DNA from: a virus
Length of the DNA stretch: 64,000 nucleotides
IMG/VR virus record: IMGVR_UViG_3300045988_079583
Location: 50,885 to 114,884 of that record
Strand: one strand, 5' to 3'
Shown here: positions 1 to 64,000 of the stretch, in pieces
How positions within the stretch are numbered: position 1 is the stretch's first letter
How the letters are laid out: every line of letters begins with the position of its first letter
The notes under the pieces: model-generated
The model's database searches: none
The model's input: only the letters and a program-made list of their open reading frames with translations
What the model was told of the DNA's origin: nothing
Program-made: the position numbers and the translations under genes

Positions 1-617
1 TTCAAACGAAGTTCCTTACTTACTACTTCCAGTCTGTTGACAGCTTTTCCTGTTATTGGGTCTTTACGATACAAATCTTTTTGCATCTCTTGCTGGGTAA
101 ACCACAAACCCATCTTAACAATAAAGTTAAGCGTTAAGTGAGAATTGTCGAATAGTCCCAGAGAATCAAGACAAGCATCCATAACTAAACTTACTGACAC
201 TTCTCTAAATTCTACTGGAATACCATTAATAATATCCCCAATGGGATAAGTTTTAATGGTTTCATTAGTTAACACCTCTTTATTGTTCTGGATAATAGCC
301 TTCAAGTCTTCCAAACAGCGAGTATTGGTATATTGTTTTTCAGCTCTAAGCCATCTAATAAGAAGCTCAGCACGACATCTCTGAATTTGGTCAGACACTA
401 TGCCCAACAATGTTATACGACCCGGATTCTTAGTATCAGAATTGTATAGCATTTGTTCACAATGGTTATAAAACCGTCTCAATTGGTCATAATCAGCGTC
501 TACTAGTTTTACCTCTTCCTGGACCCCGTTTACTTTAGGACCTTTCCATACGTAACTATTGATGTCGTTTGCTTTATCATTTAAAGCTTCTTTCAGCTTA
601 TCTCCTAATACAGTCAT
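1..617 (-). CDS. hypothetical protein (gene start at 617, 3' end runs off window start)
   Basis: ATG at 615-617 on minus strand, open to position 1; first gene of dense minus-strand block. Confidence 0.45.
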   Translation of the reverse strand, partial: MTVLGDKLKEALNDKANDINSYVWKGPKVNGVQEEVKLVDADYDQLRRFYNHCEQMLYNSDTKNPGRITLLGIVSDQIQRCRAELLIRWLRAEKQYTNTRCLEDLKAIIQNNKEVLTNETIKTYPIGDIINGIPVEFREVSVSLVMDACLDSLGLFDNSHLTLNFIVKMGLWFTQQEMQKDLYRKDPITGKAVNRLEVVSKELRL

Positions 618-661
618 AAATTATTCTTTAATAATATTCCATAATTCATCTTATTTTAATG

Positions 662-985
662 TTAATCTAATAATATTTGCCCATTTTCAATCAACGGCTT
701 TTCGTGAATAAACTTCAGGAAAATTATATTCGTTTCTTTATATGGAACAAAATCTTTACCATCGTACCACTTATCGATGCCTTCTTCTACATACCTCACA
801 GTAACGTATCCGACATCTCCTAATTCCATAGAACACTGATTCCAGTTTGGGAACCTTACACACATTATATCTTTATAATCCAGATTATCGTATTCAAACC
901 TTTCAAAAACATAACTAGCATAGCCCATCCCGTCCTCATTTTTAGCAACAAATTTTACATGGTAAGTTACTTCTTTGGTTTCCAC
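662..985 (-). CDS. hypothetical protein
   Basis: 107-aa ORF in six-frame track, minus-strand operon context. Confidence 0.45.
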   Translation of the reverse strand: METKEVTYHVKFVAKNEDGMGYASYVFERFEYDNLDYKDIMCVRFPNWNQCSMELGDVGYVTVRYVEEGIDKWYDGKDFVPYKETNIIFLKFIHEKPLIENGQILLD

Positions 986-1139
986 ACATCGAATGTATTA
1001 ATATCCTCAAACATCTTGCAACCATAGGATGCAAAATCTCCTTGGAGCTTATCCATATTTTGGAGACATGGATAATTCTTACACCTAGTACAACTGCGTT
1101 CAGGATGTTTATAGTGAAAACCATCTTTGTCCTTAAACA

Positions 1140-1514
1140 TTATTTCAGTAATAGGCATAACAATATTAATACACATGAACCAGCAGCTCCGTATTTTATA
1201 ACGTTCTGCTTTCTCTTTAAAGACTTATTAAGACCTTCAATAGATCTATTTTTATCTTCGATTATGTTTCCATAATATAGTAACTGAACTCTGCGAACAG
1301 AATCCGTCCTTTCCCAACTCTTATTTATTAGTTCCAGATTAGTTATTTTGGTTTTCAATAACGGAACAGTCTCAGAAAGTTTCTGATGTTCAGCGAATAT
1401 CAGGTTCGCCGTCTTTAGCTGTTCTCCCGTTATTGTAACGGTCGATGTATTCTGAGAAGAAGCACAAATTGACGCTATCAGAACTAGACATAATAGTAGA
1501 TACTTTCTCATCAT
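1140..1514 (-). CDS. hypothetical secreted/lipoprotein-like protein
   Basis: 124-aa ORF with N-terminal hydrophobic signal-like segment MMRKYLLLCLVLIASICASS. Confidence 0.45.
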   Translation of the reverse strand: MMRKYLLLCLVLIASICASSQNTSTVTITGEQLKTANLIFAEHQKLSETVPLLKTKITNLELINKSWERTDSVRRVQLLYYGNIIEDKNRSIEGLNKSLKRKQNVIKYGAAGSCVLILLCLLLK

Positions 1515-1699
1515 ACTTCTTGTCTATATATTCAATCTTCTTCACAATGGAATCATTAACTATAAAGATACTATCTCTAATAATAGAATCTCGTACAATT
1601 TCTTGCACGTCTACTATAGGTAAGTCAAGGTGGCTCTTCCTAGAAGATAGTAAGTATATAATTAATAATCCCATTAGTATGATTGTAATATAACAGAGC

Positions 1700-2287
1700 T
1701 TAACCTTGTTCATTTAACTCAATGCCCATCGCCTTAGCCTTCTCTACAAGCTCGACGCATTTAGCAACATCTACGCTTCCGCTTTTAGCAGCATTGAATA
1801 TTTCTTTTTCAGAACCGTTCAAATTCTCTATTTCTTTCTTGACTGCTTCTTTTTTATCAAAGCGGGCTTTCATCTGGTTGTATCCCTTAATGATTCGTTC
1901 AGGGTTTTCTTTAATAAACCCTATTTCTTGTTTCAAGAACGCCTTAACCAGAGTTTTGTTAATCACACCTCTAGACTTAGTATAGATAGTAGGACACTTG
2001 GGATCATGCAAAGCCTTATTATAGGCATTAGCCTTTCCTCTCTCCTTATCAAACTCGTCGGTTGGGTGACATACACTAATGCCTACAGACACAATTCTGC
2101 AAATTTCTGCATAGTCAGGATCGTCTACGCAAATATAGCCATCTTCACTGGACCACCCAACTGAGAGTTTGTAGCCGTCTTCACTTTCCTCTGGAGATTG
2201 GCTCAGAGCGCACGCTACAATTTTATGTTCCTTACCCTTGAAATCTACAAATGAGTCAATCATGTACTCAATCACATCCTGTTTCAT
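1700..2287 (-). CDS. hypothetical protein
   Basis: 195-aa ORF, minus-strand operon context. Confidence 0.45.
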   Translation of the reverse strand: MKQDVIEYMIDSFVDFKGKEHKIVACALSQSPEESEDGYKLSVGWSSEDGYICVDDPDYAEICRIVSVGISVCHPTDEFDKERGKANAYNKALHDPKCPTIYTKSRGVINKTLVKAFLKQEIGFIKENPERIIKGYNQMKARFDKKEAVKKEIENLNGSEKEIFNAAKSGSVDVAKCVELVEKAKAMGIELNEQG

Positions 2288-2517
2288 TTTCTACAATTTT
2301 AAAACCGTTATTAATTAGATATTCTTCTGGAGCAAACTGTAATTCAAAGAACCTTCTTAGTGAATAATTCTTTTTCTTTACAGAAAGATTTTTCTTTTTT
2401 ATAGTAATCGGTTTACTAGAAGAAAAGTATTTCTCCTCCATTAGAGCCGCTCCCCAACTCCAAATTTGATAAATCGAACTACAATAGATAAACTTATCAT
2501 GTGTATATACAATTTGC

Positions 2518-2991
2518 TTATCCTTCTCGTAAGTCTTCCGTAAGGTCATTGTAAAACACTTTAATAGTTTTGAAAATAAATGAATTTTTTCTTGAATTAT
2601 AGCAATCGTTCCAGCTTCTACTCTGATAATGAGTTAAAAGTTCAGAGGCTTTTACTCCTGTATAAACATTTTTGCAGAAGCTACTATCGTCCTCACAGTC
2701 ACAAGAGTTTATTGTATACTCTCCTATACCTATGGCATAATGCCAATGACTACCTATTATTTCGCTAAATTTACCTCCAAGAAAATAATCTTCATAGATT
2801 ATAACTTTGAATTTAAATTTATCTCTACTAAGTAGCCTAGCTAAACAATATGCTATATAACAACAGCCTCCAGCATTAATGTCATACTCCTCATCCAGAA
2901 ACTTACAAAGCTTATTAAGCCTTTCCGCTAGAATCTCCTGCACTTCCGGTGATTTCGAGTTTAATCTCTTCTTTTGCCTTTTTAAACTCAT
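2518..2991 (-). CDS. hypothetical protein
   Basis: 157-aa ORF. Confidence 0.4.
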   Translation of the reverse strand: MSLKRQKKRLNSKSPEVQEILAERLNKLCKFLDEEYDINAGGCCYIAYCLARLLSRDKFKFKVIIYEDYFLGGKFSEIIGSHWHYAIGIGEYTINSCDCEDDSSFCKNVYTGVKASELLTHYQSRSWNDCYNSRKNSFIFKTIKVFYNDLTEDLREG

Positions 2992-3214
2992 CTAAGTACT
3001 GACCTAAAGTTATAATTTCATCTTTTCCGAATTTCTTTCTAGTTGCGTAGTTTATACAACGTTCTACAGCAGCCTCTAGTGAATAGCCATAGCCTTCCAC
3101 TTTAAATTCTTTTCTCGGATTTTTCCCTCCAATATCATATAGCAGCTCCAAGTCGAAACGAGGAGAAGCATCATTGATAGGGGTTAGCCTATAAAAGGAG
3201 CCTTCAATTATCAT
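2915..3214 (-). CDS. hypothetical protein
   Basis: 99-aa ORF overlapping neighbours by short stretches. Confidence 0.35.
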   Translation of the reverse strand: MIIEGSFYRLTPINDASPRFDLELLYDIGGKNPRKEFKVEGYGYSLEAAVERCINYATRKKFGKDEIITLGQYLDEFKKAKEEIKLEITGSAGDSSGKA

Positions 3215-3581
3215 TTTCTATTTCTTTAATAAGATTTTCGATGAAGTCTGCTCTGTTCTGTATAGCTTCATATAGTTCATCTAGACTTTCAGCAATATAG
3301 ATAGCACAATAAGTATATTGGTTTATACACGGGACACTAAACTTATTTACATTATCCTTGTTCCAAGAATATAAACACCCAGTGCAATCTGGGTCTCCAG
3401 CCTCATAACCGCATTCGTTGCATAAACAGCAATTTCTAAGACTCCCAAATCCAGTTATCCTAGATAACGCCTCATGCCAGTAATCATCGTCCTCATGCGC
3501 ATTGCTTTCAAGTTCCTCTCTTGTAATACTTCTATACTTTTTTACAAGACGTCTTGCAGCGTCTAAATTCTTTATTTGCAT
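3204..3581 (-). CDS. hypothetical Cys-rich protein
   Basis: 125-aa ORF with clustered Cys (CCLCNECGYEAGDPDCTGC). Confidence 0.4.
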   Translation of the reverse strand: MQIKNLDAARRLVKKYRSITREELESNAHEDDDYWHEALSRITGFGSLRNCCLCNECGYEAGDPDCTGCLYSWNKDNVNKFSVPCINQYTYCAIYIAESLDELYEAIQNRADFIENLIKEIENDN

Positions 3582-4384
3582 ACATCTATTACTGTTAAGT
3601 TATTATTACTAGGCTGATATTCATAATCACAGTATGAATTAGTTATCGTAACATGGTCAAAATTGTTACACAACTTTTTCAAGCCTTCTATATTTACAGC
3701 ATGGCAAACTATAATCTCGAATCTATAGTTAGGATACTTTTCTTTAAGAACTTTAAGTTCTCCAAGGAATGTTCCTCCAGCATCGCACAAATCATCAATG
3801 AATACAAACGTAGAATAGTAACAATTTACATTTCTACCTATAGAGAATTCCTTGATTTTTCCAGTTTCTAAGTCTCTTGTCTTATTGAACACTAAATGTC
3901 CCCATACCTTAGAGTACTCCCTGTATCTCTGATACGCTCCAGCATCAGGGAATACAACATTAGATTGTTGTGGTATATAGCTTCCATAATTCAATTCTTG
4001 ACACCAACATCTAGAACCTAGAAGATTCTTTGCTCTGTTAGAGTGAGCCTCTAAAATACAGACTGAACGATAGTTCATTCCATTTAAGATATTGCACACA
4101 ATTTTCAGAGAAAATGGACGGTTAAAATCCATTACCCTATCCATACGCATAGACATTAGATAGGTAATAAATAAGTCCCACTCAATTTCTTGTCTGTCTA
4201 GAATATCGCCAACTTGAGCTAACAGAAACAATTCTTCGGCAGAAGTAATTCTACACATAACCTTTACCGAATCTTTCCTTTCAAATTCGTCTGGAAAACT
4301 TATTTGAGGCTCTCCGTCAGGGAATGTAGTGAGGTCATACTTAATCTCACTTTCATCCCAATTAATTAAGTTTAATAATTTCAT
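3572..4384 (-). CDS. prs: ribose-phosphate pyrophosphokinase (PRPP synthetase)-like phosphoribosyltransferase
   Basis: PRPP-binding loop VFIDDLCDAGGTF near C-terminus; N-terminal region resembles Prs N domain (FPDGEPQISF... cf. FSDGEVSVQI); adjacent to nadV. Confidence 0.55.
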   Translation of the reverse strand: MKLLNLINWDESEIKYDLTTFPDGEPQISFPDEFERKDSVKVMCRITSAEELFLLAQVGDILDRQEIEWDLFITYLMSMRMDRVMDFNRPFSLKIVCNILNGMNYRSVCILEAHSNRAKNLLGSRCWCQELNYGSYIPQQSNVVFPDAGAYQRYREYSKVWGHLVFNKTRDLETGKIKEFSIGRNVNCYYSTFVFIDDLCDAGGTFLGELKVLKEKYPNYRFEIIVCHAVNIEGLKKLCNNFDHVTITNSYCDYEYQPSNNNLTVIDVCK

Positions 4385-4853
4385 CTACGACATATTTTAA
4401 GATTTCATAACTTTCTTCTAAGCCCGCCCTATCGTCTAGTAGAATATTGTAATAAGGCTTTCTAGAGTTCGGAAATAGTCTACTGCTTGTAAAAGGAGGT
4501 ATAATCATATCATTAATAAGATTTCCTATCCCCATTTGGACACACTCTACTTGTTTCTCTATAATTTTATTTTCGTTTTCCTCTGTAGAAAGTAAAATCA
4601 TTTCAAAACCTAACATAGTACAACGTCTCAGTAGATTAATAACACAACTATAATCTCCTCCAGTATTATGATAGTCGAAGATAGTGTTATCAAAGTCGAA
4701 AGCGACTATTAGCTTTCCGTATTTCTTATACTCTTCTAATAGTCGCTTCTTACAAGCCTCTTTTCCAAATGGATGGTTAAAACTTTCCATGTAATCCATT
4801 ATTAATTCTTTGCCTGATATCCTGTAGAGAATACTCCTTTTTAAGGATACCAT
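4362..4853 (-). CDS. HAD-superfamily hydrolase/phosphatase
   Basis: HAD motif I FDFDNT (DxDxT) in 163-aa ORF. Confidence 0.45.
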   Translation of the reverse strand: MVSLKRSILYRISGKELIMDYMESFNHPFGKEACKKRLLEEYKKYGKLIVAFDFDNTIFDYHNTGGDYSCVINLLRRCTMLGFEMILLSTEENENKIIEKQVECVQMGIGNLINDMIIPPFTSSRLFPNSRKPYYNILLDDRAGLEESYEILKYVVDEIIKLN

Positions 4854-6339
4854 CTTCGAACACAGCCTCTAAACAGCCTCCCTCTTCTACTTCAGGACTT
4901 ACTTGGTCTTCCGCGTAGTAGACACCGTTGACATCCTGATAAACGGCAATTAACCCTTTCAAAGAGTTCTTAGTCCCATCATCAGTTTTCGGATGTTTAA
5001 AGATTTCCTTCAATTCTCCATTGATTACACAAGCAGTAGCCTTAACTGCAAAGCCTAGACTATCTCTACTTGCATACTGATATGAGAATGAACCAACACC
5101 AAGAACAAGATTACAAGCTGCCATATGAGCATTTTCAAGTCTCATGTAGATTTGTTTCTGACGCTCTAAAGTAATAGAATCGCCATATAACAAGCCTATC
5201 TTAGTACTCGGATAACGATAGTCCTTGGAAGTAGTATTCCAGCCGAATATCTTACCAAGCATATAGTATGCTCCGTAATATTGACCTTCTGATACTTCTA
5301 CGTATTCTGCATCGTCATTAAACGGAGCATAACAGCAGTAGTATTTACCTTCCTTTATTCTTGTATTGAAATGAGGATTAGTTCTCAAACCACAAATAAT
5401 ATCTACCGGGTCTCCACTATCGGGACGAATAACTACACGACCGTCACGAGCCATAATGTCTTTCTTCAACTTAGGAAGGAAGTTTTCAACAACATTCCAG
5501 AAATCCCAAGTATCGGACACTATAGAAACAAACCCAGTAGGATATAACTCATTAATAAGACGTTTATATGTTCCTAACTCGTCCTCTTCTCCTCCTGCAC
5601 ACATTACCGAATGTTCAGTAGCCGGAACAGTAGCAGCAATTAATTCACTATCCGAATTAGCTCCATAATACTCTTCAAGAGCTGCAATAGCAGGAATAGT
5701 TTCACTTCCTACAAATGAAGTCATATGAGCCATACCAGAAATAACAGATGCTTCCAAACCAGCCATTCCTCTCATAGAGAAGTCATGACACAAGAAATCC
5801 AGGTTTACATCCTCCGGAAATCCAGTGTGTACTGAGTGTCTTTTGAGTTCTTTCTTATAGAGTCTTGCTCTAGTGGCAGAGGTACAAGGCATCCACAAAG
5901 TACAACTAATCAAAGTCTCTAGATAATTAGTTAACCAAAAGAACTCTGGTTTCGTATTAGTAATAGTCATCATAGGAACTCTAATAGGACATACTGAACC
6001 TTCTGGCAACGCTTTAATACGAATAGGGAGATATCCTAAATCATACAAAGCCTCAATATGTCTATATCCCACGGACTCAATTCCAACGAAGTTGTGGACT
6101 CTCCGATAAAACATTTCTATAGCTTTCTCTTTAGGCAATACAAAGAAATTCTTATTAAATTCGTCGATCAAATACTTTTTAATTAAATATTGGATTCCGA
6201 ATACTACAGAACCTTCGGTAGCTTCTGGAAAGTACTTGTTACTTCTCGGAGTCCAGTTACTATAAACTTGTTCAGTACCTTCTGGGTACATCCTGTGATG
6301 GCCTAATTTGTAACCATCTGTTGCATTAATTATTTCCAT
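4777..6339 (-). CDS. nadV: nicotinamide phosphoribosyltransferase (NAMPT/NadV)
   Basis: 520-aa ORF; N-terminal DGYKLGHH...YPEGT and overall NAMPT-family similarity recognised by eye; phage NAD+ salvage context. Confidence 0.75.
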   Translation of the reverse strand: MEIINATDGYKLGHHRMYPEGTEQVYSNWTPRSNKYFPEATEGSVVFGIQYLIKKYLIDEFNKNFFVLPKEKAIEMFYRRVHNFVGIESVGYRHIEALYDLGYLPIRIKALPEGSVCPIRVPMMTITNTKPEFFWLTNYLETLISCTLWMPCTSATRARLYKKELKRHSVHTGFPEDVNLDFLCHDFSMRGMAGLEASVISGMAHMTSFVGSETIPAIAALEEYYGANSDSELIAATVPATEHSVMCAGGEEDELGTYKRLINELYPTGFVSIVSDTWDFWNVVENFLPKLKKDIMARDGRVVIRPDSGDPVDIICGLRTNPHFNTRIKEGKYYCCYAPFNDDAEYVEVSEGQYYGAYYMLGKIFGWNTTSKDYRYPSTKIGLLYGDSITLERQKQIYMRLENAHMAACNLVLGVGSFSYQYASRDSLGFAVKATACVINGELKEIFKHPKTDDGTKNSLKGLIAVYQDVNGVYYAEDQVSPEVEEGGCLEAVFEDGILKKEYSLQDIRQRINNGLHGKF

Positions 6340-6352
6340 TCTAAAAATTATT

Positions 6353-6859
6353 TTAATAACTGATTGTTAATAAACTCTTCATGTTTTTACCGACAGCTAA
6401 GTTCTTAAAACATTGAGTAATAAACTCTTTTGTCTCTGGATGAATCGCTCTAGGAGCGCTAATATATTTAATCCACCAGTTGTATTCTCCCTGAAAACTA
6501 TTGCCACTATATACCTTGCCAGCAGCTAAATAATCACACACTAACTCTAATGCATATTCTCTAGGGATTTTCACTGGGACTCCACCAGAATCTAATTGAG
6601 TTACCCAATATTCATAATGATGTGGATTTCTTCCTCTATGATGTAAATAGGACCTAGAATAGCCCAGAATTTCTTTCTCCTTATTTAATGGAGATGTGTT
6701 ATCATCGTAAAATTTAACAGAGCGAGAAAATTCATACCATCCGAACTTAGATAAATCGTGCAAAATGCCCTGCCTGTATAGTCCTAATTGGAAGCAATAG
6801 TATGCAACCCAGAACTTATGCCTTAGTATCCTTCTTAAATGCTTTAATATCCGAATCAT
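6353..6859 (-). CDS. hypothetical protein (His-rich motif HHRGRNPHHYEYW)
   Basis: 168-aa ORF. Confidence 0.4.
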   Translation of the reverse strand: MIRILKHLRRILRHKFWVAYYCFQLGLYRQGILHDLSKFGWYEFSRSVKFYDDNTSPLNKEKEILGYSRSYLHHRGRNPHHYEYWVTQLDSGGVPVKIPREYALELVCDYLAAGKVYSGNSFQGEYNWWIKYISAPRAIHPETKEFITQCFKNLAVGKNMKSLLTISY

Positions 6860-7148
6860 ATAACGAATCTCCTAGGAAGTTAAGAATAGGGACATCTACT
6901 GTATAGTCTTCATTGTACACTGCAAATGCGTATACTACCCACGATGCTAGTGAGGCACCTAAACCAAGCGGAGGGATAATCAAACTAGCTACAACAATAA
7001 TAATAGTCCATCTAGGGATTTTTATTCTTGTAGCTTTAGAAGTTAACCAATTTACCTGGTAGGTGTAGTACAGACAGTAATATAGAAGTGCATAAAGTAT
7101 AAGCCCTATGCCGTCGCATATTAAATACACAAATTTAAGATCTTCCAT
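6816..7148 (-). CDS. hypothetical membrane protein
   Basis: 110-aa ORF with two to three hydrophobic helices. Confidence 0.35.
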   Translation of the reverse strand: MEDLKFVYLICDGIGLILYALLYYCLYYTYQVNWLTSKATRIKIPRWTIIIVVASLIIPPLGLGASLASWVVYAFAVYNEDYTVDVPILNFLGDSLYDSDIKAFKKDTKA

Positions 7149-7468
7149 ATCTTCTTTATAATTTTAGTCAGAACATTTCTACCTCTTAACGTATACTTGT
7201 GAGTATATCCGTCATTTCTGTTAGGATTCCACAAAGCATGGATTGCATAGTATATATAACCTACCATATATAGTACTATATTTAAGACAGGAACAAATCC
7301 CAGAACTATGATTAGTAATACTGCCCAGATTGGAACTTTAATGTCATACTCTTCGTCTATGTTAGCATAGTTGCTACTATACCCAGTCCAATAAACCGTA
7401 ACATGAGTATCTTTTAAGATAAGCACCGTGACGATTATCATCACAGTGCATATTATTAAGTACATCAT
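7121..7468 (-). CDS. hypothetical membrane protein
   Basis: 115-aa ORF, hydrophobic segments. Confidence 0.35.
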   Translation of the reverse strand: MMYLIICTVMIIVTVLILKDTHVTVYWTGYSSNYANIDEEYDIKVPIWAVLLIIVLGFVPVLNIVLYMVGYIYYAIHALWNPNRNDGYTHKYTLRGRNVLTKIIKKIWKILNLCI

Positions 7469-7470
7469 AG

Positions 7471-8295
7471 TTATTTCCCAGCTACATCCTTAAATAAGGT
7501 AGGAACAGTACCATAAGTAGGCAGTTTTCCATCCCACTTCTCCACAAAATTCTGTTGTACAATCAATGCAGATAAGGAAGCTGCAATCTTTCTGTTATAC
7601 TCAGCTTCTGCGTCTCCCTTAATTTTCAGAGCCTGAGCTGCTCCCTCTGCTTGGGCTACAGCCTTTTTAGCATTAGCTTCTACAGATTTAACCTCATTTT
7701 CTATCTTAAGAGCATCCTGCACCGCTTTATTTTTAGCATCAATAGCATCTACTAATGTCTTAGGATATTGAAGACCAGAAGTTAGCTGCTCAAGTTGGAA
7801 GTTTTCGGCAAGTAATTCTTTGCTTAATCTATCTTCTATAGATTTCTCAAACTCTTCTCTTTTGCTAACTAATTCATCAGTAGTATAATTATTGAGTTGT
7901 ATACGGAATGCGTTTTTAACATAGTTATATAATGTAGTATTTACGACATCAAGTATATTGTCTTTTCTGTATTTCTTAAATACCTCAGGTGACTTTCCAT
8001 CAACTATCTTAAGAGATATAGTAGGGTCAACAGTAAATGACGAACCATCCTTAGCGTTAATAGAAAAAGCCTCATAGTCCACAGTAAGCACATAGGTTGG
8101 GTATTCATATACAGCTGTGGTAATTGGATTATACCAAACAGCCCCCGTGACCAATGAGATGTCATCTACTCCTTTACCATCACCGTAAAGATTTACCTTG
8201 ATTCCTTCATGTCCAGCGTCTACCCGCTCGTAGCCGCAACTTGACAAACCAAATACTAGAGTTAATACACACAGAAACTTAATTATTGTCTTCAT
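7471..8295 (-). CDS. SPFH/band-7 (prohibitin/stomatin-like) lipoprotein
   Basis: signal peptide + lipobox-like LSSCG; central/C-terminal Ala/Glu/Lys-rich coiled region typical of SPFH proteins. Confidence 0.5.
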   Translation of the reverse strand: MKTIIKFLCVLTLVFGLSSCGYERVDAGHEGIKVNLYGDGKGVDDISLVTGAVWYNPITTAVYEYPTYVLTVDYEAFSINAKDGSSFTVDPTISLKIVDGKSPEVFKKYRKDNILDVVNTTLYNYVKNAFRIQLNNYTTDELVSKREEFEKSIEDRLSKELLAENFQLEQLTSGLQYPKTLVDAIDAKNKAVQDALKIENEVKSVEANAKKAVAQAEGAAQALKIKGDAEAEYNRKIAASLSALIVQQNFVEKWDGKLPTYGTVPTLFKDVAGK

Positions 8296-8732
8296 CTTTT
8301 TTATTTTTAAAATGTTTTTTGAAATGTTTAATAGTCCTATAGACTAGACTAGGAATTGCTATAAATAATAACAATAGTCCTCCAAGGTTTGCAACCCATA
8401 GGGACTGAGATAATAACCACAGTCCCATATTATAGGCTACAAAAACTAATACTATGGCAATAAATGCCTTAATTAGGTTTTTCTCGACCATAAAATAATA
8501 TATTCTCTATTGCTTTTCTTATTATACCACAGTAGTACACTATCCTCCGCAATATCTACATAAGGATCATAGTAGATATATGCAATGAATAGTAAGCATA
8601 TAATTATAAACGCAATCATAAATCACCGAGTTTTTACAGAACCTGGTCTAGTGGTAGCAGCTTGAAAATCCTTCCCTTGCTTATCCCACCATGCTTGCTT
8701 TGATTTCAACCAAGCTACTCTTTTCTTGTACT

Positions 8733-9749
8733 TCATTGCTCAGAAACTATTACAATTCTGTTAAATTCATTATCTCCAAAATCAGTAGTAACTCCACACC
8801 CCTTTACTGTAAGTTTGTCCTCTGGAGCACCATAGTTAACCAGAGCCTTCTTCATAGATTCCGCTCTAGCATTAGCTAATTTGTTGTTGAAGTCGATAGG
8901 TCCCTCTTCAGAAGCATATCCCTCTATAACATATGACTTACCACTATTTGCTATGTAAGCTGCTAATTCAGACACAGCAACATTAGAAGTAGCGGATATT
9001 TCAGAGGAGTTTTGTAAGAATTGGATTTTAGGAGTAAGTAATTCTACCTTAGTAATTTCTATGGTATCTACCTTAACTACCTCAACAGGTTTGCGAGCCA
9101 TAAGTTCATTATTCTTCTCTCTCAATTCATTAATAGACGCATTTAAGCTTTCTATTTCCGAATCATTATAAAGTTTCATAACTGGGAAATTCCCTTTGCT
9201 CGACTTAAATCTGTAAGTAGCTCCTACATAAACATTGATTTCTTGGTTTAATGGAGTAGTTTTAGGAAGTAGCATATATTCTGGGGTTATATTTAACGCC
9301 CACGTATCAGTAATGTTGAAATTACATCTTACTGCACCACGCGCAGATACATTGTTATAGACGTACCCATAGGTATGATACCAACCTGCTCCTATAATCA
9401 ATACTGGTTCAAACAGACGTCTATTGCCTTCATAGCCACATACCAAATTACTAAGATTGGTAGTAACATTAGCCGTAAGGTTGTGTGAATCAAAGAATGT
9501 CTTATTTCCCTGATTCATACCAGCTACCATGTCTAATTCTAGGCCAAAGATAGGTGTAATTTCTTTACCTACAGCAATATTCACCAGAATATCATTAGGT
9601 TCAGCCCAACTTCTCTGATTGTCCCAAACTGTAGTTCCAACATTGCCGGAAATATACCAATTGTCTTTCAAACTTCCGGTTTCTACAACTTGTGCACTTA
9701 CAAACGCACACATTAAACACAAACAAATAATACTAAAAATTTTCTTCAT
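8733..9749 (-). CDS. OmpA-like outer-membrane protein
   Basis: N-terminal signal peptide, beta-strand-rich body, C-terminal OmpA-like peptidoglycan-binding motif (YASEEG...NxxLAxxRAES). Confidence 0.5.
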   Translation of the reverse strand: MKKIFSIICLCLMCAFVSAQVVETGSLKDNWYISGNVGTTVWDNQRSWAEPNDILVNIAVGKEITPIFGLELDMVAGMNQGNKTFFDSHNLTANVTTNLSNLVCGYEGNRRLFEPVLIIGAGWYHTYGYVYNNVSARGAVRCNFNITDTWALNITPEYMLLPKTTPLNQEINVYVGATYRFKSSKGNFPVMKLYNDSEIESLNASINELREKNNELMARKPVEVVKVDTIEITKVELLTPKIQFLQNSSEISATSNVAVSELAAYIANSGKSYVIEGYASEEGPIDFNNKLANARAESMKKALVNYGAPEDKLTVKGCGVTTDFGDNEFNRIVIVSEQ

Positions 9750-9767
9750 AATTACATTAATTAAAAT

Positions 9768-10202
9768 TTAATCCCACCAAGTTCTCATACGTTCAAACTT
9801 AAGTTTGTTGTACAAGTACCAGGCTTTTTCTCTTCTCAAAGAGTCTTGGAGAATAGGTTCGCTCCAATCGAGATCAGCAGCTTTAGGACGGAATCGTTTC
9901 CAATTCTTAATGTTTATGTGCCTATCTACAAATCCTTTAGACCTCGGTCTGAAATCACAGTGATAGGCAGAATCTATCTCTAACACAATGTCCAAGAGTC
10001 CTAGTGCTAGTTTTAGATCCCTTTCAACAAATTCATTACCTTCAGCAATTCTAGATACTTTGAAGTATTCATACATTCTGATTAAGGCTTGCTTCTCTAG
10101 TGAGAGCACGAAACCATAATCAAACGGATAGAACTTCATAGCCTCTTTAATGAGCTTCTTGTTCTTACTCTTTCTTAGTTTCATATTCTTGACTTGCTTC
10201 AA
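9768..10202 (-). CDS. hypothetical protein
   Basis: 144-aa ORF. Confidence 0.4.
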   Translation of the reverse strand: MKQVKNMKLRKSKNKKLIKEAMKFYPFDYGFVLSLEKQALIRMYEYFKVSRIAEGNEFVERDLKLALGLLDIVLEIDSAYHCDFRPRSKGFVDRHINIKNWKRFRPKAADLDWSEPILQDSLRREKAWYLYNKLKFERMRTWWD

Positions 10203-10623
10203 CTGCTAATTTATCTGCGAGATTATTCATCTGAGAAAAGAAATCAGAATTGGAGGTATGTCCTTTTACCCAACAAAAGTTTATACTAGGACAGAATTTT
10301 TCTGCCTTTTCTAAAACCTTGTCATACAAATTCCATAGTTCCACATTCTTTTTCCTTTTCCATCCTTTAGTAGCACATCCTATAACGTACTGAGAATCTG
10401 AATAGATAGTAAGAGATTTAAGTTGACTGCTTACTGCATTAAGGGCATATATTACTGCTAACAACTCACATTTGTTATTAGTAGTATTAGGAATCATTTT
10501 GCTAAATTCATAGACTTTTTCTCCATCAATTACAAATACGACTCCTACCCCTCCAGTGTTTCTAGACGAACTAAAAGCTCCATCAGTGAAGACTTCTAGA
10601 ACCTTATTGGATTTCTCCATCAC
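10165..10623 (-). CDS. rnhA: ribonuclease HI
   Basis: TDGA...ELLAVIYAL...YSDSQYV...WVKGH...NNLADKLA pattern matching RNase H catalytic motifs. Confidence 0.7.
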   Translation of the reverse strand: MMEKSNKVLEVFTDGAFSSSRNTGGVGVVFVIDGEKVYEFSKMIPNTTNNKCELLAVIYALNAVSSQLKSLTIYSDSQYVIGCATKGWKRKKNVELWNLYDKVLEKAEKFCPSINFCWVKGHTSNSDFFSQMNNLADKLAVEASQEYETKKE

Positions 10624-11008
10624 GAGAATTTACTCTCATGTTAGTTCCTAGTAATATTGCAATCTTTATCAAATCATCATAATTATCACAAATTATATTT
10701 TCTAGAATATAGTTTGCGTAATCCTTAATCTTAACTCTCTTACCTATAGCTCCGTATTTGTCATTTAACCATTTAATTTGAGGATTGAAATCCTCTAACC
10801 CATCGGATAAGTGTCTAAGAGCTTTCCTAATAGGAACTGGAAACCACATTTTCTCCCCTATCCAATCTAAATGACAATATCCAAAAGCAAAAGCTCTACT
10901 CAAATCTCTTTGAATAAACTCGTCTAACTCAAAGTTTCTCTCATGTCTGCCCATTTCCTCAAAATCGTCTCTTAAGTCTAGGCAAAATACTTCGTTAAAC
11001 TCAATCAT
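10604..11008 (-). CDS. hypothetical protein
   Basis: 134-aa ORF. Confidence 0.4.
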   Translation of the reverse strand: MIEFNEVFCLDLRDDFEEMGRHERNFELDEFIQRDLSRAFAFGYCHLDWIGEKMWFPVPIRKALRHLSDGLEDFNPQIKWLNDKYGAIGKRVKIKDYANYILENIICDNYDDLIKIAILLGTNMRVNSRDGEIQ

Positions 11009-11390
11009 CGCTCCAAGATCCTATAATGCAGTCTAACTCTAGTATACCATATCTGTATATAGCCTTAAATGGTCCAGTAGCCATAAAAATCACAGGAGCT
11101 TTGCTAGTTTCCTTAACCTTCATAACACCCTTAAGTAACCTGCTAGCACAGTCTCTAAGTTCACTTATGTCAGGTATTTTATATATACTAGGTGCTACAA
11201 ACATCTTCCAGGAGGACTTATCTATACAATTCCCCTCATCGTCATAGCTTCTTTTGCTCTTTTCCCAATTCATAAATTCGCGAACTCTGTCGAAATCAAA
11301 GTTCCTCATTATGTTCTCGTACTGAACATTTAGAGGAGGGGAATCACTGTAGTTGTTTGTTCTCTTCACTTTCATTTTTGTAACATTCAA
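11001..11390 (-). CDS. hypothetical protein
   Basis: 129-aa ORF. Confidence 0.4.
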   Translation of the reverse strand: MNVTKMKVKRTNNYSDSPPLNVQYENIMRNFDFDRVREFMNWEKSKRSYDDEGNCIDKSSWKMFVAPSIYKIPDISELRDCASRLLKGVMKVKETSKAPVIFMATGPFKAIYRYGILELDCIIGSWSDD

Positions 11391-11661
11391 TAAGACGTTG
11401 CAGATTTGAGAGTCTGTCAGGTTTTACACTGACAATTAACCCTCCCTTCCGCAAATTATAACTTAGTTTAATTCCGCAATGACTTAAGACATCTATGAAG
11501 TCTTTCAAAGCGTTTCCCTTTAAAACATTTCTGTAGACTAACTTCTGACCATCTTCATAACCTTTACGATAATATTCATTCGCAACATCAGAAATAAGCC
11601 ATCGCTTAATAGGCGAAATCCTACTTAAGAGTTCATTGACTCTGGTTGCGATGAAATCCAT
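11344..11661 (-). CDS. hypothetical protein
   Basis: 105-aa ORF. Confidence 0.4.
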   Translation of the reverse strand: MDFIATRVNELLSRISPIKRWLISDVANEYYRKGYEDGQKLVYRNVLKGNALKDFIDVLSHCGIKLSYNLRKGGLIVSVKPDRLSNLQRLIECYKNESEENKQLQ

Positions 11662-11662
11662 A

Positions 11663-11824
11663 TTACTGATTGATTACGAGGCTATCAACGCCTACAGTAT
11701 CTACACTTAATGTGTCCACAACTTCCTCAATGACTACAATAGAGTCATTCTCTGAGGTCTTAGTGTTTCCTGCACAAGCAGACATCAATGCAATCATTCC
11801 GAAAAGCAATAGTACTTTCTTCAT
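11663..11824 (-). CDS. small putative lipoprotein (53 aa, below ORF-track cutoff)
   Basis: hand translation MKKVLLLFGMIALMSACAGN...; signal + Cys. Confidence 0.3.
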   Translation of the reverse strand: MKKVLLLFGMIALMSACAGNTKTSENDSIVVIEEVVDTLSVDTVGVDSLVINQ

Positions 11825-12305
11825 TTCCATTAGTTTTTTAAAATTAATAACTTATCTATCAAAAAAAAAGAGTGGTTCCAATATCTGTGCTTCACCAGAT
11901 ATTTTCCCCACTCCCAATACTCCGAAGAGCTTGTACCGTTATTAGGTTGGCCAACCTCCCTTTTCATCTTGTTGAGAATTTGGGATAATAGTCACCAAGT
12001 TTAAAGATTACTTGTAACTGAAGCAAAGCTGAAATCCCGTTAAGGACTTCGTAACTCCTCCAACAACGTGGTTGGCGAGCTATTTTAGTAGGAAGCTAAC
12101 GCGCAGGCAAAGATAAAAGCAAAGTCTAAGACCTGACCGTACTAACAAAGACTAAGGCAAAGACTCTTATATATTATAAGAGTAATTTTTTTTTAATTTT
12201 GCACAGTCAGCGAATGAGTTGTCAGAAATCCAGTGATTTCTAATAGCAATTATTTATATTCCTGTTAAGTATAAATTGTTAGCTTCCTACAGAAAATCTT
12301 CTAAA

Positions 12306-13220
12306 TTACTTAGAAGAAGGATCGCCTTGTTTCTTAATCTCTTCGAAGATTCCTAGGAGATTCTTTGGCAAGGTAATTTTTAACTGTGAAATCCGCTCCT
12401 TTTCGGAGGTCTTCCAATTATTAAAGCGGCTTCTTAATTCTTGTATCTTAGAATTATATCTCTCATAATCAGCCTTAAATTCTGCAAGTCTTTCCTGATA
12501 TTCCTCTTCTCTAGTCATATCAATCTTATTTACAGTCTCTTTAAGTTCAGCTTTAAGAGCGTTTAATTCTTTCTCGTAGGAACGGTATATGTCTTGGAGA
12601 GACATAAACATATCATCTACCTTACTTACACTAATAGTAGGGTCTTGGTAATAGAGAATTAAATCTCTACCAGATCCTTCCTTATAGATAGGACAATTCT
12701 CAGCGGCATGGACATCCTTTCTAGCCTTACTGAAAGCCCCTTTAGGATGGATATATTTACCATAAGTAGAAGCAAACGCTTCAAGTCTTAGATACTTGTT
12801 TCGCTTATTGCCGTCCCAAGAATCTATAACTTCCTTCTCTTCTGCTCTCCGCAGAGATTCCGGATACTCAGGTTGTTCGGGGATTTCTATGCCGTTTTCC
12901 TTAGCCCATTTCTCAATAGGAGTAGCGGCAAGATAAGAAATCATCTCCTCTTTCTTTTTGATAGCTTCTCGTACCCAAGCACAGAAACTATTCATTTCAG
13001 CACATTTTTCCAAATCGTTCTTAATGAAGCCTATGGAAGTTTGCCCTACAGTCATTAGCTGTTTTTCTCCACCTCCAATAGAGGCTACAGATACTTGGTA
13101 AAACTTCACACCATTTAGACGCTCTGTGGCAGCCTGAATCATTTCCTGCGCAATATTAGCATAATAGTTAGCAGATGTGGAAGTTAACCCTTCGTTTCCA
13201 AAAAATACACTTTCTTTCAT
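12306..13220 (-). CDS. hypothetical protein with C-terminal coiled coil
   Basis: 304-aa ORF. Confidence 0.45.
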   Translation of the reverse strand: MKESVFFGNEGLTSTSANYYANIAQEMIQAATERLNGVKFYQVSVASIGGGEKQLMTVGQTSIGFIKNDLEKCAEMNSFCAWVREAIKKKEEMISYLAATPIEKWAKENGIEIPEQPEYPESLRRAEEKEVIDSWDGNKRNKYLRLEAFASTYGKYIHPKGAFSKARKDVHAAENCPIYKEGSGRDLILYYQDPTISVSKVDDMFMSLQDIYRSYEKELNALKAELKETVNKIDMTREEEYQERLAEFKADYERYNSKIQELRSRFNNWKTSEKERISQLKITLPKNLLGIFEEIKKQGDPSSK

Positions 13221-13411
13221 TTTGTTAATTTATCAATTACGTTTACTATAGACTGTTCTCCAGCTATAAAGCCAGACTTATGAGCATTTCTAATAAGTTT
13301 TTTCAAACTTTCTAGCTCTTCTTTTGATTTAAGAGTATTACTATTGTATATCTCTTCAAGTTCCTGTATATATCTTTCCATGACTAAAAATATTTAGTAC
13401 CCGAAGTGGCA

Positions 13412-14047
13412 TTACTCTAGAAGTATGCCGTACTTCCATATGTAGCCATAAGCATGGGTTATTTTATGATTGCAACAATCAGTGATATGTCTTTTGCAAT
13501 TAACAGTTTTTGCTAGACCATTATCTACAAGCCATTGAGCTGCTTCTTCTCTTCCCCAGAAGTGCTATATATAATTGCCAGCCATATCAAATTGATCAAT
13601 TTTCTTAGCAGACCCACCTCTGATTTTAATGTCATGAGCTTTCAATACTTTTCTTACAGTATCATCACTACATCCCACTTTCTCCGCAACTTTTTTGCAA
13701 GTATATCCCATATTGTACAGTTCGATTATCTCTTGATAATCATATAACTATGTTCCGTCACCACCCTTAGTAGCATTATAGCCTTTGGAGCCATAAGTTT
13801 CCAACTCTTTTATCCAATATACCTCTCTTTCTGAAAGTATGTTTTCGTCCTTTACATATTCTAATTCCTCTATTATAAAGTTTTCAACTCCATATTTATT
13901 CATAGCATCATATAATGGACGTTTTTCACATCTTTCTTTTCGAGAATCCTTGCAGTGTTCCTAAAATCTTTCCTATATAGTAAAGAGGGTTTTACCAACG
14001 TATCTTTTATTGTTGATAATATTTGTAATGCAATAGATATATCCCAT
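13412..14047 (-). CDS. GIY-YIG homing endonuclease (I-TevI-like) containing 3 in-frame TAG codons
   Basis: hand translation MGYIYCITNIINNKRYVGKT...REVYWIKEL...GYNATKGG; invisible in ORF track because TAG splits it; terminates at TAA. Confidence 0.7.
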
Positions 14048-14134
14048 ATCATAAACTATTTATAACATTATTAATAATTGATTGAATTAGCTTTACCCAA
14101 AACACACCACGTGGAGGTTTCAATCTTGTGTTTC

Positions 14135-14220
14135 TACCCGAAGTGGGACTCGAACCCACACGGCCCTTTCGGACCATCAGAGCTTAAATCTGACGCGTCT
14201 ACCAATTTCGCCATTCGGGC
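14135..14220 (-). tRNA. tRNA-Leu(UAA), type II
   Basis: cloverleaf by hand: anticodon stem TCAGA/TCTGA, loop TTTAAGC, long variable arm, T-loop TTCGAGT. Confidence 0.8.
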
Positions 14221-14328
14221 ATAATGACAGCTATTCTCACGAACCACTGTCGAGAATAATCCTAATTATTTCTTACTAGATTAGTCTCTAAATTGTTAAA
14301 TTCAAAGTTAAAATCCGTTAAGAAATGT

Positions 14329-14727
14329 TTATCTAGTTCGAACCACATTATAAACCCAAGATATATCGGCATAATCTACATAGATTTGGGAATTTCCATT
14401 ATTCTCAACTCTAAGTCTTAGAAATCCTTTATCATAGTCCTGGTCTAGGACTCTAAACTTCACCTGAGTTCCATTAGAATCATAGGGAGACTTGACTTGC
14501 TCTAAAACTTTGTATATTTGAGTTTCTTGGCTGTAAATTATAATTAGGTCATTGGATAGGTCAAATTTTATATTTATATCAACTGATTCCCAATCAGACC
14601 ATTTTGTCCAACGCCCATTATCAACTACTCTTACAGCAAACTCGGTAGCCTTAAACCATTGGGTTTGAGCTTGGACTGCTCCTACACAGAACAGCCCAAA
14701 CATAATTACAATAAGAATCCGTTTCAT
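14329..14727 (-). CDS. hypothetical secreted protein
   Basis: 132-aa ORF with signal peptide. Confidence 0.45.
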   Translation of the reverse strand: MKRILIVIMFGLFCVGAVQAQTQWFKATEFAVRVVDNGRWTKWSDWESVDINIKFDLSNDLIIIYSQETQIYKVLEQVKSPYDSNGTQVKFRVLDQDYDKGFLRLRVENNGNSQIYVDYADISWVYNVVRTR

Positions 14728-15098
14728 CCCAATTCAGCGAGGCGCTGTCTCAGTTCCTCCTCTGACAAGTTCTCCAACTTCTCAGATTGCTTCTTATCTA
14801 ACAGATCCAGCAATTTAGCCTTCTCAGCAGCCTTTTGCTTGGCATGGTCTCTGTCTGCCTTTTCTTTCAACTTGTCAGTAATGATATCTTTCACAATGTT
14901 GAACTTTAATTCAAGTTCATCATTCTTAGGTGAATCATTACTAATAAAAGATTTTCTAGGACTCTTAGCTAGTTCTTCGTCATAGGAGACAGCTAATTTA
15001 TCCAATACTGGCAGGCTCAAGTCCCACAAATCTTCAACACTCAGATTACCTTTACTAGTTGCGAAGCGCAACTTCATTCTTGATGCTTGTTTAAACAT
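14724..15098 (-). CDS. hypothetical protein
   Basis: 124-aa ORF. Confidence 0.4.
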   Translation of the reverse strand: MFKQASRMKLRFATSKGNLSVEDLWDLSLPVLDKLAVSYDEELAKSPRKSFISNDSPKNDELELKFNIVKDIITDKLKEKADRDHAKQKAAEKAKLLDLLDKKQSEKLENLSEEELRQRLAELG

Positions 15099-15100
15099 AG

Positions 15101-17107
15101 TTAGAAAATGATTTTAAATGATTTATTATCTACTTTTACAATAACGTCGTTACGAGATGTTGAAGAGAACCCAAGTCCACTTAACTGCTCGTCACTATAT
15201 TCAGTTTTAGCCCTAGCTCCCAGAGCTTCAAATACTCTCTTATGGTCTCTCTCAAGGTCAGCTCTTAAGTACTCATTAAAGAACCCTCGAACCGGCTCAG
15301 GATTCTTACATCCATCAACCATAAAGAATAGGTGCTTATTACCTACAGAGTTTCCTTCCCAGTGGTTAGGAGAGAACATTATACAAGAAACCTTTTGGAA
15401 TTTCATAGTATCTATTCCCCACTCGTTTACTGATTTGAAAGATGTAGTCCCTTCTGGAATAGAAGGAGTTAGGCTAATGTTGCCTTGTCTGTCTACTTCA
15501 ATACGAGCAACATCAACGTAGTCACCGTGCGGAATCATCTTGCTATAATTAAACTTATGGATCTCTCCGTTGATTTCAATTTCCATCTCGAAGCCTACGT
15601 CTATACTTTCTCTTCTAGCGAAGTTATGAACACGTACCCTATAGCTCCCAGTTCTTATTCTAGATGGGTCTGTCCAGATAATATTCTCAACAGCATCTCT
15701 AGTTTTACCACTTCCAGCATTCATGTCTACGTCTAGAACGCCACCACTGTACCCGTTCTTATGTCCAAAATAAATTTCACTACCACCAGGCTCAGTTACA
15801 TGAAGATCCAAATCGTCGTAGTTAAACCAGTGTAGAGAACATCTTAGGAATCCATTAACATTACCTCCTGCTGCTTTAACCTTTTCTTTGAATGAATCAG
15901 CTACAGAACCGTTGTAAACCCAAGCAAAGTTATTGTTCCACTTAAACAACTGATTAGCGTCTGGATTCTCAGGAGCAGTTAAAGTAACAAAGTTAGGAAT
16001 GTGCCTATTCTCTACCAAGATAGAGACATCCTTTGCTCCTGGCAATATATCAGTTACAAACTTCTGAGCGGATACTTCAGTAGCTTTAGTAAATTCCTTC
16101 GGGTTTACCATAGCAGTCTCCGTAAGAGCGTCAAACATTCCGCCTTTCATTCTAGCACGAGTATCTCTATTTACGAATAATACATCGTTTACAGAAATAT
16201 CTTCTACATGTGCATGACGTCTAGGAAGGGCATCAGTTAGTCCAAGTTCCTCAACTTTCTTTTGGGCGGCTTCTATTTGCTTCTTGGTAATAAGAGCAGT
16301 AGGTCTCTTGTAGTTAGCAGGAGCCATGATATTCTCATATGCTCTTACAGCCCTTTCCAGTTCTACTCCATTGCTTAGGTCAATAAGCAATGTTCCCATA
16401 GCCGTATTTCTAATCTTAGCTATAGGAGATCTGAAATTCATCCAACAGAAATTTGAAAGATTCTTCCTAGGGGCAGACTCCTTTATTCTCCTAAATTCCT
16501 GCAGCCCCTTCAAGAACTCTTGTCCACGGTAGAGAGAATTATCTTCAATTAGTTCTATTACAGTATTAACTGAATCATCAGTTAATTCCGAGATTGAACG
16601 TTGAAGAACTTCCTTTCTCGCACGAACATCGCCGCGATATCCAGGAGCGGTATCAAAATTGTGAACTCTCTTATTGAATTTGAATTGGTTAGGAATTTGA
16701 ACAAACAGATGTGTCCAAGTTCTAGTAGTTCCATCTGGAAGAAGTTGAATATTATGGTCACATCCATGGAACTCGTTTACATCCTGTATAAAGATGTCAG
16801 CTATTCCAGCTTCCTTAACCAGTTTAGCTAATTCCTTAGCAGTTTTCTCATACCCAGGAGTATGAACGTCATCCCAAAACGTCTTAATTTCGAAGGTTCT
16901 GGGATCAATAGCTACTACCTTACCGTAGTGCCTAATAAATGACTTGCAAGCATTACAGTTATGATCTTGCCTAATATCGTCATCCTCAAACGATAGCAAG
17001 TATCCAGTCCACAGCAGATCCTTGTCTACATTAGCTACGAAAAGAGTGTCTGCAATCATATTTTTGAAAGCAGTCTCTACATCTTTTTTAAAATCTTGAA
17101 AATTCAT
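15101..17107 (-). CDS. large hypothetical protein (668 aa)
   Basis: longest ORF of minus-strand block; no family recognised by eye. Confidence 0.5.
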   Translation of the reverse strand: MNFQDFKKDVETAFKNMIADTLFVANVDKDLLWTGYLLSFEDDDIRQDHNCNACKSFIRHYGKVVAIDPRTFEIKTFWDDVHTPGYEKTAKELAKLVKEAGIADIFIQDVNEFHGCDHNIQLLPDGTTRTWTHLFVQIPNQFKFNKRVHNFDTAPGYRGDVRARKEVLQRSISELTDDSVNTVIELIEDNSLYRGQEFLKGLQEFRRIKESAPRKNLSNFCWMNFRSPIAKIRNTAMGTLLIDLSNGVELERAVRAYENIMAPANYKRPTALITKKQIEAAQKKVEELGLTDALPRRHAHVEDISVNDVLFVNRDTRARMKGGMFDALTETAMVNPKEFTKATEVSAQKFVTDILPGAKDVSILVENRHIPNFVTLTAPENPDANQLFKWNNNFAWVYNGSVADSFKEKVKAAGGNVNGFLRCSLHWFNYDDLDLHVTEPGGSEIYFGHKNGYSGGVLDVDMNAGSGKTRDAVENIIWTDPSRIRTGSYRVRVHNFARRESIDVGFEMEIEINGEIHKFNYSKMIPHGDYVDVARIEVDRQGNISLTPSIPEGTTSFKSVNEWGIDTMKFQKVSCIMFSPNHWEGNSVGNKHLFFMVDGCKNPEPVRGFFNEYLRADLERDHKRVFEALGARAKTEYSDEQLSGLGFSSTSRNDVIVKVDNKSFKIIF

Positions 17108-17233
17108 TTTTGATCTTTATTAAATATTTGATTAACTAAAATCACGCCTATTCCACTTAGGGCAGCAGTTTCAAAATCGAATATCGCTCTAACCCCAAAT
17201 AAAACTACCGCCATAGCAGCTACTGCTCCTAGT

Positions 17234-17470
17234 TTAATTCCCTCTGTTTTCCAGTTCATGTTCCAATTTTTGTAATGTTTCTACACTTTCTTCATAAAAC
17301 TTATCCTCATAAGGTTCACTAATCTTGTAAATAGCAAGAATCTGCTGAAACCTTAGGTAAGGATACTGGTCAATAATTTGTCCGAGTCTGGTTAAGATTT
17401 TGAAATTAGCTTTCTTTCTAAGCTTAATAACTTCTCTATTCTGAGTTTCCATACTTATTGGAAATTTCAA
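17234..17470 (-). CDS. hypothetical protein
   Basis: 78-aa ORF. Confidence 0.35.
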   Translation of the reverse strand: MKFPISMETQNREVIKLRKKANFKILTRLGQIIDQYPYLRFQQILAIYKISEPYEDKFYEESVETLQKLEHELENRGN

Positions 17471-17930
17471 GTTCTAATTTCTTAACCTTACTCTCATAAA
17501 GAGAATCCTCCGCGTACCCTATCCTATCCAAGAATACATAATAATTCTCTTCTGGATTATACTTGTTGAGGATGAACTTCTTATAAGCAAATACACAGCT
17601 TATCCAACTATCAAAGCTAAAGTAAGACATTGTTCTAGAGTTATAAAGTCCGAACAGATTATTCTTATCTTTACATAGCTTTGATTTAAAATTGCCAGAT
17701 TCCAGAACAGCCTGGGCTGTTATAATAGCTGGACTTGGAAAATCGTAATGTACTAAGGTATTATAAAGTACCTCTTCATTTACTTCTTCCAACAAATAAA
17801 ATGGATGCTCTGGCAGCATTACCATTTCATCTTGCTTCTCATTAAAGTGGATAAGGTGATGCAACGAGTATCCCGTTGCAAAACCAAATACTATACTGAT
17901 TAGCAAGATGAATAAAACTTTCTTTTTCAT
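17436..17930 (-). CDS. peptidoglycan hydrolase with glucosaminidase (FlgJ-like) domain, N-terminal signal/anchor
   Basis: AQAVLESGNFKS...NNLFGL matches mannosyl-glycoprotein endo-beta-N-acetylglucosaminidase motif; possible lysin. Confidence 0.5.
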   Translation of the reverse strand: MKKKVLFILLISIVFGFATGYSLHHLIHFNEKQDEMVMLPEHPFYLLEEVNEEVLYNTLVHYDFPSPAIITAQAVLESGNFKSKLCKDKNNLFGLYNSRTMSYFSFDSWISCVFAYKKFILNKYNPEENYYVFLDRIGYAEDSLYESKVKKLELEISNKYGNSE

Positions 17931-18229
17931 ATCTTGATAGATTTCGTAAATTCTGCATCATTGCACAGCTGATATTCAACCTTGTTGAGTTCAGGAATGT
18001 AAACAATGTAGTAATAATCAAAGAACTGATTGTTGTCCTCAAATCCTATAATTATTCCTTCATGTCCCTCGTGCGTTGTGCAGTCTTTATATAAATATTT
18101 AGCTATGTCAGCACGAATCTCATCGTGATTAATAACAGCTTGTAGTGCGGAGATACCATAGTAAGAAGTATTAGTACCTCTTACCTCATGCCCTAGTATA
18201 TCCTTATCGTATGAGGTGGTGATAACCAT
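17927..18229 (-). CDS. hypothetical protein
   Basis: 100-aa ORF. Confidence 0.4.
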   Translation of the reverse strand: MVITTSYDKDILGHEVRGTNTSYYGISALQAVINHDEIRADIAKYLYKDCTTHEGHEGIIIGFEDNNQFFDYYYIVYIPELNKVEYQLCNDAEFTKSIKI

Positions 18230-18494
18230 AATTCTTAATTACAGATTCTATAGTGGAGACGGTCTTATACAAGGATACTATCATACTGACTTTCTTAGAA
18301 ATCTCATTACACATATTTTGGTAATAGTCTCTGTCAGCTTCTATACTTTTTAGTTTATCCAGATCAACAGCTATCATTAGTTTAGAATCCACGCCTTCAA
18401 GATACTTCGCTTCAACAGCTTCTTCTTCCGTATCATACTGACCTAGAATAAACGGGATGCCATTCCGGAACTTAATTAAATAGAACTCCTTCAT
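18204..18494 (-). CDS. hypothetical protein
   Basis: 96-aa ORF. Confidence 0.4.
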   Translation of the reverse strand: MKEFYLIKFRNGIPFILGQYDTEEEAVEAKYLEGVDSKLMIAVDLDKLKSIEADRDYYQNMCNEISKKVSMIVSLYKTVSTIESVIKNYGYHHLIR

Positions 18495-18742
18495 TTTCCA
18501 ATTTTAAAGTACTCTTTTAGTAAATCAATATTTCCTTCCTCTAGATGCCTTATGATAGCTTCTCTTTCTTTTTCCATAAAATGAAGCCGACTTTCTAGAA
18601 TACTTATCTTATGACTAAGATTATTTTCGTATTCCTCTAAAGCATCTACAATGACATTAACTATGGCACAATCCTTCATCGTATTCTTAGTTGTAATGAC
18701 TTTCGTCACCATTATCGTCTCCGATAGGATTTTCCCAACCAT
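18491..18742 (-). CDS. hypothetical protein
   Basis: 83-aa ORF. Confidence 0.4.
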   Translation of the reverse strand: MVGKILSETIMVTKVITTKNTMKDCAIVNVIVDALEEYENNLSHKISILESRLHFMEKEREAIIRHLEEGNIDLLKEYFKIGK

Positions 18743-19178
18743 ACTTTTCGGCGGTAGCCTTAAATAGAGGAAGCCCGTACATAGGATAATTATCCTCGGA
18801 ATAGTCTTCTAGTCCTTCTTCTAGAACTTGGTTCCAGCGTAAAACCACATAGAACATCAAGCTAGCTGATATTCCTCTTTGGTCTAGAGCTTTTTCAAAT
18901 CCAAATTCTACATCTTTTCTAAGTTGAGCTAGGATATTTTCTCTAGTCCATTCTTTAGGCTCCGGATAAGGTTCTTCACTGTCCCATTTGAAACCTATCT
19001 TTTCTAATTGTTCCTTAGTTAAGAACTGGGACAATCTGACGCCAAAGCGATCATCAAGGAATATCTCATAATCCTTGTAATTGTCTAAAATCTCGTTTAA
19101 TGTTTTCATTATAATTCTTTTAAATAAATATTCTGAGGATATTCTCCAAATACTTCCAGAGTCACCGGACAAATCCAA
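18687..19178 (-). CDS. hypothetical protein
   Basis: 163-aa ORF. Confidence 0.4.
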   Translation of the reverse strand: MDLSGDSGSIWRISSEYLFKRIIMKTLNEILDNYKDYEIFLDDRFGVRLSQFLTKEQLEKIGFKWDSEEPYPEPKEWTRENILAQLRKDVEFGFEKALDQRGISASLMFYVVLRWNQVLEEGLEDYSEDNYPMYGLPLFKATAEKYGWENPIGDDNGDESHYN

Positions 19179-19516
19179 ACTCTATCATTATAGCGCCTGC
19201 TCTTACATAAGTAAGTAGCTCCACTCTCGTCTTCTTCTATCTTAGATAAGGTTATCTTAGCTACGGATGGATCCACCATTTGTAGTCTAACAAATTTATT
19301 ATCTATAGAATCAAGAAAACTGTCAGCCCCATTGACCATAGCTAGCTCTCCTGGGTCTCCACAGAAATCTGGCCACCAATAGAACCAGGTTCCTCCAATT
19401 TTTACAAATTCAAATGTCTTTCTCATTAATTCTAATTTATTAAACAAAAAATACCCCAACAACTTTCGCTGCTGGGGTACATAGTAACGCCAACGGGATT
19501 CGAACCCGTATGCCAA
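19109..19516 (-). CDS. hypothetical protein
   Basis: 135-aa ORF; 5' end overlaps tRNA-Glu so true start may be downstream. Confidence 0.35.
   Translation of the reverse strand: MAYGFESRWRYYVPQQRKLLGYFLFNKLELMRKTFEFVKIGGTWFYWWPDFCGDPGELAMVNGADSFLDSIDNKFVRLQMVDPSVAKITLSKIEEDESGATYLCKSRRYNDRVWICPVTLEVFGEYPQNIYLKEL
19447..19480 (-). terminator. rho-independent terminator-like hairpin downstream of tRNA-Glu
   Basis: minus strand CCCCAGCA-GCGAAAGT-TGTTGGGG followed by TATTTTTTGTTT. Confidence 0.4.
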
Positions 19517-19556
19517 GAATGAAAATCTTGTATCCTAACCCTTAGATGATGGCGCT
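19485..19556 (-). tRNA. tRNA-Glu(UUC)
   Basis: anticodon stem CAAGA/TCTTG, loop TTTTCAT; T-loop TTCGAAT. Confidence 0.8.
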
Positions 19557-19563
19557 ATCCTGG

Positions 19564-20238
19564 TTACGCGATAAGACTATAAGCCTCTTGCAATAACTTA
19601 ATAGTTGGGACTTTATTATTGTCTACAACTACTATTTTATAAATGTTCAAGAACTCTATATAAGTCAAAGAGGTACATGTAAGGAAAATTTGCACGTCTT
19701 CATTTATAGAAGCGGAAGACTTAAGTTTTAGATCTATTCTCACCATTTCTGGTAAGCATCCTACTTGAGACGCATCCCAAGTTGACTTAGGTTTTCTAAG
19801 AACTTCTCTCTGTTTTGCAGATAGATATTTGTCCTTAAGAGTACTCTCAATAAGAGTTCCACTGAAAGTTAAACAACCTTCAGCAGGAGTATTGTTACTT
19901 AGTGCTTGTTGTATCTTCTGCACAGCAGAATCCTTAGGTTTTGGGCCCATCTGTACAGGTGTCTTCATTCCTTTTATAAGCTGCAACGATGGAATAAAAT
20001 CTTTAATCTGATTTGCATTCCAAACGAGAAACTTTCCAGGACTATCTTTAATAGTCACAACGTATTTAGTTCCTCCGTTGTAAGGAATAATGACCTGTAG
20101 GTCTGCGTCAGTCATTCTACTCCAATGGTCAGAGACTCTTACCTTAACATTACCTATAACAAAATAGCGAGAAACTGTAGTTTCAGCTTCAATTATTTCA
20201 GAAGCTGTTGCCAATAAATACTTTTCTAATCTAGTCAT
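19564..20238 (-). CDS. hypothetical protein
   Basis: 224-aa ORF. Confidence 0.45.
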   Translation of the reverse strand: MTRLEKYLLATASEIIEAETTVSRYFVIGNVKVRVSDHWSRMTDADLQVIIPYNGGTKYVVTIKDSPGKFLVWNANQIKDFIPSLQLIKGMKTPVQMGPKPKDSAVQKIQQALSNNTPAEGCLTFSGTLIESTLKDKYLSAKQREVLRKPKSTWDASQVGCLPEMVRIDLKLKSSASINEDVQIFLTCTSLTYIEFLNIYKIVVVDNNKVPTIKLLQEAYSLIA

Positions 20239-20266
20239 AAATAATTAATCTAATTAATAGTTAAAG

Positions 20267-20340
20267 ATCCGGATGTGGGGGTCGAACCCACAACCTCGAG
20301 ATTACAAATCACGTGCTCTAGCCAATTGAGCTAATCCGGA
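20267..20340 (-). tRNA. tRNA-Thr(UGU)
   Basis: acceptor TCCGGAT/ATCCGGA, anticodon loop TTTGTAA, T-loop TTCGACC. Confidence 0.7.
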
Positions 20341-20342
20341 AT

Positions 20343-20383
20343 ATAGCCGAGACTGGGGGATTCGAACCCCAACCTTCACAGTG
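20343..20383 (-). other. tRNA 3'-half-like fragment (partial duplicate of tRNA-Asp 3' end)
   Basis: T-arm-like GGGGTTCGAATCCCCC plus TCTCGGC acceptor-like strand, but no D arm or 5' acceptor. Confidence 0.3.
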
Positions 20384-20455
20384 CCGAGAGTACCAGACTC
20401 GAACTGGTGACCTTCGCATAGACAGTGCACTATTCTACCACTGAACTAACCCTCG
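20384..20455 (-). tRNA. tRNA-Asp(GUC)
   Basis: D-arm TAGTTCAGTGGTAGAAT and anticodon loop CTGTCTA resemble E. coli tRNA-Asp; 5' end has unusual C1/G72 or an extra base pair. Confidence 0.65.
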
Positions 20456-20466
20456 GTGTAACTGGA

Positions 20467-21018
20467 TTACTCCAGACTAATTAAACCCTTCTCTAACATA
20501 ATATGGTGATTCGGACATAACCATACTAAATTATTCTCGTTGTTAATCTCCTTAATAAGAGTGTCTTCGTCAAATTCTAATATTCCTTTAAGATGATGTA
20601 CTTCAAGTATTGCATCAAATTCATGATTATGACAATATTGACATACTTTCTCACGTTCGGAACTTTCTAATACTCTACGAGCATTAGTCCTTATTTCTTG
20701 ACATTTAGATGATAAGTACTTCTGCCCAGATGTATAATAACCTAATGTTTTGTTACCAATTCCATTAAGTTCTTCCCAGCAACTACGACACATTTCTGAA
20801 TCTTTATGCTTAGGTTTACCACATCTAGGACATATCTTGTTTTCATCGTGCTTTATCCTACCTCTATTATTGTAAGAAGCAGCACACGAATGACTACAAA
20901 ACTGTTTCTTCCTCACATCTGCGACCCTCTGATTATCTAGTACTTCGATTACCTTACCACATTCCTTACAGTGGTTAGGATTCTCATAATACAATTTAAG
21001 AGATTGTTCTCGATTCAC
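20467..21018 (-). CDS. HNH homing endonuclease (standard code)
   Basis: CQYCHNHEFDAILEVHHL...NLVWLCPNHH HNH motifs; zinc-ribbon-like N-terminus. Confidence 0.65.
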   Translation of the reverse strand: MNREQSLKLYYENPNHCKECGKVIEVLDNQRVADVRKKQFCSHSCAASYNNRGRIKHDENKICPRCGKPKHKDSEMCRSCWEELNGIGNKTLGYYTSGQKYLSSKCQEIRTNARRVLESSEREKVCQYCHNHEFDAILEVHHLKGILEFDEDTLIKEINNENNLVWLCPNHHIMLEKGLISLE

Positions 21019-21155
21019 AGATAAGTTTAATTAATTTTAATGACAGTGTGATATGCAAGCCATTACACCACAGCCTCGAAAATGCAGGTATTTATCTCGT
21101 TACACCTGCGAGTCCGGCAATCCTTTCTTATATACCGCGTGAGCTGGCGGTTTTG

Positions 21156-21229
21156 TAGGGCTAATCAGACTTGAACTGATAACCTCCACATTATCAGTGT
21201 GGTGCTCTAACCAGTTGAGCTATAGCCCT
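21156..21229 (-). tRNA. tRNA-Ile(GAU)
   Basis: anticodon stem CCACA/TGTGG, loop CTGATAA; T-loop TTCAAGT. Confidence 0.75.
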
Positions 21230-21334
21230 ATTTCTCTTTGTATCACCGTGCAAAATGCACATTTGTAAGTATCTTTATATCAGGATACCTCCCGTGCCAG
21301 GAATTGCTACAAAGAATGTGGACCTAACGGAGTT

Positions 21335-21967
21335 TTATTTGTATTTCCATACATAACCTCCACAGGATTTTGCTTTTCCTACACAGCAATCAATTATATG
21401 ATTACTAGCAGAGTGTTTACTCTTTGATTTTCCTACCTCAACTAGCCAATCTGCAGCTTTCAGAGAACCAGGAAATTCCTAAATTTTGTTTCCAGCTTTA
21501 TCATACTGAACAACAATTCTACATTCACGTGCCTATTTATTAGCTCTTCCATCTATTCCATGAGCTTTTAACACCAAATACACAGTTTCCACTGAACAGC
21601 CTATCTTTTCTGATACCTCTTTACATAAATATCCTAAGTTATATAATTCAATAATTTCCTTGTAGTCATACAATATCTTCCCATCACCGCCTTTAGTAGC
21701 ATTATACCCATCTTTGTAGGACTACAATTTGTTTATCCAATATATTTCCCTATCAGATAGGGAGTTATCATCCGCTTCCTCTAGGCATTCAACTATGAAG
21801 TTCTCAACCCCGTACTTATTCATAGCATCGTATAACGGCCTCTTTTCACATCTTTCTTTCTAACTATCTTGACAATGTTCTTTAAAACGCGCTTGTGGGT
21901 TTTGTGTAGTCTTTCCTACATAGCGCTTATTGTTAATCAAGTTTGTAATACAATAAATATATCCCAT
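21335..21967 (-). CDS. GIY-YIG homing endonuclease paralog containing 4 in-frame TAG codons
   Basis: hand translation MGYIYCITNLINNKRYVGKT...DREIYWINKL...GYNATKGG; paralog of 13412-14047; terminates at TAA. Confidence 0.7.
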
Positions 21968-22051
21968 AATTTTCTTTTTTTTATTAAACATTTAGTTTTA
22001 ATCCAGAGTTCACCACGTGGAGGTAGTTTAATACGAACTCCTGGACCTAAC

Positions 22052-22556
22052 GGGAGTCGAACCCGTGTCCAAACAACCCTTGTTACAAGGATAACGTGCG
22101 TCTCATTTTTATTACATCAGCTAGTGAGTTCTAGCATTTAGATAGTTTTCATAGAAGAGCTAGATTCTTTGCAAGCGGACTCATCTAGCACCTTTCCGCT
22201 TAACTACACAACAAACTATCAAACTTAGAGGACCAGGGGTCTCTTCTCTACCACTCCATTTACGTTGGAGAACGCCTATTTGTAACCTATAGATAGGTAA
22301 TGGAGAATTTCAGCTTTACTAACCTTTGGCTTTCAAGTTAAGTACAGTGGCTCTATCATCCTTCTGCTGTACACCTCTTCTGTTTCTAGGTCTTCTCCGT
22401 TAACCCGACTCGATTAATATTTCTATTAATTAGCCACAGCTCACGCTGCCATTCTTACTTCGCTATAAGTAGCAATTATTGTTTTCCTTCGTTTAGAGAG
22501 ATTGCGCTCTACACGTCCTTATAATTCGTAATCGCCTGTCAAATCCAAGTAGGCCC
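22052..22556 (-). ncRNA. candidate tmRNA-like (ssrA-like) structured RNA
   Basis: about 500 nt without ORFs; 3' end is a T-arm (ACGGG-TTCGACT-CCCGT) plus TAGGTCC strand that can pair with GGGCCTA about 500 nt upstream; 5' region TGGGCCUACUUGGAUUUGACAGGCG resembles conserved tmRNA 5' end GGGGCUGAUUCUGGAUUCGACGGG; internal short ORF ends ...VRMAA-TGA. Confidence 0.3.
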
Positions 22557-22598
22557 ATGTTCCAGTTTATCTCTGATTAGAAAACTGGAGAAAAGAAA

Positions 22599-22856
22599 TT
22601 ATAGCATTATAGTTGAGCCAGGAGGCAAAATTGTGACCTTACAAGTAAGCAAACGACGCGTATCCTCAACAGTAAACAGCTTAGGATAGCATAGACCGCT
22701 ACGCCCACCAATGATAATTAAAGCATCTCCGTACCTCTGAACTATAGTTCCAGGCTCCATTTCCTCGTCACAGAACCAATTTACAATCTCAGCTACATCT
22801 CCATCTTTCATATTTGTAAGATGTGTTGTGATTGTCTTATTAATTACTTTTGCCAT
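22599..22856 (-). CDS. hypothetical protein
   Basis: 85-aa ORF followed by hairpin CCAGTTT...AAACTGG. Confidence 0.4.
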   Translation of the reverse strand: MAKVINKTITTHLTNMKDGDVAEIVNWFCDEEMEPGTIVQRYGDALIIIGGRSGLCYPKLFTVEDTRRLLTCKVTILPPGSTIML

Positions 22857-23418
22857 ATAAACACTGTTTTAATATTTCCTTAGTAACTACTCTATCAGCT
22901 TCTCTAGATAGCTTATCCAACTTTTCTAAGTCAAACTCGCTAGACTGGAACTTAAATTGAATCCAAGTTGGTTCACTAGGTCTATAGTCTAAATAAGTCT
23001 CACACTTATCAGTTCCCAAAACCTCATGCACCATAGCTAATATACGTTCACCAGCAGCTTTAGTTTTTACGAATCCAGATAAATCATATCCAACACCTCT
23101 AGAACTCCAGTATTCTCCTTCCTCTGGACGAATGTCTTTGGGTTCCCAATGCCAGGCAGAAACACCGGACCTAGGATGAGCAATACGATGAGCATACTCC
23201 ATTACGGATTCCGAATTTGGATCAGAAGGATTCTCTGGATGAGAGCCATATTGCACTATGCCTTTTCCGTTATCACTTCTTATTTCGAATGTTAGTTTAC
23301 AATGTCTGCAAGTTCCAGAGGTAACTCCTCCGCAAGAGAAACAACCACTGGTCACAGAATCACATCCACAATTAGGACAACCCCATTCCTTAAATTCTGA
23401 GAATAATATAGATAACAT
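22840..23418 (-). CDS. hypothetical Cys-rich protein
   Basis: 192-aa ORF. Confidence 0.45.
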   Translation of the reverse strand: MLSILFSEFKEWGCPNCGCDSVTSGCFSCGGVTSGTCRHCKLTFEIRSDNGKGIVQYGSHPENPSDPNSESVMEYAHRIAHPRSGVSAWHWEPKDIRPEEGEYWSSRGVGYDLSGFVKTKAAGERILAMVHEVLGTDKCETYLDYRPSEPTWIQFKFQSSEFDLEKLDKLSREADRVVTKEILKQCLYGKSN

Positions 23419-23711
23419 TAGTAATTAGGTTTAAATTCTACTTCCTTTAATACAACATACATCTTACCATCCTTCTGTTCGAAACAACCATTAGCTTGTA
23501 AAAAGTTAATGATAAAGTCCATAGGGATATGGTAATTGTCAGTAATAAGCATTCCATTATCAATATGATAACGTTCCTTTCTTTCTAATCTAGTGGGATT
23601 ACCGTTTATAGTAATCTCACCAGAATTTTTATTCTCCTCATCAGGTTTAATTCCTTTTATATAAATGGAATAGCCGGATTCAGCAAGATAGACCTATTGT
23701 ATCACACTCAT
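23418..23711 (-). CDS. hypothetical protein with one in-frame TAG (97 codons)
   Basis: hand translation MSVIQ(TAG)VYLAESGYSIYIKG...; fills otherwise ORF-free gap, ATGA/TAATG overlaps with neighbours. Confidence 0.35.
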
Positions 23712-24133
23712 AGCTCAGGAACATCGGAACGATTATCGTGATAGCCTTGGTCTCCAACAAGCTCTGCTAAACATCCGTGCATATAGGGAACTAGCTTAGG
23801 CTTCTCCTTATAGCATCTGTAAAGCATCCAACTCATATTCATAGAATTTCCACTATGTCCCTTGTCATAGTAGGGAAGCTTATTTTTGATTTCTTCAATC
23901 AATTCGAACAGGCTAGGGAATTTTCTATAAAATTCTTCGCACTCTTCCAAGCTCATTTCCTTGAAATATTCGGCAAACGATAAAGCTTGCTTTATACAAG
24001 CCATCTCATAACCGAACAATTCATTCTCCTCAAATGTGCCGTCACCAGCTTCACTGAATAAGCGATTAAAACGCTCAATTCTCTCCTGAAATTCTTTCGG
24101 AAGAGCTTCTTTTGTAAGATTTTTGTAATTCAT
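23708..24133 (-). CDS. hypothetical protein
   Basis: 141-aa ORF. Confidence 0.45.
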   Translation of the reverse strand: MNYKNLTKEALPKEFQERIERFNRLFSEAGDGTFEENELFGYEMACIKQALSFAEYFKEMSLEECEEFYRKFPSLFELIEEIKNKLPYYDKGHSGNSMNMSWMLYRCYKEKPKLVPYMHGCLAELVGDQGYHDNRSDVPEL

Positions 24134-24163
24134 GATCTAATTTTTATAGTTAATAAACTTAAG

Positions 24164-24237
24164 TTGCGAGAGTCGGACTCGAACCGACGACCTTCAGGTT
24201 ATGAGCCTGACTAGCTACCAACTGCTATCATCTCGCA
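24164..24237 (-). tRNA. tRNA-Met(CAU) (initiator-like T-arm/acceptor, 3-nt connector before D stem)
   Basis: anticodon stem TCAGG/CCTGA, loop CTCATAA; AAGGTCGTCGGTTCGAGTCC...GCAAC resembles bacterial initiator 3' region. Confidence 0.65.
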
Positions 24238-24244
24238 ATAAATG

Positions 24245-24317
24245 TGGACACGCAGGGACTCGAACCCTATCTTCCGGTGTGCAAAACCAGCGCTCTAGCC
24301 ATTTGAGCTAACGGCCC
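24245..24317 (-). tRNA. tRNA-Ala(UGC)-like; acceptor stem does not pair as read
   Basis: good D arm, anticodon arm CTGGT-TTTGCAC-ACCGG and T arm, but 5' GGGCCGT is not complementary to 3' CGTGTCC; possible pseudogene or my misreading. Confidence 0.45.
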
Positions 24318-24323
24318 ATTCAC

Positions 24324-24623
24324 TTATTTTTGTATCATATTAAGGATTTCTTCAAAGGAATAACTTAAAAAGACTCTATCCATGTCAGCATCACTAACTA
24401 CACCCTCAGGTCTAGGATAGATGAGAGTAGGAGAATGTCCTCGTTCGTGTAACCCATACACAATTTCCACATTGCCTTTAATAAGACGAAGGTCTATATA
24501 TTCAGACATAGAAGAATAAAATCCAATGTTGTTATCTTCTATGTAAGAAGATCCTTTCTTAGTCATTACCTTACGATAAGGTTTATAACCTTTACTAATC
24601 AAATATTCTACAAATCCAATCAT
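24324..24623 (-). CDS. hypothetical protein
   Basis: 99-aa ORF. Confidence 0.4.
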   Translation of the reverse strand: MIGFVEYLISKGYKPYRKVMTKKGSSYIEDNNIGFYSSMSEYIDLRLIKGNVEIVYGLHERGHSPTLIYPRPEGVVSDADMDRVFLSYSFEEILNMIQK

Positions 24624-24638
24624 AATAATTAATTTTAG

Positions 24639-24712
24639 TAGTTCCTATGTGATTCGAACACATGACCCTCTAATTCGTAGTTAGATACTCTATCCAACTG
24701 AGCTAAGGAACT
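24639..24712 (-). tRNA. tRNA-Arg(ACG)
   Basis: anticodon stem TCTAA/TTAGA, loop CTACGAA. Confidence 0.75.
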
Positions 24713-24915
24713 GACATCAGTTTTATTTTTGGTTGGTCAAAACCTTTACAAAATTTCCACTGTTAAGATTCCGCAACTTAACAACACCAGATAAGTTTTT
24801 ATACCACAGTCTATAGGACTGTTACGCAAGGGCTGGCTTCAACTTAAACCTCGAACGGATTTTTACCTTGCCAGGTTAGGATATTTTCATTATAGTGGTT
24901 TTGATTTAGCAAGGA

Positions 24916-25125
24916 TCACCATCCATGCCCATGTTCAGCCCTATAGGCATTTATCTGCTCCTGTTCCCTTGCTCTTTTATTATCTCTATTCCACGAATAA
25001 AAAGGGTCGCCAGAACAATCTTTACTTTGAGCTTCTAAGGCTTTCTCGCACGAGCGTTTCTTCATTACATATGGACAATCACAACTTCCGTTGTAATACC
25101 AACAACAATAATCACATTGATGCAT
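24916..25125 (-). CDS. hypothetical Cys-rich small protein
   Basis: 69-aa ORF. Confidence 0.35.
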   Translation of the reverse strand: MHQCDYCCWYYNGSCDCPYVMKKRSCEKALEAQSKDCSGDPFYSWNRDNKRAREQEQINAYRAEHGHGW

Positions 25126-25276
25126 AATCTAATATTAAAAGTTAAAGTGGGTGCTAGCCGTTTCTATCCCACCATTGCGTACTACAGTGCTAGCTACCGT
25201 CCAAGTTACTCTCTTCCTCACATCAACTTGGAATTTGCTGGATTAATATTACTAGGAGGATTCAGCAAAAAGCTCT

Positions 25277-25558
25277 TTATTTCTCAGCCTGTTTAGAAAT
25301 TTCTAATGCGGCAGTTTCATCACTAATACATTCAGTAGGACATGGAATAATATTTCCGTGAATTTCTCTATGGCAATTGGCGCAGACTAGTATACATTTG
25401 TCCAATTCCTCTTTAACACGTTTCCATGAACGTGTATAACCCTTTGCGGATATTCCGAAGTCCTTTTCTTCTGAATTAATATGGTGAAACTCCAAAGCCC
25501 CAACATATTTGTTATATCCACAACATTGACACTTTCCACCTTTGTAAGCAATAGACAT
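25277..25558 (-). CDS. HNH endonuclease (standard code)
   Basis: CQCCGYNKYVGALEFHHIN...ILVCANCHREIH. Confidence 0.6.
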   Translation of the reverse strand: MSIAYKGGKCQCCGYNKYVGALEFHHINSEEKDFGISAKGYTRSWKRVKEELDKCILVCANCHREIHGNIIPCPTECISDETAALEISKQAEK

Positions 25559-25717
25559 AAGTTTTACTTTATCTCTTCTTCTCTATACTGCCTCTGCTTC
25601 ACATTTAAGACATTTCCATTTGGTTCTATTACCATCTTTTCGCTCTGCAAATTCAGTTTCTCCGTGAATCTAGCAGAACATAACTTCTCTCTTATTCATA
25701 ATATTACTTTTTAATAG

Positions 25718-25789
25718 CTGGGGCACATGGACTCGAACCATGATTCTTTGATTAACAGTCAAAAGTTCTGACCTTTGAACTATACCCCA
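25718..25789 (-). tRNA. tRNA-Asn(GUU)
   Basis: anticodon stem TTTGA/TCAAA, loop CTGTTAA; U1-A72. Confidence 0.75.
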
Positions 25790-26043
25790 ATAGTTAATTT
25801 CTCTCCACGACATAGATAAGTACCCCTTTGGTACTTACCTCTAGTAGTATTTCTTACTCAAATCCTCTATAGGGAGGTGGGATAGTTCCAGAAACTAACC
25901 ATGTGTAGCTTTTAGAACTCTGTTCAAAATACCACTTAGCAGCTTTCTTCACAACATTAATTACCTTTTTCATAACATTAAAGTTTAAAATTGTTAATAA
26001 TTAATCTAATTCAGAGCCACAAAAGGAGTTTAGTTGCGGAGGT

Positions 26044-26113
26044 AGGATTCGAACCGTTTATGACGATTTCTAGGTTATGAGCCTAGCGAGATGACCAACT
26101 TCTCTACTCCACT
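26044..26113 (-). pseudogene. degenerate tRNA-like sequence with CAU anticodon loop
   Basis: D arm GAGA/TCTC and anticodon arm CTAGG-CTCATAA-CCTAG present, T stem and acceptor do not pair. Confidence 0.25.
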
Positions 26114-26119
26114 ATATTG

Positions 26120-26193
26120 ACTCGGTGGTCAGATTCGAACTGACGAACTAAGGATTTGCAGTCCTAGCCATTAAACCACTCTGGTACACCGAG
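26120..26193 (-). tRNA. tRNA-Cys(GCA)
   Basis: acceptor CTCGGTG/CACCGAG, anticodon loop CTGCAAA. Confidence 0.65.
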
Positions 26194-26197
26194 ATTG

Positions 26198-26278
26198 TTC
26201 CGATTAAAGGATTTGAACCCCTGACCTCCCGCTGATGTTTTGGATGCGGACGCTCTAACCAGACTGAGCTAAATCGGA
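26198..26278 (-). tRNA. tRNA-like gene with canonical acceptor, D and T arms but a 13-nt anticodon loop (ATCCAAAACATCA); anticodon unassignable
   Basis: acceptor TCCGATT/AATCGGA, D arm GCTC/GAGC, stem TCCGC/GCGGG flanking a 13-nt loop, T arm AGGGG-TTCAAAT-CCTTT. Confidence 0.35.
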
Positions 26279-26284
26279 ATATTG

Positions 26285-26356
26285 AGTAGGTAATGAGAAT
26301 CGAACTCACATCATCGGCATGGCAAGCCGATGCACTAACCGTTGTGCTATACCTAC
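26285..26356 (-). tRNA. tRNA-Gly(GCC)
   Basis: anticodon stem TCGGC/GCCGA, loop TTGCCAT. Confidence 0.8.
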
Positions 26357-26361
26357 AAATG

Positions 26362-26436
26362 TGCAGATAGAGAGACTCGAACTCTCCCCTTCAGATTGGA
26401 AGTCTGACGTGCTCAAACCATTAACACCACATCTGC
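26362..26436 (-). tRNA. tRNA-Gly(UCC)
   Basis: anticodon stem TCAGA/TCTGA, loop CTTCCAA. Confidence 0.75.
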
Positions 26437-26472
26437 ATTGAGGAGAGTTATGCGATACTCTCCTAAACGCTA

Positions 26473-26817
26473 CTACGAATGTAGTAATTCTTGGGCTTCA
26501 ATTTCGCCAATTATTTTAGTAAGTGCGATCTTGAATGGATTTCCCTTGATTTTGTCGAAGAGATTGGCATCGCGTACCTCCTCAACTTTGTCTGGAACAT
26601 TCAATTTTCTTTTACCGTTGTCTACGGTTTTCCATGTGATAACTGTGCAACGCTTCACGTCATAAACGCTGTCGTTGCGGTCAACGAACACCTTGAAGAA
26701 GTTTCTTTTGTGCTTTACTACCTCAACTCTTTTAAAGTTTTTGATAGGTGCGTGCATTTTCAAGTCACATCTTCCATTAGCTAAGAAAATCAATTCTGCC
26801 ATAATAATACTCTGCAT
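26473..26817 (-). CDS. hypothetical protein
   Basis: 114-aa ORF. Confidence 0.4.
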   Translation of the reverse strand: MQSIIMAELIFLANGRCDLKMHAPIKNFKRVEVVKHKRNFFKVFVDRNDSVYDVKRCTVITWKTVDNGKRKLNVPDKVEEVRDANLFDKIKGNPFKIALTKIIGEIEAQELLHS

Positions 26818-26939
26818 AGTCAGAGATTCAAAGTTAAACTATGTTAATTCCAGTCTTTCGTCTGGCACTCCACCTCGTTTTAACCAATAGCTACTGTCCT
26901 TCACTATCTGAGCTAAGCTCTAAACTGGGATAAAGGTAT

Positions 26940-27326
26940 TTATTCTATAAATATAAAAGAAGTTCCGTATCTGTCCAAGAATGATTCCAGATATTCAGTC
27001 ATTTCATTGTTAGTTTCGAAATACAGAACCTCATCACATTCATCGCTTAATTCAAAAACTATGTGAGGTTTAGTATATACTACCCCATTTTTAAAGAAGT
27101 CCTTCTTGGGGTCTAATTCTGCGATCATTTCTTCTTCAGAAAAACACTCTCCAAGATACAGACAATTGTACCAGTAGTCGTGGTGCCTCTTCCAGAAAAA
27201 GAAAACAGAGGAATCATACACATAGTGTTCCCAATACCTATTAGTTCTAGTTTTATAAGCTAAAACTCTCCTAACCAAATTTCCATTAATATACGTATCC
27301 ATAATTAATCCCAATATTCTGGACAA
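26940..27326 (-). CDS. hypothetical protein
   Basis: 128-aa ORF. Confidence 0.4.
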   Translation of the reverse strand: MSRILGLIMDTYINGNLVRRVLAYKTRTNRYWEHYVYDSSVFFFWKRHHDYWYNCLYLGECFSEEEMIAELDPKKDFFKNGVVYTKPHIVFELSDECDEVLYFETNNEMTEYLESFLDRYGTSFIFIE

Positions 27327-27739
27327 TTATCCACTGTTAATAATCCTTTTTCGCATAGACCTCCGTCATAAAATATACATGACGAGCAAGAAAGATTATC
27401 CCTGGATTCATATTCCTGAATACCCTCCTGAATATCTTTCTTAGCTTTGTATCTATCTTTTCTATTCTCTTTCTTGTATTCGTATTGCATCATTTTACTT
27501 CTATAAGGAGAAGTACAATTTTTTAGCATTTTAGCATACTTAGAACCATCTAGAAAATCTGTAATTGATTCGCAAACTCTCAATGCTTTATTCCTAAAAA
27601 TAGGAACATTGTATTTTACAGTAGCTTTAATTCCATTAACAGGAATATAGAACCTTCCGCAAGAATCATAGACCTTTTTAGCCCTAGAAATCCACTTTCT
27701 TTTAGAAAGTTCTCTTCTCAATTTTCTATCCATAAGCAA
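27305..27739 (-). CDS. hypothetical Cys-containing protein
   Basis: 144-aa ORF. Confidence 0.4.
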   Translation of the reverse strand: MLMDRKLRRELSKRKWISRAKKVYDSCGRFYIPVNGIKATVKYNVPIFRNKALRVCESITDFLDGSKYAKMLKNCTSPYRSKMMQYEYKKENRKDRYKAKKDIQEGIQEYESRDNLSCSSCIFYDGGLCEKGLLTVDNCPEYWD

Positions 27740-27754
27740 ATAAGATTGGTGTAG

Positions 27755-28308
27755 AATCTAGAGTGGGATTCGAACCCACGAAACACGGTTATTTAATATT
27801 TTTACTGCCATAATTTTCAGTCTAGGAATGACAATTAGGACAAAGGATTTGCAGATTCTCTATTCTATTATCATTACTAATACCATTAATATGGTGTAAC
27901 TACAAAGAAATAGGCTTATTGTTCCACTATGTTATCCCACATATTTCACATTTACACGTCTTATATCCCTCAGAAATTAACCGTTTCTTTAATCTATCAG
28001 TATTCTAATAAGTTGAGTTTTCAACTAGAATCTCTTCTATAGGTATTTTCTTCTGAGAAGGCTAAGAAGTTCCTTTGTTCCATCCCTAGCCTTTAAAATG
28101 GGAATAATCTATATTAAGAGAATCCAATTTCTTATGAATTACTCTTATATTTCCTGAATTTGCTGGCCTCTACATAAGACGACAAACATCAGAAAATGTA
28201 AAACACTATTTAACAAAGTGTTCTATTTCTTCCTTAGAAAATTCTGGGTATTTATTCATATTTCTTATTTTTTATAACCGTTCCCTTAGACCGCTCGGGC
28301 ATCTAGAC
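27755..28308 (-). other. split tRNA-like gene: 5' half (28270-28308) and 3' half (27755-27789) separated by HNH endonuclease gene inserted in the anticodon loop
   Basis: 5' half GTCTAGA-TG-CCCG..GGG-A-ACGGT; 3' half ACCGT-GTTTC-GTGGG-TTCGAAT-CCCAC-TCTAGAT; acceptor and anticodon stems pair across the insertion. Confidence 0.45.
27789..28259 (-). CDS. HNH homing endonuclease with 8 in-frame TAG codons (156 aa)
   Basis: hand translation MNKYPEFSKEEIEHFVK(TAG)CF...CKCEICGIT(TAG)WNNKPISL(TAG)LHHINGISNDNRIENLQILCPNCHS(TAG)TENYGSKNIK-TAA. Confidence 0.65.
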
Positions 28309-28344
28309 GTGATGGGAGACTAGCTTCTAATTCTTCCTGTGTCA

Positions 28345-28560
28345 TTAGTACGAATCCTCTGAATTTTTAATTAGGTTGCGAGCTTTGTCCATTCCGGACT
28401 CGTAGGCCTCCACAACATACTGTATAGCAGTTTTTGAATCAACTTGATTCATGGAATTGCTATTTTCTACCAGCTCTTGAATAATCTCACTTAACTCTTT
28501 CATATTTAATAAATAAAAGTGTAGGGTAGGAGAGACTCGAACTCTCACGCCCGAAGACAA
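28345..28560 (-). CDS. hypothetical protein (N-terminus overlaps tRNA-Leu, true start probably internal)
   Basis: 71-aa ORF. Confidence 0.3.
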   Translation of the reverse strand: MSSGVRVRVSPTLHFYLLNMKELSEIIQELVENSNSMNQVDSKTAIQYVVEAYESGMDKARNLIKNSEDSY

Positions 28561-28602
28561 TAGATCCTAAGTCTATCGCGTCTACCATTCCGCCACTACC
28601 CC
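28522..28602 (-). tRNA. tRNA-Leu(UAG), type II (reads CUN; not an amber suppressor)
   Basis: anticodon stem ATAGA/TCTAT, loop CTTAGGA, long variable arm. Confidence 0.75.
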
Positions 28603-28607
28603 AACAG

Positions 28608-29108
28608 TTACAGTTTCATATCCCGTATTTTAGGAGCTACGTTAACCATTTCCTTATAATAATTACATATGTTCTCGAATACCTCATCAGGTATTATCTG
28701 ACATTCAACTCCTGATCTGTCGTATAATATATTACCAGGAAACCAAGCTATGTTTAGCATTCTCTGTTTAGAGTAAATAACTCTGGTTTCCTTAGAATCA
28801 ATATAGACTTCATAGCAGTCTTCGTGTACACTATAAGAGTTACCAAATTTTTTAGTTAGCCTGAAGTATATAAAGGCTTGACCATTGAAGTTGATTCTAA
28901 AGCACTTCCCTACATAGCTTTTAAGTAGTTCCTCTCTTTTTTCCTCTTCCCTCTTTTTGGCATCTCTTCTTTCCTGTTCTTCTCTATCTAGGTGATCACA
29001 ATATTCTTGCAATGAACAGCCGGGATGCTTCTTAGCATATACTTTCATGGGATTTTCATTCCACATATTATACCATTTTAAGTTGTCCGTATACATCAAA
29101 CCTTGCAA
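28608..29108 (-). CDS. hypothetical protein
   Basis: 166-aa ORF. Confidence 0.45.
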   Translation of the reverse strand: MQGLMYTDNLKWYNMWNENPMKVYAKKHPGCSLQEYCDHLDREEQERRDAKKREEEKREELLKSYVGKCFRINFNGQAFIYFRLTKKFGNSYSVHEDCYEVYIDSKETRVIYSKQRMLNIAWFPGNILYDRSGVECQIIPDEVFENICNYYKEMVNVAPKIRDMKL

Positions 29109-29490
29109 TAGGAATCCAGGTTACAATACTATTACTATCTACCGGCTTTCCTCCCTTAATAGTGCAAACAGTAATATGAGGATTGGCATTTGCACAAGGC
29201 AACTGTGGATCTCCAATAGTAACTCTGAAAGCTATAGCTTTATCAGAAAAGCCAATTCCGTCAATTGTTATACGATGCATTTCAAATGGGCCTCTTCTAA
29301 TATATCCTCTTAAGGCTTCAAATATCTCTTCATCACCTTGACTACTATGAAGCAAGGTACAATGGTCTAGATACAGGGTACTCCCTCTTTGGAACACTAA
29401 ATTAGATACAATAGGGTTATCAATGATAACTCTCAAAAGTGCATTTCTATCTTTCTCAGAAAGAAATAATCCAAAATACTGATATTTCAT
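29068..29490 (-). CDS. hypothetical protein
   Basis: 140-aa ORF. Confidence 0.45.
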   Translation of the reverse strand: MKYQYFGLFLSEKDRNALLRVIIDNPIVSNLVFQRGSTLYLDHCTLLHSSQGDEEIFEALRGYIRRGPFEMHRITIDGIGFSDKAIAFRVTIGDPQLPCANANPHITVCTIKGGKPVDSNSIVTWIPIARFDVYGQLKMV

Positions 29491-29510
29491 ATTTTCTACA
29501 TTTTAGTTAG

Positions 29511-29584
29511 TGGGCCTGGCCGGGATTGAACCGACGACCTTGACATTATGAGTGTCCTGCTCTAACCGACTGAGCTACAGGCCC
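29511..29584 (-). tRNA. tRNA-Met or tRNA-Ile2 (CAU)
   Basis: acceptor GGGCCTG/CAGGCCC, anticodon loop CTCATAA; overall similarity to E. coli ileX/metT types; cannot distinguish. Confidence 0.7.
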
Positions 29585-29596
29585 TAAATAGGTTTC

Positions 29597-29875
29597 TTAT
29601 TCTCTTTCTAATAAATCCTCTTCATAAACGTATTCTACTAATAATTCATCATTTCCGAATACCATTATTTGTAGTACTACAAGTTTACGTGTAGAGTTTT
29701 TAGTTAGCCTAGGAGAATCAGAGAGTACACACTCAGACATTGGAGACCTAGCATGAAATCTAACAAAATTACTTCTAGGATGAGACTTCTGAATTATTCC
29801 AGTACTAGGTGTATTTAGAGATACTTTACTAGTTATCTCCCCAATATTGAAAGAAGTTACGTTAAGCATAAGCAC
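29597..29875 (-). CDS. hypothetical protein
   Basis: 92-aa ORF. Confidence 0.4.
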   Translation of the reverse strand: MLMLNVTSFNIGEITSKVSLNTPSTGIIQKSHPRSNFVRFHARSPMSECVLSDSPRLTKNSTRKLVVLQIMVFGNDELLVEYVYEEDLLERE

Positions 29876-30071
29876 TTATTGATTGACATTTAAATATTAT
29901 AGTTTTACCAATAATATCATCAGGCTTTATATTAAACTTAGAAAACTCCTCAACCAGCTCATTCATATCTTCTACAGAATATGTCTCTCCAATAACTCTC
30001 ATATTATCTAGAGAAGTTTGGAAGTTCTTCAGTAGCTCTGTAAGTAAACAGCTATTAATTATTACTTTCAT
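29862..30071 (-). CDS. hypothetical protein
   Basis: 69-aa ORF. Confidence 0.35.
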   Translation of the reverse strand: MKVIINSCLLTELLKNFQTSLDNMRVIGETYSVEDMNELVEEFSKFNIKPDDIIGKTIIFKCQSISAYA

Positions 30072-30390
30072 TTTACTATGATTTGCTCTTCAGGTTTTAA
30101 CTTAGCTGGAGCATCAGAATGTAATTTACCACATCTTACACACCAACAAACTCCAAATGAATTTTCTCTCACTTTACATCTGCCTTTCTCACAGATTTTA
30201 ACTACTTTTCTATAATTCTTCTTATCCATAATTATATAATTTAGAAATACAGCCTTACTACCCCTATGTTCCTAGTTATTCTTTAGCTAGCTTTAGATTA
30301 TTACTAGGTAATACCGCAACGGATTTATTCAGCTGACTTTACCGCCTCTTGGTATGCAAGGCTAGGTCTCCCTAGCGAAGCTGTATTTAG

Positions 30391-30462
30391 TTGGGCTACC
30401 AGGACTCGAACCTGGACTCTCAGAACCAAAATCTGATGTGACTACCATTACACCATAGCCCA
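30391..30462 (-). tRNA. tRNA-Gln(UUG)
   Basis: U1-A72, D region TGGTGTAATGGTAG, anticodon stem TCAGA/TCTGA, loop TTTTGGT, 4-nt variable loop. Confidence 0.8.
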
Positions 30463-30525
30463 GTTTAGCTTAACTATTCTCTCGAACCGTTAAGCCCATA
30501 TTTACCATGAAAAACACACAATGCG

Positions 30526-30602
30526 TGGGACGAGGCAGGATCGAACTGCCGCTATCGTCCTGGATTTTCAGTCCAGCGCTCTACCTACTGAGCTATCGTC
30601 CC
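30526..30602 (-). tRNA. tRNA-Phe(GAA) with 9-nt variable region
   Basis: anticodon stem CTGGA/TCCAG, loop CTGAAAA. Confidence 0.7.
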
Positions 30603-30622
30603 ATGTAATTAGATACTCAAAT

Positions 30623-30847
30623 CTAATACTTTTTTGTTCCACCGTTAGTTAAATCTTGTAAAGAAAACTTAAATTCTTCCTCAAACTTTTCTACTGGAAC
30701 AGTTTCATCTCCTAATTCTATTGCCCATCTCCAGCAAGCTTCTGTTTCTGCTACGTCAATAGGTTCCTCCATTAGCCAAGTATCATCCATAAGTAAGTCA
30801 AGAAATGGCTTATGAAGGGACTTAAATATTTCAATTCTTTCTTCCAT
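30623..30847 (-). CDS. hypothetical protein
   Basis: 74-aa ORF. Confidence 0.4.
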   Translation of the reverse strand: MEERIEIFKSLHKPFLDLLMDDTWLMEEPIDVAETEACWRWAIELGDETVPVEKFEEEFKFSLQDLTNGGTKKY

Positions 30848-30863
30848 AACACATTTTATTAAG

Positions 30864-30948
30864 CGGAGGCAGCTGGATTCGAACCAGCGGGACCCGAAGG
30901 CCCTCCGTCTTAGCAGGACGGTGGTTTAAACCACTCACCCATACCTCC
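30864..30948 (-). tRNA. tRNA-Ser(GCU), type II
   Basis: anticodon stem CCGTC/GACGG, loop CTGCTAA, long variable arm. Confidence 0.7.
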
Positions 30949-31010
30949 AAATTGCGAAGGGGCTTTTGTTATACTTTACTATTGAAATTGTAAAGCCCCT
31001 TCGCTGTGAA

Positions 31011-32984
31011 TTACTTCACTTCTTCAAACTCAGTTGTTTCGGCTTTCTTCTCCTCCAACTCTTTCTTGCCGAGAACACTTTTCAGTGTATCAGCGAAAGG
31101 TATAGAGCGAAGCAAGTCGAACGCAGGATTCAAGTTCTCAGCAGTTTTAGCCATGAAGTTACCAGCGGTATTCTCGTTACCATAAACAGTAACCTGTCCA
31201 AGGTGAACGTGTTCAAACATCTGAGCAGATGCTTCTGCAATACCTGTCAACTGGTCAACTGTCTTGTACTGAACCACCATTTCAGGAGTCAAGCCAGATT
31301 CAATCATCTTCTGGACTGCCAGAGCAGGAGCCATTTCAATAGCCTGGACTTTATCAGCCTCAGCCATCAAAGATGCTCTCTTACCCTCAGCTTCAGCAAG
31401 CAGTTTCTTTCTTGTACCTTCAGCTTCGGCTTCTAGCTGCAACTTTGTAGCATTCGCTTTAGCTTCTGCTTCTTTCAGAATTTCAGCAGCCTTAGCTTCT
31501 GCTTCAAGTACAGCTTTCTGCTTAACAGCTTCTGCTTCAATCGTGATACGTTCCTTCTCCTTTTGAGCAGGAACAATCGTCTCAGCATGAAGCTTAGCTT
31601 CCATAGCCAATGCAGCTGCTTCGTTTACTTCCAGTTGCTTTTCTTGCTTAGTTTTCTCGATAGTCATTTGAGCTTCTACCTTAGAAGTTCCTGCTACCTT
31701 TTCAGCTTCAGCCTTAGCTTTCTCGGCCTCTCCCTTAGCTTTAGAGACTTCAATTGTGGCATTTTGTTCTGCCACTCCTGCAATCTTATCAGCTTCAGCT
31801 GCCTTTACACGCTTGTCTGACTCATACTTAGCAACTGCAGCTTCCTGTTCGTTAACAGCTTTCTCAGTTTCAGCTACCTGTTTTTGTTTAGCTTGAGCAA
31901 TACGAGTTTGCTTTTCAGCCTCTGCTTCTGCCTTCTTGGCATCAGCTTGAGCTTTAGCTTTAGCTACATTAGCCTCAGCTATAGATTCAGACTCAGCTCT
32001 GCTAGAATCAGCTTCCGATTGTGCTTTAGCCAAAGCAGCAATTCTTTCTGCTTCTGCTTTTGCCTTTTCAGATTCAGCTGTAGTATTAGCTCTTGCTATG
32101 TTTGCAACCTGCTCTGCTCTTTGATTAGCAACACCAGATTGTTTGTTCTTTTCAGCCTCAGCAAGTCTAATTTCCTTCTCCTGATTGATTTCAGCAACTT
32201 TTACTTCCTGTTCCTGCTTAGTTTGCGCAACAGTAGTTTCACGTTCCTTCTCAGCATCAGCTACCGCAATTTCACGCTGTTTGTTGGTTTCTGCAATCTG
32301 AATATCTCCTTTCTTCTTCTCTTCTGCAATGTCAGCTTGTGCCTGAGCAAGAGCTTTAGTTGCAGCTTTCTGACCAAGATTCTTGATATAGTTTGCATCG
32401 TCAGAAATATCGGCATTGTTAATGTTGATAATACTGAAACCTACCTTGTTGAGTTCGCTTTCAATATTCTCCTTAGCCTTACCGATAAATTTGATTCTGT
32501 CAGCATTGATTTCCTCAATCGTCATTGTAGCCATCAAGCTTCTCACTTCACCAATGAGAATATCCTTGATTTGGTCTGAGATTTCGGAAGTTTTAGCTGT
32601 TAAGAATCTACTTGCAGCATTTTGCATTAATACCTGCGTGGTTCCAATACCAGTAGTTAATGTTACAGGAATGTTTACCTTAATCATTTGACTAGATACA
32701 CCTGATACATTTACTTGAATCTGGATTGGTTTCAGCGACATTTTAGCCCAGTCTTGGATTACTGGCATCACGAATGTGCCACCTCCATGAATAATTTTAG
32801 AAGGCAAGATAACTTCTTCCGACTTTCCAGTCTTTTCATTAATTACCTTCTTCTTACCAGCCTTACCAAATACTACCAGGATTTCGTCACTGGCACACTT
32901 ACGATACCGAGACAATAGTCCGATAAAAGTTAATACCACCAGTAGTACAATTACACCCGCCACAATAAGAGTTTCTGTTGTCAT
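31011..32984 (-). CDS. flotillin-like SPFH protein
   Basis: 657 aa; N-terminal TM, SPFH domain, long Ala/Glu/Lys-rich flotillin repeat region. Confidence 0.65.
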   Translation of the reverse strand: MTTETLIVAGVIVLLVVLTFIGLLSRYRKCASDEILVVFGKAGKKKVINEKTGKSEEVILPSKIIHGGGTFVMPVIQDWAKMSLKPIQIQVNVSGVSSQMIKVNIPVTLTTGIGTTQVLMQNAASRFLTAKTSEISDQIKDILIGEVRSLMATMTIEEINADRIKFIGKAKENIESELNKVGFSIININNADISDDANYIKNLGQKAATKALAQAQADIAEEKKKGDIQIAETNKQREIAVADAEKERETTVAQTKQEQEVKVAEINQEKEIRLAEAEKNKQSGVANQRAEQVANIARANTTAESEKAKAEAERIAALAKAQSEADSSRAESESIAEANVAKAKAQADAKKAEAEAEKQTRIAQAKQKQVAETEKAVNEQEAAVAKYESDKRVKAAEADKIAGVAEQNATIEVSKAKGEAEKAKAEAEKVAGTSKVEAQMTIEKTKQEKQLEVNEAAALAMEAKLHAETIVPAQKEKERITIEAEAVKQKAVLEAEAKAAEILKEAEAKANATKLQLEAEAEGTRKKLLAEAEGKRASLMAEADKVQAIEMAPALAVQKMIESGLTPEMVVQYKTVDQLTGIAEASAQMFEHVHLGQVTVYGNENTAGNFMAKTAENLNPAFDLLRSIPFADTLKSVLGKKELEEKKAETTEFEEVK

Positions 32985-33000
32985 CTTTTAAAAATTCTTT

Positions 33001-33528
33001 TTAGTTAAAATAATATTTTCCATTCTCAAATTTAGAAATTCTCACTCTCTGTCCGCCTTTCAAGGACTTGTTACTATCCTCTGGATAGGCCGGAAGCTCC
33101 TGCAACATTCCATTTATCTCTATTAATAAGATAGAATGGGAATTAGGAAGCTCATTAGGGATTGAGACAAATCCAACTCTTCCGACTAAGGCTTCGCCTT
33201 CTTCTGGAATAACTTGATGCTGGAGTTTTAAACAAAGTTTATATAAGTAGTAAAGTATAACCACAAAAAGAATACCGCACACTAGTGCGATTAGATAGTC
33301 GTACCATTCTACAGAATGAGATATAGACTGCTTAATGCAAAGCCATCCACTAGCTCCCATTATAAAATGGATCAGTCCCTTAAAAGAAACAATATCACTC
33401 ACGTCCATGTCTAGTTCTCCATCTAAATCAACATCTAAGTCAGTGTCTCCACCAAACCAAGATAGAATAAATTGAACTAGAAAAATGCCGTATGAAATGG
33501 CTGCCAAAAGATAATATACGTTGCTCAT
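33001..33528 (-). CDS. NfeD-like membrane protein (flotillin partner)
   Basis: 175 aa, multi-TM N-terminus plus soluble C-terminal domain; adjacent to and downstream of flotillin gene as in nfeD-floT operons. Confidence 0.5.
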   Translation of the reverse strand: MSNVYYLLAAISYGIFLVQFILSWFGGDTDLDVDLDGELDMDVSDIVSFKGLIHFIMGASGWLCIKQSISHSVEWYDYLIALVCGILFVVILYYLYKLCLKLQHQVIPEEGEALVGRVGFVSIPNELPNSHSILLIEINGMLQELPAYPEDSNKSLKGGQRVRISKFENGKYYFN

Positions 33529-33809
33529 CTCTTACAATATTTACAGTCTGGGTCGTGAACTACTCCGGAAATCTTATACTGTCCAGATCCTTCAACAAAC
33601 TTAATGTACTGATGATTCTTGTACTTGAAGTGAACTGCGTTATCAAACGGAATAATCCCGTCTGGAGCGCTCATAGTCGCTTTTGACTCTGGTACTGGAC
33701 CACAGCTATATAGCAACGTAAGTCCTAATAAAACAATTACTAATCTTTTCATAATTTTTTTAATCTTTGTTTTTATTTTTAAAGTGTATATCTCTATGAC
33801 AATTTGCAC
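33525..33809 (-). CDS. hypothetical lipoprotein
   Basis: 94-aa ORF with signal peptide and LLYSCG. Confidence 0.4.
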   Translation of the reverse strand: MQIVIEIYTLKIKTKIKKIMKRLVIVLLGLTLLYSCGPVPESKATMSAPDGIIPFDNAVHFKYKNHQYIKFVEGSGQYKISGVVHDPDCKYCKR

Positions 33810-34176
33810 ACAGAACTATACATTTCTTTAATTCTTCCTCCATCTTTTTCCTAGAACCATTGTGGGCTAAGGTAGCAATACATGATTCCTTTTCATCCGG
33901 ATTTTCATGGTGAAAGTCCAAGACCCACCATCTGTCTTCCCCACATATAGAACATTTCAAAGAAGATTTTATTTCTCTAATGTAATCTTCACATTCTTTC
34001 GAACTTTCTCTAGCTTTTGCCAGATAAGTCTCCTTGTTCTTCTGGTAATGAAGTTTATTATAGGCAGATTTACACTCTTTGCATTCTGCCTGCAATCCGT
34101 CTTTCTTGGCCTTATTCTTTCCAAACTCAGAAACAGGCTTTTCCTTTTTACATTTACTGCAAATTTTTGTCTCCAT
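33760..34176 (-). CDS. HNH endonuclease (standard code)
   Basis: CSICGEDRWWVLDFHHENP...IVLCANCHRDIH plus N-terminal zinc ribbon. Confidence 0.6.
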   Translation of the reverse strand: METKICSKCKKEKPVSEFGKNKAKKDGLQAECKECKSAYNKLHYQKNKETYLAKARESSKECEDYIREIKSSLKCSICGEDRWWVLDFHHENPDEKESCIATLAHNGSRKKMEEELKKCIVLCANCHRDIHFKNKNKD

Positions 34177-34178
34177 AG

Positions 34179-34252
34179 CACGTCCGCTAGGATTCGAACC
34201 TAGGAATAATAGTTTTGGAGACTATCCTCTTAAACCACTTGAGTACGGACGT
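34179..34252 (-). tRNA. tRNA-Trp(CCA)
   Basis: anticodon stem ATAGT/ACTAT, loop CTCCAAA. Confidence 0.75.
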
Positions 34253-34257
34253 ATTTG

Positions 34258-34346
34258 CGGAAGGACAGGGATTCGAACCCTGGGGACGTGTTACCGCCCG
34301 ACGGTTTTCAAGACCGTTGCATTAAACCTGACTCTGCCACCCTTCC
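34258..34346 (-). tRNA. tRNA-Ser(UGA), type II (reads UCA; not an opal suppressor)
   Basis: anticodon stem ACGGT/ACCGT, loop CTTGAAA, long variable arm. Confidence 0.75.
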
Positions 34347-34441
34347 AAAAGCTAGTCTTACGACTAGCCAAGAATCATACAAAGAAGCACTAATACACAG
34401 AATATAGCTAGAATACACCAGCCTATAGCCTGGACTGCTCC

Positions 34442-34921
34442 TCAGCCAAATATACAAATCATTGAAGCTACGAAGAACACTGCTCCTCCTACTACACTTA
34501 TCCAACCTCCAGCATCCTCATCGTTTTTAGATAGTTTGCCTCGACCAGTTAGAAGCATAAATAAGGATATTCCTAATAGGAGTATGCCTACTATAACTCC
34601 AGCTATTTCTTTGTAAAGAAGTTTCCATACTACAATAGTTATTGCTGTCTGCCCTAGACTAGAATCTGCTATTCTTATAGCGGAATCTTCTACTGCTTTC
34701 AAAGTTTCATTAACTGCTACGCCAATTTCCTTGCCAAGATTTGCATACTCAGAAACTTCCTTGATTTCGCCTTTTACAGCTTTCTCTGTAGTAAGTTTCT
34801 CAATTTGGGTCTTAGTTTCTCCAGGCAACTTATCATAATCTTCTTGCGAGATAGTTATCTGAGAAAAAGCTGCTACGCTCATCCAGAGCATAGCAAGCAT
34901 AAGTATAAAGAATTTCTTCAT
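34442..34921 (-). CDS. hypothetical membrane protein
   Basis: 159-aa ORF with signal and TM segments. Confidence 0.4.
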   Translation of the reverse strand: MKKFFILMLAMLWMSVAAFSQITISQEDYDKLPGETKTQIEKLTTEKAVKGEIKEVSEYANLGKEIGVAVNETLKAVEDSAIRIADSSLGQTAITIVVWKLLYKEIAGVIVGILLLGISLFMLLTGRGKLSKNDEDAGGWISVVGGAVFFVASMICIFG

Positions 34922-35238
34922 TTTTTGTCTTTGATTCTTAGTTGTTCAACTGGAATGAAAAGTCTGTCTGCAATTTCTTCTAGAGTAAGCTCTACTACTG
35001 GTTTTCCTTCCCAGACAAGTTGTCTATCTCCAATCTCTAGTTTACGAGCATCACGTGGATGTGTACGGTCGTACACCCTAGTTATCCTCCACATTTCTAC
35101 ATCCTCTACTGGGCACCAGTGATCTACTCCACAAAGGCACAGACCGCTTGTACTTCCAACTACAAGACATAACTCACCACAGTACTCTACCAACATTCCA
35201 GACTTAATGTCTTCTTTTCTCAAGTATTTCTTATTCAT
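34918..35238 (-). CDS. hypothetical protein
   Basis: 106-aa ORF. Confidence 0.4.
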   Translation of the reverse strand: MNKKYLRKEDIKSGMLVEYCGELCLVVGSTSGLCLCGVDHWCPVEDVEMWRITRVYDRTHPRDARKLEIGDRQLVWEGKPVVELTLEEIADRLFIPVEQLRIKDKK

Positions 35239-35252
35239 TTTTTTTTAGAATT

Positions 35253-35813
35253 TTAGTCTAACCATTCAAATTCTTCACCCTTGAAATGTCTTGCAAAACA
35301 AGCATCGAACACTAGCTTTCCAAACTGGGTTGATACGTATTTGGCAATTTCTTCAGATTTGCACGCTAGCATCCCGACATCGGAATAGGCATAGCCGACG
35401 CCATCGTTAGAATAGAAAAAGCCGAGACCCGCATCGCCGCCATAACCCGCGCCGCCGCCCACCAACGCGAATTTCTCGCCCTGATAACGGAAGTGACCAA
35501 TGACCTCTGCATCCTTCGGAACTGATTTCATTCTAAAGAACCGAACCCAAGGATACCATACAGTTCCAGTCAGCAGATTGAACTTGTGCTTTTCGTTCAG
35601 CGCATCCAGAATTGTTTGCAACTTAGCTAGAGCCTTTACAGATTCAGTGTAATGGATTTCACTATTAAATAAGTACCCAAGATAGTCTCTAGCGTCCTCA
35701 TAGGTCTTTATTCGTCCCATAATATTCTCTGGAACAATTTCAACATTACCTGTTTTGGCATTGTAGATAGGCTTGTAGCCATCTGGACATTCAATTTCAA
35801 TAGTTCTTTTCAT
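35253..35813 (-). CDS. hypothetical protein carrying a second DGR variable repeat (candidate variable protein)
   Basis: aa 117-148 VGGGAGYGGDAGLGFFYSNDGVGYAYSDVG encoded by GC-rich segment homologous to the DGR template repeat. Confidence 0.55.
   Translation of the reverse strand: MKRTIEIECPDGYKPIYNAKTGNVEIVPENIMGRIKTYEDARDYLGYLFNSEIHYTESVKALAKLQTILDALNEKHKFNLLTGTVWYPWVRFFRMKSVPKDAEVIGHFRYQGEKFALVGGGAGYGGDAGLGFFYSNDGVGYAYSDVGMLACKSEEIAKYVSTQFGKLVFDACFARHFKGEEFEWLD
35373..35465 (-). repeat. DGR variable repeat 2 (VR2)
   Basis: minus-strand sequence aligns codon-for-codon with TR (63501-63596); all differences at TR adenine positions. Confidence 0.6.
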
Positions 35814-35843
35814 TTGTTATAATATTTAATAAAACATGGTTTG

Positions 35844-35918
35844 GGTGTTATAGCGGATTCGAACCGCTGACCTCTACAGCCACAATGTAGCGTTCTGACC
35901 AACTGAACTAATAACACC
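35844..35918 (-). tRNA. tRNA-His(GUG) with encoded G-1
   Basis: anticodon stem CTACA/TGTAG, loop TTGTGGC; extra 5' G pairs with C73. Confidence 0.8.
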
Positions 35919-35924
35919 ATCAAA

Positions 35925-36383
35925 TTATTCGAATAGCGGCAGCAACTTCTTTCCTAGTATCTTCACCGCTTTCTGTACATCAGCTACAGTTCTAAAATAA
36001 ACAACACCTGGATATTTTACGTTTTGATGCATAACGACGTACACTCCTTTTATATCAGTTTCCGTCTTTCCAGATAGAGAAGAACCCCTTCCAAGGAAAT
36101 AACCGCTGTTACTCTCTGTTTTATTCCAACCATTGTTTAAGTAATTAGCTACTATTTGTAGACAAATTAGAGACTTAGTTTGCTCTGATATCCCTAAAGG
36201 TAAAAATAGCACATCCCAATCCTTTTCAGATTCTAATATTTCTCCAAGAGAAGGGACTAGAACTTCTTCACTAAAAGCGGTAAGAGCTAATTTTTTCAAG
36301 TCTTCATTGCCACTCTCATACCATTTACGTGCCTGTTCTAAAGTTATTTCAAGGCAAGCTTTTGTTTTATTCATTTTATTCAT
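35925..36383 (-). CDS. hypothetical protein
   Basis: 152-aa ORF. Confidence 0.4.
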   Translation of the reverse strand: MNKMNKTKACLEITLEQARKWYESGNEDLKKLALTAFSEEVLVPSLGEILESEKDWDVLFLPLGISEQTKSLICLQIVANYLNNGWNKTESNSGYFLGRGSSLSGKTETDIKGVYVVMHQNVKYPGVVYFRTVADVQKAVKILGKKLLPLFE

Positions 36384-36384
36384 T

Positions 36385-36630
36385 TTATTTATTAGTTTTT
36401 AATGGACACCAATCTGGAATTAATACCCTTTCGTAAGGTCTTAACATTCCTTCAATTAGTTTATTCTCAGACTCCTTACAGAGCGCTTTCTCGTCGTCAT
36501 CATTGAACCAGTCATTAGGATCTGGGTCAGGAACAATTAAGCAGTGCGGACATTCTCTACACTGCTTAATTTCTTTTTGAAATACTACACTAGTACCAGA
36601 TTTCTGGTAAGTATCCTTCTCCGTACTCAT
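36385..36630 (-). CDS. hypothetical Cys-containing protein
   Basis: 81-aa ORF. Confidence 0.35.
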   Translation of the reverse strand: MSTEKDTYQKSGTSVVFQKEIKQCRECPHCLIVPDPDPNDWFNDDDEKALCKESENKLIEGMLRPYERVLIPDWCPLKTNK

Positions 36631-36636
36631 AATTTG

Positions 36637-36852
36637 TCATTTTGTAATTTCTTTAAATTCGTTTATAACTGTTTTTATAAATGGTTTAATACCAAATAAT
36701 AGTATTACAATAACAAATATAGTATTTATTACTGGTAATGCCATTATTGCGAGTCTTCTAACTGTAACAAATCGTTCATTTACTGCCATATAAAGGCCAA
36801 CTATGTACATGCTTATTATGTATATAAATGCTGAATATACAAATATCATCAT
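36637..36852 (-). CDS. hypothetical membrane protein
   Basis: 71-aa ORF, two TM helices. Confidence 0.35.
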   Translation of the reverse strand: MMIFVYSAFIYIISMYIVGLYMAVNERFVTVRRLAIMALPVINTIFVIVILLFGIKPFIKTVINEFKEITK

Positions 36853-36870
36853 AATGTATTGAAATTAGTG

Positions 36871-36954
36871 TGGGATTGGGAGGACTCGAACCTCCAGTCT
36901 CAAAAGAGAGCAGATTTACAGTCTGCGCGGCTACCAATTACCGGTTACAATCCC
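36871..36954 (-). tRNA. tRNA-Tyr(GUA), type II
   Basis: anticodon stem GCAGA/TCTGC, loop CTGTAAA, long variable arm. Confidence 0.7.
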
Positions 36955-37063
36955 TTTAATTATTCATAGACAGATTCATAATAATCTATCCAATAGTCAG
37001 CTTGGTCATCTTCGAAGATTTCTTTAAGTTCTTCGTCAGATAATCCTTCATACTTATCTTCCA

Positions 37064-37435
37064 TTATATCTTTCTTCTATTAAATAGTTTAAAATATTCA
37101 CTGGAATACACATTACATAGGTCCTTGTATCTTCTCGGCATAGGATAATCAAAATCATCAAATGCCGATTCCTTAATGAACCTATCATAGAGAGCCATGT
37201 TTGCTGTAGTAACAGCTGTGTTACAATTATGCTTCTTTCCCCATTCAACAATATTATTCATTATACTGTTGAAGTATGATGTATCATCATCTACTTGGAG
37301 ATAGATTTCTACTCTGCAAATTGCAGGATTTTTGAATCCTTGTCTTCCCTGCCTTAATTCTACTTTAGACACGTACTTAAGGTCTAGTAAATCTGCAATT
37401 CTTTCTTTAGCTATAATTCTAGAAATTCTTATCAT
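37064..37435 (-). CDS. hypothetical protein
   Basis: 123-aa ORF. Confidence 0.4.
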   Translation of the reverse strand: MIRISRIIAKERIADLLDLKYVSKVELRQGRQGFKNPAICRVEIYLQVDDDTSYFNSIMNNIVEWGKKHNCNTAVTTANMALYDRFIKESAFDDFDYPMPRRYKDLCNVYSSEYFKLFNRRKI

Positions 37436-37560
37436 CTTTGTTATATTTAATACGAAAACATTCTTTTATAGCTCCGCAGATTATTGCTACAACTGGTATA
37501 GCGCAAATCAATATAATGCTAATTTCTCCTCCGTCCATATTCTTAAAATTTAAATACTAG

Positions 37561-37644
37561 TGGGATAGGTAGGATTCGAACCTACTAAGCCTAAAGGCAA
37601 CGGATTTACAGTCCGTCCCAACTCACCATCGTTGGCGCTATCCC
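37561..37644 (-). tRNA. second tRNA with GUA anticodon (tRNA-Tyr-like), type II
   Basis: anticodon stem ACGGA/TCCGT, loop CTGTAAA, long variable arm; identity less certain. Confidence 0.55.
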
Positions 37645-37866
37645 GTAAAGCAATTAACAGATTTGTTCTAATTAACATAGCTACTACAATTCTTCCTCTT
37701 AGCATCCCAAGTCCTCTAGTAGCTAATAGCCGCAATGCGTGGTAACAATTTTAAGGAAATTTACCTCTGTTAATTGGAGTAATCAGGGATTCTTTCTAGA
37801 TAGGCACCCTATAGTTCTTATATCGTAAGACTATACTATTCTAGCGAATGATGATTACTTCTTTTG

Positions 37867-37939
37867 TCTGGATAGCAAGGTTCGAACTTGCGATCTCTGC
37901 ATCCCAAATGCAGCGTGTTACCAACTCCACCATACCCAG
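37867..37939 (-). tRNA. tRNA-Pro(UGG)
   Basis: C1-G72, anticodon stem CTGCA/TGCAG, loop TTTGGGA. Confidence 0.75.
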
Positions 37940-38007
37940 ATATAAGCACCTGTTTCACAACAGATACTTACTACAAAAAAAAAAGAAATTTAAGAAAACT
38001 ATTAAAG

Positions 38008-38081
38008 TGACCCCGCTGCGACTCGAACGCAGGACCCCCAAATTAAAAGTTTGGTGCTCTAGCCAGCTGAGCTACGAGGTC
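38008..38081 (-). tRNA. tRNA-Lys(UUU)
   Basis: anticodon stem CCAAA/TTTGG, loop CTTTTAA. Confidence 0.8.
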
Positions 38082-38289
38082 ATTCTTTCTTAATAAGAAC
38101 TATCTTATTAGATATAGTGCATAAGAGTAATGCTACCGCAAGCCAAGAGGCAGCAGAAAGCGCTAAAGATAGCACCAAATCTAATAGCGTGAAGATATAG
38201 ACTTTTTCTTTTTTGTATTGGTTTCTCTCATATACATAAAGCAGAAACCACGATGACAACACTCCCAAAAGGTAAATAAATAATACCAT
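38080..38289 (-). CDS. hypothetical small membrane protein
   Basis: 69-aa ORF, two TM helices. Confidence 0.3.
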   Translation of the reverse strand: MVLFIYLLGVLSSWFLLYVYERNQYKKEKVYIFTLLDLVLSLALSAASWLAVALLLCTISNKIVLIKKE

Positions 38290-38313
38290 ATCTTTATTTT
38301 TTTTAATTGTTAG

Positions 38314-38387
38314 TATCCCGTGAAGGATTCGAACCTTCGACCCACAGCTTAGAAGGCTGTTGCTCTATCCAACTGAGCTAACGGGAC
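38314..38387 (-). tRNA. tRNA-Arg(UCU)
   Basis: anticodon stem ACAGC/GCTGT, loop CTTCTAA. Confidence 0.75.
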
Positions 38388-38439
38388 ATCGTGTTCGCTA
38401 TTATATACAGCGAACTACGTTCTCCTTAGTTAATAATTG

Positions 38440-39399
38440 TTAAATATGTTCTTCTGCTATTAATGCATTTCCGCATGTGATTCTGTCTGAATCTTCTTCC
38501 TTGGATGGGACAAATACTATTACATCCCAGCCTTCTTCCAATAATGGCTGTTCAAACATGCGGTAAACATTGTAGTCAGAATAACCAGTAACTTCAAACC
38601 CGTTCTCGATGGCCGATGCTGTCTCATGTATTGGAGTTATTTTAACAATGAATTTATCCTTGTCAAATAAACTTGTCAATTCCTTTGCATCGAGTATAGT
38701 TTGTGCGGTTACTGGAAAGTTTAAAGTATACTTTCTGCCCTTAGGCATAGGTAACTTGTCAGCAATTTTGGATATTGCAGATAATGAAAGACTCCTAGAG
38801 TCAAATAACTCTAGCCTCTGCTTATCACTTGTGGAGTTGATGGATAACTGAAGACCTGCTTCTCCTCCATACAAGTCATTCTTGATGCTACACCAAACAT
38901 GAAGAAAATTCTCCAGTTTTGTATTAGCTCTCGGAAGCATAGTAGATACTACTGGATGTACTGTGTCAGCTCGTAACCCGCATCTTCTTACTACTCCTTT
39001 AAGGGCTATTCCAAATGCTAACACGTCTTGGTTCCAAGTCGGTTCTCCCATTCTTGCAAAGTGTACATTAAATCTTTCGGTGTATCGTACACTTTCGTTC
39101 TCTATAATAGTTCGGATTTGTCTTTCCATGTCTTCAATAGAAGCATTTCCATAAAATCCGAACTTTGGGACGTCGCAGAATTTGCAGTTCATAGGGCAAC
39201 CTTTCTGAGTTGAGATTGTTGCAACCCACTTCTTACTTAGGTTAACCTCAGTATTAGCCACTCCGTTAATCTCCTTAGTTAAACCCAAGAAGTTTGCCTT
39301 GATATTGTTCTCTTTACCATAGTCTCCTACGGTTAAGAACTCTAATTTATGCTCAGTGTCAACATAAATCTTTCCTGTGTGAGTTAATATTGTTTTCAT
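38440..39399 (-). CDS. radical SAM domain protein
   Basis: CPMNCKFCD (CxxxCxxC) cluster motif and GEP-like SAM-binding region in 319-aa ORF. Confidence 0.55.
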   Translation of the reverse strand: MKTILTHTGKIYVDTEHKLEFLTVGDYGKENNIKANFLGLTKEINGVANTEVNLSKKWVATISTQKGCPMNCKFCDVPKFGFYGNASIEDMERQIRTIIENESVRYTERFNVHFARMGEPTWNQDVLAFGIALKGVVRRCGLRADTVHPVVSTMLPRANTKLENFLHVWCSIKNDLYGGEAGLQLSINSTSDKQRLELFDSRSLSLSAISKIADKLPMPKGRKYTLNFPVTAQTILDAKELTSLFDKDKFIVKITPIHETASAIENGFEVTGYSDYNVYRMFEQPLLEEGWDVIVFVPSKEEDSDRITCGNALIAEEHI

Positions 39400-39676
39400 T
39401 AATCCTCAATCATTTTCCACATGATAATTATTACTATAAATACTGCTATGTACATGGCACAATTCTCCAGTCTAATCTCCCTCTAGTTATACGAAATTTG
39501 TCAGCTTCTGACCAGCTTCGGAAAGGTCTAATAACCTTTCCATAGCCGTCCAATAGATAGTATTTCATAATCTACAAGTTCTCCATTTATGTGAATTGTA
39601 CACAACGCTATATCTCCAACAATTATCATAGTTTCCACCATGATTATATTATTGTTAATCTCTGTGGTTCTTCTTA

Positions 39677-39916
39677 CTATTGCCATAGTTCAAATACTGT
39701 TTTTGTGAGTGGGTAATTCCCTTGCCATTTTGTTGCATATCTAAATATGCTTGAATTGTCCATACGACGCCAAGTAGATCGGAATAGCGGGAACAAAATC
39801 GCCATAACGATGAGTGCAAACACCAGAACTACAAAGGTTAATCCTTTTAGTATAAATTCTAGTAACCATACAGGCAAAGTTATTGCCCATCTAACAACTG
39901 TTAACAACTCGTTCAT
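39677..39916 (-). CDS. hypothetical membrane protein
   Basis: 79-aa ORF. Confidence 0.35.
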   Translation of the reverse strand: MNELLTVVRWAITLPVWLLEFILKGLTFVVLVFALIVMAILFPLFRSTWRRMDNSSIFRYATKWQGNYPLTKTVFELWQ

Positions 39917-40149
39917 TTTTCTACAATTATTAAGGTGTTATGGATTTTCATTTCCTCTTCTGAAATCGGAATTAATTCTCCAAATACTCTTATGTACTTT
40001 TGTTTATTAACTACTAAAGATGTTGTAATCTCAGTAATAGTCTCGATATTGTCATTATGCCAATTCTCGATATACTGAGCATGGATTCTTCTAGATAACT
40101 CATAGTTATCAGAGGATGCTAATCTGTTAATCTTAAATCTCTTTCTCAT
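39913..40149 (-). CDS. hypothetical protein
   Basis: 78-aa ORF. Confidence 0.35.
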   Translation of the reverse strand: MRKRFKINRLASSDNYELSRRIHAQYIENWHNDNIETITEITTSLVVNKQKYIRVFGELIPISEEEMKIHNTLIIVEK

Positions 40150-40229
40150 GGTAAATTTTCTTAATGTTAATCCTGACTACCTATTTCTAGGTAGTTTCGT
40201 CTTAATTTTCAAAGACTCATCAGAGGATT

Positions 40230-41027
40230 TTATCTGAAGAAGGCTACTATAGTAACATCTTCCTCTTTGTTACAATACATGTTCCAGGCCTTATTGATTA
40301 CTTCAATCTTTTCTACATTCCTGCTGGTTGCAGCAATCATGTTTCTAGCCTGCTTGTACATCGGTTTCCCAGAAGATGCCAGCATTTCAAAGAATGTTGA
40401 AACTGTTTTAACTGGATGTTCTAGCGAAATGATTAATAGGGCTGATACGGCTCCTATAATAGATGCCCCACATATTCCTTTCAACCCATTCTTAACGGCA
40501 GTACTACCAATGTATGAGCAACAATCATATATAAGACGGTTGTCAAGGTAAATTGTCAGTAGATCTTCCGGAGTGTGTTTCTTCCTTAGTTTACTGTAAG
40601 ACCCTTCGTCCAATGACTTTAATTGGTCTTTTAGCAACATGTGCTTGCCAACAATTGCAGCCTTTACTAAGGAATCTGTTACTCCAGCTATGCCAAATAC
40701 ATCTCCCATAGACCTACTCTTACCTTGGTCTATTGTAGTCCATGTTTTTCTCGGCACACCTGTAATGAGAATAGTATCAAAGGGTGTGTTAGCTTTTATA
40801 CACGCTAACAGTCTGTGATGGCCGTCAGACACGTCTCCATTCTCATCTAGTATTATGGATTCTCCATTTAATTCCCACTTTCCAGATGCCATCAGGTTGG
40901 CGTATTCAGTTACCCTACTTCTATTAATAGTTCTATTACCTTTAGATTTCCCATAAAGTCTTTCTGCGTCTTCAGGGTAAATTCTAACCGTTTTACATTT
41001 GATTGCTGAGTTTGTTAAGTTTTCCAT
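40230..41027 (-). CDS. ParB/Srx-fold (ParB-like nuclease domain) protein
   Basis: DGHHRLLACI motif in N-terminal domain of 265-aa ORF. Confidence 0.45.
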   Translation of the reverse strand: MENLTNSAIKCKTVRIYPEDAERLYGKSKGNRTINRSRVTEYANLMASGKWELNGESIILDENGDVSDGHHRLLACIKANTPFDTILITGVPRKTWTTIDQGKSRSMGDVFGIAGVTDSLVKAAIVGKHMLLKDQLKSLDEGSYSKLRKKHTPEDLLTIYLDNRLIYDCCSYIGSTAVKNGLKGICGASIIGAVSALLIISLEHPVKTVSTFFEMLASSGKPMYKQARNMIAATSRNVEKIEVINKAWNMYCNKEEDVTIVAFFR

Positions 41028-41608
41028 AATCTAAATTTTTTTTGCATTTTACACCTAAAACTTATATTTATAGCATTATACGGCATCAATTGACAAAGGC
41101 TTTAAATCCTTTTCGTTCATCTTTGAACTAATCAATCGAATTTACGATATAGTTTTGCTTTTCAATAAGAAACTGGTGCCCTCAATGTCTTGGGAAGTTA
41201 TTGAGTTTTTTAAATGTCAGTCTTCCAAAGGACGATAGTGTAAATACTTCTCCCATCTGACCGTGTAGTGATACTTAGTAGGCAAACACTAAGCGGAACT
41301 ACCTTGAACCTACTAGATCTCTCCTTTTTAGTTACCACATGCTTCAGCGTTCAATCTTCATGTGCAATCTTAAATTTGCCAATCTTTATAGCGTTGGCGT
41401 TATTTGCATTCTCTAATAGATATTATATTAGTCTTTGCAATAGTACATAAGGGTTTACCATTAGAATTAAGTGGCTGTATGAACCGCTCATCTTCATGGT
41501 ACTCATTACAGTATACATAGTCTTTACCGTAACGATAGTTAAATTCAATCTTATATTTCATATGCTAATTAAATGATGAAACTATTAGAGCTATCATTAC
41601 GATAGTTC

Positions 41609-42100
41609 CTACTCGTTTATCAGAGAGTTGCTAAAAATGCAGAGCAGGCAGTCAATTAGTTCTCCGAAACCTATTCCCTGATGATCGTTCTTCAGTTCGT
41701 CTGGAATCCAGTACAAAGCCTTTATCAGTTGCTGTATTTGAAGAGCATCGAAAGTTATGTCCCCGGCACTCTCTGCTTCTTCCAATATCTCTATGAAAGC
41801 CTCCATAGCAAAACAGCTAGCGTGAGAAAAGTGGTGAATGTTTCCATTCTTCTTCTTAAACAAAACGCCACGTTCGTCCGAGCCTATCACTCTGTCCTTG
41901 TTGCGGAACAACATTTCCATACAGGCATCGATTCTCATTCGTAATGCTTTGATGCACACCTCTCGCCATGCCATAACTACTTCATGCGGGCTGTAGCACT
42001 TGGCCTGCGACGTTGGATCTTCAACTGCTTTGAAAGGAATAGTAAACGACATTACGAATTCTGCGCGCTTGTTTACATGATCTAATGCTAATGTATTCAT
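41609..42100 (-). CDS. hypothetical protein
   Basis: 163-aa ORF. Confidence 0.4.
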   Translation of the reverse strand: MNTLALDHVNKRAEFVMSFTIPFKAVEDPTSQAKCYSPHEVVMAWREVCIKALRMRIDACMEMLFRNKDRVIGSDERGVLFKKKNGNIHHFSHASCFAMEAFIEILEEAESAGDITFDALQIQQLIKALYWIPDELKNDHQGIGFGELIDCLLCIFSNSLINE

Positions 42101-42269
42101 ATTATAAAAGTTTATAAGTTACTAAAAAAGTGCTGGTTTCTGTTTCACTTCTAAGCCAGCAAAGGACGAAGGGAGATGGGCTTACCATTCCAATTCTCTT
42201 TTTACATTCTCAACCTTATAAAGAGTAATTAGGTTAGCTAGTTTTAATTCACCAAGCTTGGAATTGTTG

Positions 42270-42494
42270 CTACTCGAGCAAGGAGTTCATCCCAGCAGTA
42301 TAAGCTCCCCATATTTCTTTGTAGATATTGCTACTTGAATCTGGGTCTTCTTCTAACATTTTAGCTAGTAATTCTCTCATTGCTTTTGTGAACTTTTCAA
42401 TACGTTTCAGTCTTTCTTCCATGGTAATTTTTCTTTTAATTGTTTTTGAACTATTAGTTTCAGCTTTAGTAAGCTTACTTATCTCCCAAACCAC
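42270..42494 (-). CDS. hypothetical protein
   Basis: 74-aa ORF. Confidence 0.35.
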   Translation of the reverse strand: MVWEISKLTKAETNSSKTIKRKITMEERLKRIEKFTKAMRELLAKMLEEDPDSSSNIYKEIWGAYTAGMNSLLE

Positions 42495-42782
42495 GTAACG
42501 GTTGTTCTTATCTTGGGAGTAGGAGACCTAAGTCTCCCAGTATGCACAATTGTTTCTCAACAACCTGCACCACTATGTACGATAAAAGAAGATGAATTAT
42601 CCTGTGCCTACAATCATTTAAGATTGTCTTCGATTGTTAGTACAATCTCACAATACTTTGCCTTATCTCACGATAAGACACCTCTATTCATAAGAGATGC
42701 TCTGCATTAGTCTCAGGGCGTACCCATTATAATCTTTAACTGCAACAGAGTCTACAAGTAGTTGTAGTCCTCAAATACCAAG

Positions 42783-42853
42783 TTCCCCATTCTGGACTCG
42801 AACCAGAATCTCCTTCTTTAGAGGAAGGCGCAATAGCATTATACTAATGGGGA
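42783..42853 (-). tRNA. amber suppressor tRNA, anticodon CUA, tRNA-Gln-like (copy 1)
   Basis: acceptor TCCCCAT/ATGGGGA (U1-A72), anticodon stem CCTTC/GAAGG, loop CTCTAAA (anticodon CUA reads UAG), 4-nt variable loop, T arm TCTGG-TTCGAGT-CCAGA. Confidence 0.65.
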
Positions 42854-43575
42854 AATCCTATCTTGACAACTAGTATAAGATAGGAGATTATTTAGTATGT
42901 TTTCCAGACATACAACGTTATCAACGTTCACTAAATTCTGAGGTAGCTAATCTCAAAACTTGCGAATAGATTCGAGATGGAAAATGACGCCTTATGAGCG
43001 TCTCTCTTACTATCTAGCCTATATCTATCTGATGGCTTACTTCAGGCAACTTCCAATATTGCATACGAATACTTATAGGTGATATACTTTGGTCTACCAG
43101 CATATCAGTGGTACTTTGTAATATTGCCATAAGTGACCATTCATATGGCTCAATCCTCTTGTAATAGTGTTCAAGTTTGCGAATATACACATTACAATCG
43201 TAGCAGTTATTTTCGGATATTGGGTTCTTCTGCGTAACCCGCTTTTTGTTACCTTTTTATAGGCAAATGTTAGAGTAAATAATCATTGTAGTATGTGTTA
43301 TAAAACTCATCCTACTGGCGATTTTTTGAGAACTGGAGAAAGTCGGAAAATCGGCTGTCTTTTGCGTGGACAATTTCTCTCAGCCCTTACCATATTTTCA
43401 CGTGCAACAATAGTCCCAATCTACATTAGAACCACATTACTTAATATAATACTAAAATAAAATAACTACGACGAATTGATTTTGAAGTTTTTGTTTTGTT
43501 TTGTTGTTTTCTCCGTTAACCAATGGTCCGATGATGGAGTTCATGTGGGTATCTTATTTTGAAACCCATAATACC

Positions 43576-43776
43576 TTAGGGTTCATCTATAAAGACTATT
43601 CTTACTATCTTCGGAATATCTTCTTCTGACTTTTGATAAGTCATAATCCAAGCCCAAGAAGTTTTGCAATAAACTCTATCGGCTTTGAAATTTAACTTTT
43701 CATCTGTCTCTGGGTCATAGATGGCTCCCCAGTGATACAAACATTTTTTAGTCTTGAACTTTTCTCTTGTGTTCAT
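43576..43776 (-). CDS. hypothetical protein
   Basis: 66-aa ORF. Confidence 0.35.
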   Translation of the reverse strand: MNTREKFKTKKCLYHWGAIYDPETDEKLNFKADRVYCKTSWAWIMTYQKSEEDIPKIVRIVFIDEP

Positions 43777-43827
43777 AACTACAAAGACTATTTGTATTTA
43801 AAAGAAAGGGGATTTCTCCCCAATCTT

Positions 43828-44322
43828 TTACTCGTAATCCTCAACCTCAAGTTTGTAAGTTTTCTTTACGTAAGCCGGAGTTGTATCCGACTTCGGAATG
43901 TCCTCTGTGCTGATACTTTTGATTGAAAATACTACTTTGTGGTCTATACACCAAACAAGGAAATTTGCATTTTCCAACGGTGTACTACCAACAGCCGGAG
44001 CGTTTTCGTCGATTTCCACACCTGCAAAGTGTTTTGCGCCGATAGATGCACCGTTATCAGTTGTGAAAGTAATAGGAATAAAACGGGCTTGCCCTTCTCT
44101 TTGTTGGGTCTGTGTGGTTAGTTCTACTTTGTTCATAGCGGCAAGGGAGAACTTGTCCCCCTTTTTCAAGCCAATCACAACCGAACGTTCATCACCATTT
44201 AAGCCTAAGTCTTTTACTACGCTTTTCGCGCGTTCTTCTATACTCACATTCTGATTTTTCAATTCTTCTAAGTTCATAACTGTAAATTTTAAAGGTTTAT
44301 ACTTGTTTTTTGTTTTTAACAC
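43828..44322 (-). CDS. hypothetical protein
   Basis: 164-aa ORF; first sizeable gene of the leftward block. Confidence 0.45.
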   Translation of the reverse strand: MLKTKNKYKPLKFTVMNLEELKNQNVSIEERAKSVVKDLGLNGDERSVVIGLKKGDKFSLAAMNKVELTTQTQQREGQARFIPITFTTDNGASIGAKHFAGVEIDENAPAVGSTPLENANFLVWCIDHKVVFSIKSISTEDIPKSDTTPAYVKKTYKLEVEDYE

Positions 44323-44424
44323 ACTAAAGCTGAATTATCGTAAAAGTCGTAATAACTTACTTCTCTTAAAACTTCTGCCAATGTGTAATCATACTCGTTT
44401 AATAAATCTTTTTCGTACATAGTT

Positions 44425-44699
44425 ATTTTATTTTTAGTTTTATATCAATATACAGGGGGGGACTAAGGGGGTTGTGGACCGTAACTACACTCACTCTTAT
44501 AATTTTCGGAATATAGGTCAGTACCTTCTCTATAAAAATCCGGACTTTATTTTAACCCCAGGGGGCTATTTATATAAAGTACCGGTACTTGTTTGCCAGT
44601 AACTAAATGAAATATGTATAATATTGGAATTAGAATTTTTTAACTTTGCGTTTAACTTTTGAGAGCTTATTGTTGTATATAACTAAAAAGAAAACAATT
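44425..44699. promoter_or_regulatory. divergent intergenic region between leftward and rightward gene blocks
   Basis: 275 nt without ORFs between first minus-strand gene (ends 44421) and first plus-strand gene (44700); contains G-runs CAGGGGGGGACTAAGGGGG and CCCCAGGGGG and AT-rich stretches. Confidence 0.35.
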
Positions 44700-45107
44700 A
44701 TGATTACAGACTTAGAAACTTTGTTAAATTAGGATGAGTTTAAAGAACTCGTTAAAGCAATTAATTAGAATCAAGAGTTTTATTGTTCAAAAAAAGGACT
44801 CACCATTAAATCAGAGTCTACTGATGATTCTCTATTCTTATTAATATCCTATGATAGATAGGAAGAAGAAAGTTGTTTAGCGAACAAGGAAGCAGATACA
44901 TTCCAAAAATATCTAGAATCTTTAGATGATGATTTATTTGTAGGAGTATGTGAATATTTGGGAGAAGATAATATTCATAGAATACAAGCATGTTTAGAGA
45001 GTGGTAAACTAGAAACAGTAAGAAGTGGGATTGCTAAGTTTAGAGAAGCTCTATCAAAATTAGTTAATCAACAAATTGAATATTTAAAATCATTGCTAAA
45101 TGTATGA
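44700..45107 (+). CDS. hypothetical protein with 3 in-frame TAG codons
   Basis: hand translation MITDLETLLN(TAG)DEFKELVKAIN(TAG)NQEF...LKSLLNV-TGA. Confidence 0.4.
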
Positions 45108-45240
45108 ACAAATAGCTCAAATAAGAATACTTCTTGCTAACTTGAATACTACTATGCAAGCATTATTCCAAGAAAATGAATAGCTAAAGAAAGAACTAGA
45201 GAGACTAACAGAAGAAAACAAATCTCTAAAGGAGAAATAA
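45100..45240 (+). CDS. small coiled-coil peptide with 1 in-frame TAG
   Basis: MYEQIAQIRILLANLNTTMQALFQENE(TAG)LKKELERLTEENKSLKEK-TAA; overlaps previous gene (ATGTATGA). Confidence 0.35.
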
Positions 45241-45244
45241 ATAC

Positions 45245-45316
45245 TGCCCTATGGTGTAATGGTCAGCACAGATGACTCTAAATCATTTAGTCTGGGTTCG
45301 AATCCTAGTAGGGCAA
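45245..45316 (+). tRNA. amber suppressor tRNA, anticodon CUA, tRNA-Gln-like (copy 2)
   Basis: TGCCCTA-TG-GTGT-AATGGTCA-GCAC-A-GATGA-CTCTAAA-TCATT-TAGT-CTGGG-TTCGAAT-CCTAG-TAGGGCA-A; U1-A72 and D region nearly identical to tRNA-Gln(UUG) at 30391-30462. Confidence 0.75.
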
Positions 45317-45333
45317 CTCCAAAATTAATAGCT

Positions 45334-45561
45334 ATGATAAAATTAAATGAGAATTATGCAGTAACTCCAACTGGAGCTAAAACCCTCATTATTGAAGAGG
45401 GAGATGATTGGAATAAAGTTTGTGATAAGGTAGTTGGATGTAGGTTCGATTACATATTTATACCTCAAGAATTTGAGAATCAAGCCTGCTACTTTCTTCC
45501 ACAAATAACAGTTCAAGGAAAGCAGATAGGTAAAATATGTACTTATAAAGTAGTAAAATGA
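45334..45561 (+). CDS. hypothetical protein
   Basis: ATG at 45334 downstream of tRNA; track ORF 45259-45561 overlaps tRNA in its first part. Confidence 0.45.
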   Translation: MIKLNENYAVTPTGAKTLIIEEGDDWNKVCDKVVGCRFDYIFIPQEFENQACYFLPQITVQGKQIGKICTYKVVK

Positions 45562-45872
45562 AGCAATGCGCAGTTGTATTGAATGGTAATGATGTTATCA
45601 AGGTTTCCAACTTAAAAAGGAAATATGATAAAATAAAGAATAACCCTAATATGAAAATATTAGAGGAATGTGATATGGATATGTTAGATGAAAAATACAG
45701 CTACTGGAATAGAACTTTAAATAGAAATCCAGAAGAAGAGAAAAAAGAGGAGTCTAAATTACACCACTTTAGAAATCCCAAAACAGGGTGGTTAATAACT
45801 AGCATCTATCCAGACTTGGAAGATTGTAAGAATTATATAAAAGACTGGAGGGATTATGAAAGAATTGATTGA
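45558..45872 (+). CDS. hypothetical protein
   Basis: 104-aa ORF. Confidence 0.45.
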   Translation: MKQCAVVLNGNDVIKVSNLKRKYDKIKNNPNMKILEECDMDMLDEKYSYWNRTLNRNPEEEKKEESKLHHFRNPKTGWLITSIYPDLEDCKNYIKDWRDYERID

Positions 45873-46035
45873 GAGGTATCACGAACTTACTAATCCGAAG
45901 GTAGAATCTTTAGCAAGGGTTACATTAGTACTTATTGAAACCATTATTGAAGATATTGAAGAGAACGGAAGACAGAATGAACAATGGTTTCTGGATTACT
46001 TAGATAGACTAAATGAACTAAGTGTAACGCATTAA
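45856..46035 (+). CDS. hypothetical protein (59 aa)
   Basis: hand-found ORF MKELIERYHELTNPK... filling gap. Confidence 0.3.
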   Translation: MKELIERYHELTNPKVESLARVTLVLIETIIEDIEENGRQNEQWFLDYLDRLNELSVTH

Positions 46036-46037
46036 AT

Positions 46038-46277
46038 ATGTGGGATAGGGAATTTAAGTTTGAAGTCCTAATTAATGGACAATTATTAAATATGGTAAAG
46101 GCTAGTTATTTGGAAAGCATTTTAAAAAGCCTTCCGGAAAATAAATCCTTACTAATTGATATATGGAATGTAGTTGATAACTCCGTTAGAAATATAATCA
46201 AGAACGGACTATATAAAGATACCACAGTAGAAAAAGCTATAATTGATAATACATTTAAAGGATATGATAGACTTTAA
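46038..46277 (+). CDS. hypothetical protein
   Basis: 79-aa ORF. Confidence 0.4.
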   Translation: MWDREFKFEVLINGQLLNMVKASYLESILKSLPENKSLLIDIWNVVDNSVRNIIKNGLYKDTTVEKAIIDNTFKGYDRL

Positions 46278-46470
46278 AAAGACATTAACAAATTTACATG
46301 ATGAATTTCCAGAATTTGATTTGGATACATTATTCAAAATACTAGATGCTATAGTAGAAACTTATACTCCTACAATAAATATTCCAAGTAATATTAGACA
46401 ACCATCGGATAAACCTTGGTGGAATGATATAAATAGAATCACTTGTACTTATAATGCGAAAGTTAAATAA
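46243..46470 (+). CDS. hypothetical protein
   Basis: 75-aa ORF. Confidence 0.4.
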   Translation: MIIHLKDMIDFKKTLTNLHDEFPEFDLDTLFKILDAIVETYTPTINIPSNIRQPSDKPWWNDINRITCTYNAKVK

Positions 46471-46507
46471 AAATAGGCGAACCTAATCTCTAGGCTCGCC
46501 TATTTTG

Positions 46508-46699
46508 TTATATGATATAATACCAATCAGTTCTCTCCATAACTCCTTTTTCTCGGAGCTATTTATTATCCAAATGATAATCCCCATTTCTAAAGTTCAA
46601 TTCCTATTTATTATAATCCCAATAAAAATATCCCTTCCAGCCTGGAAGTAGTAGAGTACGACCAGTAGCTGCATGTAAAGTTGCTTTGTTATAGTCCAT
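46508..46699 (-). CDS. hypothetical protein with 2 in-frame TAG (63 aa)
   Basis: hand translation MDYNKATLHAATGRTLLLPGWKGYFYWDYNK(TAG)... Confidence 0.25.
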
Positions 46700-46774
46700 G
46701 TTACTTTTTAAATATAAATAGTAAATACAGATATATTCTCAATACAATCTCTTTAATGCACTTAATAATGTTTT

Positions 46775-47116
46775 TCATCGTTTCTTAGTTTTAATAAATC
46801 CATAATTTCCTTTCTTTAATCTAGTAGTAGGAATCCATCCATTATCTAATATAGACCTATGCCCTCCTGGTTTATGTATCTTAGCTCCGTCTTCGTGTTT
46901 CCATTTAGAAGCATTTCTAGCAAAATTAGCTCGCTTCTTCTAAAGAGGAGTAGCTTTAGGATTATTTAATACCTTTGTAGCGTGCTCTTGCACTGATTCT
47001 CCTGCAGCTTTAGCCGAGGCTGTAAATTTGCCTCTGTTCTCTTTCTTAATATGAATGCCTGATCCATTCTTGAAAATAGGACATCCAAATGTTGTAATTT
47101 TTCTACTGTTAGACAT
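46775..47116 (-). CDS. hypothetical basic protein with 1 in-frame TAG (113 aa)
   Basis: hand translation MSNSRKITTFGCPIFKNGSGIHIKKENRGKF...PL(TAG)KKRANFARNASKW...TKKR-TGA. Confidence 0.35.
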
Positions 47117-47230
47117 TTTTAATATAATGTATTATTTATTGATTTGTGTCTTACAAAGAATATTAATATACTTGAAAAGTATCAAATAAATATAGATAAA
47201 TGTGATAAATGATTAAATGAATTATGACTA

Positions 47231-48145
47231 ATGGACAAAAGTAAAATTACAAAACAAAATGGGAACATAGCTTTCGAGGAGGAGGCTCATATTTATTATG
47301 ATGTTACAGAGCCTGAACAGAAATTTATATCTGTGACGACTTTAATACATTCTTTCACCCAACCCTTTGACAAAGAGTTCTGGTCAGCCTATAAAGCATT
47401 AGAGAAACTTCTGTCTAAAGAAGATTGGGCTATTGAGAAAAAGTCATTACTGAATACTAAGAAATTTGACAAAGTTCTACTTGAGCTTCATAACATTACA
47501 GAAGACGAGTTTAATAAGGAACAACAAGCTATCTTAGATGCATGGGATTTAGAGAATAGGAACTCTTGCGAAAGAGGAACTAAGATTCATGCAGATTTAG
47601 AAAACTCTTTTTACAAAAAGAAAAAGAACATAGACCTTAGTAAATATCAAATAGGTGGTAAGTTTGAGTGTGTAAAAGACCATAATGAATTAGATTTAGA
47701 GAATGGGGTATATCCTGAGTATTTAATATCTAGAGTATCAGAAGATGGGAAACTTAGAATAGCTGGACAAATCGACTTGCTAGTTAAAAGAGGTAACAAG
47801 ATAATTATAGGAGACTGGAAAACCAATAAGAAGATAGAAACTAAGAGTTTCTTTAATTCTAAAACTAAATCATCAGTTAAGATGAAATATCCTCTAAATA
47901 ATTTAGATGATGTTAATTATTGGCATTATGCACTTCAATTAAGTACTTACGCCTGGATGATACAAAAAAAGAATCCGGAGTTTGAGATTGAAGATTTAGT
48001 ATTGGTTCACTTTGATCATAGTGATAATATGACAGTATATCATCTACCTTACCTAAAAGATGAAGTAATTAGAATGCTGTTGTTTTATAAAAAAGAATCT
48101 GTACTAGCTGAAAACAAAAGAAAACGTCAACGTATTGAATATTAA
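47231..48145 (+). CDS. PD-(D/E)xK family nuclease (RecB/Cas4/lambda-exonuclease-like)
   Basis: GQIDLLVKRGNKIIIGDWK (D...D/ExK) and YALQLSTYAWM (QxxxY) motifs. Confidence 0.55.
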   Translation: MDKSKITKQNGNIAFEEEAHIYYDVTEPEQKFISVTTLIHSFTQPFDKEFWSAYKALEKLLSKEDWAIEKKSLLNTKKFDKVLLELHNITEDEFNKEQQAILDAWDLENRNSCERGTKIHADLENSFYKKKKNIDLSKYQIGGKFECVKDHNELDLENGVYPEYLISRVSEDGKLRIAGQIDLLVKRGNKIIIGDWKTNKKIETKSFFNSKTKSSVKMKYPLNNLDDVNYWHYALQLSTYAWMIQKKNPEFEIEDLVLVHFDHSDNMTVYHLPYLKDEVIRMLLFYKKESVLAENKRKRQRIEY

Positions 48146-48147
48146 TT

Positions 48148-48363
48148 ATGACATTAGAAGAAATTGAAGAACGGTGGAAAATATGTAGACGATGTCCTAT
48201 ATGCGACCAAGATAATGGATTATGTAATGGAAATTTATATCTAAATCCAAAAAATAATGATATAAGTATAGGACCAAAAGAAGGTTATATAAAAGGATGC
48301 GGATGTCTACTAGAGAAGAAGATTCCAAACGAGAAAAAACATTGTCCTGCAGGGAAATGGTAA
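48148..48363 (+). CDS. small Cys-rich (zinc-ribbon-like) protein
   Basis: CRRCPICDQDNGLC...GCGCLLEKKIPNEKKHCPAGKW. Confidence 0.4.
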   Translation: MTLEEIEERWKICRRCPICDQDNGLCNGNLYLNPKNNDISIGPKEGYIKGCGCLLEKKIPNEKKHCPAGKW

Positions 48364-48680
48364 TGTACGGAACTCCCGTACTGTATAGACCTGATAAGGC
48401 TTACGTACTTACTTATCAGGAAACAAAAGAAGAAAATAAAGAAGATATGACAGAAAAATGGATTAAGGCAATATTTACTAAGCCTCTAACAATATTAAAG
48501 AGTATATATTTTAATATATTTGGAATAAATCAAGATTTAGCAACCAAGAGATTAAAGATTTGTAATACTTGTCCTCACAAGTTATATACTTCTGTTGGAG
48601 AAGTATGTGAGGAATGTGGTTGTATATTAGAGAATAAAACTAGAATAGAAGATGAACATTGTGATTTATGTAAATGGTAA
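48357..48680 (+). CDS. small Cys-rich protein, paralog of upstream gene
   Basis: C-terminus ICNTCPHKLY...CEECGCILENKTRIEDEHCDLCKW parallels previous ORF; start taken at first ATG after upstream stop. Confidence 0.4.
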   Translation: MVMYGTPVLYRPDKAYVLTYQETKEENKEDMTEKWIKAIFTKPLTILKSIYFNIFGINQDLATKRLKICNTCPHKLYTSVGEVCEECGCILENKTRIEDEHCDLCKW

Positions 48681-48688
48681 AATGAATT

Positions 48689-49414
48689 ATGGAAAATTTA
48701 AGAACAGAATTAAACAGTAACGAGAAACTAGCCTTATCTTTGACCGGAATGGAAGGAACAGGAGAACACTTTATTTTAAATGGTGAAGCTGCAGATAAGA
48801 CATTACTTAGAGAGAAACAAGAAAGATTTAATACAGCGGTAGATGAAATAGAAGATAAATTCTCAAAACATAATAAGGCTTTAGAGGATTACGCTAATTC
48901 ATTATCAGAAGATATGAATGGTGTAGAGATTATGCCTATGTATGGATATGCTCTTATCAAGCCGTTTGAACAGAACCCATTCCAAAAAATTAAGACTACT
49001 AAATCAGGATTAATTACAGACTTAGGAGGGTTTGCTCCAACATACAAGTCTAACGAGACTGGAGAAATTGAGGAAGAACAACAGTTTATCAAGGTAGGTA
49101 CTGTAGTAGAGGTAGGTCACAAGTGTGAGTTCTTAAAGCCTGGTGATATTGTATTCTATACTATAGCTAGTGAATGTATGGTTCCATTTTACAAACTAGG
49201 ATTCGTAGTAGTTAATGAGAATAGAATCATGGCTGTAGTTAATGAGAAACTAACTGAAAGAAGAGACCAAATTAAGCAATCTCAAGACTGTATAAATGTA
49301 GATATAGATAAGATCCCAAAAGAGCTTGGAGATAGCTTACCTGAGAGAATAAAGAATTGGATAGAATACAAAAAGATAGGAATTAATTTACTTAGAGAAG
49401 ATGGAAACAATTGA
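48689..49414 (+). CDS. hypothetical protein (C-terminal half weakly GroES/gp31-like)
   Basis: 241-aa ORF; beta-rich C-terminal region with VKVGTVVEVG...GDIVFY pattern. Confidence 0.4.
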   Translation: MENLRTELNSNEKLALSLTGMEGTGEHFILNGEAADKTLLREKQERFNTAVDEIEDKFSKHNKALEDYANSLSEDMNGVEIMPMYGYALIKPFEQNPFQKIKTTKSGLITDLGGFAPTYKSNETGEIEEEQQFIKVGTVVEVGHKCEFLKPGDIVFYTIASECMVPFYKLGFVVVNENRIMAVVNEKLTERRDQIKQSQDCINVDIDKIPKELGDSLPERIKNWIEYKKIGINLLREDGNN

Positions 49415-49624
49415 TGAGAAAGTTTATTTCAAACCTGGGGATTGTGTTACTTTACGGTAGTGTAAGGTAATGCATTCTCCAGTAATGCTTGTTCTGAGAA
49501 GAGAATCAGCATTATTTAAAGATAACCAGGGATTGCGCGGACTTAGATGTAGATGGTTTACTGATTCTGGACTGATGCAAGAAGCAGTATTTAATACAAA
49601 AGACTTAATTAAAGTAGAAGAATA

Positions 49625-50839
49625 ATGGCGAAAATACAATTTGATCCAGAGTTAATGTAGCATATCAAGACTATATATGGAGACGCAGAGTTAGACGGAA
49701 GAACTTTACAACAGTTGCATTAGACTTGGCAAAGTAATCCGAACTCTATTAGAAATACTGCATAGTAGAAGAAAAGAAGTGCTGTGCCAGCTATACAACA
49801 AAAACCTATATTAGGATTAAAGCTGTCTACTCCTACTATTCCTAAGAAAATAAATGCACCTTAGCAACAAATTCAAAACGACGACTTAAGAGGAGTCTAG
49901 GGGTTTGGTACGGCATTTAGAGAAGCCAGAAAGAGAGGACTAACTCAATTCAAATGGGGGAAAGGAGTGTATGGAACATAGTTAGCTAATGGAAAGAAAG
50001 CAACAGTAGAGGTAGGAACTCCAGTAATGAATAATCCCTATGTTACATATAGTCAAGACGGAAAAAGAGCTACTACGTACCAAAATCAAGTAGACTAGGA
50101 AACTGGAGAGCATACTGGAACTATCCAAGAACAATGGATAAAGCCGCCTACAACTAATATGTATGGGCAGAAACTAACTCCAGAATAGCTCAAAAATTAG
50201 AGAAGTTGGGAACATATACCAAAGGCAACTGCTAGATAGCAACGAGTTAAATATCAACAAGGAGGAGCAATGGCTAATTAGGAAGAATTACAAAAAGCAT
50301 TTATGGCATACTTAATACAGGATGCCGCAGCACAAGGAATACAATTACAATCTGAGTAGGATTTAGAACAATATGCTCAGCAATTAGGAGAAGACGGAAT
50401 TAAAGCCAAATACCAGGAATTTATGCAAAAAATGCAAGGTGGGGTTATGGCTAGATTAGGAGCTAAGCTTGAGTACTATAAAAAATTAAAAGGAGTTTGC
50501 CCAGAAGGGGAAGAGCTTGTTTATTTTAAACAAGGAGGGAGAATATGTAAAGCCTGCCAGAAAGCTTAGAAAGGTGCCAAGGTAAAAGGTAACGAGGTAG
50601 ACAAATTTAAGAAAGGAAGAGCACAGTATAAGAAAGATATGAAATCAGCGAAAGATGAAGCTTCCAGAGATTCTATATCTATCAATAAGTATAATGATTA
50701 GGAAACCATGTCTAATAAAGGACATAAAGGAAACTTCCAAAAGGGAAAATGGGTTCCTGATAGAAAGCAATATACTAAAAAGGATGCTTGTGGCTCTAAA
50801 ATGAAAGTAAGCAAGTGTGGCTCTAAAATGAAGAAGTAA
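49625..50839 (+). CDS. hypothetical protein, first gene of TAG-recoded structural module (404 aa, many in-frame TAG)
   Basis: single frame open from ATG 49625 to TAA 50837-50839 if TAG is read through; Gln-rich; no TAA/TGA in frame. Confidence 0.5.
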
Positions 50840-50866
50840 GAAAAGATTGTCGAATGTTAATGATTA

Positions 50867-51433
50867 ATGATTATGAATGTATTTAACTATAACACTTTAA
50901 CTAAATAGTTAGAAATAAATGAACCAGAGATTCTTCTAGTTAAAGAGTTCAAAGCTTTACTACAAAGAGATAAATCTGTGGAAAAGGATAGAGCAATTAG
51001 AGAACTATCATACATTTATTTAGCTATTGATTGGAAGAGTCCGTATAGCTAGTACTCTGAATATGAAAGGCACGATGAAGCAATTAATGATTCTGGATTA
51101 ACAGAATCAGAATTTAATGATCCGATATTTAGGGAAGCATGTAGAAAATATAGAGCATTATAGGACTCAAATAAATCAATTAAATTATTAGAAGCTGCTA
51201 GAAGAGCTGCTGACTAGTTTATTGATTACTTCGATACTATTGTAGACTTAAATGAACGTGACACTAATGGAAAGCCAGTATTCTCTGCTGAGAAAGTAAT
51301 GAAGGAAATGGCTAGCCTTCATAAAGTTCACGAAGAATTAATTACATTAGAAGATGAGGTTAAAAAAGAACTTACTGAATAGTCTACCGTTAGAGGAGGG
51401 GCTACAGATGGTTTTGATCCTGGAGAATTTTAA
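50867..51433 (+). CDS. hypothetical protein upstream of terminase (possible small terminase subunit), TAG-recoded
   Basis: 188 aa with several in-frame TAG; position immediately 5' of terL. Confidence 0.35.
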
Positions 51434-51435
51434 TT

Positions 51436-53796
51436 ATGCCAAGAAAGAAAAAGATATTACCTGATGAACTATAGACTATAGTAGATTAGGTAAGAGAAAA
51501 AGAACATAAAGAAGATGCTGTAGAGGCAAGAGAGCTAGTATAGAAAATAAGAGAAGAAAGGGTCAAAAGTGCAGACTATTGGGATGTCAAGAAAGGAGAC
51601 AAGATAGATGTTTTTGACCCTACTTTGTCTTATGAGATAACTGGCTATAGACCTATTGATGAAACGCATGGTTTGGACTTTAATCCCGAATGGTTCACCG
51701 AAACCAGAGAAGTATACAGAAAGACTGGGAAGTATTGTCCCTACTTAAAAGACAGTAAGAGATACAATGAATTTTGGAAAGAGTAGTACAGAAGATGTAA
51801 ATATGGAATGACAGTTAATGGTTATACTATTACTGGAGATAACTATTTCTTCTTAAATTTCTATTAGCTTCCTATTATTGATGATAATAAAGCATCCGGT
51901 GAAGGAACTAATAGTGACTTCCCTATATTCTTTGCATCCCATTACATGTTCTTCCATTACTTACAAATGGCTAGAGTACTACATAGACATGCAGCTTTAA
52001 TGAAGGCTCGTTCAATCGGATTCTCAGAAATAAATGCCTCACTATCCGCTCGTATGTATTCTGTAATTAGAAGAAGTAGAGTAATGATTACTTGCTTTAA
52101 TGATACCTTCCTTAAAGGTACATTTAGTAAGTTTGATAATGCTCTAACATTTTTAAATACTTGCACAGGTGGAGGATTCTTTAAGCTTCGTCTAATTGAC
52201 CAGGATTTAAGAAAGAAGTCTGGTAAGTAGGTTAAAGTAAACGGATAGTTTGAAGATGTTGGATTTAAATCAGAAGTAGTAGGAATAAATGGAGCTAAAC
52301 CATCTAATATTCGTGGAGACCGTGTTGACTTATTAATATATGATGAAGCAGGGTCTTGGCCAGGATTAGATACTGCTGTGGTACAAGGACAAGAACTTTG
52401 TGAAGTCTAGGGTAAGCCTCGTGGAACAATGTTGTTTGGAGGTACTGGTGGTGATATGGGTGCTCCATTAGCAGGTCTTAAAAAGATTTACTATAATCCA
52501 AAAGCTTACAAAGTTCTTCCCTTTAGACATAATTATACTCAAGATGGGACTACTATTGAGAGTGGATTCTTTATTCCATATTTTGTACAGTCTTTGAACT
52601 CCGAATACATGGATCATAGAGGTGTATGTAATACCGTAGAATATAAGAAGTATCTGTAGGAAGAAAGAGATAATCTATTAGCAGTACCCGATGACTATTT
52701 AAAGAAGTGTGCTGAACGTTGTTGGAATGCAGAAGAGGCCTTCAATCTAGAAGGTGTTAACAAGTTTAACAAAATTCTTATTTCTGATCAATTAGCTAAT
52801 ATAAGACTAAAGAAAATAGGTCCCAGACCAGAATGTGGTTATATAGATTACTTCTATAAAAATAATAAACACACTGCTGATAACATTGATGGATTTAAGT
52901 GGATTCCTAATACTAAGGGAAAGGTAAAGATTCTGGAACATCCAGTATGGTCTGACCTATATAAGGAGTAGATGGATAAACTTAGATAGGAAGCAGAGGA
53001 AAGAGGAGAGGAATTTGAAGCACCTGTATATAAAGAAATGCATAATCTTTATATTGCAGGAATAGACGGTATTGATATAGGAGCTAATTAGACCTCGAAG
53101 GAAACTAAAGATCCTTCTGACTTCTGTATAACTATTAAGAGAAGGGCATTTGGTATGAGTGAGCCATAGTATGTAGCAATGTATAAGGACAGACCTGGAG
53201 ACATTCGAGAGGCTTACAAAATAGCTATGTGTTTACTTAGATACTACAACTGTAAGGTAAATATAGAAGCAACTCGTGTTGGTATGATTACCTGGGCTAG
53301 AGAAAAGAAATGTTTGAATTACTTTATGAAACGTCCTAGAGCTACTCTTACTGATGTTAAAAATGGAACTACTAAATAGTATGGAACTCCAGCTACTAAA
53401 ACTATTATAGAACAACACACTGATCTAACTGCTGCGTTTGTGGAAGATTATTGTCATACTATATGGTTTGAAGAAATGTTGGAATAGCTTACTGGATATA
53501 ATGACGAGAATAAAGGTAAGTTCGATATTATAGCAGCTATGGGTATGACAGAATTAGCAGATGAAGAGTTGTCTGGAAGATAGCCTATAGTTGTGGAAAA
53601 AGAAGTTGAATTGTTCAGGGATTTTGGTTATTATTACGATGAGAGAGGAATAAAAAGATTTGGAGTTATACCAACTAGAGAAACTCCAGAATTAAATATG
53701 CAAGACGACGAATACGATGACCCATACAGAATTGAAACAAGTGATCCTAGAGTATATGAGAGACTTATACCAAATGGAATATATAGGCGGACTTGA
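51436..53796 (+). CDS. terL: terminase large subunit, TAG-recoded (786 aa, about 18 in-frame TAG)
   Basis: Walker B-like VDLLIYDEAG; nuclease motif YIAGIDGIDIGAN...DPSDFCITI; ends TGA; track shows only fragments (51946-52230, 53179-53379, 53593-53796). Confidence 0.7.
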
Positions 53797-54054
53797 GATT
53801 GAGGATTTGAATCCAGTTGGTTACAAAATATCTTTTAACTTTGACAGGTCTGAGATGCCATTAGTAATCATAGCTGATTTACCCGATGATGAATTTCTGC
53901 CTTTTATTAAAGAAGAATTAAGAAGTAGGAAGTTATAGAGAGTTAAGTATTATAACGCCACTAAGCTTCCTCCAGAACAACATAATACATGTTATGAAAG
54001 AGAAAGAATTGATAGACAAAACAAACGAGGCTATTGCGGAACTTGTGTATGATA
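53774..54054 (+). CDS. possible small overlapping ORF with 1 TAG
   Basis: extends track ORF 53717-53938 through TAG to TGA; overlaps both terL end and portal start, may be spurious. Confidence 0.2.
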
Positions 54055-56168
54055 AATATGAGCTTTAGAAAGCTTATAATTATTATAATGGTAAAAGAGA
54101 TCCAGAATAGTTTCGCTATCTTGAAGAGAATTTTGGAATAGGCAGTCCTACATCAGTAGAATTTACACCACTACTTAAGAAGCATGTAGATGCTTTAGTA
54201 GGGGAATATCTAGGAACTCCAATACTCCCGAAAGTCTCTTGCAAAGATTCAGATACTATCAGTAATATAACCAGAGAAAAATAGCTAGAGATAACTAAAG
54301 GAATAGTTAAGTTTTTAAAAGATCACTTAAGTAATGCTATCTTAAGCTTTATTGACGGAAAAGATATTACTGATAAAGCTGTAAAGACTCAGCTAGATAA
54401 GGTTATATAGGATATTGATTAGTCATTCATTTCTCAGTATGAAATTGCTGCGCAGAACATTATTCACTACCTAATGCAATCTAGGGAAACTGATCTTATT
54501 ACTAAGTTGCGGTAGTTATTAACTGACTTACTAATTACTGGATACACATTCTTTAGAGTAAAGTCTTCTTTCTCCGGAACTAATGTGGAGATAGAGGTTC
54601 TTAACCCGTTAAATACGTTTGTTGATAGAAATCCAGAATCTCCATATGTCAAGAAATCATATAGAGTTGTTATTAGAAAATGGATGAGTAAAAGCCAAAT
54701 ACTAGCTAAGTATGGTAAAGAAATATCTAGAGAAGACTTAAAGAGGTTAAAAGATGAATGGAGAGCAGATGATTCTGCTGCTGTATACAGAAGAGTTTAT
54801 GGAGATGTTTGTACAGTGGTTAATGAAGATCAAAATCATGAGACCATTCCTGGGTATCCAGATAATGAATATAGTGCTCATAGATTTTAGTTAATTCCGG
54901 TCTACGATGTAGAGTGGATAGAGACTGATGATGATTTCAAAATGCAGAGATACAATACTATAAGGATAGGAGAGGAAATCTATATTCTTAGAGGATTAGA
55001 CAAGACTGCAATGAGGTCTAAAGACGATCCTAACTCTTGTTCATTATCAGTAAATGGAGTTTATTTTCTAAATCGTTCTCAGTAGCCATATTCTTTAATA
55101 CTTAAGTGTGCACATCTACAGGATAGATATGACTTACTTAACTATTACAGAGACAACTTGATAGCTAATAGTGGAACCTCAGGAGTTATTATGGATATGT
55201 CATTACTTCCTACTAACTTAGGAGTACATTGGCCAGAAAGAGTATAGAAATGGCTAGCTTATAAAAAAGCTGGTATTCAGTGGGTTGATACTACTTAGGA
55301 GGGTAGAAATGACAATGGAAACGCTCCTTTAAATACTATCTTTAATGGATTTGATGACACCCTTAAAGCGTAGGCTGTATAGGCTATTGAGTTAGCTATT
55401 CAATCAGTAGAATAGACTACATCATCTATAACTGGAGTATTTAGGGAAAGACTTAATGGAATAGAGACTCATGATGCTGTAACTAATATTAAGCAAGGAG
55501 TCGCTAACTCTTATATAGTAACTAAACACTATTTCCAACAAATGGACTTGATAACTTGTGAAATATTATTAGATAGTCTTAATTAGGCTAAAGTAACTTA
55601 CAAGAAAGGGTTAACTGGAACTATTATATTGGGAGATAAGTATTAGTAGATATTTACTGCCCTTCCTGAATATTTCACAATGACTGATTTTGACATTCAT
55701 ATAACCTCCAGCACTGAAGTTATGGAAGATTTATAGACTATTAAAGCTATGATTCCGGAGTTCCTTAAGAGTTAGCAAATGGATGCTGGTATAGTTTTTG
55801 AAGCATTAACAGCTAAGAGTTTGACAGACTTAAAGTACAAGGTTAAAAAAGCTATGCAGGTTTAGAAAGAAGAGAACAATCAATTACAATAGTTGTAGTA
55901 GAAGTTGGAAGAAACTTCATAGCAAGCACAACAACTACAATAGGAATTGGAGAAAGCTTAGTAGAAAATAGAAAGGCTAGACGAACAAAAACTTGGACTA
56001 GAACAGTAGAAGATGCAACTAGAGTATAAGGTTAATTGGCTTAAAGCTCAGTCTGATTCTACTTACAAAGATAGACAAATGGATATTGAAGAGAAGAGAA
56101 CTGAAATAGAGTTAGCATAGCTTCATGACGGAAATCCATATAACGATAAAGTAAGACAAATACATTAA
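53994..56168 (+). CDS. portal protein, TAG-recoded (724 aa)
   Basis: position after terL; portal-like N-terminal region (AYNYYNGK...), size; C-terminal Gln-rich coiled coil generated by TAG codons. Confidence 0.55.
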
Positions 56169-56169
56169 T

Positions 56170-57039
56170 ATGGCTACAGCAGGTACAATAGTATATAATA
56201 AAGATTAGCAACAAATATATCCCATTTCTCATGCAGAGGTGGTAATTAGTAATGCTTCTGGAAGTAAGTCAGACGTGGAAGACAACCTTATAAAATTATG
56301 GAAAAAGGTCTCAGAATTAAGTGGAGACTAGGAAGCAGCTAGTAATATCATGGTAGTAGTTACTTATTGTAAAACAAATACCAGAGATGAATCTGAAGTA
56401 AGAAAGTTATCATCATGGAGTGATATTTTTGAACTACCAGACTCAGAAAGACCATATGTTTGGAAGAAAACTTTATATACATATAAAGGAGACACAGCTA
56501 AACTTAATGAGATTTACGAAATTGTTGCTACAGATATTGCTGAAAAAATTCAGAATATCTATATTGCAAGATCAACTGGGGTTGCTCCAGTTATTACTTA
56601 TCCAATACTAAAGGATGGATATGGAGATCCTATATTAGACTCTGAAGGAAATACTTAGGAAGATTTGACTGCCTTTGACAATAAATTACCAGAAGGCTGG
56701 TCAGAAACTCCAGTTAGTATTGGTCCAGCTACTCCATATGTATTTATATCAACACGTAAGAGAGTAGAAGGATTATGGAAAAGATATTCTGAACCAGCTC
56801 AATACGGTAGGTGGGCATTTGACAGTTAGTTAGAGTTACGATATACCATTACTTCTGGAGATAAACCAGCTGTTAATACTACAAGTGACGATCCTGGAAG
56901 TTAGTGGTCTAGCGATACTCCAGATAATTTTACTGGAAAAATGTGGATGATTACTGCAACATCAGTAAACGGAGTATTGAATAGTGATGAAAATAACGTT
57001 AGATGGCACGGTCCTCATTTGATGTCAATTATACAATAA
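56170..57039 (+). CDS. hypothetical structural-module protein, TAG-recoded (289 aa)
   Basis: open from ATG 56170 to TAA 57037-57039 with TAG read-through. Confidence 0.45.
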
Positions 57040-57770
57040 TGGAATTTAGTATTGATATACATACCCAGATTACTGGGGAAATAACTATTGAAGACTTCTC
57101 TAAAGAATATGGATAGTATATTGATGAAGATTTAGAAGTAGTAACTTCTTACGACTCTTATAAGTATAGTGAGAGTGCTACTCTAAATACTATCATCAAG
57201 GTAAGTATAGGGGATGCCACACTAATAGATGTCCTTTTAAATGACCATACAGAAGATTTAGATTCATGTACATTTAAAGTAAAAGAGGATGGATATTATG
57301 TGGTAGATCATATAATACTTCCTAATATGAAGTGGTATGAAAATTCATCTGATGAATATAAGGAATACTACGAAACTATCTATGTTACAGATGGGGAGAA
57401 ACTATATAAAGAAGTAGAAGGAGAGTTAGAAGAGTGTACAGTAAAGGAAATTCTAGAAAGAAACATAGAAGGCACTACTATCAAGAAATGTAAGGTCGAT
57501 GTATTCTTTACTGGGAATTTACAATAGTGCTATATTAATTATTGTAAAAAATTATTTGATGGTCTCCTAAATAAATGTGTTACCAATGAACATGAGGCAG
57601 ATATTTTTGCCAGAGATTTTATTTGGATGACTCTCAACATTATAGATTATTTAATAGGCTTTAAACAATTCATGGAAGCTGAAAGGTTACTAGCAATGTT
57701 CCGCACTTGTGGAGGATTCTGTAATACTCGCTATCATGGACATAAACATATAAGTTGTGGATGCTCTTAA
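57039..57770 (+). CDS. hypothetical structural-module protein, TAG-recoded (243 aa)
   Basis: TAATG overlap with previous gene; ends TAA. Confidence 0.45.
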
Positions 57771-57925
57771 AAGAAAGGCTATTAAAAGGTATGAAGAGTT
57801 TCTTGGAAGAATTAAGAAAGGATATAGACCAGATTATCAAGATATTTTGAATTTAATCTGTTTTATTAATCTACCTGTAAAACTAGATAATCACGAATTT
57901 ATTAAATAGCAACTATTAAATCATA

Positions 57926-59515
57926 ATGATACAGCCTATTTACACTTCGGTAAGCAATGCTGATATAAAGCCTTGTGGAAAGAAAGGACATTTAATAAAA
58001 AGTGAGCCTATACCACTTCTAAGAGATAATTACTTAGGAGAATATAGAACAGAACTAGAAAGAGCTAAGGTTAGAAAAAACTTAGGAATTGCTGATGAGT
58101 AGAGTCTTCTTTGGGGAAATATTAGTGGAACCATAGAGGCTTAGAAAGACTTGGTTTAGTATATTGAACAAAAATGGACATATACTAGCGATGTTGCAGA
58201 AAATATTAACACCGTAAAAGATGCATTAGACTATGCATTATTTTTTATTAGTTAGTATGAGGCTAATACTGAGGAAATAGAAGAGATAAAGGTTGATATA
58301 AGTAATATTAGGACTAGTATTTAGGTATTAGGAGAAGATCTGAAAAGAGAGATTGATACTAATAGGGAAGGACTAAATAACTTATCTTAGGATATAATCG
58401 AAATTAATTAGGCAATATCAGACCTCAACACTGCTATAGAAAATATAGATGTTGATAAGAACATTCTTAATTGGATTAAAAACAACCTTTAGAACTCTAA
58501 GACTGTAGAGATAAAGGAGGATAATACTATAGAAGTCATTCTTTCTAAGTAGGATAATAATGCTATTCATTTAATCGAATAGGAATTACCTCCTACAGAA
58601 GAAGGAGAGGAGCCTTCTACTATAACCCTTCCAGGAATTTATGTAAAGAATCTAGAACCTTAGTTAGAAGAAGCTTAGAAATCTATAGGAGAAGTATAGA
58701 AAGCTCAAGAAGAGACTAATGAAAAGGTTAGCACTAATAGCGAGAGTATTACAAATATCTAGACTAGTCTAGAAACTATAGCTACCTATTAGACAGAACT
58801 TCCTGATGATACAACTTCTACTGTTATAGAAGGTACTACCGTTGAAAAATTAAAAGGGAAACCATTTAATGAAATCATAGATACTTTACTATTCCCAACA
58901 GTAGTTAGAGATTTAATATATCCATAGTTGTATTATAGCTTTGCTTCCCAAATTGTGGAAGTAGGAACTGCGCTACTAACTCCAACCTTAACTTTCGTAA
59001 AAAATGATGCAGGAGAAGAAACTGACAGAGAAGAAGTCATTACTTATAACGGTTCTCCTATAGAGTCTGTTACATATGATTCTATTGGGATTTATACTCA
59101 TTCTGGTACAGTGAATTATGCTGCTGGAGAATACTTAGTAAACAATAAGGGAGAAGTTACAGATAAAAGGGTGGAAGCTGGTTCTATATCAGCAACTGCA
59201 CAAGTAACAGCTACTTATCCTTGGTATTCTGGAAATACTGATGGATTGATAAAATAGTCCCTAGTTCCATTTAATTAGGCTTCTGGCACTATTACATTCT
59301 CATTAAGTGGTAAGGCTATTATAAAATTACCAGGAAGTAATACTCAGCTAAATTCCTTCACAGTAGATGGAGGATTGGGATATTTGAATGTCGATTTAAA
59401 TGGTTGGGAAGCTTCTACTGAACAAATAAATGGATTCCCATATAAAGTATGGACTAAGAAGGATACCTACTCTTCAGCACTGCCTCACCAAATTAACTTT
59501 ATTCTATCACAGTAA
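57926..59515 (+). CDS. tail fibre-like protein, TAG-recoded (529 aa)
   Basis: long Thr/Asn/Glu-rich protein with coiled-coil segments, many in-frame TAG; ends TAA. Confidence 0.45.
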
Positions 59516-61383
59516 TGGCATTTAAATATACAGGTGATGCTACCCTAGGTGTTGGTTTAACCGTAGAAACTCCGAAGCCTCTGGATAATAGAACAGTAGT
59601 TGATAACCTAGAGGAGCTATATTCTATTCCAGAGAGATATGCTTATTAGGGCATGACCGTATCTAATATAGATAACGGAAATATTTATATGCTTATTGAT
59701 AAGTCTAAGATTAAATATAAAGAAGGATGGAAAGCATCTTATGAATCTATCTAGATAATAGCTTGTACAGAAGCTGAATATAAAGAATGGTCTGCTAATA
59801 CTACAGAAGATTTTAAACCAATAGATGAGAATAAAACATATCTTCACGCTGAAACATATTATTATATATATGAGGACAGCCTAGACGATAATTAGTTTTA
59901 CCTATCAGCAGAATGGGGTAAGAAAATAGAAGAGTAGTTAAAGTAGAAAGCTCTTAATACTACAGTTGTATAGATTAGAAATGATTTAGACTAGACTATT
60001 TAGAATCTTTCTAAGTATGCAACATTAGAAGAATTAACTGCTAATTATGCTCCTAAGGCGGACCTAGATTTGGAAGATCCAGAATCCCTTTTATCTAAAG
60101 CTCTATCTAACCACTATACTAAACAGGAAACTGATGATATATTTGTTACTAAGGAAAGTCTTAGAGGGGAAGGAATGGAAGGAGATGATTTCGTCTTTGT
60201 TACTAAAAAGCAATATGACGAAGATTAGTAGGCTATCTAGAGCGAATTAGATAAGACTTTAAAAGTAGATAGAGATGGTTCTCTGGAAAGCATTACTGTG
60301 GGACAGATAAAATCTCCAGTGATTGAAGGAGAGGATTAGCTAGTAGTAGATGTTAAATCAGACGGATTGTTTGTTGGAGAAGATCAATTTGCTATGATGT
60401 CTGATGTTCCAAATTTAGTTACATTAACTGAAGAGGAATATTTAAAACTGGTAGAAGATGGTACTCTAGAACCTGACACATACTATTATGTGTATGACGT
60501 GACAAATGACGCTAAAGTCTATATTACTAAAGAGTATCTAGATTAGAATTACCATACTACTCATTAGTATTAGTCATGGGTAGCTACCAACTACTACTCA
60601 AAATCTCAGATTGATGAGATCGTTGCTGGTTTACAGAAACTTGGGAGCTACGTCACTACAGAAGATATTAAAGCATATTACACTAGTCAATAGGTAGATG
60701 AAAAGTTTCTTACAAAAGAGAATGCTCAATCTACATACGCTACCTAGCAGTCGTTAACTGAGCTGTCTGGATAGATAGCAGAAGAGTATGTAACAAAGGA
60801 TAGTTTGAGAGGAGATTCTCCCGAGACTGGTGATGATGACTTTATATTTGTTACTTAGAATAAATATCAATAGGATTAGACTGCTGCTTCCCAAGAATTT
60901 AATACTAAGCTATTAAAATCAGAATAGATAGAAACTTCTGACATTACTATTTAGAAAATTGTAGAAAAAGAAGTACAATAGGGAACAACTGAAGAAAGTC
61001 CAGGAGATATAGTAATAGAGCAAACTATTGAAAGCTCTGTTAATCTTACTACTAAAGATAATAGGTTATTAGCATCAGGTAAACAAGTTGCTCTTATTGA
61101 AGAAGTTCCAAAATTAGTATGTTTACCCTAGACTGATTATGATAACCTAGTTGAAAATAATAAGACAGAGAACGATACTTATTACTGTACTTACGGAGAA
61201 AAAGATATATAGGATACAGGATATGTTAGAAGCGAATATCTTACTGAAAAGTACTATACTAAAGCAGAGGTAGAAGCTTTGATACAGGAAGCTGTAAGCG
61301 AATTATAGAAAAAGATAGATGCAATATAGCCTGGTTCGGGCAGTGCATCAGTAGATGAATCAAATGAACAATTAATATTTTAA
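59515..61383 (+). CDS. tail fibre-like protein, TAG-recoded (622 aa)
   Basis: TAATG overlap with previous; repetitive coiled-coil-like segments; ends TAA. Confidence 0.45.
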
Positions 61384-61388
61384 ACAAG

Positions 61389-61598
61389 ATGGGAACAATT
61401 TATATTGACGGACAGTTTAAAAGCTCTGCTAAGCCTGTAAAAGTTGTTGGTGGCAGTGTAGGAGGGTCTGGAGTAGATCCTGATACTCTCAAGAACTATG
61501 CTACTAAAGCAGAACTTCAGAAAGCTGTTGAGGACTTAACTGCTTCCATAGAAGGAATAGATCATGATGTAGTTGAAGAAACTTTAATAATATAGTAA
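61389..61598 (+). CDS. small Gly-rich protein
   Basis: track ORF 61389-61595 extended through terminal TAG to TAA. Confidence 0.35.
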
Positions 61599-61599
61599 T

Positions 61600-63420
61600 A
61601 TGGCAGCTATCAAATCTATAAAGGTAGGAGAAATTACATACGACTTAAAGGCTACTTATGATGGTTCTGGCAACAATATTGCCGAGACCTATGCTAAATC
61701 TAGTGCTATTCCGACTAAAGTATCATAGTTAAGTAATGATAAAAACTACCTAACAGAACATTAGGACATTAGTGGTTTAGCAACTAAAGAATAGATAGAC
61801 GAAAAAGTAGACAAGGAATTAGGAAAAGGTCTTTCTGAAGCTAATTATACTGAATTAGAAAAATAGAAGCTTTAGGGTGTAGAAGATGGTGCAAATAATT
61901 ATGAACACCCAACTACAGCGGGATATAAACATATTCCCTCTGGAGGAGCAGCAGGATAGATTTTAACTTACTCTAATGATGGTACTGCCCAATGGGCAGA
62001 TTCTAGCACTAAGTTAGATTAGCAATTCTAGGCACTTAATGAGGCTTGGGAAGAACTTCAGAAAGCTTAGCAAAATTTAGATAGCTAGGTAACAGCTATG
62101 ACTAGTAACGCAGATCTTTACTCCTATGGAGTAGAATGGGATATAACTGTATCTTCTCCGGTTCTCACCAGAATTGGAAACCCGTTACTGCATAAATCAC
62201 TTCCTATTCAATCTGCTTATAGAGGATGCGTAGCCAATGGAGCTAATATAAACTATTTCTTACATCCAGATAATTGGGCTTATAAGGAAGACGGTACTAC
62301 TCCCTCTGTGCTTGATGGTAGTGAAGGAACTGTTAGGGTTAACACTCCTAAGTTCTATGGTAAGTCTGGTTCCAATGGAAATAAAAGATGGGTAAGAGAA
62401 TCAACTGTTAAGATAGACGACTCTTGGGTTGAAATACCGGAATTGTTAATTGATGCATATAGAAGCACAGTTGATACTACAGTATCTGCAACTCCAAAGG
62501 CTGTATCAGTAGTTAATACTACTACAGCATTTAGAGGAGGTGGAAATAGAGCATAGTTCGACGAGTACTTGACTACTGAGCTGGAGACTAAAGATATTTT
62601 CAGAAGCGACTTAGGAAAACCAAGAACGAATATTTCCAGAGCCACAATGAGAACTTATGCTACAAACGCAGGTTCTGAATTACTATGTTACGAATATTAC
62701 AAGTGGATATTCTACTGGAATTATGTAATAGAATATGCTAACTTTAACTCTTAGGCTACATATGAGGCAGAGCTTACTGCTGATGGCTATCATTAGGGAG
62801 GTCTTGGACCCGGAGTTACGGATTGGAGTAATTCTGCCACAAGTTGGTCTGGATATAACGGAACTTATCCTCTTACTCCATGCGGTCACTGTAACGATAT
62901 TGGTAACTTCACAGGAGTTAAAGATTTAGTTATCCCAGGATGCACTGCAACAGATGGGACTAGTACAGTAGCTACTCATACCTTTAAAGTACCACGTTGG
63001 AGAGGCTTTGATAATCCATTTGGAGACATTTGGACAAACCTAGATGGAGTAGTTATTCAAAGAACTGCAGCGAATGAAATAAGTAGTGTATATACTACCA
63101 CAGATAAAGCGGAGTTTACTGACGTAATTGGCAACAAGACTATAGCCGGATACGAGGTAGCACAAGATGGATACATTAAAGAGTTTGATTTAGGAGAGAC
63201 AGCGGAGATTATACCATCTTCTTGTACTGGAGCTTCAATTACTACTTATATGTGTGACTACCACTATTGTAACGCTAGCTCTACAGCGCTTCGCACGCTG
63301 CGGGTGGGCGGCGGCGCGGGTGTTGGCGGCAGTGCGGGTCTCGGCTGTTTCGGTTCTAACTTTGGCGTCGGCCTTGCCGATTCCCATGTCGGGTTCAGAA
63401 CTCTAAATAGAGTATCTTAA
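61600..63420 (+). CDS. tail fibre / receptor-binding protein with C-terminal DGR variable region, TAG-recoded (606 aa)
   Basis: open from ATG 61600 to TAA 63418-63420 with TAG read-through; C-terminal 35 aa (VGGGAGVGGSAGLGCFGSNFGVGLADSHVGF) encoded by VR1. Confidence 0.6.
63298..63393 (+). repeat. DGR variable repeat 1 (VR1)
   Basis: 96 nt, GC-rich and nearly adenine-free, aligns with TR; about two dozen differences all at TR adenines. Confidence 0.7.
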
Positions 63421-63500
63421 GATATAAAAATATAAAAAATCAGTTTAGATAATAAACTGTAGGATATTACTTCTAAAAACCGTTGATTGGCAAAAAAGAA

Positions 63501-63596
63501 CTGCTAGTAGGCAGCAACGCGAATAATGGCAGCAATGCAGGTCTCAGCTATTTCAATTCTAACAATGACGTCAGCAATGCCAATTCCAATGTCGAG
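63501..63596 (+). repeat. DGR template repeat (TR)
   Basis: AAT/AGC/AAC-rich copy of the VR sequence located between target gene and RT gene. Confidence 0.7.
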
Positions 63597-63795
63597 TTAT
63601 TATATATTTAGAAACAATTTTAATTTTTACCTTATTTAGTTTGCTAAGTAATATCCTTGCCTCTAGGCAAAAAATAACGTAGTGTTGAATGAAGGGTGTT
63701 AGTAGGTTATCTCGAACGCTTCCGATGAAATATATAAAAAATTGAAACGTGTAGGACATTTGCACGAAAGGGTGTATGATTTATGGAACATCGAA

Positions 63796-64000
63796 ATGGC
63801 TGATGATAGAGCCAGAAAAAATAAATCTGTTCGATGTGGAATTAAGCAACATGATAAAAATAGATTAAAAGAAAATAAGGAATTATCCCACAAACTAAGG
63901 GACCTAATTTATCAGACGTCTGAATATAGTACTTTCATAATATATGAACCTAAGGAAAGATTAATCTTTAGACTTCCATACTATCCTGATAGAATAACTC
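63796..64000 (+). CDS. DGR-type reverse transcriptase, N-terminal part (continues beyond window)
   Basis: MADDRARKNKSVRCGIKQHDKNRLKENKELSHKLRDLIYQTSEYSTFIIYEPKERLIFRLPYYPDRIT... matches the conserved N-terminal segment of DGR RTs (cf. BPP-1 Brt ...FLVYEPKPRLISALEFKDRLVQHAL). Confidence 0.6.
   Translation, partial: MADDRARKNKSVRCGIKQHDKNRLKENKELSHKLRDLIYQTSEYSTFIIYEPKERLIFRLPYYPDRIT

Follow-up and report, generated by a model that had tools for sequence, protein, structure and literature searches.

Predicted theta ribozymes head GIY-YIG endonuclease cassettes bounded by tRNA and tmRNA 3' ends in a phage genome

Within a stretch of 64,000 nt of viral DNA, analysed as a whole and referred to here as the window, two GIY-YIG endonuclease genes lie directly behind structural RNA genes, and the 3' end of each RNA gene recurs behind the endonuclease gene that follows it. 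This arrangement raises the question of what kind of element settles so exactly at the ends of a tRNA and a tmRNA. A sequence-only reading had described a compact mobile unit, made up of a leader and a GIY-YIG ORF, placed exactly at tRNA or tmRNA 3' ends and bracketed by duplicated termini, and this description was upheld. Both cassettes were found on the minus strand with an identical order of parts: in tRNA-Leu(UAA) or the tmRNA, the discriminator is followed by G1 of a predicted theta (minimal HDV-like) ribozyme of 55 to 60 nt, a short leader, an ORF for an I-TevI-type GIY-YIG plus HTH protein with four in-frame TAG codons, and a second copy of the last 12 to 16 nt of the cassette's own tRNA or tmRNA. 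The inserted segments measured 725 nt (cassette 1) and 708 nt (cassette 2); roughly 720 to 740 bp had been estimated before. The two cassettes share 57% identity at the DNA level and 63% at the protein level.

Cassette 1 adjoins the tRNA-Leu(UAA) gene at 14135 to 14221, which was identified with ARAGORN and gave an Rfam tRNA match of 57.5 bits at 14135 to 14220; its discriminator A is position 14135, and CCA is not encoded. The end of this gene (14135 to 14146, sense CCACTTCGGGTA, tRNA positions ~62 to 73) forms the proximal copy of repeat 1. Theta ribozyme 1 is predicted at 14080 to 14134 (G1 at 14134), followed by an A/T-rich leader at 14048 to 14079 that reaches to the start codon and by homing endonuclease 1 at 13412 to 14047 (211 aa; TAG at codons 25, 29, 100, and 161; TAA stop at 13412 to 13414). 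The distal copy of repeat 1 (13398 to 13409) begins 2 nt past that stop, and the flank common to empty-site genomes picks up directly beyond it. In cassette 2, the tmRNA gene occupies 22042 to 22556 (ARAGORN; 56.3 bits with Rfam RF00023, whose gathering score is 47) with the discriminator A of its 3' end at 22042, and the proximal copy of repeat 2 (22042 to 22057, sense ACUCCCGUUAGGUCCA) runs from T-loop position ~58 to the discriminator. Theta ribozyme 2 is predicted at 21982 to 22041 (G1 at 22041). Homing endonuclease 2, at 21335 to 21967, comprises 210 aa from its conserved MGYIY start, with an in-frame ATG upstream at 21991, TAG at codons 36, 82, 145, and 163, and a TAA stop at 21335 to 21337. 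The distal copy of repeat 2 (21319 to 21333) is 15 nt long, has one G fewer than the proximal copy, and begins 1 nt past the stop (TAA-A-ACTCC...). All of these features are on the minus strand.

Repeat 1 (TACCCGAAGTGG) occurred exactly twice in the window, at 13398 to 13409 and 14135 to 14146 as previously read, against a chance expectation of 0.06 matches with up to one mismatch. The copy in the tRNA gene is its last 12 nt, in which 4 T-stem nucleotides precede the 3' strand of the acceptor stem and the discriminator. Repeat 2 also proved real, but its tmRNA-side copy (TGGACCTAACGGGAGT) lies at 22042 to 22057 and not at 22053 to 22066, where it had been placed 10 positions off; the distal copy reads TGGACCTAACGG-AGT. 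Since two relatives have a perfect 16-nt repeat 2, the distal copy in the window has dropped one G. Repeats of this kind, 12 to 17 nt long, were found at nine distinct targets, each equal to its own tRNA from the T loop or T stem to the discriminator; both copies matched the local tRNA at all nine, including two tRNA-Pro alleles with differing T stems. The low chance expectation and the recurrence at nine targets exclude coincidental repeats. Distal copies begin 0 to 5 nt past the stop codon or complete it. The T-arm motif GGTTCGANTCC lies directly 5' of the repeat or overlaps it in most targeted tRNAs and in both tmRNAs, and the tRNA-Pro of contig L250 carries the variant TGTTCGAGCC.

Duplication of the RNA end, which had been put forward as the general pattern, held for both window cassettes but was not universal. 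About half of the ribozyme-endonuclease cassettes had no repeat, namely, those at Leu(UAG), Gln, Thr, His, Cys, and some Pro and Met sites and both HNH_3 cassettes. Nor was a tRNA-end repeat found beside L092, L120, L123, or the ribozyme-less GIY-YIG genes at tRNA-Cys and other tRNAs. A further piece of a tRNA-Asp 3' end, previously listed as a partial duplicate, is real (20346 to 20381) but was not made by a cassette of this kind. An HNH insertion has split a tRNA-Asp gene in the anticodon loop, and the piece is the 3' half of that gene (20346 to 21078, minus strand; 5' half at 21041 to 21078). The insert contains an HNH endonuclease ORF (20467 to 21018; HNH_2 Pfam match) and an intact replacement tRNA-Asp (20384 to 20455), and in eight relatives the two halves are contiguous as an intact tRNA-Asp(GTC).

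For the leader motif CACCACGTGGAGGT shared by the two cassettes, a promoter or a palindromic operator was considered. That reading was rejected, as the palindrome falls in P3-L3 of a covarying pseudoknot and the motif corresponds to the conserved P3-L3-P3' core of a theta/HDV-like ribozyme. Its position in cassette 1 (14105 to 14118) stood, while the second copy was located at 22011 to 22024 instead of 22021 to 22034; the distance to the start codon, given before as about 55 to 60 nt for both, is 58 nt in cassette 1, whereas in cassette 2 the conserved ATG lies 44 nt away. Both copies parse as a nested double pseudoknot, P1-P2-P3-L3-P3'-P1'-P1.1-(minimal P4)-J4/2-P2', with a P1 of 6 to 7 bp and a P3 of 3 bp. 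In ribozyme 1, the helices are P1 GAAACAC/GUGUUUU, P2 GAUUGAA/UUCAAUC, P3 ACC/GGU with L3 UCCACGU, and P1.1 GG; ribozyme 2 has the same P3-L3 core, with P1 GGAGUUC/GAACUCU and P2 UAUUAAA/UUUAAUA. J4/2 contains CUAA in both copies (GCUAAU and ACUAAA, respectively), its C is invariant in the alignments, and the putative catalytic C of ribozyme 1 is the complement of 14090. G1 (14134 and 22041) pairs with U in both copies, and the aligned examples had G-U in 7/10 and G-C in 3/10 cases. The predicted cleavage sites abut the RNA ends exactly, the tRNA ending at 14135 next to ribozyme position 14134 and the tmRNA at 22042 next to 22041.

Theta ribozymes, described by Kienbeck et al. (Nat Commun 2024, PMC10879173), are minimal HDV-like ribozymes found beside phage tRNAs, and four other members were active (PMC10879173). 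The tRNA-associated theta ribozymes published so far number 1,753. The segment layout in the published table, P1-J-P2-ACC-T-CC-ACGT-GGT-P1'-GG-...-CTAA-P2' (PMC10879173 data), is that of the two window copies, and the core ACCTCCACGTGG occurs 1,439 times in it. The Rfam search at gathering thresholds returned no ribozyme, and HDV matches emerged only in E-value mode. RF02682 (HDV-F-prausnitzii) then gave a full-length match of 28.7 bits (E, 0.004) to ribozyme 1 and a match of 25 bits (E, 0.056) beginning at 22041 to ribozyme 2, both below the gathering threshold of 44 bits, so the two copies were not assigned to that family; a P4 hairpin is expected by the model and is missing from minimal ribozymes. 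Full-length subthreshold matches to RF02682 begin at the base right after the tRNA or tmRNA. Our own covariance model R1 scored 27.7 bits (E, 6e-6) on ribozyme 2, which was also picked up by a strand-pairing scan; its 74 bits on ribozyme 1 are a match by construction, that sequence being in the seed.

The P1 and P2 arms vary between cassettes and yet remain complementary, with double changes at 12 pairs, and P3 and P1.1 are invariant across the aligned cassettes. In the P1/P2 columns 100% of the cells were paired, compared with 27 to 43% when the partner columns were slid, a figure that carries a selection bias because the gapless subset used (A2) was chosen by a scanner requiring pairing; A2 replaced a MAFFT alignment of 12 ribozymes (A1) that threw P1/P2 out of register. 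A hand-collected set of ribozymes agreed with the P1/P2 covariation. Taken from sequence, therefore, the leader core is predicted to be a self-cleaving ribozyme of the theta/HDV-like type. Only two such ribozymes were detected in the window, at 2 of its 28 tRNA and tmRNA genes, and both are accompanied by an endonuclease gene.

Both encoded proteins matched PF01541 (GIY-YIG) above cutoff (E, 2e-11 and 3e-13 for endonucleases 1 and 2, respectively), as well as PHROG homing endonuclease families, and the I-TevI catalytic domain (1mk0) was matched with an E of 5e-9. The match to SegE_GIY-YIG was weak (E, 2.5e-4, below cutoff). Invariant columns were Y5, Y16, G18, R27, H31, E75, and N91, which include the GIY-YIG catalytic residues Arg27, Glu75, and Asn91. 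HTH_28 and HTH_7 matched residues 103 to 137 of endonuclease 1 above cutoff, forming a separate C-terminal DNA-binding module. Both proteins are thus predicted to cleave DNA. No recombinase, integrase, or transposase domain was detected in the ~700-nt unit, whose sole ORF is the I-TevI-like GIY-YIG endonuclease.

Related phage contigs were searched for empty sites, and the insertion polymorphism expected of a mobile unit was found. The census gave ~30 empty and 10 filled sites at tRNA-Leu, ~34 and 3 at the tmRNA (the site is empty in MT836666), and ~32 and 6 at tRNA-Met, where a third cassette is absent from the window, whose tRNA-Met lies at 26033 to 26113, and present in MT837398. Further empty sites are the tRNA-Leu of L157 and the tmRNA of L001 and of L121. 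Identical flank haplotypes occurred in both states. Empty sites have a single copy of the repeat and lack ribozyme and endonuclease alike, the unit from G1 to the stop codon being present or absent as a block. Cassettes were also far more similar than their surroundings: between the window and L001, the cassette is 99.4 to 100% identical and the flanks 72 to 75%, and L166 and L129 agree at 712/713 positions in the cassette, with downstream flanks that could not be aligned. For L122, identity is 99.5% over the genome and only 97.8% over the endonuclease region. The high-identity tract spans ribozyme and ORF as a single block, limited on the left to ≤27 nt of the tRNA end and on the right by the 12- to 17-nt second copy of the tRNA 3' segment; in the transfer of ~700 nt, the conversion tract measured ≤27 nt at the left side and ≤16 nt at the right.

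A history of loss only, with an ancestral cassette repeatedly and precisely deleted, was rejected in view of cassettes 99 to 100% identical in genomes whose flanks are 72 to 75% identical or unalignable. An assembly artefact was also rejected, as GenBank records from Mexico show these structures too, as do many IMG/VR contigs that come from different samples. Stages of decay were observed: the cassette is frameshifted in L033, truncated in L063 and L163, and internally deleted in L066 and L310 with ribozyme and repeat kept. The solo ribozyme of L163, at a tRNA-Met site, is derivable from a full cassette by a 4-nt CTAA-microhomology deletion. In the lineage of this phage, 14/15 theta ribozymes are endonuclease linked. 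In a motif-anchored sample, 12 to 13 of ~30 tRNA-adjacent ribozymes were followed by a GIY-YIG or HNH_3 gene, compared with 0/38 of those not adjacent to a tRNA. Many relatives of the endonuclease lie 19 to 40 nt past a tRNA with no ribozyme between, so the ribozyme is not required for residence beside a tRNA.

Each cassette is probably a selfish homing-endonuclease element with a theta ribozyme as its 5' module, homing by proposed steps that include a staggered break. The cassette would be cotranscribed with the tRNA, and self-scission would generate both a tRNA 3' end (carrying a 2',3'-cyclic phosphate, ahead of CCA addition) and a 5'-OH end on the endonuclease mRNA. Insertion into a tRNA transcription unit would thereby be made harmless, as a self-splicing intron or an intein does for other homing endonucleases. 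Because of the four in-frame TAG codons, translation would rely on the phage amber-suppressor tRNA, making the endonuclease a late product. The enzyme would recognize, in a manner like SegB of phage T4, the T-arm motif GGTTCRANTCC in an uninterrupted tRNA or tmRNA gene and break it between the T loop and the 3' end. Recognition of the T arm would account for one family at Leu, Met, Pro, and suppressor tRNA genes as well as tmRNA genes.

The repeat would then be a target-site duplication of the stretch from the T-loop-side break to the end of the tRNA. By the simplest route, the strands would be broken 12 to 17 nt apart, each 3' overhang would anneal to one copy of the repeat in a filled genome, and each would prime copying of the cassette, leaving the recipient's own segment on both sides. 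The repeat would be the sole homology required on the right, and homing would be independent of the downstream sequence. After fixation, the endonuclease would decay, and a solo ribozyme might persist. To our knowledge, the GIY-YIG enzymes studied so far leave overhangs of 2 nt and not 12 to 17 nt, which counts against the staggered break. Over the interval from the T loop to the tRNA end, SegB makes its cuts at several points (PMC2330249). As about half of the cassettes have no repeat, a staggered break would not be obligatory.

The same element with another origin of the repeat is an unlikely alternative. Here, an ordinary double-strand break would be made in the T loop or T stem (~position 57 to 62), and the mobile unit would consist of a copy of tRNA nt 58 to 73, the ribozyme, and the endonuclease gene; the left end would be restored from the tRNA copy of the donor, which would thus supply the proximal copy, and the recipient's 58-to-73 segment would survive on the right as the distal copy, either through end joining or because it anneals to the distal repeat of the donor. 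This would explain why the left edge lies in the T loop, why the right boundary is sharp, and how transfer takes place between downstream contexts that are unrelated, and the known 2-nt-overhang chemistry would suffice. Such a break would resemble those of SegB, with its proximal cleavage points, and of I-TevI, which cuts at a distance from its insertion site. However, every jump to a tRNA with another 3' segment would yield a tRNA chimera with mispairing and a repeat whose copies disagree, whereas the nine targets match locally. Polymorphisms in the repeat copies that would separate donor from recipient were sought, with no informative case.

That the ribozyme is a resident tRNA 3'-processing device of benefit to the phage, beside which an endonuclease gene happened to land, appears very improbable. 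Theta ribozymes have been described as tRNA-maturation elements (PMC10879173), and 17 of the ~30 tRNA-adjacent ribozymes in the motif-anchored sample had no detectable endonuclease gene downstream. Two separate parts are at odds with empty sites that lack both, with a high-identity tract across ribozyme and ORF, with the restriction of ribozymes to the two endonuclease-bearing genes among 28, and with the derivation of the solo tRNA-Met ribozyme from a full cassette. Still less credit is given to a role of the distal repeat at the RNA level, in which it would be no scar or homology arm but might tag a 3' end in the manner of a tRNA, serve as a decoy, or signal processing of the endonuclease mRNA or of the gene downstream. 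The distal copy does always adjoin the stop codon and is perfectly conserved while the sequence just past it diverges, but recent spread of the whole block explains this conservation, many cassettes have no repeat, and the window copy at the tmRNA cassette carries a 1-nt deletion. A tRNA-like minihelix was rejected because the 12-mer has no reverse-complement copy and, hence, no complementary 5' acceptor strand nearby. The view that the cassettes stand closer to tRNA-targeting integrative elements than to free-standing endonucleases, with the repeats as att sites or transposase-made duplications, is largely refuted and retains the faintest likelihood of all, for although the repeats look like attL/attR, the tRNA stays intact as in such elements, and the endonuclease HTH matches resolvase-type models, ribozyme and GIY-YIG ORF fill the ~700-nt unit without an integrase, other recombinase, or transposase domain, the repeat varies from 12 to 17 nt, and sister cassettes lack it.

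For the homing-endonuclease cassette favored here, T4 SegB is the best precedent. SegB, a free-standing GIY-YIG homing endonuclease, is encoded in the tRNA cluster of T4 (Brok-Volchanskaya et al., NAR 2008, PMC2330249); its 27-bp site opens with the T-arm motif, it makes several cuts near the tRNA 3' end and cleaves a wide variety of tRNA genes, and related phages lack its gene (PMC2330249). The cassette enzymes are likewise GIY-YIG proteins encoded among phage tRNA genes, and most of their targets contain the SegB T-arm motif, by analogy with which its recognition by the cassette enzymes is predicted. In contrast, SegB has no ribozyme and no flanking tRNA-end repeat and coconverts neighboring tRNA genes, whereas the conversion tracts of the cassettes are extremely short and their enzymes resemble Seg proteins only weakly in sequence. 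Endonucleases borne by introns or inteins, I-TevI among them, share with the cassettes a homologous catalytic domain and the logic of a self-removing element that makes insertion phenotypically neutral. The RNA element of the cassette would differ in cleaving once, with no splicing and nothing religated, and the cassette would therefore work only at the 3' end of a stable-RNA gene.

R2 and other non-long-terminal-repeat retrotransposons have an HDV-fold ribozyme at their 5' edge that cuts the cotranscript exactly at the junction between host and element in rRNA genes. In both systems, such a ribozyme heads a selfish element that sits in a structural-RNA gene, but R2 moves via RNA with its own reverse transcriptase, whereas the cassette has no reverse transcriptase and would home through DNA. 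In twin-ribozyme group I introns, the branching ribozyme GIR1, also small, directly precedes a homing endonuclease ORF and shapes the mRNA's 5' end (PMC2219692). The intron that holds GIR1 is a splicing one in eukaryotic rDNA, and GIR1 forms a lariat cap, whereas the cassette ribozyme stands alone and would also form a tRNA 3' end.

The published theta ribozymes resemble the present copies in sequence core, segment layout, cleavage site at the tRNA discriminator, lack of an encoded CCA, and a TAG-recoded gut phage as host (PMC10879173). They were read there as phage devices for tRNA processing and code switching, and endonucleases, homing, mobility, and repeats were not mentioned (PMC10879173). 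The present ribozymes differ from that reading in that each forms the 5' module of an endonuclease cassette that is mobile, and only 2/28 tRNA and tmRNA genes have one. No link between theta ribozymes and homing endonucleases was found in the literature, and the cassettes suggest a use that the discoverers did not consider. Tentatively, theta ribozymes may have originated as, and may often still serve as, the vehicle for an unrecognized class of homing element, a ribozyme plus a GIY-YIG or HNH gene invading tRNA and tmRNA 3' ends; many solo copies associated with gut-phage tRNAs might then be relics of decayed cassettes and not maturation or code-switch devices evolved by the phage.

Possible tools would include a precise former of tRNA 3' ends and a T-arm-directed nuclease. 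Homing endonucleases persist in self-splicing introns, in inteins, or between genes. If the proposal is true, a self-cleaving ribozyme as the neutralizing module would be a third strategy of persistence, playing the part held elsewhere by group I and II introns and inteins, and theta ribozymes would gain an evolutionary rationale other than tRNA maturation and code switching. Homing normally needs long flanking homology and coconverts the flanks; transfer bounded by a repeat and independent of context would be unusual, with the flanking copy of the tRNA end serving as portable homology that permits homing wherever the tRNA occurs, in any downstream context. The same reading would account for the occurrence of one endonuclease family across many tRNA species and tmRNA through their shared T arm, for the mosaic tRNA arrays of phages, and for the suppressor tRNA mattering to genes outside the late block.

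Two cassettes of the same construction, each a ribozyme followed by a GIY-YIG endonuclease ORF, lie at the 3' ends of tRNA-Leu(UAA) (cassette 1) and the tmRNA (cassette 2). All of their features are on the minus strand, and downstream here means lower window coordinates. Exactly two copies of the repeat flanking cassette 1, TACCCGAAGTGG, are present in the window, one at 13398-13409 and the other at 14135-14146, as the sequence-only reading had reported, against 0.06 chance matches expected even with one mismatch allowed. The repeat claimed for cassette 2 also exists, with a proximal copy at 22042-22057 (the tmRNA 3' end itself) and a distal copy, one G short, at 21319-21333, but the tmRNA-side coordinates originally assigned to it were 10 nt too high. 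In both cassettes the distal copy begins 1 to 2 nt past the TAA stop. The motif CACCACGTGGAGGT is found at 14105-14118 and 22011-22024. With TAG read as Gln, the endonuclease ORFs encode 211 and 210 aa with 63% mutual identity; both contain a GIY-YIG catalytic domain and an HTH, and both have matches among the homing-endonuclease PHROGs of phages and to the catalytic domain of I-TevI. The repeats and the position of the cassettes at tRNA and tmRNA ends are real and non-random.

Other loci carrying the 14-mer were gathered from viral contigs, and their sense strands were aligned. The motif always lay between two pairs of arms that varied in sequence while keeping complementarity, in the order P1, P2, ACC-UCCACGU-GGU, P1', GG, a short spacer with CUAA at its 3' end, and P2'. 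This order predicts the fold of an HDV-like ribozyme, a nested double pseudoknot, in a version whose P4 is minimal; G1 is at the 5' end, usually in a G-U wobble, and the predicted catalytic C is in J4/2. The HDV-F-prausnitzii Rfam model, in E-value mode, gave full-length, sub-threshold matches from 14134 and 22041, the first base past the discriminator of tRNA-Leu and the tmRNA, respectively. In the supplementary table to the published description of theta ribozymes, hits are split into exactly these segments, and the core ACCTCCACGTGG appears 1439 times (PMC10879173). In a gapless alignment of 10 examples, all cells were paired, with changes on both sides in 12 pairs, against 27 to 43% of cells in a control with slid partner columns; this set was drawn by a scanner requiring pairing, so the covariation is informative whereas the share of paired cells is not. 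Within the 64 kb, just these two copies were found by a covariance model derived from the alignment, and likewise by a scan with relaxed pairing rules. The pairing, Rfam, published-table, and scan results therefore identify the motif as the core of a theta ribozyme, a minimal HDV-like self-cleaving ribozyme, and replace the earlier description of it as a leader motif. The predicted cut falls exactly at the tRNA's or tmRNA's 3' end. The cassette parts are accordingly classed as a theta ribozyme and an I-TevI/Seg-type GIY-YIG homing endonuclease; an integrative element, named earlier as the closest family, was rejected because there is no recombinase.

A second HDV-like variant (P3 GCC/GGC, L3 UUCUCGU, and GU rather than GG after P1') was observed between a tRNA and a GIY-YIG start in four other loci (L195, L197, L203, and L207). 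This candidate lies directly 3' of tRNA-Cys, tRNA-Thr, and suppressor tRNA genes and upstream of related endonucleases.

Close relatives of the window are human-gut phage contigs of 180 to 190 kb in IMG/VR and two unannotated GenBank scaffolds. In MT836666, which has just one repeat copy, the tmRNA 3' end runs straight into what the window has past its distal repeat, giving a clean empty site. A third cassette, built on the same plan and flanked by a 16-nt repeat, occupies a tRNA-Met in MT837398, and the same tRNA-Met is uninterrupted in the window (26033-26113). In a count over 49 related 22-kb loci plus the remaining loci retrieved, the tRNA-Leu(UAA) site was empty in ∼30 and filled in ∼10, the latter in four downstream-flank haplotypes; the tmRNA site was empty in ∼34 and filled in 3, in two unrelated downstream contexts; and the tRNA-Met site was empty in 32 and filled in 6, in two flank haplotypes. 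Flank haplotypes of filled sites were also found among empty sites.

Between the window and the related locus L001, the ribozyme and ORF are 99.4 to 100% identical and the flanks 72 to 75%, with identity falling directly past the repeat. To the left, the two tRNA-Leu genes already diverge at the variable arm, so the shared tract must start no more than 27 nt before the tRNA ends; the conversion tracts are very short. The tmRNA cassettes of L166 and L129 match at 712 of 713 positions and are followed by unalignable sequences. Overall identity between L122 and the window is 99.5%, but just 97.8% in the endonuclease region. A discrete block has thus spread horizontally. Together with the empty and filled sites and the repeats, this bears out the original proposal of a mobile unit with tRNA 3' ends as its targets, which it duplicates.

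Two further rearrangements were seen around tRNA-Leu. Compared with the window at 11900-14457, contig L121 is 99% identical in the flanking sequence but lacks a 2.5-kb block holding tRNA-Leu(UAA), cassette 1, and neighboring genes; the two alignment segments around the gap overlap by 10 nt in L121. In L156 (∼13488-13680), a tRNA-Leu of another allele is complete; behind it come a 3' fragment of the window-type tRNA-Leu and the ribozyme cassette, in that order. Identity to the window is 99.6% downstream of this point and 85 to 89% upstream, which together with the fragment indicates a recombination junction within the tRNA.

Two endonuclease-anchored surveys and one ribozyme-anchored survey identified nine distinct targets carrying the repeat. 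Its length was 12 nt at tRNA-Leu(UAA), 16 nt at the tmRNA of the window's lineage, 14 nt at a second tmRNA (L057), 16, 16, and 17 nt at tRNA-Met (c3 in L002/L104, L118, and L066, respectively), 12 and 14 nt at tRNA-Pro (L250 and L255), and 15 to 16 nt at a CUA-anticodon tRNA (L286/L294). In all nine, the repeat is local tRNA sequence running to the discriminator from positions ∼57-62, in the T loop or in the T stem's 3' strand. The distal copy lies 0 to 5 nt from the stop codon or completes its last bases. The repeat was absent at the ribozyme-endonuclease cassettes of Leu(UAG), Gln, Thr, His, Cys, and other Pro and Met tRNAs and in two HNH_3 cassettes; compared with its empty sites, the Leu(UAG) cassette is a simple insertion.

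The loci also formed a decay series, with a frameshifted endonuclease in L033, truncated copies in L063 and L163, and internal deletions in L066 and L310 that left in place the ribozyme and the repeat along with a few terminal codons. At the tRNA-Met site of L163, a solo ribozyme has the junction expected from deletion between two CTAA tetramers of the cassette. In the window's lineage, an endonuclease gene or what is left of one comes after 14 of the 15 theta ribozymes. In a dereplicated motif-anchored sample, a GIY-YIG or HNH_3 endonuclease gene followed 12 to 13 of ∼30 tRNA-adjacent ribozymes, and such a gene followed 0 of 38 ribozymes away from tRNAs. In about half of this GIY-YIG family, the gene is found no more than 220 nt downstream of a tRNA on the same strand, in many cases without a ribozyme.

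The window has 36% G+C and contains 27 tRNA genes and a tmRNA, almost all on the minus strand; minus-strand tRNA matches at 24245-24317 (39.5 bits) and 26198-26278 (51.6 bits) were found with Rfam but not ARAGORN. tRNA-Asp(GUC) is split in the anticodon loop (within 20346-21078, minus strand; 5' half 21041-21078, 3' half 20346-20381) by an HNH endonuclease ORF without TAG (20467-21018) and an intact, different tRNA-Asp (20384-20455). The halves are contiguous as a normal gene in 8 related contigs and split in 26; the insert is a homing endonuclease bringing its own replacement tRNA. Two further HNH-motif ORFs in the array (25277-25813 and 27789-28259, minus strand) bring the count of endonuclease genes from 13 to 28 kb to at least five. 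In L002 (MT837398; 4192-5384), a different 86-nt tRNA-Cys, a ribozyme-less GIY-YIG gene 20 nt past it, and then ∼145 nt stand in place of the window's tRNA-Cys and tRNA-like gene (26120-26277), an arrangement present in at least 17 contigs.

Plus-strand late genes from ∼49.6 kb (49625-63420) contain 13 to 28 in-frame TAG per long ORF, and TAG is taken as a sense codon because the window has two tRNA(CUA) genes. In the minus-strand block at 1-47 kb, TAG is nearly absent within genes except for endonuclease genes, with 4 in each GIY-YIG ORF and 8 in the HNH ORF at 27789-28259. It therefore seems that translation of these selfish genes is coupled to the late code switch. RAGATH motifs take their name from an association with genes for self-cleaving ribozymes; a RAGATH-14 RNA (42882-43054, minus strand; 166 bits, above the Rfam gathering score) lies directly upstream of one of the two amber-suppressor tRNA(CUA) genes (42782-42853).

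Given where G1 lies, and given that four other theta ribozymes are active in vitro (PMC10879173), the tRNA and cassette would be co-transcribed, and self-scission would free the tRNA 3' end and yield the endonuclease mRNA. By the precedent of T4 SegB, which cuts many tRNA genes at several points near the 3' end and whose 27-bp site opens with GGTTCRANTCC (PMC2330249), the endonuclease would recognize the T arm and break the DNA between the T loop and the tRNA end. The repeat would then be a target-site duplication of the interval between two break points. The main rival is an ordinary T-loop break with the proximal repeat copy coming from the donor, for which known chemistry alone suffices; however, it predicts chimeric tRNAs where target and donor differ, and none were seen. 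A staggered break, whose 3' overhangs would anneal to the donor's two repeat copies and prime copying, is favored because both copies would stay recipient-derived, as at the nine targets, and because no downstream homology would be needed, as for L166 and L129. Half of the cassettes lack the repeat, so ordinary homing with both flanks homologous also occurs. For arrival at a new tRNA species with G1 exactly past the discriminator, the probable filter is selection to keep the tRNA working.

Theta ribozymes have already been published, in a paper that is silent on endonucleases, homing, mobile elements, and repeats (PMC10879173), and a paper on zeta crAss-like phages notes merely that homing-endonuclease ORFs vary between close genomes. 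Searches of open full-text literature, which excludes subscription journals and so does not prove novelty, turned up no paper that connects theta or HDV-like ribozymes with phage homing endonucleases or these cassettes. Three aspects appear to be undescribed: the ribozyme as a neutralizing module for a homing endonuclease, spread that is bounded by repeats and independent of context, and a decay route ending in solo ribozymes. The combination of ribozyme and endonuclease in one cassette is easy to test.

Follow-up and report, generated by a model that had tools for sequence, protein, structure and literature searches.

In phage T4, translational control delays production of the intron-encoded endonuclease I-TevI until late in infection. 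The delay relies on an RNA hairpin over the ribosome-binding site together with a late promoter and uses no stop-codon suppression. I-TevI is a modular enzyme of GIY-YIG domain, linker and HTH. It shares this organization with two GIY-YIG genes described here, for which it is also the nearest solved structure, but a NUMOD/zinc-finger linker was not detected in these genes. A further system is the R2 retrotransposon, a eukaryotic non-LTR retroelement in the 28S rDNA which moves through RNA and whose message is reportedly freed by a 5' HDV-like ribozyme. R2 and the elements described here are analogous in function only: both are selfish elements in a highly transcribed structural-RNA gene with which they would be co-transcribed, and both carry a 5' HDV-like ribozyme. 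In contrast to R2, the present cassettes belong to phage tRNA arrays, encode endonucleases and operate at the DNA level, and their ribozyme cleavage is predicted.

The GIY-YIG endonuclease SegB of phage T4 is encoded in a tRNA cluster and causes this tRNA region to be inherited preferentially when phages co-infect (PMC2330249). Like segB, the GIY-YIG genes analyzed here are free-standing genes among phage tRNA genes, and the co-conversion of neighbouring tRNA sequence by SegB is comparable to the island of 98-100% identity described below. T4, however, uses the standard code, and neither a ribozyme nor a repeat of the tRNA end is described for segB. The similarity to SegB is confined to the catalytic domain, the Pfam SegE-type match stays below the cut-off, and the cleavage specificity of the present enzymes is only predicted.

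That in-frame stop codons may gate an endonuclease is not a new idea. Borges et al. (bioRxiv 10.1101/2021.08.26.457843) suggested for Agate phages that a group I intron endonuclease is not produced until late infection because of stops within its reading frame. In both cases a recoded gut phage carries, within a region (early) that otherwise uses the standard code, an endonuclease gene with a preference for the reassigned stop codon. In the Agate phages this is TGA, read as Trp, in one intron-encoded enzyme inside an early gene, whereas here it is TAG, read as Gln, in four free-standing genes of two families within a tRNA array. Moreover, empty sites are demonstrated here, and the GIY-YIG genes carry a ribozyme leader and no intron.

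Theta ribozymes were interpreted as devices for tRNA maturation and for the code switch, and the same ribozyme was described beside tRNAs of many isotypes (Kienbeck et al., 2024; PMC10879173). The copies found here share with them the minimal HDV-like fold, a cleavage site at most 1 nt from the tRNA 3' end and the setting in gut phages of Bacteroidota, with enrichment in code-15 genomes. They differ in that both are 5' leaders of mobile GIY-YIG cassettes, one of which follows a tmRNA. The text of Kienbeck et al. (2024) does not mention endonucleases, homing or tmRNA, and we found no paper that links theta ribozymes to homing endonucleases.

Code usage of the phage

The analyzed window, a stretch of 64,000 nucleotides of IMG/VR record IMGVR_UViG_3300045988_079583, probably originates from a large gut phage of the Zeta-group crAss-like phages. 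As traits of this group we took a crAss-type TerL, a genome of 145-192 kb, recoding of late genes and the presence of many tRNAs and mobile elements. The TerL shows 26% identity to crAss-like terminases and has its best matches in unannotated gut phages, and the contigs of relatives measure 175-193 kb; RNA polymerase and capsid genes lie outside the window.

The late structural and packaging block on the plus strand (49625..63420), which includes the genes for TerL (51436-53796), portal (53994-56168) and a tail protein (61600-63420), served as reference for code-15 usage. In the late plus-strand genes, TAG accounts for 130 of 243 Gln codons (53%). The earlier note had described the genes around the endonucleases as free of TAG, and this holds for 24 neighbouring minus-strand genes with 0 TAG in 175 Gln codons. 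Most other minus-strand ORFs that seem to contain TAG have these codons upstream of the real start, and the genes themselves are TAG-free. Four endonuclease genes on the same strand use TAG for 18 of 29 Gln codons (62%), a share that differs from that of their neighbours (p 1.3e-18, Fisher's test) and not from that of the late genes (p 0.43). Their non-Gln codon usage is intermediate and uninformative.

Two tRNA genes with the anticodon CUA (amber suppressors) are present in the window. One (42782..42853, minus strand) starts with U1 as in tRNA-Gln. In the other (45245..45317, plus strand), acceptor and D arm closely resemble those of the phage tRNA-Gln(UUG) (30390-30462), and this tRNA is predicted to be a suppressor of the Gln type. 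For other crAss-like phages, Gln at TAG is supported by published peptide data (PMC9523058). It is likely, as one part of the overall explanation favoured below, that the late genes read TAG as glutamine by means of the phage's own tRNA(CUA), while the accessory/tRNA block is kept TAG-free. If this block is called early, the label is presumptive, its sole sources being codon usage and the literature on related phages.

Identification of the GIY-YIG genes

GIY-YIG endonucleases were recognized by an N-terminal catalytic domain with GIY and YIG motifs and the catalytic residues Arg, Glu and Asn. Gene #1 (13412..14047, minus strand) encodes 211 aa with a GIY-YIG domain at residues 1-91 and an HTH at about 103-137; its TAGs are located at codons 25, 29, 100 and 161. 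Gene #2 (21335..21967, minus strand; 210 aa) is 63% identical to gene #1 and has TAG at codons 36, 82, 145 and 163. The proposal of two paralogous I-TevI-like genes was exact in its coordinates, and each gene contains four TAGs and ends with TAA. Translation with table 15 followed by HMM search, as the earlier note had suggested, matched both to Pfam PF01541 (E 2e-11 and 3e-13; 44.4 and 50.5 bits, cut-off 22.6), provided that TAG is read as sense, i.e., as Gln. PHROGs assigned both to the homing endonucleases. Among solved structures, that of the I-TevI catalytic domain matches best (1mk0/1ln0, E 5e-9), and the alignment spans residues 4-93 of the catalytic domain, including the GIY, YVG and GYN motifs. 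Nuclease-associated modules had also been envisaged, but no NUMOD module was detected in the GIY-YIG genes. Their DNA-binding part is an HTH instead, with HTH_28 and HTH_7 over the cut-off at residues 103-137 of gene #1 and weaker matches in gene #2. Both genes are thus classified, as predicted from their sequences, as I-TevI/SegB-like homing endonucleases.

Theta ribozyme leaders of the GIY-YIG cassettes

Gene #1 is located downstream of a tRNA-Leu(UAA) gene (14135..14221, minus strand). An HDV-like (theta) ribozyme (14080..14134, minus strand) is predicted between them, with G1 at 14134 immediately 3' of the discriminator base of the tRNA. P1 is formed by 14134-14128 and 14105-14099, P2 by 14125-14119 and 14086-14080, and the P3/L3 core is ACCUCCACGUGGU. 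The final 12 nt of the tRNA, CCACTTCGGGTA (14146-14135), are repeated downstream of the gene, 2 nt past its stop codon (13398..13409, minus strand), and this repeat is the right-hand boundary of the cassette.

The second cassette was inserted at the 3' end of a phage-encoded tmRNA gene (22042..22556, minus strand). Defined against the empty site in the relative MT836666 (L001), the whole insertion covers 21319..22041 on the minus strand. Its parts are the ribozyme with an AU-rich leader, gene #2, AACT and, as a 12-nt repeat, the tmRNA 3' end CCGTTAGGTCCA, which is present at 22053-22042 and again at 21330-21319. The ribozyme (21982..22041, minus strand), which was also found in a descriptor scan, has its G1 at 22041 immediately 3' of the tmRNA end and falls within the sequence that is absent from the empty site.

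A window-wide Rfam scan at gathering threshold returned no HDV-like ribozyme. Both leaders are full-model matches to RF02682 (HDV-F-prausnitzii) that stay below its gathering score of 44, with 28.7 bits (E 4.9e-4) for ribozyme #1 and 25.0 bits (E 3.6e-3) for ribozyme #2; this deficit goes along with a P4 that has 6 nt instead of 19. In a hand-made alignment, which favours the structure, all 220 cells of the P1/P2 pseudoknot (15 pairs) are paired (100%), compared to just 33-50% in slid controls. Fourteen of the 15 pairs are changed on both sides, and covariation is 1.02 vs 0.25 in shuffles. The core ACCUCCACGUGGU fits the Rfam consensus aCCUCUaCGUGGu, with covariation between A-U and G-C in the outer pair of P3. 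At the start of J4/2, where the catalytic C is located, 15 of 16 sequences have C[U/C/A]AA ahead of the 3' strand of P2. An HDV-like theta ribozyme fold is therefore predicted to precede each GIY-YIG gene as part of the mobile cassette. These leaders were not mentioned in the earlier note.

In HEG-centred loci, an endonuclease gene follows 22 of 25 ribozyme-bearing tRNAs and 16 of 393 ribozyme-free ones (p 2e-23). In a sample that was not chosen by endonuclease, only 13 of 30 tRNA-adjacent ribozymes with the same core have an endonuclease gene downstream; the theta ribozyme therefore does not belong to the cassettes alone. At the two suppressor tRNAs of the window, the descriptor scan found no ribozyme.

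HNH genes and a small TAG-bearing gene

HNH endonucleases were recognized by an HNH motif with flanking Cys pairs and by insertion polymorphism. HNH gene #1 (27789..28259, minus strand; 156 aa, TAA stop) had been reported with eight TAGs, and count and coordinates are exact. HNH gene #2 (25277..25699, minus strand; 140 aa, TAG at codons 10 and 39) starts 17 nt past tRNA-Asn; this fourth TAG-bearing endonuclease gene had been missed in the earlier note. The two genes match PF01844 with 27.1 and 22.6 bits (cut-off 21.4) as well as phrog_10822 (E 8e-47, over the full length of HNH #1) and phrog_2255 (E 3e-32), respectively. Three of the eight TAGs of HNH #1 occupy positions at which the family has a nearly invariant Gln (HFKGQGWN, SLQLHH, NCHSQTEN).

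HNH #1 interrupts a tRNA-Cys(GCA) gene (27754..28308, minus strand). A 486-nt insert (28276-27791), of which 471 nt are ORF, stands in place of the 7-nt anticodon loop CTGCAAA, as read from the intact tRNA-Cys gene of relatives. A group I intron-encoded endonuclease was considered and rejected: the insert is nearly all ORF, and no group I ribozyme core was detected, with no Intron_gpI match at gathering and none with E<=1 within 27650-28400.

The view that the TAG-dependent genes form a class among TAG-free ones stands for the four endonuclease genes. The class is not uniform, since two HNH-like genes of the block lack TAG: an HNH gene with 2 Gln codons in all (33760..34176, minus strand), whose ATG is located 1 nt past tRNA-Trp, and an ORF of weak HNH similarity with 6 Gln codons (20467..21018, minus strand). 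The small ORF at 23418..23711 (minus strand), which had been counted to the same class, does contain one TAG, at codon 6, but it is a conserved non-endonuclease gene. In every relative this codon is CAA or CAG (Gln), and TAG occurs in the present genome alone.

Mobility of the endonuclease genes

Precise empty sites were found in relatives for GIY-YIG gene #2 (L001) and for both TAG-bearing HNH genes (L002/L003). Two insertions are missing at exact empty sites in one relative of 80-88% identity, and the HNH #2 insertion (about 25136-25712) is missing in MT837398. Members of the GIY-YIG family are located 15-100 nt past many different tRNAs, in every case on the tRNA strand. Gene #1 and its tRNA-Leu are 98-100% identical to MT836666, compared to just 55-85% in the flanks. 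By these comparisons the endonuclease genes are free-standing, recently mobile elements. The earlier suggestion of transfer among related recoded phages is supported by the identity island over gene #1 and tRNA-Leu and by the absence of the other three genes from relatives.

Meaning of the in-frame TAG codons

The TAGs are read here as glutamine codons of genes that would be functional rather than decaying. Family profiles run unbroken across them (GIY-YIG 1-91, phrog_314 1-206, phrog_10822 1-155). Among 47 unique family members, no residue is more enriched opposite TAG columns than Gln (3.3-fold), and one column contains Q in 25 and TAG in 7 members. Purifying selection is strong, with dN/dS of 0.016-0.25 and conserved TAGs. 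Orthologues of gene #1 keep 4 of 4 TAGs at dN/dS 0.1-0.25, and gene #2 differs from its L032 orthologue by 26 synonymous and 2 non-synonymous changes (dN/dS 0.016) with all TAGs retained. That the TAGs are nonsense mutations in dead genes is very improbable. Homing endonuclease genes do often degenerate, and truncated copies exist in the loci of eight relatives (L008, L026, L033, L046, L050, L057, L058, L080). However, in such decayed copies the reading frame is broken by TGA or by a frameshift, whereas the intact copies have no TAA or TGA interruptions and frameshifts are absent. For all 18 in-frame stops to be TAG by chance, the probability is about 1.5e-10 if a random origin is assumed, and the TAGs coincide with conserved Gln positions under the selection just described. 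Still less credible is that the TAGs are true stops which separate several short genes. Nothing beyond the standard-code reading speaks for it, while the family profiles continue through the TAGs and the fragments would be of 4-70 aa, mostly without start codon. Since the TAGs are sense codons, translation of the endonucleases must depend on suppressor tRNA.

Possible gating of endonuclease expression

The explanation that we favour, with good confidence, is that mobile endonuclease genes are written in the late TAG dialect and are amber-dependent, the GIY-YIG ones being ribozyme-led cassettes. In such a cassette the predicted cleavage site of the theta ribozyme directly adjoins the upstream tRNA or tmRNA at its 3' end. 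The ribozyme is followed by about 30 nt of AU-rich leader, by the endonuclease gene and by a repeat of 12-16 nt of the tRNA 3' end. The cassette would have no promoter of its own and would be co-transcribed with the tRNA array; the ribozyme would sever the endonuclease message and simultaneously form the tRNA 3' end. Timing would then be fixed at translation by the amber codons. Before the suppressor is available, ribosomes would stop at the first TAG, within 36 codons in nearly all GIY-YIG copies. This stop would precede completion of the catalytic domain, and active nuclease would therefore be expected only in cells past the code switch. Late timing and any selective benefit of a delay are inferred, as are self-cleavage and co-transcription.

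The earlier claim that suppressor tRNA gates translation holds as far as dependence is concerned, but a selected delay device is not established. The chance is nearly even that the TAGs accumulated passively, by drift from CAG to TAG up to the level of the late genes, and that amber dependence is a by-product. As the endonuclease genes are selfish and dispensable, nothing would select for their translation before the switch. The TAG pattern fits relaxed constraint equally well as adaptive gating, because the TAG share equals that of the late genes (62% vs 53%, p 0.43), as a neutral equilibrium predicts, HNH homologues have 0 to 8 TAGs, and two HNH genes of the same block are TAG-free. With 0-2 TAGs in homologues elsewhere, amber dependence is therefore no fixed property of these endonucleases. 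Even the core gene at 23418-23711 newly gained its TAG in the present genome. On the other hand, TAG makes up 59% of the Gln codons in the N-terminal third of the GIY-YIG family, compared to 21% and 31% further on, and in 31 of 33 unique sequences the first TAG occurs no later than codon 36 (shared ancestry uncorrected). TAG positions are also kept across orthologues despite synonymous divergence up to dS 0.25. The 5' bias is suggestive of gating; late genes show a milder one, and when counted by alignment column, TAG sites have no higher density in the N-terminal third. As the suppressor tRNA at 42782-42853 is located on the array strand upstream of the array, suppression could start early and any delay could be short. 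It is also possible, but rather unlikely, that the TAGs are a footprint of horizontal transfer, recording circulation among TAG-recoded phages or an origin in a recoded region and not timing in this phage. The identity island, the presence/absence polymorphisms and TAG-free family members in other, probably standard-code, contigs (L066-L079) are in line with this. Transfer would account for the origin of the TAGs, but not for their persistence at conserved positions under strong purifying selection, and it does not compete with suppressor dependence, since both can hold together.

As a tentative and rather doubtful extension of the favoured explanation, theta ribozymes may originally have been, and may often still be, the 5' module of a mobile ribozyme and endonuclease cassette that parasitises tRNA arrays, and not a device for tRNA maturation. 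Such a cassette would enter exactly at the 3' end of a tRNA or tmRNA, duplicate its last 12-16 nt and borrow the transcription of the array. Self-cleavage would free the message and restore a usable tRNA end, and the amber code switch would be needed to license translation. The HNH gene in the exact place of the tRNA-Cys anticodon loop would then be a second solution to the same problem, with the tRNA-Cys body acting as a processing and stability scaffold for the HNH message. The same arrangement of an HNH gene within tRNA-Cys was also found in a further locus (L081).

Genome setting

The window has a GC content of 35.9% and contains a minus-strand block, reaching from 1 to about 47000, with 26 tRNA genes, a tmRNA and accessory genes (NAMPT, OmpA-like, SPFH). 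A plus-strand block starts at 49625; its genes, for TerL, portal and tail proteins, each contain 2-28 in-frame TAGs. Two suppressor tRNAs with the anticodon CUA are located between the blocks (42782-42853(-) and 45245-45317(+)), one of which has the acceptor and D arm of the phage tRNA-Gln(UUG). TerL is distantly crAss-like and related contigs have sizes of 175-193 kb, which would fit a placement of this phage in the Zeta group of crAss-like phages. No match of the late block to GenBank phages was detected by Megablast. For the Zeta group, recoding was reported mostly in late genes (Yutin et al., PMC7886860).

The auxiliary genes of the TAG-free block (3572-6339(-), 7471-8460(-), 8733-9749(-), 31011-32984(-)) encode a NAMPT/NAPRTase-family enzyme, an OmpA-like protein and two SPFH/Band-7 proteins. 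The tmRNA (22042-22556(-)) scores 56.3 bits in Rfam, and ARAGORN predicts the tag peptide VQQKDDRATVLNLKAKG. Two tRNA-like genes (24245-24317(-) and 26198-26278(-)) are seen by Rfam and missed by default ARAGORN; the latter is called in intron mode as tRNA-Trp with a 6-nt intron. A RAGATH-14 RNA (42882-43054(-); 166 bits in Rfam, above gathering) precedes the minus-strand suppressor tRNA by 28 nt. To our knowledge, this RNA has no known function.

TAG codons of the endonuclease genes are read as glutamine

Four TAG-bearing intervals had been picked out in the earlier note, and minus-strand translation agrees exactly with how they were described there. In-frame TAGs are found at codons 25, 29, 100 and 161 of GIY-YIG gene 1 (13412-14047(-)) and at codons 36, 82, 145 and 163 of GIY-YIG gene 2 (21335-21967(-)). 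The HNH gene HNH 1 (27789-28259(-)) has eight, and a small conserved gene that encodes no endonuclease (23418-23711(-)) has one at codon 6. Each of the four terminates with TAA, and they are free of in-frame TAA and TGA before that point. A fourth TAG-bearing endonuclease gene, HNH 2 (25277-25699(-), TAG at codons 10 and 39), was not among these cases.

Genes 1 and 2 are paralogues with 63% identity, and the GIY-YIG similarity claimed for them holds. When TAG is read as Gln, both match Pfam GIY-YIG above threshold, in addition to helix-turn-helix domains, and both match PHROG homing-endonuclease families; the closest solved structure is the I-TevI catalytic domain (E 5e-9). HNH profiles match the HNH 1 product over its whole length, spanning all eight TAGs, and TAGs of this gene sit on the conserved Gln of HFKGQGWN, SLQLHH and NCHSQTEN.

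TAG accounts for 18 of the 29 Gln codons in the four endonuclease genes and for 130 of 243 in nine late genes, but for none of 175 in 24 neighbouring minus-strand genes, as the earlier note had stated for the neighbours. By Fisher's test, TAG use in the endonuclease genes differs from that of the neighbours (p 1.3e-18) but not from that of the late genes (p 0.43). The observation of TAG-laden endonuclease genes is thus confirmed and statistically overwhelming. The proposed class of TAG-dependent genes among TAG-free genes is not uniform, since two other HNH-like genes in the block are TAG-free.

Among the 47 unique members of the GIY-YIG family, no residue is more strongly enriched opposite TAG than Gln (3.3-fold), and one nearly invariant Gln column consists of 25 Q and 7 TAG. 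Full-length copies in these phages contain 1-6 TAGs, distant homologues in other contigs none. Every TAG position is kept in the orthologues of genes 1 and 2. Gene 2 and its orthologue at locus L032 differ by 26 synonymous and 2 non-synonymous changes (dN/dS 0.016), and dN/dS is 0.1-0.25 for gene 1 orthologues. Truncated copies in relatives are broken by TGA or frameshifts. Codon 6 of 23418-23711(-) is TAG here only and CAA or CAG in all relatives examined; judged from this comparison, it is a fresh Gln-to-TAG change in a non-endonuclease gene of the 'standard-code' block.

A pseudogene origin is ruled out by the TAG-only interruptions, the low dN/dS and the position of TAGs on conserved Gln. 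The possibility raised in the earlier note, that the TAGs are true stops of shorter genes, is likewise rejected because of usage, homology, selection, the contrast with truly decayed copies and codon 6 of 23418-23711. On these comparative grounds the TAGs are shown to be sense codons, and the genes are predicted to need TAG decoded as Gln.

Other TAG-containing minus-strand ORFs were considered as recoded genes, and most were dismissed. In DUF5662 6353-6967(-), SPFH 7471-8460(-), 10604-11050(-), 3572-4393(-) and 27305-27886(-), the gene itself has no TAG and the TAGs precede its actual start codon, and most 'split' non-endonuclease ORFs in relatives show the same artefact.

Predicted theta ribozymes in the leaders of the GIY-YIG genes

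The leaders of both GIY-YIG genes have the invariant ACCTCCACGTGGT in common. In the window it has two exact sites and a third, with two mismatches, inside an ORF (0.13 expected). When paralogues were compared with these leaders, two flanking helices emerged which cross each other. For covariation analysis, 16 leaders were registered by hand and N-padded (alignment A4), as the MAFFT version (A3) was out of register. In this alignment, 220 of 220 cells of the P1/P2 pseudoknot are paired and both sides have changed in 14 of 15 pairs. The covariation score is 1.02 compared with 0.25 in shuffles, and sliding the partner by 1-3 columns leaves 33-50% paired. A resemblance of CCAGAGAAACAC to the hairpin ribozyme was dismissed, the stretch being the covarying P1 strand.

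In a permissive Rfam search the full HDV-F-prausnitzii model matches both leaders (28.7 and 25 bits, E 4.9e-4 and 3.6e-3). Both leaders have nearly the P3/L3 core of this model and a much shorter P4, so that the scores remain under the gathering value of 44. Minimal HDV-like "theta" ribozymes were defined by Kienbeck et al. (PMC10879173), and by their predicted fold both leaders (14080-14134(-) and 21982-22041(-)) are ribozymes of this type, as are those of cassettes at further loci (L004-L064, L132-L248). G1 is located at 14134, directly past the discriminator base of tRNA-Leu, and at 22041, directly past the tmRNA end. A descriptor scan of the window found no theta ribozyme besides these two and none at either suppressor tRNA.

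In endonuclease-centred loci, an endonuclease gene follows within 130 nt after 22 of 25 ribozyme-bearing tRNA contexts, compared with 16 of 393 ribozyme-less tRNAs (p 2e-23); decayed copies account for at least two of the three exceptions. For a sample not chosen by endonuclease, the exact 14-mer core was searched in IMG/VR, where 54 hits fold as ribozymes and 30 of them abut a tRNA. Eleven of these 30 are followed by a GIY-YIG gene and two by an HNH_3 gene (13/30, about 43%), whereas five after suppressor tRNAs have no endonuclease gene next to them. A ribozyme always tied to an endonuclease is therefore rejected, and the link is frequent but not universal.

The paper of Kienbeck et al. (PMC10879173) mentions, by text search, neither endonucleases nor homing nor tmRNA, so that the tmRNA-adjacent theta ribozyme, directly after the 3' end of 22042-22556(-), is a context not mentioned there. 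A full-text search of a limited literature collection found no paper joining ribozyme and homing-endonuclease terms in a phage context. As far as we found, the composite cassette of theta ribozyme, amber-dependent GIY-YIG endonuclease and tRNA-end repeat is undescribed.

Mobility of the endonuclease cassettes

Three scaffolds of one Mexican faecal study (MT836666, MT837398 and MT838061) align collinearly to the window with 80-88% identity. At the gene 2 site of a relative (the tmRNA/tRNA-Ile junction of MT836666), the tmRNA 3' end is joined directly to the sequence found after gene 2 in the window; 22041-21319 is therefore an insertion, and ribozyme 2, which lies inside it, is part of the mobile cassette. 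HNH 1 (27789-28259) and HNH 2 (25277-25699) are also missing at precise junctions in relatives. Gene 1 is present in a relative, where it forms with the adjacent tRNA-Leu(UAA) an island of 98-100% identity within flanks of 55-85% (window 13400-14200, MT836666 17470-18290). Such an island indicates a recent cassette transfer with co-conversion between diverged genomes. Transfer among recoded phages, which the earlier note had offered as an alternative to gating, is well supported by the empty sites and this island.

Across IMG/VR, members of the GIY-YIG family follow tRNAs of many different identities at a distance of 15-100 nt and are invariably encoded on the same strand as the tRNA, a life-style shared with T4 SegB (PMC2330249). 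Nine of 13 ribozyme cassettes in the lineage of the window contain, 0-4 nt past the endonuclease stop codon, a copy of the final 12-16 nt of the tRNA or tmRNA upstream (14135-14146 with 13398-13409, 22042-22053 with 21319-21330, and loci L012, L014, L035, L041, L042 and L045). This repeat looks like a target-site duplication and is not predicted by the usual homing mechanism.

HNH genes at tRNAs

In relatives, an intact 75-nt tRNA-Cys(GCA) spans the HNH 1 site. In the window, a 486-nt segment takes the exact place of its 7-nt anticodon loop, the HNH ORF making up 471 nt of this segment, and both tRNA halves are unchanged (27754-28308(-)). The same split is seen outside the window (IMG/VR contig 3300045988_059915; L081 1452-2015). 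A second tRNA-Cys is intact at 26119-26193, and no group I intron core was found around HNH 1 by Rfam. HNH 1 may simply have interrupted a redundant tRNA or, as a speculative reading, may use the tRNA as a scaffold for its message. Homologues in other phages are found in tRNA-Leu(UAA), within inserts of 680-880 nt that interrupt its canonical U/AA position (L082, L084, L088, L093, L094, L096, L100-L103 and L108), with the ORF on the opposite strand in L088. These inserts end in G, carry sequences taken to be group-I-like and resemble group I introns; the Rfam group I model scored below threshold on the insert loci tested.

The TAG-free HNH gene 33760-34176(-) has its start codon 1 nt past the 3' end of tRNA-Trp, so that practically no leader would be left on its message once the tRNA has been processed.

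Possible delay of endonuclease expression by the code switch

The comparisons show endonuclease genes which are intact, selected and mobile, and a predicted HDV-like fold at the tRNA junction of the GIY-YIG cassettes. We infer that the cassette is co-transcribed with the tRNA array and that the ribozyme would cleave 5' of G1, which would free the endonuclease message and form the tRNA 3' end. While suppressor tRNA is absent, ribosomes would halt early; among the 33 unique GIY-YIG sequences with TAG, 31 have their first TAG no later than codon 36. Since ribosomes would stop early, active nuclease would be made only after the code switch. Parallels are known for both steps: T4 I-TevI is subject to translational delay, and the R2 retrotransposon uses an HDV-like ribozyme to leave its rRNA co-transcript.

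Of the suppressor-gated translation proposed in the earlier note, the amber dependence is well supported, with TAG as Gln, whereas an adaptive delay is plausible but unproven. That the amber codons are selected as a gate, rather than simply tolerated, is plausible as TAG positions persist while synonymous sites diverge. TAG also makes up 59% of the Gln codons in the N-terminal third and 21% and 31% further on, with shared ancestry ignored; at column level, however, there is no N-terminal enrichment, and late genes have a milder gradient of the same kind. Simple tolerance would agree with a TAG frequency that merely equals the late-gene level, with HNH homologues that range from 0 to 8 TAGs and with the two TAG-free HNH-like genes of the block, although one of these has just two Gln codons. 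Codon usage outside Gln does not discriminate, as the endonuclease genes lie between two overlapping distributions in a late/early affinity test. A scan for sigma-70 promoters and terminators gave 56 sites compared with 51.5 expected; these phages and their hosts use other promoters. One suppressor tRNA is encoded upstream of the array and on its strand, and a delay, if there is one, might therefore be brief.

The gating idea is already published for another code: for Agate phages, Borges et al. made the same proposal for a TGA-recoded intron endonuclease. The amber-laden genes are a clear TAG-code case of this idea, in which several gene families, empty sites and strong purifying selection come together. 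They lend weight to the notion that selfish passengers of recoded phages are likewise scheduled by the code switch. Standard-code gene callers shatter such genes, which leaves the mobile elements of recoded phages under-annotated. Of wider importance is the link of endonucleases to theta ribozymes. If these often lead homing-endonuclease cassettes, mobility would explain their reported spread over many tRNA isotypes, and the part proposed for them in tRNA maturation and recoding would have to be reconsidered. The escape of R2 from a host structural-RNA transcript by self-cleavage would then have a bacterial-virus parallel in phages.

Further TAG-containing reading frames

A 396-aa ORF with seven in-frame TAGs occurs in the tRNA region of relatives (L014 1900-3090; L045 2103-3293, here near a suppressor tRNA) and had no phmmer match to the four endonuclease queries. 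In six otherwise TAG-free minus-strand genes (17436-17930, 26473-26817, 30623-30847, 39677-39916, 41609-42100 and 42270-42494), TAG is located 1-7 codons ahead of TAA or TGA; in one, TAGTAG precedes TGA by 20 codons. TAG may act as an early-infection stop, with a short read-through tail once suppression starts. Upstream of 26473-26817, the stretch 26818-26994(-) is conserved in relatives (L009, L015, L017 and L020), including two TAGs. Its in-frame translation is ...NTFIPVqSLAQ.VK.SSYWLKRGGVPDERLELTqFNFES..., and it may represent either a recoded extension of the N-terminus or a conserved RNA.

Follow-up and report, generated by a model that had tools for sequence, protein, structure and literature searches.

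The window analysed here, 64,000 nt of the IMG/VR record IMGVR_UViG_3300045988_079583 (positions 50,885 to 114,884 of that record; all coordinates below are those of the window), belongs to a large phage in which TAG encodes an amino acid. ARAGORN identified two tRNAs with a CTA anticodon and about 28 more, mostly on the minus strand and between 14 and 38 kb. One tRNA-Cys gene of this array is split into two halves, with an HNH homing endonuclease gene between them. The features of the split locus, together with an intact tRNA-Cys paralogue and the two suppressor tRNAs, are as follows:

28277–28308, minus strand: tRNA-Cys 5′ half (tRNA positions 1–31), GTCTAGATGCCCGAGCGGTCTAAGGGAACGGT, made up of the acceptor strand GTCTAGA, U8 and G9, the D arm and the 5′ anticodon-stem strand ACGGT
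27790–28276, minus strand: insertion of 487 nt in place of the ancestral anticodon loop CTGCAAA, delimited by comparison of empty and filled alleles
28260–28276, minus strand: A-rich leader of 17 nt upstream of the HNH start codon, TATAAAAAATAAGAAAT
27789–28259, minus strand: HNH homing endonuclease gene of 156 codons plus TAA (Pfam PF01844, phrog_10822)
27755–27789, minus strand: tRNA-Cys 3′ half (tRNA positions 39–73), with the same sequence as in uninterrupted alleles
26119–26193, minus strand: intact paralogous tRNA-Cys(GCA) with the anticodon stem TAGGA/TCCTT (ARAGORN; Rfam, 57.4 bits)
42782–42853, minus strand: suppressor tRNA, anticodon CTA (ARAGORN, Rfam)
45245–45317, plus strand: second suppressor tRNA, anticodon CTA (ARAGORN, Rfam)

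Read on the minus strand from 27789 to 27755, the 3′ half runs ACCGT-GTTTC-GTGGG-TTCGAAT-CCCAC-TCTAGAT-T, which supplies the stem strand ACCGT, the variable loop GTTTC, the T arm, the acceptor strand TCTAGAT and the discriminator U73. The HNH open reading frame starts with ATG at 28259 and stops with TAA at 27791–27789, the final A of the stop codon being the first base of ACCGT. The original prediction had described tRNA halves on either side of a TAG-recoded HNH gene whose TAA overlaps this stem strand, and these structural statements all hold. Its figure of about 480 nt for the insertion is near the 487 nt that separate the two stem strands, but the gene is not nested in the anticodon loop: it replaces the 7-nt loop altogether. 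The G + C content of the insertion is 29%, against 36% for the window.

Default ARAGORN did not call the interrupted gene at 27755–28308, and the Rfam tRNA model (RF00005) gave no match at the locus, the insertion being the reason. When introns were allowed, ARAGORN joined the halves into a single tRNA, c[27754,28308], across 480 nt of intervening sequence, forcing the anticodon ‘AAA’. The joined halves fold into a cloverleaf. They are identical to the arms of an uninterrupted 75-nt tRNA-Cys(GCA) found in 19 relatives, a match far beyond chance; the 5′ half agrees base for base with one of these alleles (L001:41–72) and with 18 others. As regards the isotype, U73 is present, but the 7-nt loop CTGCAAA of the orthologues, with its U33 and GCA anticodon, is missing from the window allele.

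Recoding is unevenly distributed over the window, with 13–28 in-frame TAG codons per gene in the plus-strand block 49613–63420 and 0–2 in most minus-strand genes (1–44000). The plus-strand genes are presumably late or structural, and a similar early/late recoding layout has been described for gut phages (bioRxiv 10.1101/2021.08.26.457843). Among the named members of the phage collection, the human-gut phage csAssE-Sib is the best relative, with 41.7% amino-acid identity in one protein, and from its name we tentatively place the phage among the crAss-like phages. A megablast search of the late region against GenBank phages returned no match.

The window holds several other RNA features. A tmRNA lies inside the tRNA array at 22039–22556 on the minus strand (RF00023, 56.3 bits, gathering score 47, E = 2e-19), for which ARAGORN predicts the tag peptide VQQKDDRATVLNLKAKG. 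A RAGATH-14 RNA (RF03145, 166 bits, gathering score 149) at 42882–43054, also on the minus strand, directly adjoins the suppressor tRNA at 42782–42853. The anticodon loop of a tRNA-like gene at 26198–26278 (minus strand; 51.6 bits with the Rfam tRNA model) is 13 nt long, AUCCAAAACAUCA. ARAGORN called this gene only with introns allowed, as Trp(CCA) with a 6-nt intron; the tRNA may be decaying, or the extra bases may be a mini-intron or an enlarged loop. At 24245–24317 (minus strand), Rfam alone, and not ARAGORN, reports a weak tRNA (39.5 bits); its anticodon is UGC (Ala) and its acceptor stem pairs poorly. A tRNA-Val was not found in the window.

The protein encoded within the split tRNA matches Pfam PF01844 with 27.1 bits (cut-off 21.4) and phrog_10822 with E = 8e-47. 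Its CxxC...HH...N...CxxCH motifs are intact, and C104, C107, H123, N125, N135, C140, C143 and H144 are invariant in the HNH alignment. Among solved structures, only a marginal match to a McrA-type HNH was obtained (E = 0.036). The reading frame contains eight in-frame TAG codons, the highest density of any gene in the window, and no in-frame TAA or TGA. The TAG positions align with the invariant Q of HSQTE and with the Q of GQxWNK in homologues, and TAG is therefore read as Gln. These codons probably delay translation of the HNH gene until the phage suppressor tRNAs act.

Three other homing endonuclease genes are present in the tRNA block, all on the minus strand: a paralogous GIY-YIG pair at 13412–14059, which matches Pfam PF01541, and 21335–21991, assigned from its near identity to the first copy, and another HNH gene at 25277–25834. 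They have 4, 4 and 2 in-frame TAG codons, respectively, whereas most neighbouring early genes have none, and nucleases seem to be preferentially recoded. Borges et al. described recoded ‘Agate’ phages in which an intron endonuclease in an early gene is preferentially stop-recoded (bioRxiv 10.1101/2021.08.26.457843). The likeness lies in a nuclease that is dense in reassigned stops within an otherwise standard-code early region and should be translated only after the suppressor tRNA appears. Their case differs in that TGA is reassigned to Trp and the nuclease resides in an intron of a protein gene, whereas here TAG is reassigned to Gln and the insertion in the tRNA gene is intron-less.

Alleles of the locus were gathered by blastn of GenBank phages and by searching IMG/VR for exact matches to the 5′ half. 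An uninterrupted tRNA in relatives had been proposed as a check of the original prediction, and 19 related contigs carry an intact tRNA-Cys(GCA). One of them, the human-gut contig MT837398 found by blastn against GenBank phages, matches both flanks but lacks the 480 nt; at the insertion point it has an ordinary 75-nt tRNA-Cys(GCA) with the same arms as the window halves and the loop CTGCAAA. The uninterrupted gene scores 59.1 bits with RF00005 (gathering score 29). The IMG/VR scan returned 18 contigs, 17 uninterrupted and one (059915, loci L019/L021) interrupted in the same way as the window, giving a tally of 19 empty alleles, two GenBank contigs included, versus two filled. All 19 empty alleles read ACGGT-CTGCAAA-ACCGT; the window and 059915 read ACGGT-[487 or 496 nt]-ACCGT. 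Two of the empty alleles have a compensatory A5G/U68C change in the acceptor stem, which identifies the uninterrupted gene as a functional tRNA in this group.

The empty locus L017 and the filled locus L019 come from different metagenomes, yet their flanks are 98.7% and 99.3% identical and the insertion is essentially the sole difference between them; downstream of the tRNA, L017 is 99.2% identical to the window. The insertion of L019/L021 is the same as that of the window save for an in-frame 9-nt tandem duplication, which leaves the reading frame open. The two assemblies that carry it are only about 95% identical overall (window versus L019 genome), so it is not an assembly artefact. The insertion is therefore genuine and recent and occurs in two or more recombinant backgrounds, and its presence or absence at one site between near-identical genomes is the polymorphism expected of a mobile homing endonuclease gene (HEG).

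Identity between the window and L019 is mosaic, with a sharp boundary at about 28460, roughly 150 nt upstream of the interrupted tRNA: it is 99–100% from about 28460 down to 22042, and 63–90% from 28461 up to about 31700. A tight co-conversion tract around the HEG was considered and dropped, since the block of high identity extends about 6 kb downstream and is not specific to the HEG. A metagenome scan with the 5′ half followed by a non-C base yielded no further insertions, and only two unrelated uninterrupted tRNA-Cys genes with the loop TTGCAAA.

All seven bases of the ancestral loop CTGCAAA have been replaced, and at most the final A of the insertion could be ancestral. There is one G and no C in the first 20 nt of the insertion, and neither G nor C in the last 15 nt. 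With junctions so poor in G and C, no cut-and-join yields GCA or a canonical 7-nt loop with U33 and a purine at position 37; all prefix/suffix joins of the junctions were tried, and none gave either. The original prediction had entertained UAA-like or AUA-like anticodons, but the gene was originally a tRNA-Cys(GCA), and that reading drew on A/T-rich bases at the junctions that are part of the inserted cassette. ARAGORN's ‘AAA’ anticodon, in the loop UUAAAUA, was likewise rejected as an artefact of forcing a 7-nt loop, the result being non-canonical. The identity set of CysRS comprises U73 and the GCA anticodon, which this loop would not match.

The original prediction had also allowed for a functional tRNA that matures by unconventional processing or splicing, which could involve a non-group-I ribozyme, a protein endonuclease and ligase, or a mechanism of the bulge-helix-bulge (BHB) type. 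That both halves are perfectly kept, with the acceptor, D and T arms and a closed anticodon stem appearing in the minimum free energy fold of the 555-nt RNA, and that ARAGORN accepts the locus as an intron-containing tRNA, would fit such a route. It founders on the missing loop, however, as joining the flanks cannot rebuild GCA or a canonical loop and the only loop on offer from ARAGORN mismatches the CysRS identity elements. Rfam found no ribozyme, the filled allele is rare and recent, and the predicted stem is a continuous 8 bp without BHB features. Archaeal BHB introns and split tRNAs are similar in having a ribozyme-free interruption in or near the anticodon loop, but they need the bulge-helix-bulge and an EndA-type splicing endonuclease and keep all mature bases; the window has neither the BHB nor the loop. 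Specifically, two 3-nt bulges with a 4-bp helix between them were absent from the predicted fold at the window junctions, and we know of no BHB-type tRNA introns in bacteria or their phages. A spliced, functional tRNA is thus extremely improbable, and this part of the original prediction is effectively excluded.

The only non-coding sequence in the insertion is the 17 nt ahead of the ATG; none follows the stop codon. The original prediction was therefore correct that a group I core cannot be accommodated, and the comparison with true HNH-bearing tRNA introns reinforces the point. Rfam returned no intron match in the insertion at E ≤ 10, and a search for the group I R and S motifs (AGACYA/AYAGTC) found none there, while the controls were positive. 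A U precedes the insertion, which is trivial, and its end has no terminal G, nor any G in the last 15 nt; the joined exons, moreover, have no anticodon, contrary to what a group I intron would leave behind. The RF00028 model detected the positive controls L022 (E = 2e-4) and L068 (62.9 bits), although its sensitivity is limited, a likely intron in L029 having been missed. In that locus (IMGVR_UViG_3300021400_001148, L029 2300–2837), a tRNA-Arg(ACG) gene has a 462-nt ORF-less intervening sequence with a core-like element, AGACTATACA, that Rfam did not report at E ≤ 0.1.

True introns do occur in the family. We found 51 IMG/VR loci that encode homologues of the HNH protein, and in 10 of these the HNH gene lies inside a tRNA-Leu(UAA) gene. 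The intron of L022 occupies the classic site between U34 and A35 of tRNA-Leu(UAA) and ends in G, and about 190 nt after its ORF stop are recognised by Rfam as a group I core (E = 2e-4). R and S motifs were present downstream of the ORF in five of the HNH-bearing tRNA-Leu(UAA) insertions (L022, L024, L033, L034 and L040). The HNH proteins of these five share 37–47% full-length identity with the window protein and a common C-terminal LCPNCHSQTEN motif, and their genes resemble the window gene in anticodon-loop location, tRNA orientation and phage tRNA-array setting. The difference is that L022 keeps every loop base, so that splicing restores UAA, whereas the window element has no ribozyme and the loop is deleted.

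HNH genes in tRNA-Leu(UAA) introns of Bacteroidota are also on record (PMC13011429). Such kinship, extending probably to another tRNA's anticodon loop in L023, could mean that the window HNH gene arrived in a self-splicing group I intron and that a later deletion took away the core and the loop bases, again leaving a dead tRNA; the insertion is indeed at the usual intron location and in the orientation of the tRNA. A deletion of this kind would have to remove both a 5′ part (P1–P2) and a 3′ part (the core) precisely up to the ORF, and it sits poorly with the clean empty site of the near-isogenic relative L017. Nor was an intron-bearing tRNA-Cys seen among the 21 viral-contig alleles or in the metagenome scan. 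We regard an intron remnant as quite improbable, even with these family ties.

A different tRNA insertion was noted in L048 (IMGVR_UViG_3300045988_099999). At 2422–3010, a tRNA-Met(CAT)-like gene has a 516-nt insertion directly after CAT, consisting of 86 nt and a PD-(D/E)XK endonuclease ORF (PF11645, 58 bits), with a terminal G and all loop bases kept. Rfam and the motif search detected no group I core in it and no empty-site relative was found; it may be an almost ORF-only tRNA intron. At 571–641 of the same locus there is a type-P1 twister ribozyme match below threshold (32.3 bits, gathering score 67, E = 0.0014).

We conclude that, very probably, a free-standing HNH HEG recently invaded and inactivated one of the phage's two tRNA-Cys(GCA) genes. 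Inactivation by endonuclease invasion was the other alternative given in the original prediction, and it is borne out by the empty site in near-isogenic relatives, the loss of the loop, the lack of a ribozyme and the redundant second tRNA-Cys. The HEG cassette, leader and ORF, sits exactly at the former anticodon loop and has left both stem strands and all other parts of the tRNA intact. The second tRNA-Cys(GCA) gene, 1.6 kb downstream and with different stems, buffers the loss of the interrupted gene and makes it tolerable. A second copy is usual among relatives with sufficient flanking sequence: in the DNA fetched for the uninterrupted relatives, a second tRNA-Cys(GCA) was seen 1.6–1.9 kb downstream at 13 of the 19 loci.

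In the mechanism that we propose, the enzyme or a close ancestor would cut or nick uninterrupted tRNA-Cys DNA near the part coding for the anticodon loop, and repair would copy the HEG into the break. The founding event was probably illegitimate or imprecise, costing the few bases of the loop, and in co-infections a filled allele would later pass on the HEG through homologous gene conversion. The insertion would destroy the enzyme's own target site and thereby shield the carrier from self-cleavage. Cleavage of the empty allele and immunity of the filled one would be in keeping with established homing-endonuclease biology, as exemplified by T4 SegB. The interrupted gene would be transcribed with the co-oriented tRNA array but give no decoding tRNA, leaving the phage to depend on its second tRNA-Cys(GCA) and that of the host. 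HNH protein would appear only once the CTA suppressor tRNAs read the eight TAG codons as Gln, tying the nuclease to the recoded (late) phase. A scan around the locus found fewer promoter-like sites than in shuffled sequences and no convincing promoter or terminator of its own, and the HNH gene is probably transcribed with the tRNAs.

Some observations count against invasion and inactivation. The replacement of exactly the 7-nt loop, with both stem strands spared, is tidier than a random illegitimate insertion. The first three nucleotides of the insertion, TAT, can pair with the last three, ATA, which is predicted to extend the anticodon stem to 8 bp; this could hint at selection on RNA structure and in that respect speaks against a plain invasion. 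The tRNA halves show no decay, but none is expected because the insertion is too recent, its flanks being 99% identical to the empty allele. Nor was the HEG found at another site that could have served as donor: protein-pattern and degenerate DNA-pattern scans of IMG/VR returned only the same allele (L019/L021) and distant relatives, and the closest HNH relatives at other sites are no more than 47% identical along their full length, or 74% along a C-terminal fragment.

One truncated HNH gene, in L032 (IMGVR_UViG_3300045988_135603, 2800–3263), is 74% identical to the C-terminus of the window protein. It lies amid several tRNA fragments and ends inside the start of an intact tRNA-Cys(GCA), and the region resembles a graveyard for the remains of endonuclease and tRNA genes.

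Free-standing members of the family are found next to tRNA genes. The homologue gp94 of Rhodococcus phage Dorin (L072 1430–2019) has 0-nt spacers to tRNA-Glu and tRNA-Gly, and gp149 of Gordonia phage GodonK (L073 1407–1994) overlaps the next tRNA by 10 nt; both are 41–45% identical to the window HNH. Given such spacers and overlap, tRNA processing must define, or even truncate, their mRNAs. In L076, a free-standing homologue lies between tRNA-Leu and tRNA-Asp. The family thus occurs in tRNA arrays in three configurations, of which that of the window is the third and the most destructive.

A functional parallel is provided by T4 SegB, a GIY-YIG enzyme that recognises tRNA-gene DNA through a TψC-coding motif and drives the inheritance of its region (PMC2330249). 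SegB, Dorin gp94 and GodonK gp149 resemble the window gene in being intron-less selfish nuclease genes in a tRNA array, variably present among close relatives. Their genes sit between tRNAs and leave them intact, however, whereas the window gene sits inside a tRNA and destroys it. The F-Tfl enzymes of T5 are reportedly also free-standing homing endonucleases of phage tRNA clusters. Genes in pieces are said to arise by HEG insertion elsewhere, as in Aeromonas phage Aeh1, where mobE reportedly splits nrdA, and in the so-called ‘fractured genes’, host genes reported to be split in this way. These share with the window an intron-less HEG within a host gene that is left as two co-linear pieces. Where protein genes are split, subunit assembly or split inteins preserve their function; the window tRNA, in contrast, is without its essential anticodon, and its function is unrecoverable.

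The close packing of these HEGs and tRNA genes bears on one more reading, in which decoding has been lost but the tRNA halves serve the HEG as a frame for mRNA processing and stability. The HNH mRNA would be released from the array transcript by RNase P and 3′ processing as a tRNA-shaped RNA of 555 nt, stabilised by its paired ends; a tRNA-like domain would then close an internal ORF, in a topology like that of tmRNA, and late translation would follow through TAG suppression. In the predicted fold the ends pair as a full acceptor/T-arm minihelix (z = −4.3 versus shuffles), although the tRNA arms by themselves would give such a z-score. The HNH gene points the same way as the array, has no convincing promoter or terminator of its own, and has relatives that abut or overlap tRNA genes so that tRNA processing must define their mRNA ends. 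Against this, there is no sign of selection: the insertion happened once and recently, and its youth alone explains why the halves still match those of the empty alleles. At the split locus, the tmRNA model (RF00023) gave only an 18-nt T-arm match (16.2 bits, gathering score 47), and the acceptor stem has no G3:U70. We consider an exapted tRNA frame unlikely as an account of the locus, but it is compatible with plain inactivation rather than exclusive of it, and is plausible as a by-product. If true, it would be a natural ‘tRNA-scaffolded mRNA’ and would give HEGs packed among tRNAs a way to obtain defined, protected mRNA ends.

The locus is best described as a freshly broken tRNA gene, and not as a new splicing mechanism or a new type of tRNA intron, splicing being very unlikely. 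What is new is a configuration of a known kind: a HEG whose family is associated with introns stands free, with no intron around it, at a tRNA intron site. For annotation it carries a warning, since tRNA finders that allow introns will list loci of this kind as intron-containing tRNAs and give them a spurious anticodon (here ‘Phe AAA’). The locus is also a further instance of the heavy recoding of nuclease genes that recoded phages show. With both an empty-site allele and an exact 7-nt footprint available, invasion of the redundant tRNA-Cys gene by the HNH HEG provides a snapshot of an endonuclease gene at the canonical intron site without its intron. Such HEGs can move independently of ribozymes, and redundant phage tRNA genes can absorb the damage, which is relevant to models of how endonuclease genes join group I introns and part from them again.

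What the first reader, a model, noticed from the sequence alone, without database searches (positions are those of the whole stretch)
35253..35813. Second, remote DGR variable repeat inside a minus-strand gene about 28 kb from the TR
Codons 117-148 of ORF 35253-35813 (VR2, 35373-35465, minus strand) are encoded by a GC-rich patch that stands out in the AT-rich genome. It aligns with the same TR: TR GTA GGC AGC AAC GCG AAT AAT GGC AGC AAT GCA GGT CTC... versus VR2 GTG GGC GGC GGC GCG GGT TAT GGC GGC GAT GCG GGT CTC.... Again every difference is at a TR adenine. The encoded peptide (VGGGAGYGGDAGLGFFYSNDGVGYAYSDVG) parallels the VR1 peptide of the tail fibre. This second target lies on the opposite strand within the tRNA-rich block. 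It is a 186-aa protein of unknown function, and the VR is followed by about 38 more residues. One TR/RT cassette therefore appears to diversify a tail fibre and a distant non-structural-context protein.
Basis: seen in the sequence. Interest (0 to 1): 0.85.

Follow-up and report, generated by a model that had tools for sequence, protein, structure and literature searches.

The report
Remote second DGR target in crAss-like phage
One mutagenic retroelement in this large gut phage rewrites both its tail fibre and, 28 kb away, a small protein of unknown function from a family that phages repeatedly choose for targeted hypermutation.

Summary
VR2 (35373-35462, minus strand, codons 118-147 of ORF 35253-35813) matches the template repeat (63507-63596) at every non-adenine position. 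It differs at 21 template adenines.

VR2 is actively diversified, not a fossil:
- Across 39 related genomes, template-adenine sites carry 1.31 bits of entropy, non-adenine repeat sites 0.07, and the rest of the gene 0.32.
- Genes identical outside the repeat differ at 11-22 of the 30 adenine sites.
- A T-to-C change in one genome's template is copied into both repeats.

The arrangement is conserved. In about 30 genomes VR2 lies 25-31 kb from the reverse transcriptase, on the opposite strand. A distant clade with a different template has it too. So do three RefSeq Suoliviridae phages (cr56_1, cr53_1, cr115_1).

The target belongs to a family of small phage proteins (phrog_11581) with no Pfam, NCBIfam or PDB relative. 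Mu-like phages hold the same family in canonical local cassettes.

Non-adjacent phage targets are already known. The target family, its scaffold and its conservation across crAss-like phages appear unreported. The protein's function is unknown.

The parts
35253..35813 (-). Second DGR target gene. It encodes a 186-aa soluble protein of the phrog_11581 family, uses the standard code and has no in-frame TAG.
   Evidence: ORF listed. phrog_11581 match E 3.2e-15. No Pfam, NCBIfam, PADLOC or PDB-sequence hit. 834 homologues and 227 representatives at 50% identity. dN/dS outside the VR is 0.12-0.21, and there is no hydrophobic segment.
35373..35462 (-). VR2, the variable repeat (codons 118-147). It is followed by 39 more codons.
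   Evidence: 0 non-adenine mismatches to the TR core and 21 adenine substitutions. Population entropy is 1.31 bits at TR-A sites and 0.07 at other VR sites.
63507..63596 (+). Template repeat (TR), non-coding, lying between the tail-fibre stop and the RT start. Homology with VR1 extends over 63501-63598.
   Evidence: The TR is identical in about 20 related genomes while both VRs vary. Each contig holds one TR core.
63304..63393 (+). VR1, the adjacent variable repeat at the C-terminus of the tail fibre.
   Evidence: 25 adenine substitutions and 0 non-adenine mismatches in the core. It varies at A sites in 19 genomes.
61600..63420 (+). Tail-fibre (tail protein) gene, the first DGR target: 606 codons with 13 in-frame TAG codons read as sense.
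63742..64000 (+). 5' part of the DGR reverse transcriptase gene (TTG start, first 86 codons). The gene runs off the window.
   Evidence: The full-length RT of a close relative (locus L061) has YADD and GNYLSQ motifs. 365 relatives were found in viral contigs.
42782..42853 (-). Suppressor tRNA (anticodon CTA). It is needed to translate the TAG-containing tail fibre and, in relatives, the RT.
45245..45317 (+). Second suppressor tRNA (anticodon CTA).

Best explanation
VR2 is a genuine, currently active, non-adjacent second target of the phage's single diversity-generating retroelement.

Inferred from what is known of DGRs: the TR (63507-63596) is transcribed, and the RT (from 63742) copies it into cDNA while misincorporating opposite adenines.

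Shown by the sequence data: that TR sequence overwrites two recipients that share its non-adenine sequence and its reading frame. One is VR1, at the C-terminus of the adjacent tail fibre. The other is VR2, 28 kb away on the other strand, inside a 186-aa protein.

Ten AAY codons and seven single-adenine codons allow about 9e15 protein variants without ever creating a stop codon.

The recipient is a soluble, signal-less small protein under purifying selection outside the VR. Its family (phrog_11581) is a recurrent DGR target: always remote in crAss-like phages, and in canonical local cassettes in Mu-like phages.

My reading of its role, which is inferred and not shown, is a hypervariable ligand-binding protein. 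It may work outside the tail fibre, either as a cytoplasmic binder of variable host factors or as an accessory adhesin.
For: Adenine-specific TR/VR2 relation
- 0 of 60 specified bases mismatch, 21 adenines are changed, and none of 100 shuffles matches.

Ongoing diversification
- Among 121 proteins that are 86-95% identical overall, entropy exceeds 3 bits only at codons 121, 123, 124, 127, 134, 136, 137, 141, 143 and 145. These are the AAY codons.
- DNA entropy is 1.31 bits at TR-A sites, 0.07 at non-A VR sites and 0.32 in the rest of the gene.
- Gene pairs 100% identical outside the VR differ at 11-22 of 30 A sites and at no non-A sites. Divergence at A sites is saturated at about 15 of 30 whatever the background identity.

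Direction of information flow
- The TR is invariant in about 20 genomes while the VRs vary.
- A TR T-to-C variant (contig 059915) is present in both VR1 and VR2. A TR G-to-A variant (contig 056969) coincides with a T in VR2.
- A distant clade has a TR that differs at many non-A positions. Its VR1 and VR2 both follow their own TR, with 18-21 adenine mismatches against at most one other.

Single donor
- Each of 30 contigs holds exactly one TR core.

RT
- The full-length RT in a close relative carries YADD and GNYLSQ.

Conserved architecture
- In about 30 genomes VR2 lies 24.8-30.6 kb from the RT, always on the opposite strand. In the distant clade the distance is 36-44 kb.

Same family targeted elsewhere
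- Remote VRs: cr56_1 gp09 (15 of 15 mismatches at adenines), cr53_1 gp19 (12 of 12), cr115_1 gp88 (15 of 15).
- Local cassettes in L116 and L142: 13 of 13, 16 of 16 and 17 of 17 at adenines, with an RT directly downstream.

Functional gene
- dN/dS is 0.12-0.21 outside the VR.
Against: - No retrohoming was observed directly. All the evidence is comparative, from consensus metagenome assemblies.
- The cis elements known from Bordetella phage BPP-1 are not evident at VR2. There is no GC-only IMH block and no downstream hairpin (fold z-score 0.23).
- The window holds only the first 86 codons of the RT and about a third of a roughly 186-kb genome, so other VRs could lie outside it.
- Two related genomes (056908, 058615) show several non-adenine TR/VR2 mismatches, so the pair can decay.
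- The protein's function, location and fold class are not established. The 'binder' role is inferred only from analogy with other DGR targets.
Confidence: 0.93

Rival explanations
1. VR2 is a fossil: a former DGR target that is no longer diversified. Its adenine-only differences would then be old.
For: There is no recognisable IMH-type GC block or hairpin after VR2. Two related genomes show some non-adenine mismatches.
Against: Genes identical outside the VR differ at 11-22 A sites. Non-A VR sites are more uniform than the rest of the gene (0.07 against 0.32 bits), which points to continued overwriting from the TR. TR point changes are copied into VR2.
Confidence: 0.03
2. VR2 is diversified by a different TR/RT lying outside the 64-kb window, not by the cassette at 63.5 kb.
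For: The window covers only about a third of the genome, whose relatives reach about 186-193 kb.
Against: The exact 45-nt TR core occurs once per contig in 30 contigs, many of them 180-190 kb long. VR2 matches this TR at every non-A position, and it follows this TR's variants in other genomes.
Confidence: 0.02
3. The 186-aa protein is a virion-associated accessory adhesin or receptor-binding protein encoded away from the structural block. Diversifying it would broaden adsorption, as with the distant second target of the Bacuni phages.
For: Most phage DGR targets are adhesins or tail proteins (PMC8144416, PMC8143477). VR2 shares its VR peptide with the tail fibre. phrog_5302 'tail protein' matches the VR stretch only.
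Against: In every lineage examined the gene lies among tRNAs and small accessory genes, never in the structural module. It has no in-frame TAG, while the structural ORFs from 49.6 kb onward carry 2-28 each. No similarity to the tail fibre exists outside the 40 VR columns. No attachment domain is recognisable.
Confidence: 0.3
4. The 186-aa protein is a cytoplasmic, non-virion hypervariable binder directed at variable host factors, for example defence or takeover targets.
For: There is no signal peptide or membrane segment. The gene uses the standard code and sits in the accessory/tRNA block. Purifying selection acts on the scaffold. The family is retained as a second target across divergent crAss-like phages.
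Against: There is no direct evidence. No hit to any defence or anti-defence family was found, and no ligand is known. Placement in an 'early' block is inferred from genome layout only.
Confidence: 0.35

Closest known systems
Bordetella phage BPP-1 DGR (Mtd / TR / Brt), the paradigm
   Same: An adenine-specific TR-to-VR transfer by a dedicated RT. The TR uses AAY codons that cannot mutate to stop codons. One target is a tail fibre with a C-type-lectin VR domain.
   Different: Here there is a second target 28 kb away on the other strand. No Avd gene lies between the tail fibre and the RT. No GC-rich IMH or hairpin is seen at VR2. The RT and tail fibre need TAG suppression.
Non-adjacent targets of phage-associated DGRs (Wu et al. 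2018, PMC5758913) and the Bacuni phages of Bacteroides uniformis (PMC8143477)
   Same: One target lies next to the TR/RT and one elsewhere in the same phage genome, within 50 kb. Differences are adenine-only.
   Different: In the Bacuni phages both targets are C-lectin (DUF1566/Fib_succ_major) adhesin-like proteins with the VR at the extreme C-terminus. Here the remote target is a small protein with no recognised domain. Its VR is followed by a conserved 39-residue helical tail, and its predicted fold matches no C-lectin.
Two-target phage DGRs with tentaclins (PMC10743442)
   Same: One TR diversifies two functionally different proteins in gut phages. The role of the second target is unclear.
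   Different: Tentaclin cassettes are local, and both targets carry C-lectin domains. Here the second target is remote and not detectably C-lectin.
Published crAss-like phage DGRs: crAssphage LMMB (PMC7290462), Epsilon (PMC11054128) and Zeta (PMC12386605) groups
   Same: The cassette layout is tail fibre/RBP with VR, then TR, then RT, at the end of the structural block, without Avd. Zeta-group RT genes show amber suppression. TaqVP is the closest structure to the tail-fibre domain.
   Different: Those papers describe only the adjacent tail-fibre/RBP target; searches of their text found no second or remote target. The remote small-protein target found here also exists in RefSeq cr56_1, cr53_1 and cr115_1.
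Treponema denticola DGR with seven remote targets (PMC4891356, cited in PMC5758913)
   Same: One TR/RT acts in trans on dispersed VRs.
   Different: That element is cellular, its targets are paralogous C-lectin lipoproteins, and the distances reach megabases.

Membership tests
Diversity-generating retroelement (TR/VR/RT system) | A TR/VR pair whose differences are confined to TR adenines | tested here: met
   VR2 has 0 mismatches at 60 specified bases and 21 adenine substitutions. VR1 has 25. No shuffle matches.
Diversity-generating retroelement (TR/VR/RT system) | A DGR-type reverse transcriptase next to the TR (YxDD catalytic motif, GxxxSQ motif) | tested here: met
   The window holds only codons 1-86 (63742-64000). 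The full-length gene in locus L061 has FRYADD and GNYLSQ, with the Q encoded by TAG. That contig's RT start is 98% identical to the window's (L153).
Diversity-generating retroelement (TR/VR/RT system) | In populations, hypervariability is restricted to TR-adenine positions while the TR stays constant | tested here: met
Diversity-generating retroelement (TR/VR/RT system) | Non-adenine TR changes are propagated to the VR (unidirectional TR-to-VR transfer) | tested here: met
   The T-to-C variant in contig 059915 is present in VR1 and VR2. The distant clade's TR, VR1 and VR2 co-vary.
Diversity-generating retroelement (TR/VR/RT system) | The VR lies at the extreme 3' end of the target ORF | tested here: not met
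   VR1 ends 9 codons before the stop. VR2 is followed by 39 codons that encode conserved helices. The same holds across the family.
Diversity-generating retroelement (TR/VR/RT system) | An IMH at the VR 3' end, distinct from IMH* in the TR, plus a downstream hairpin or cruciform | tested here: inconclusive
   The last TR adenine (GTCGAG) is G in 39 of 39 VR2 copies and 19 of 19 VR1 copies. This fits an IMH/IMH* difference, or selection for Gly. There is no GC-only block. The hairpin is weak after VR1 (z -1.7) and absent after VR2 (z 0.23).
Diversity-generating retroelement (TR/VR/RT system) | An accessory variability determinant (Avd) | not tested
   No ORF lies between the tail-fibre stop (63420) and the RT start (63742). 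The region downstream of the RT is outside the window. crAss-like DGRs are reported to lack avd (PMC7290462, PMC12386605).
C-type-lectin-fold DGR variable proteins (Mtd, TvpA, TaqVP, AvpA) | The VR-bearing domain superposes on solved CLec/FGE-type variable proteins | tested here: not met
phrog_11581 / small phage protein family (about 120-220 aa; motifs IKTFEDA, WYPW, VR, then CKSxEIAxxVSxxFGKL) | A full-length profile match | tested here: met
   phrog_11581 E 3.2e-15 over residues 25-176. 227 representatives at 50% identity. The profile built here also recovers the L116/L142 targets (E about 1e-17 to 1e-20) and Suoliviridae gp09, gp19 and gp88 (E about 1e-11 to 1e-14).
Crassvirales (crAss-like phages) | Hallmark structural genes related to crAss-like phages | tested here: inconclusive
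   TerL (51436-53796) is 26% identical to Crassvirales terminases and 44-46% identical to unclassified gut phage contigs. The tail fibre/TR/RT region is 63-69% identical in DNA to cr7_1 and crAssphage LMMB. No formal phylogeny was made.

The most novel reading that the evidence does not exclude
crAss-like phages use their DGR for more than retargeting the tail fibre. They also continuously diversify a small cytoplasmic, non-virion protein built on a scaffold that is not a C-type lectin. On this reading the protein is a hypervariable intracellular binder aimed at variable host factors such as defence proteins. It would be the first DGR-diversified phage effector that acts inside the cell, and a third structural solution for DGR variability.
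Probability: 0.25. Interest if true: 0.9.

Novelty: new variant of a known kind. Interest (0 to 1): 0.66.

Why it matters
DGR biology in phages is usually read as tropism switching of a tail fibre. Metagenome surveys miss remote targets by design (PMC8144416).

This case shows that an abundant gut phage lineage keeps a second, remote target in a small protein outside the structural module. It also shows that the pairing is conserved from 186-kb amber-recoded phages to RefSeq Suoliviridae. That gives a concrete, widespread protein family whose ligand can now be sought.

The case also tests the rule that DGR variability needs a C-type-lectin scaffold. The same 30-codon template is accepted by a clear C-lectin domain and by a protein whose confident model matches no C-lectin.

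There is a practical consequence. DGR finders that look only near the RT, or that use the standard code, will under-count targets in crAss-like phages.

Tried and rejected
Searches that found nothing for the 186-aa protein or its family:
- Pfam, NCBIfam and PADLOC gave no hits.
- A profile search of PDB sequences gave only a colicin at E 0.55, which I dismissed.
- tblastn against 50,697 phage records found no match at 1e-5.

Other negative or failed steps:
- BLASTP and hhalign against the tail fibre aligned only the 40 VR columns.
- A hairpin or IMH search downstream of VR2 gave nothing convincing.
- The search for related loci failed with the diverse alignment because it had no conserved 7-mer. 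With P0149 it found nothing.
- The Hankyphage was considered as the source of the local-cassette relatives and rejected: its target is a 2,225-aa C-lectin protein, and L116's target does not hit it.

Explanations rejected: chance similarity, a fossil VR, a second TR, and VR1-VR2 gene conversion. Gene conversion cannot create new A-site variants or explain an invariant TR.

A promoter/terminator scan around the gene gave no more sites than shuffled sequence.

Full report
**The window**

The window comes from a large phage with two opposed gene blocks.
- The minus-strand block (about 1-44 kb) uses the standard code. It holds 26 tRNA genes, a tmRNA, an HNH endonuclease, an SPFH/Band-7 protein, a nicotinamide phosphoribosyltransferase and many small ORFs.
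- In the plus-strand block, the structural ORFs from 49.6 kb to the window end each carry 2-28 in-frame TAG codons. The block includes TerL (51436-53796), portal (53994-56168) and a 606-codon tail protein (61600-63420).
- Two tRNAs with anticodon CTA lie at 42782-42853 and 45245-45317.
- Relatives are 180-193 kb long.
- TerL is 26% identical to Crassvirales terminases. The tail fibre/TR/RT region resembles that of cr7_1 and crAssphage LMMB at 63-69% DNA identity.
- I take it to be an amber-recoded crAss-like phage of the Zeta/Epsilon type (PMC12386605). I made no phylogeny.

**Checking the observation**

ORF 35253-35813 (minus strand, 186 aa) exists as described.

With TR adenines written as N, the 88-nt TR core finds three places in the window with zero mismatches: the TR (63507-63594), VR1 (63304-63391) and VR2 (35375-35462, minus strand). 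It finds none in 100 shuffles.

In a 94-nt frame, VR2 has 21 of 30 adenines changed and VR1 has 25 of 30. The single non-adenine mismatch of each lies at the frame's edge, outside the repeat.

Both VRs use the same reading frame of the TR. The TR codons are ten AAY, four AGC, and one each of TAT, GAC, GAG, GTA and GCA. None can mutate to a stop codon, and together they allow about 9.4e15 proteins.

**Is VR2 active?**

- The protein has 834 homologues, and the top 120 are 86-95% identical. In their alignment, entropy exceeds 3 bits only at codons 121, 123, 124, 127, 134, 136, 137, 141, 143 and 145, which are exactly the AAY codons. Intermediate values fall at the TAT and GAC codons. Most other positions are near zero.
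- At the DNA level, 39 genes from IMG/VR give 1.31 bits at TR-A sites, 0.07 at the other VR sites and 0.32 in the rest of the gene. The non-A part of the VR is therefore more uniform than its surroundings, as expected if an invariant TR keeps overwriting it.
- Pairs of genomes whose gene is 100% identical outside the VR differ at 11-22 of the 30 A sites and at no non-A site. A-site divergence is saturated near 15 of 30, from 74% to 100% background identity.
- The window's own gene is identical outside the VR to that of L007, yet differs from it at 11 A sites.

**Direction of transfer and single donor**

The exact 45-nt TR core occurs once per contig in 30 contigs. The 94-nt TR is identical in about 20 paired genomes, while VR1 and VR2 vary.

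Three cases show the TR acting as donor:
- In contig 059915 the TR has a T-to-C change, and both VR1 and VR2 carry C at that position.
- In contig 056969 a TR G-to-A change coincides with a T in VR2.
- In a distant clade (contigs 097978, 135603, 127419), the RT start is 70% identical and the target protein is a P0130-type member, about 46% identical to the window's. The TR differs from the window's at many non-A positions, and both VRs follow their own TR. VR2 there has 18-21 adenine mismatches against at most one other.

This co-variation shows that information flows from the TR to the remote repeat.

**Architecture**

In about 30 genomes of the near clade, VR2 lies 24.8-30.6 kb from the RT (allowing for circular permutation), always on the opposite strand. 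In the distant clade the distance is 36-44 kb.

The window's RT is cut after 86 codons. A close relative (L061) has the whole gene, with FRYADD and GNYLSQ. The Q of the SQ motif and several other codons are TAG. The RT therefore depends on amber suppression.

No ORF lies between the tail-fibre stop and the RT start apart from the TR.

The last TR adenine (GTCGAG) is G in all 39 VR2 and all 19 VR1 copies. This could mark an IMH/IMH* boundary, or it could reflect selection for glycine.

The BPP-1-type cis elements are not evident. There is no GC-only block, the hairpin after VR1 is weak (z -1.7), and VR2 has none (z 0.23).

**The target protein**

The protein matches phrog_11581 (unknown function) over nearly its full length. 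It matches nothing in Pfam, NCBIfam, PADLOC or PDB sequences.

An exhaustive search finds 227 representatives at 50% identity. Most are 180-220 aa and share the motifs IKTFEDA, WYPW, the VR, and CKSxEIAxxVSxxFGKL.

It has no signal peptide or membrane segment, and dN/dS outside the VR is 0.12-0.21.

The family is a recurrent DGR target:
- In two Mu-like transposable phages (L116, L142), two tandem short members each carry a VR. These are followed directly by a TR and a DGR-type RT, with 13 of 13, 16 of 16 and 17 of 17 mismatches at adenines.
- In three RefSeq Suoliviridae phages the member is remote, as it is here: cr56_1 gp09 (VR 5297-5359, TR 60571-60661, 15 of 15 mismatches at adenines), cr53_1 gp19 (12 of 12) and cr115_1 gp88 (15 of 15).
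- In all of these the VR is followed by a conserved C-terminal tail rather than ending the protein.

In all the crAss-like lineages examined, the gene sits among tRNAs and small accessory genes, not in the structural block.

**Fold**

An AlphaFold2 model built on a 70-sequence family alignment is confident (pLDDT 90.9, pTM 0.82). Its elements in order are an N-terminal beta-hairpin, three helices, five strands (the last three carrying the VR), then three helices and a final strand.
- Foldseek against the PDB gives no match better than E 0.32.
- Profile-profile comparison of the two target families aligns only the 40 columns around the VR.

So one template serves a clear C-type-lectin domain and a scaffold that these methods do not recognise as one.

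This rests on a predicted model. The order 'two helices, then strands, VR last' is not incompatible with a much-reduced lectin-like core, and I could not superpose the structures directly.

**What is known**

- Non-adjacent targets are documented. In Wu et al., 45 of 372 DGRs have them, and for phage-associated DGRs they usually lie within 50 kb (PMC5758913).
- The Bacuni phages have one distant and one adjacent target, both C-lectin adhesin-like (PMC8143477).
- Tentaclin phages have two local C-lectin targets (PMC10743442).
- The large metagenome survey states that it cannot detect remote targets, and that annotated VR regions are systematically C-lectin (PMC8144416).
- The papers describing crAss-like DGRs (LMMB, Epsilon, Zeta) report only the adjacent tail-fibre/RBP target.
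- I found no description of this small-protein family as a DGR target. The paper library is incomplete, so an existing report cannot be excluded.

**Verdict**

The mechanism is an ordinary DGR acting in trans on a second recipient. The new elements are the recipient family, its apparently non-lectin scaffold with an internal VR, and the conservation of the 'tail fibre plus remote small protein' pair across crAss-like phages.

The protein's function is unknown. I favour a hypervariable binder, with an intracellular role (0.35) and a virion-accessory role (0.30) both open.

Noticed in passing
window 49625-63420 (+); tRNAs 42782-42853 (-) and 45245-45317 (+): The plus-strand structural ORFs from 49.6 kb carry 2-28 in-frame TAG codons each, while most minus-strand genes have none. 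Two tRNAs with anticodon CTA (called tRNA-Pyl by ARAGORN) lie between the blocks. This indicates amber recoding of late genes.
   Followed up: partly
locus L061 5151-6510 (RT of a close relative); window 63742-64000: The RT gene of a close relative contains in-frame TAG codons, including the Q of its GNYLSQ signature motif. DGR activity should therefore depend on the suppressor tRNA and be confined to the recoded (late) phase. It also hides the RT from standard-code DGR finders.
   Followed up: partly
window 42882-43054 (-): A RAGATH-14 RNA (Rfam RF03145, 166 bits, above the gathering score) lies immediately next to the suppressor tRNA at 42783-42853.
   Followed up: no
window 22039-22556 (-): A phage-encoded tmRNA (Rfam RF00023, 56.3 bits against a gathering score of 47). 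ARAGORN gives the tag peptide VQQKDDRATVLNLKAKG. It lies inside the tRNA block.
   Followed up: no
window 35925-36383 (-): The gene just upstream of the VR2 gene (152 aa) shares a roughly 40-residue N-terminal module (ITLEQARKWYESGNEDLKKLALTAFSEE) with the N-terminal extensions of longer members of the VR2 protein family. The pairwise E-value is 1e-8, and the family profile hits it at E 1.3e-7. It has no VR.
   Followed up: partly
loci L116 9908-11940 and L142 1066-3114: Mu-like transposable phages (transposase, transposition protein, portal and terminase nearby) carry canonical cassettes. Two tandem short members of the same family each have a VR, followed by one TR and a DGR-type RT.
   Followed up: yes
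NC_055890.1 5297-5359 vs 60571-60661; NC_055889.1 gp19; NC_055898.1 gp88: RefSeq Suoliviridae phages cr56_1, cr53_1 and cr115_1 each have an unannotated remote VR in a small 'hypothetical protein' of this family. It matches only the 3' approximately 64 nt of their TR, with 12-15 adenine-only differences.
   Followed up: yes
locus L058/L166 (contig 3300045988_058617), TR region: This genome's TR has a 1-nt insertion (GCCCAATT). Its VR1 keeps an unusually long run of unmutated adenines, and neither VR carries the insertion. This may be an inactivated TR or an assembly error.
   Followed up: no
window 35373-35462 and 63304-63393: Adenine sites do not vary equally. The four AGC codons are GGC in 37-38 of 39 VR2 copies. 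In most AAY codons the second-position A is retained far more often (about 40-65%) than the first-position A (about 5-35%), which points to selection or a context bias.
   Followed up: partly
window 31011-33528 (-) and 4777-6339 (-): The accessory block holds an SPFH/Band-7 protein (657 aa, Pfam E 2.8e-19). Downstream of it is a multi-pass membrane protein that I take to be NfeD-like from its sequence alone. The block also holds a nicotinamide phosphoribosyltransferase (PHROG E 2e-180).
   Followed up: no
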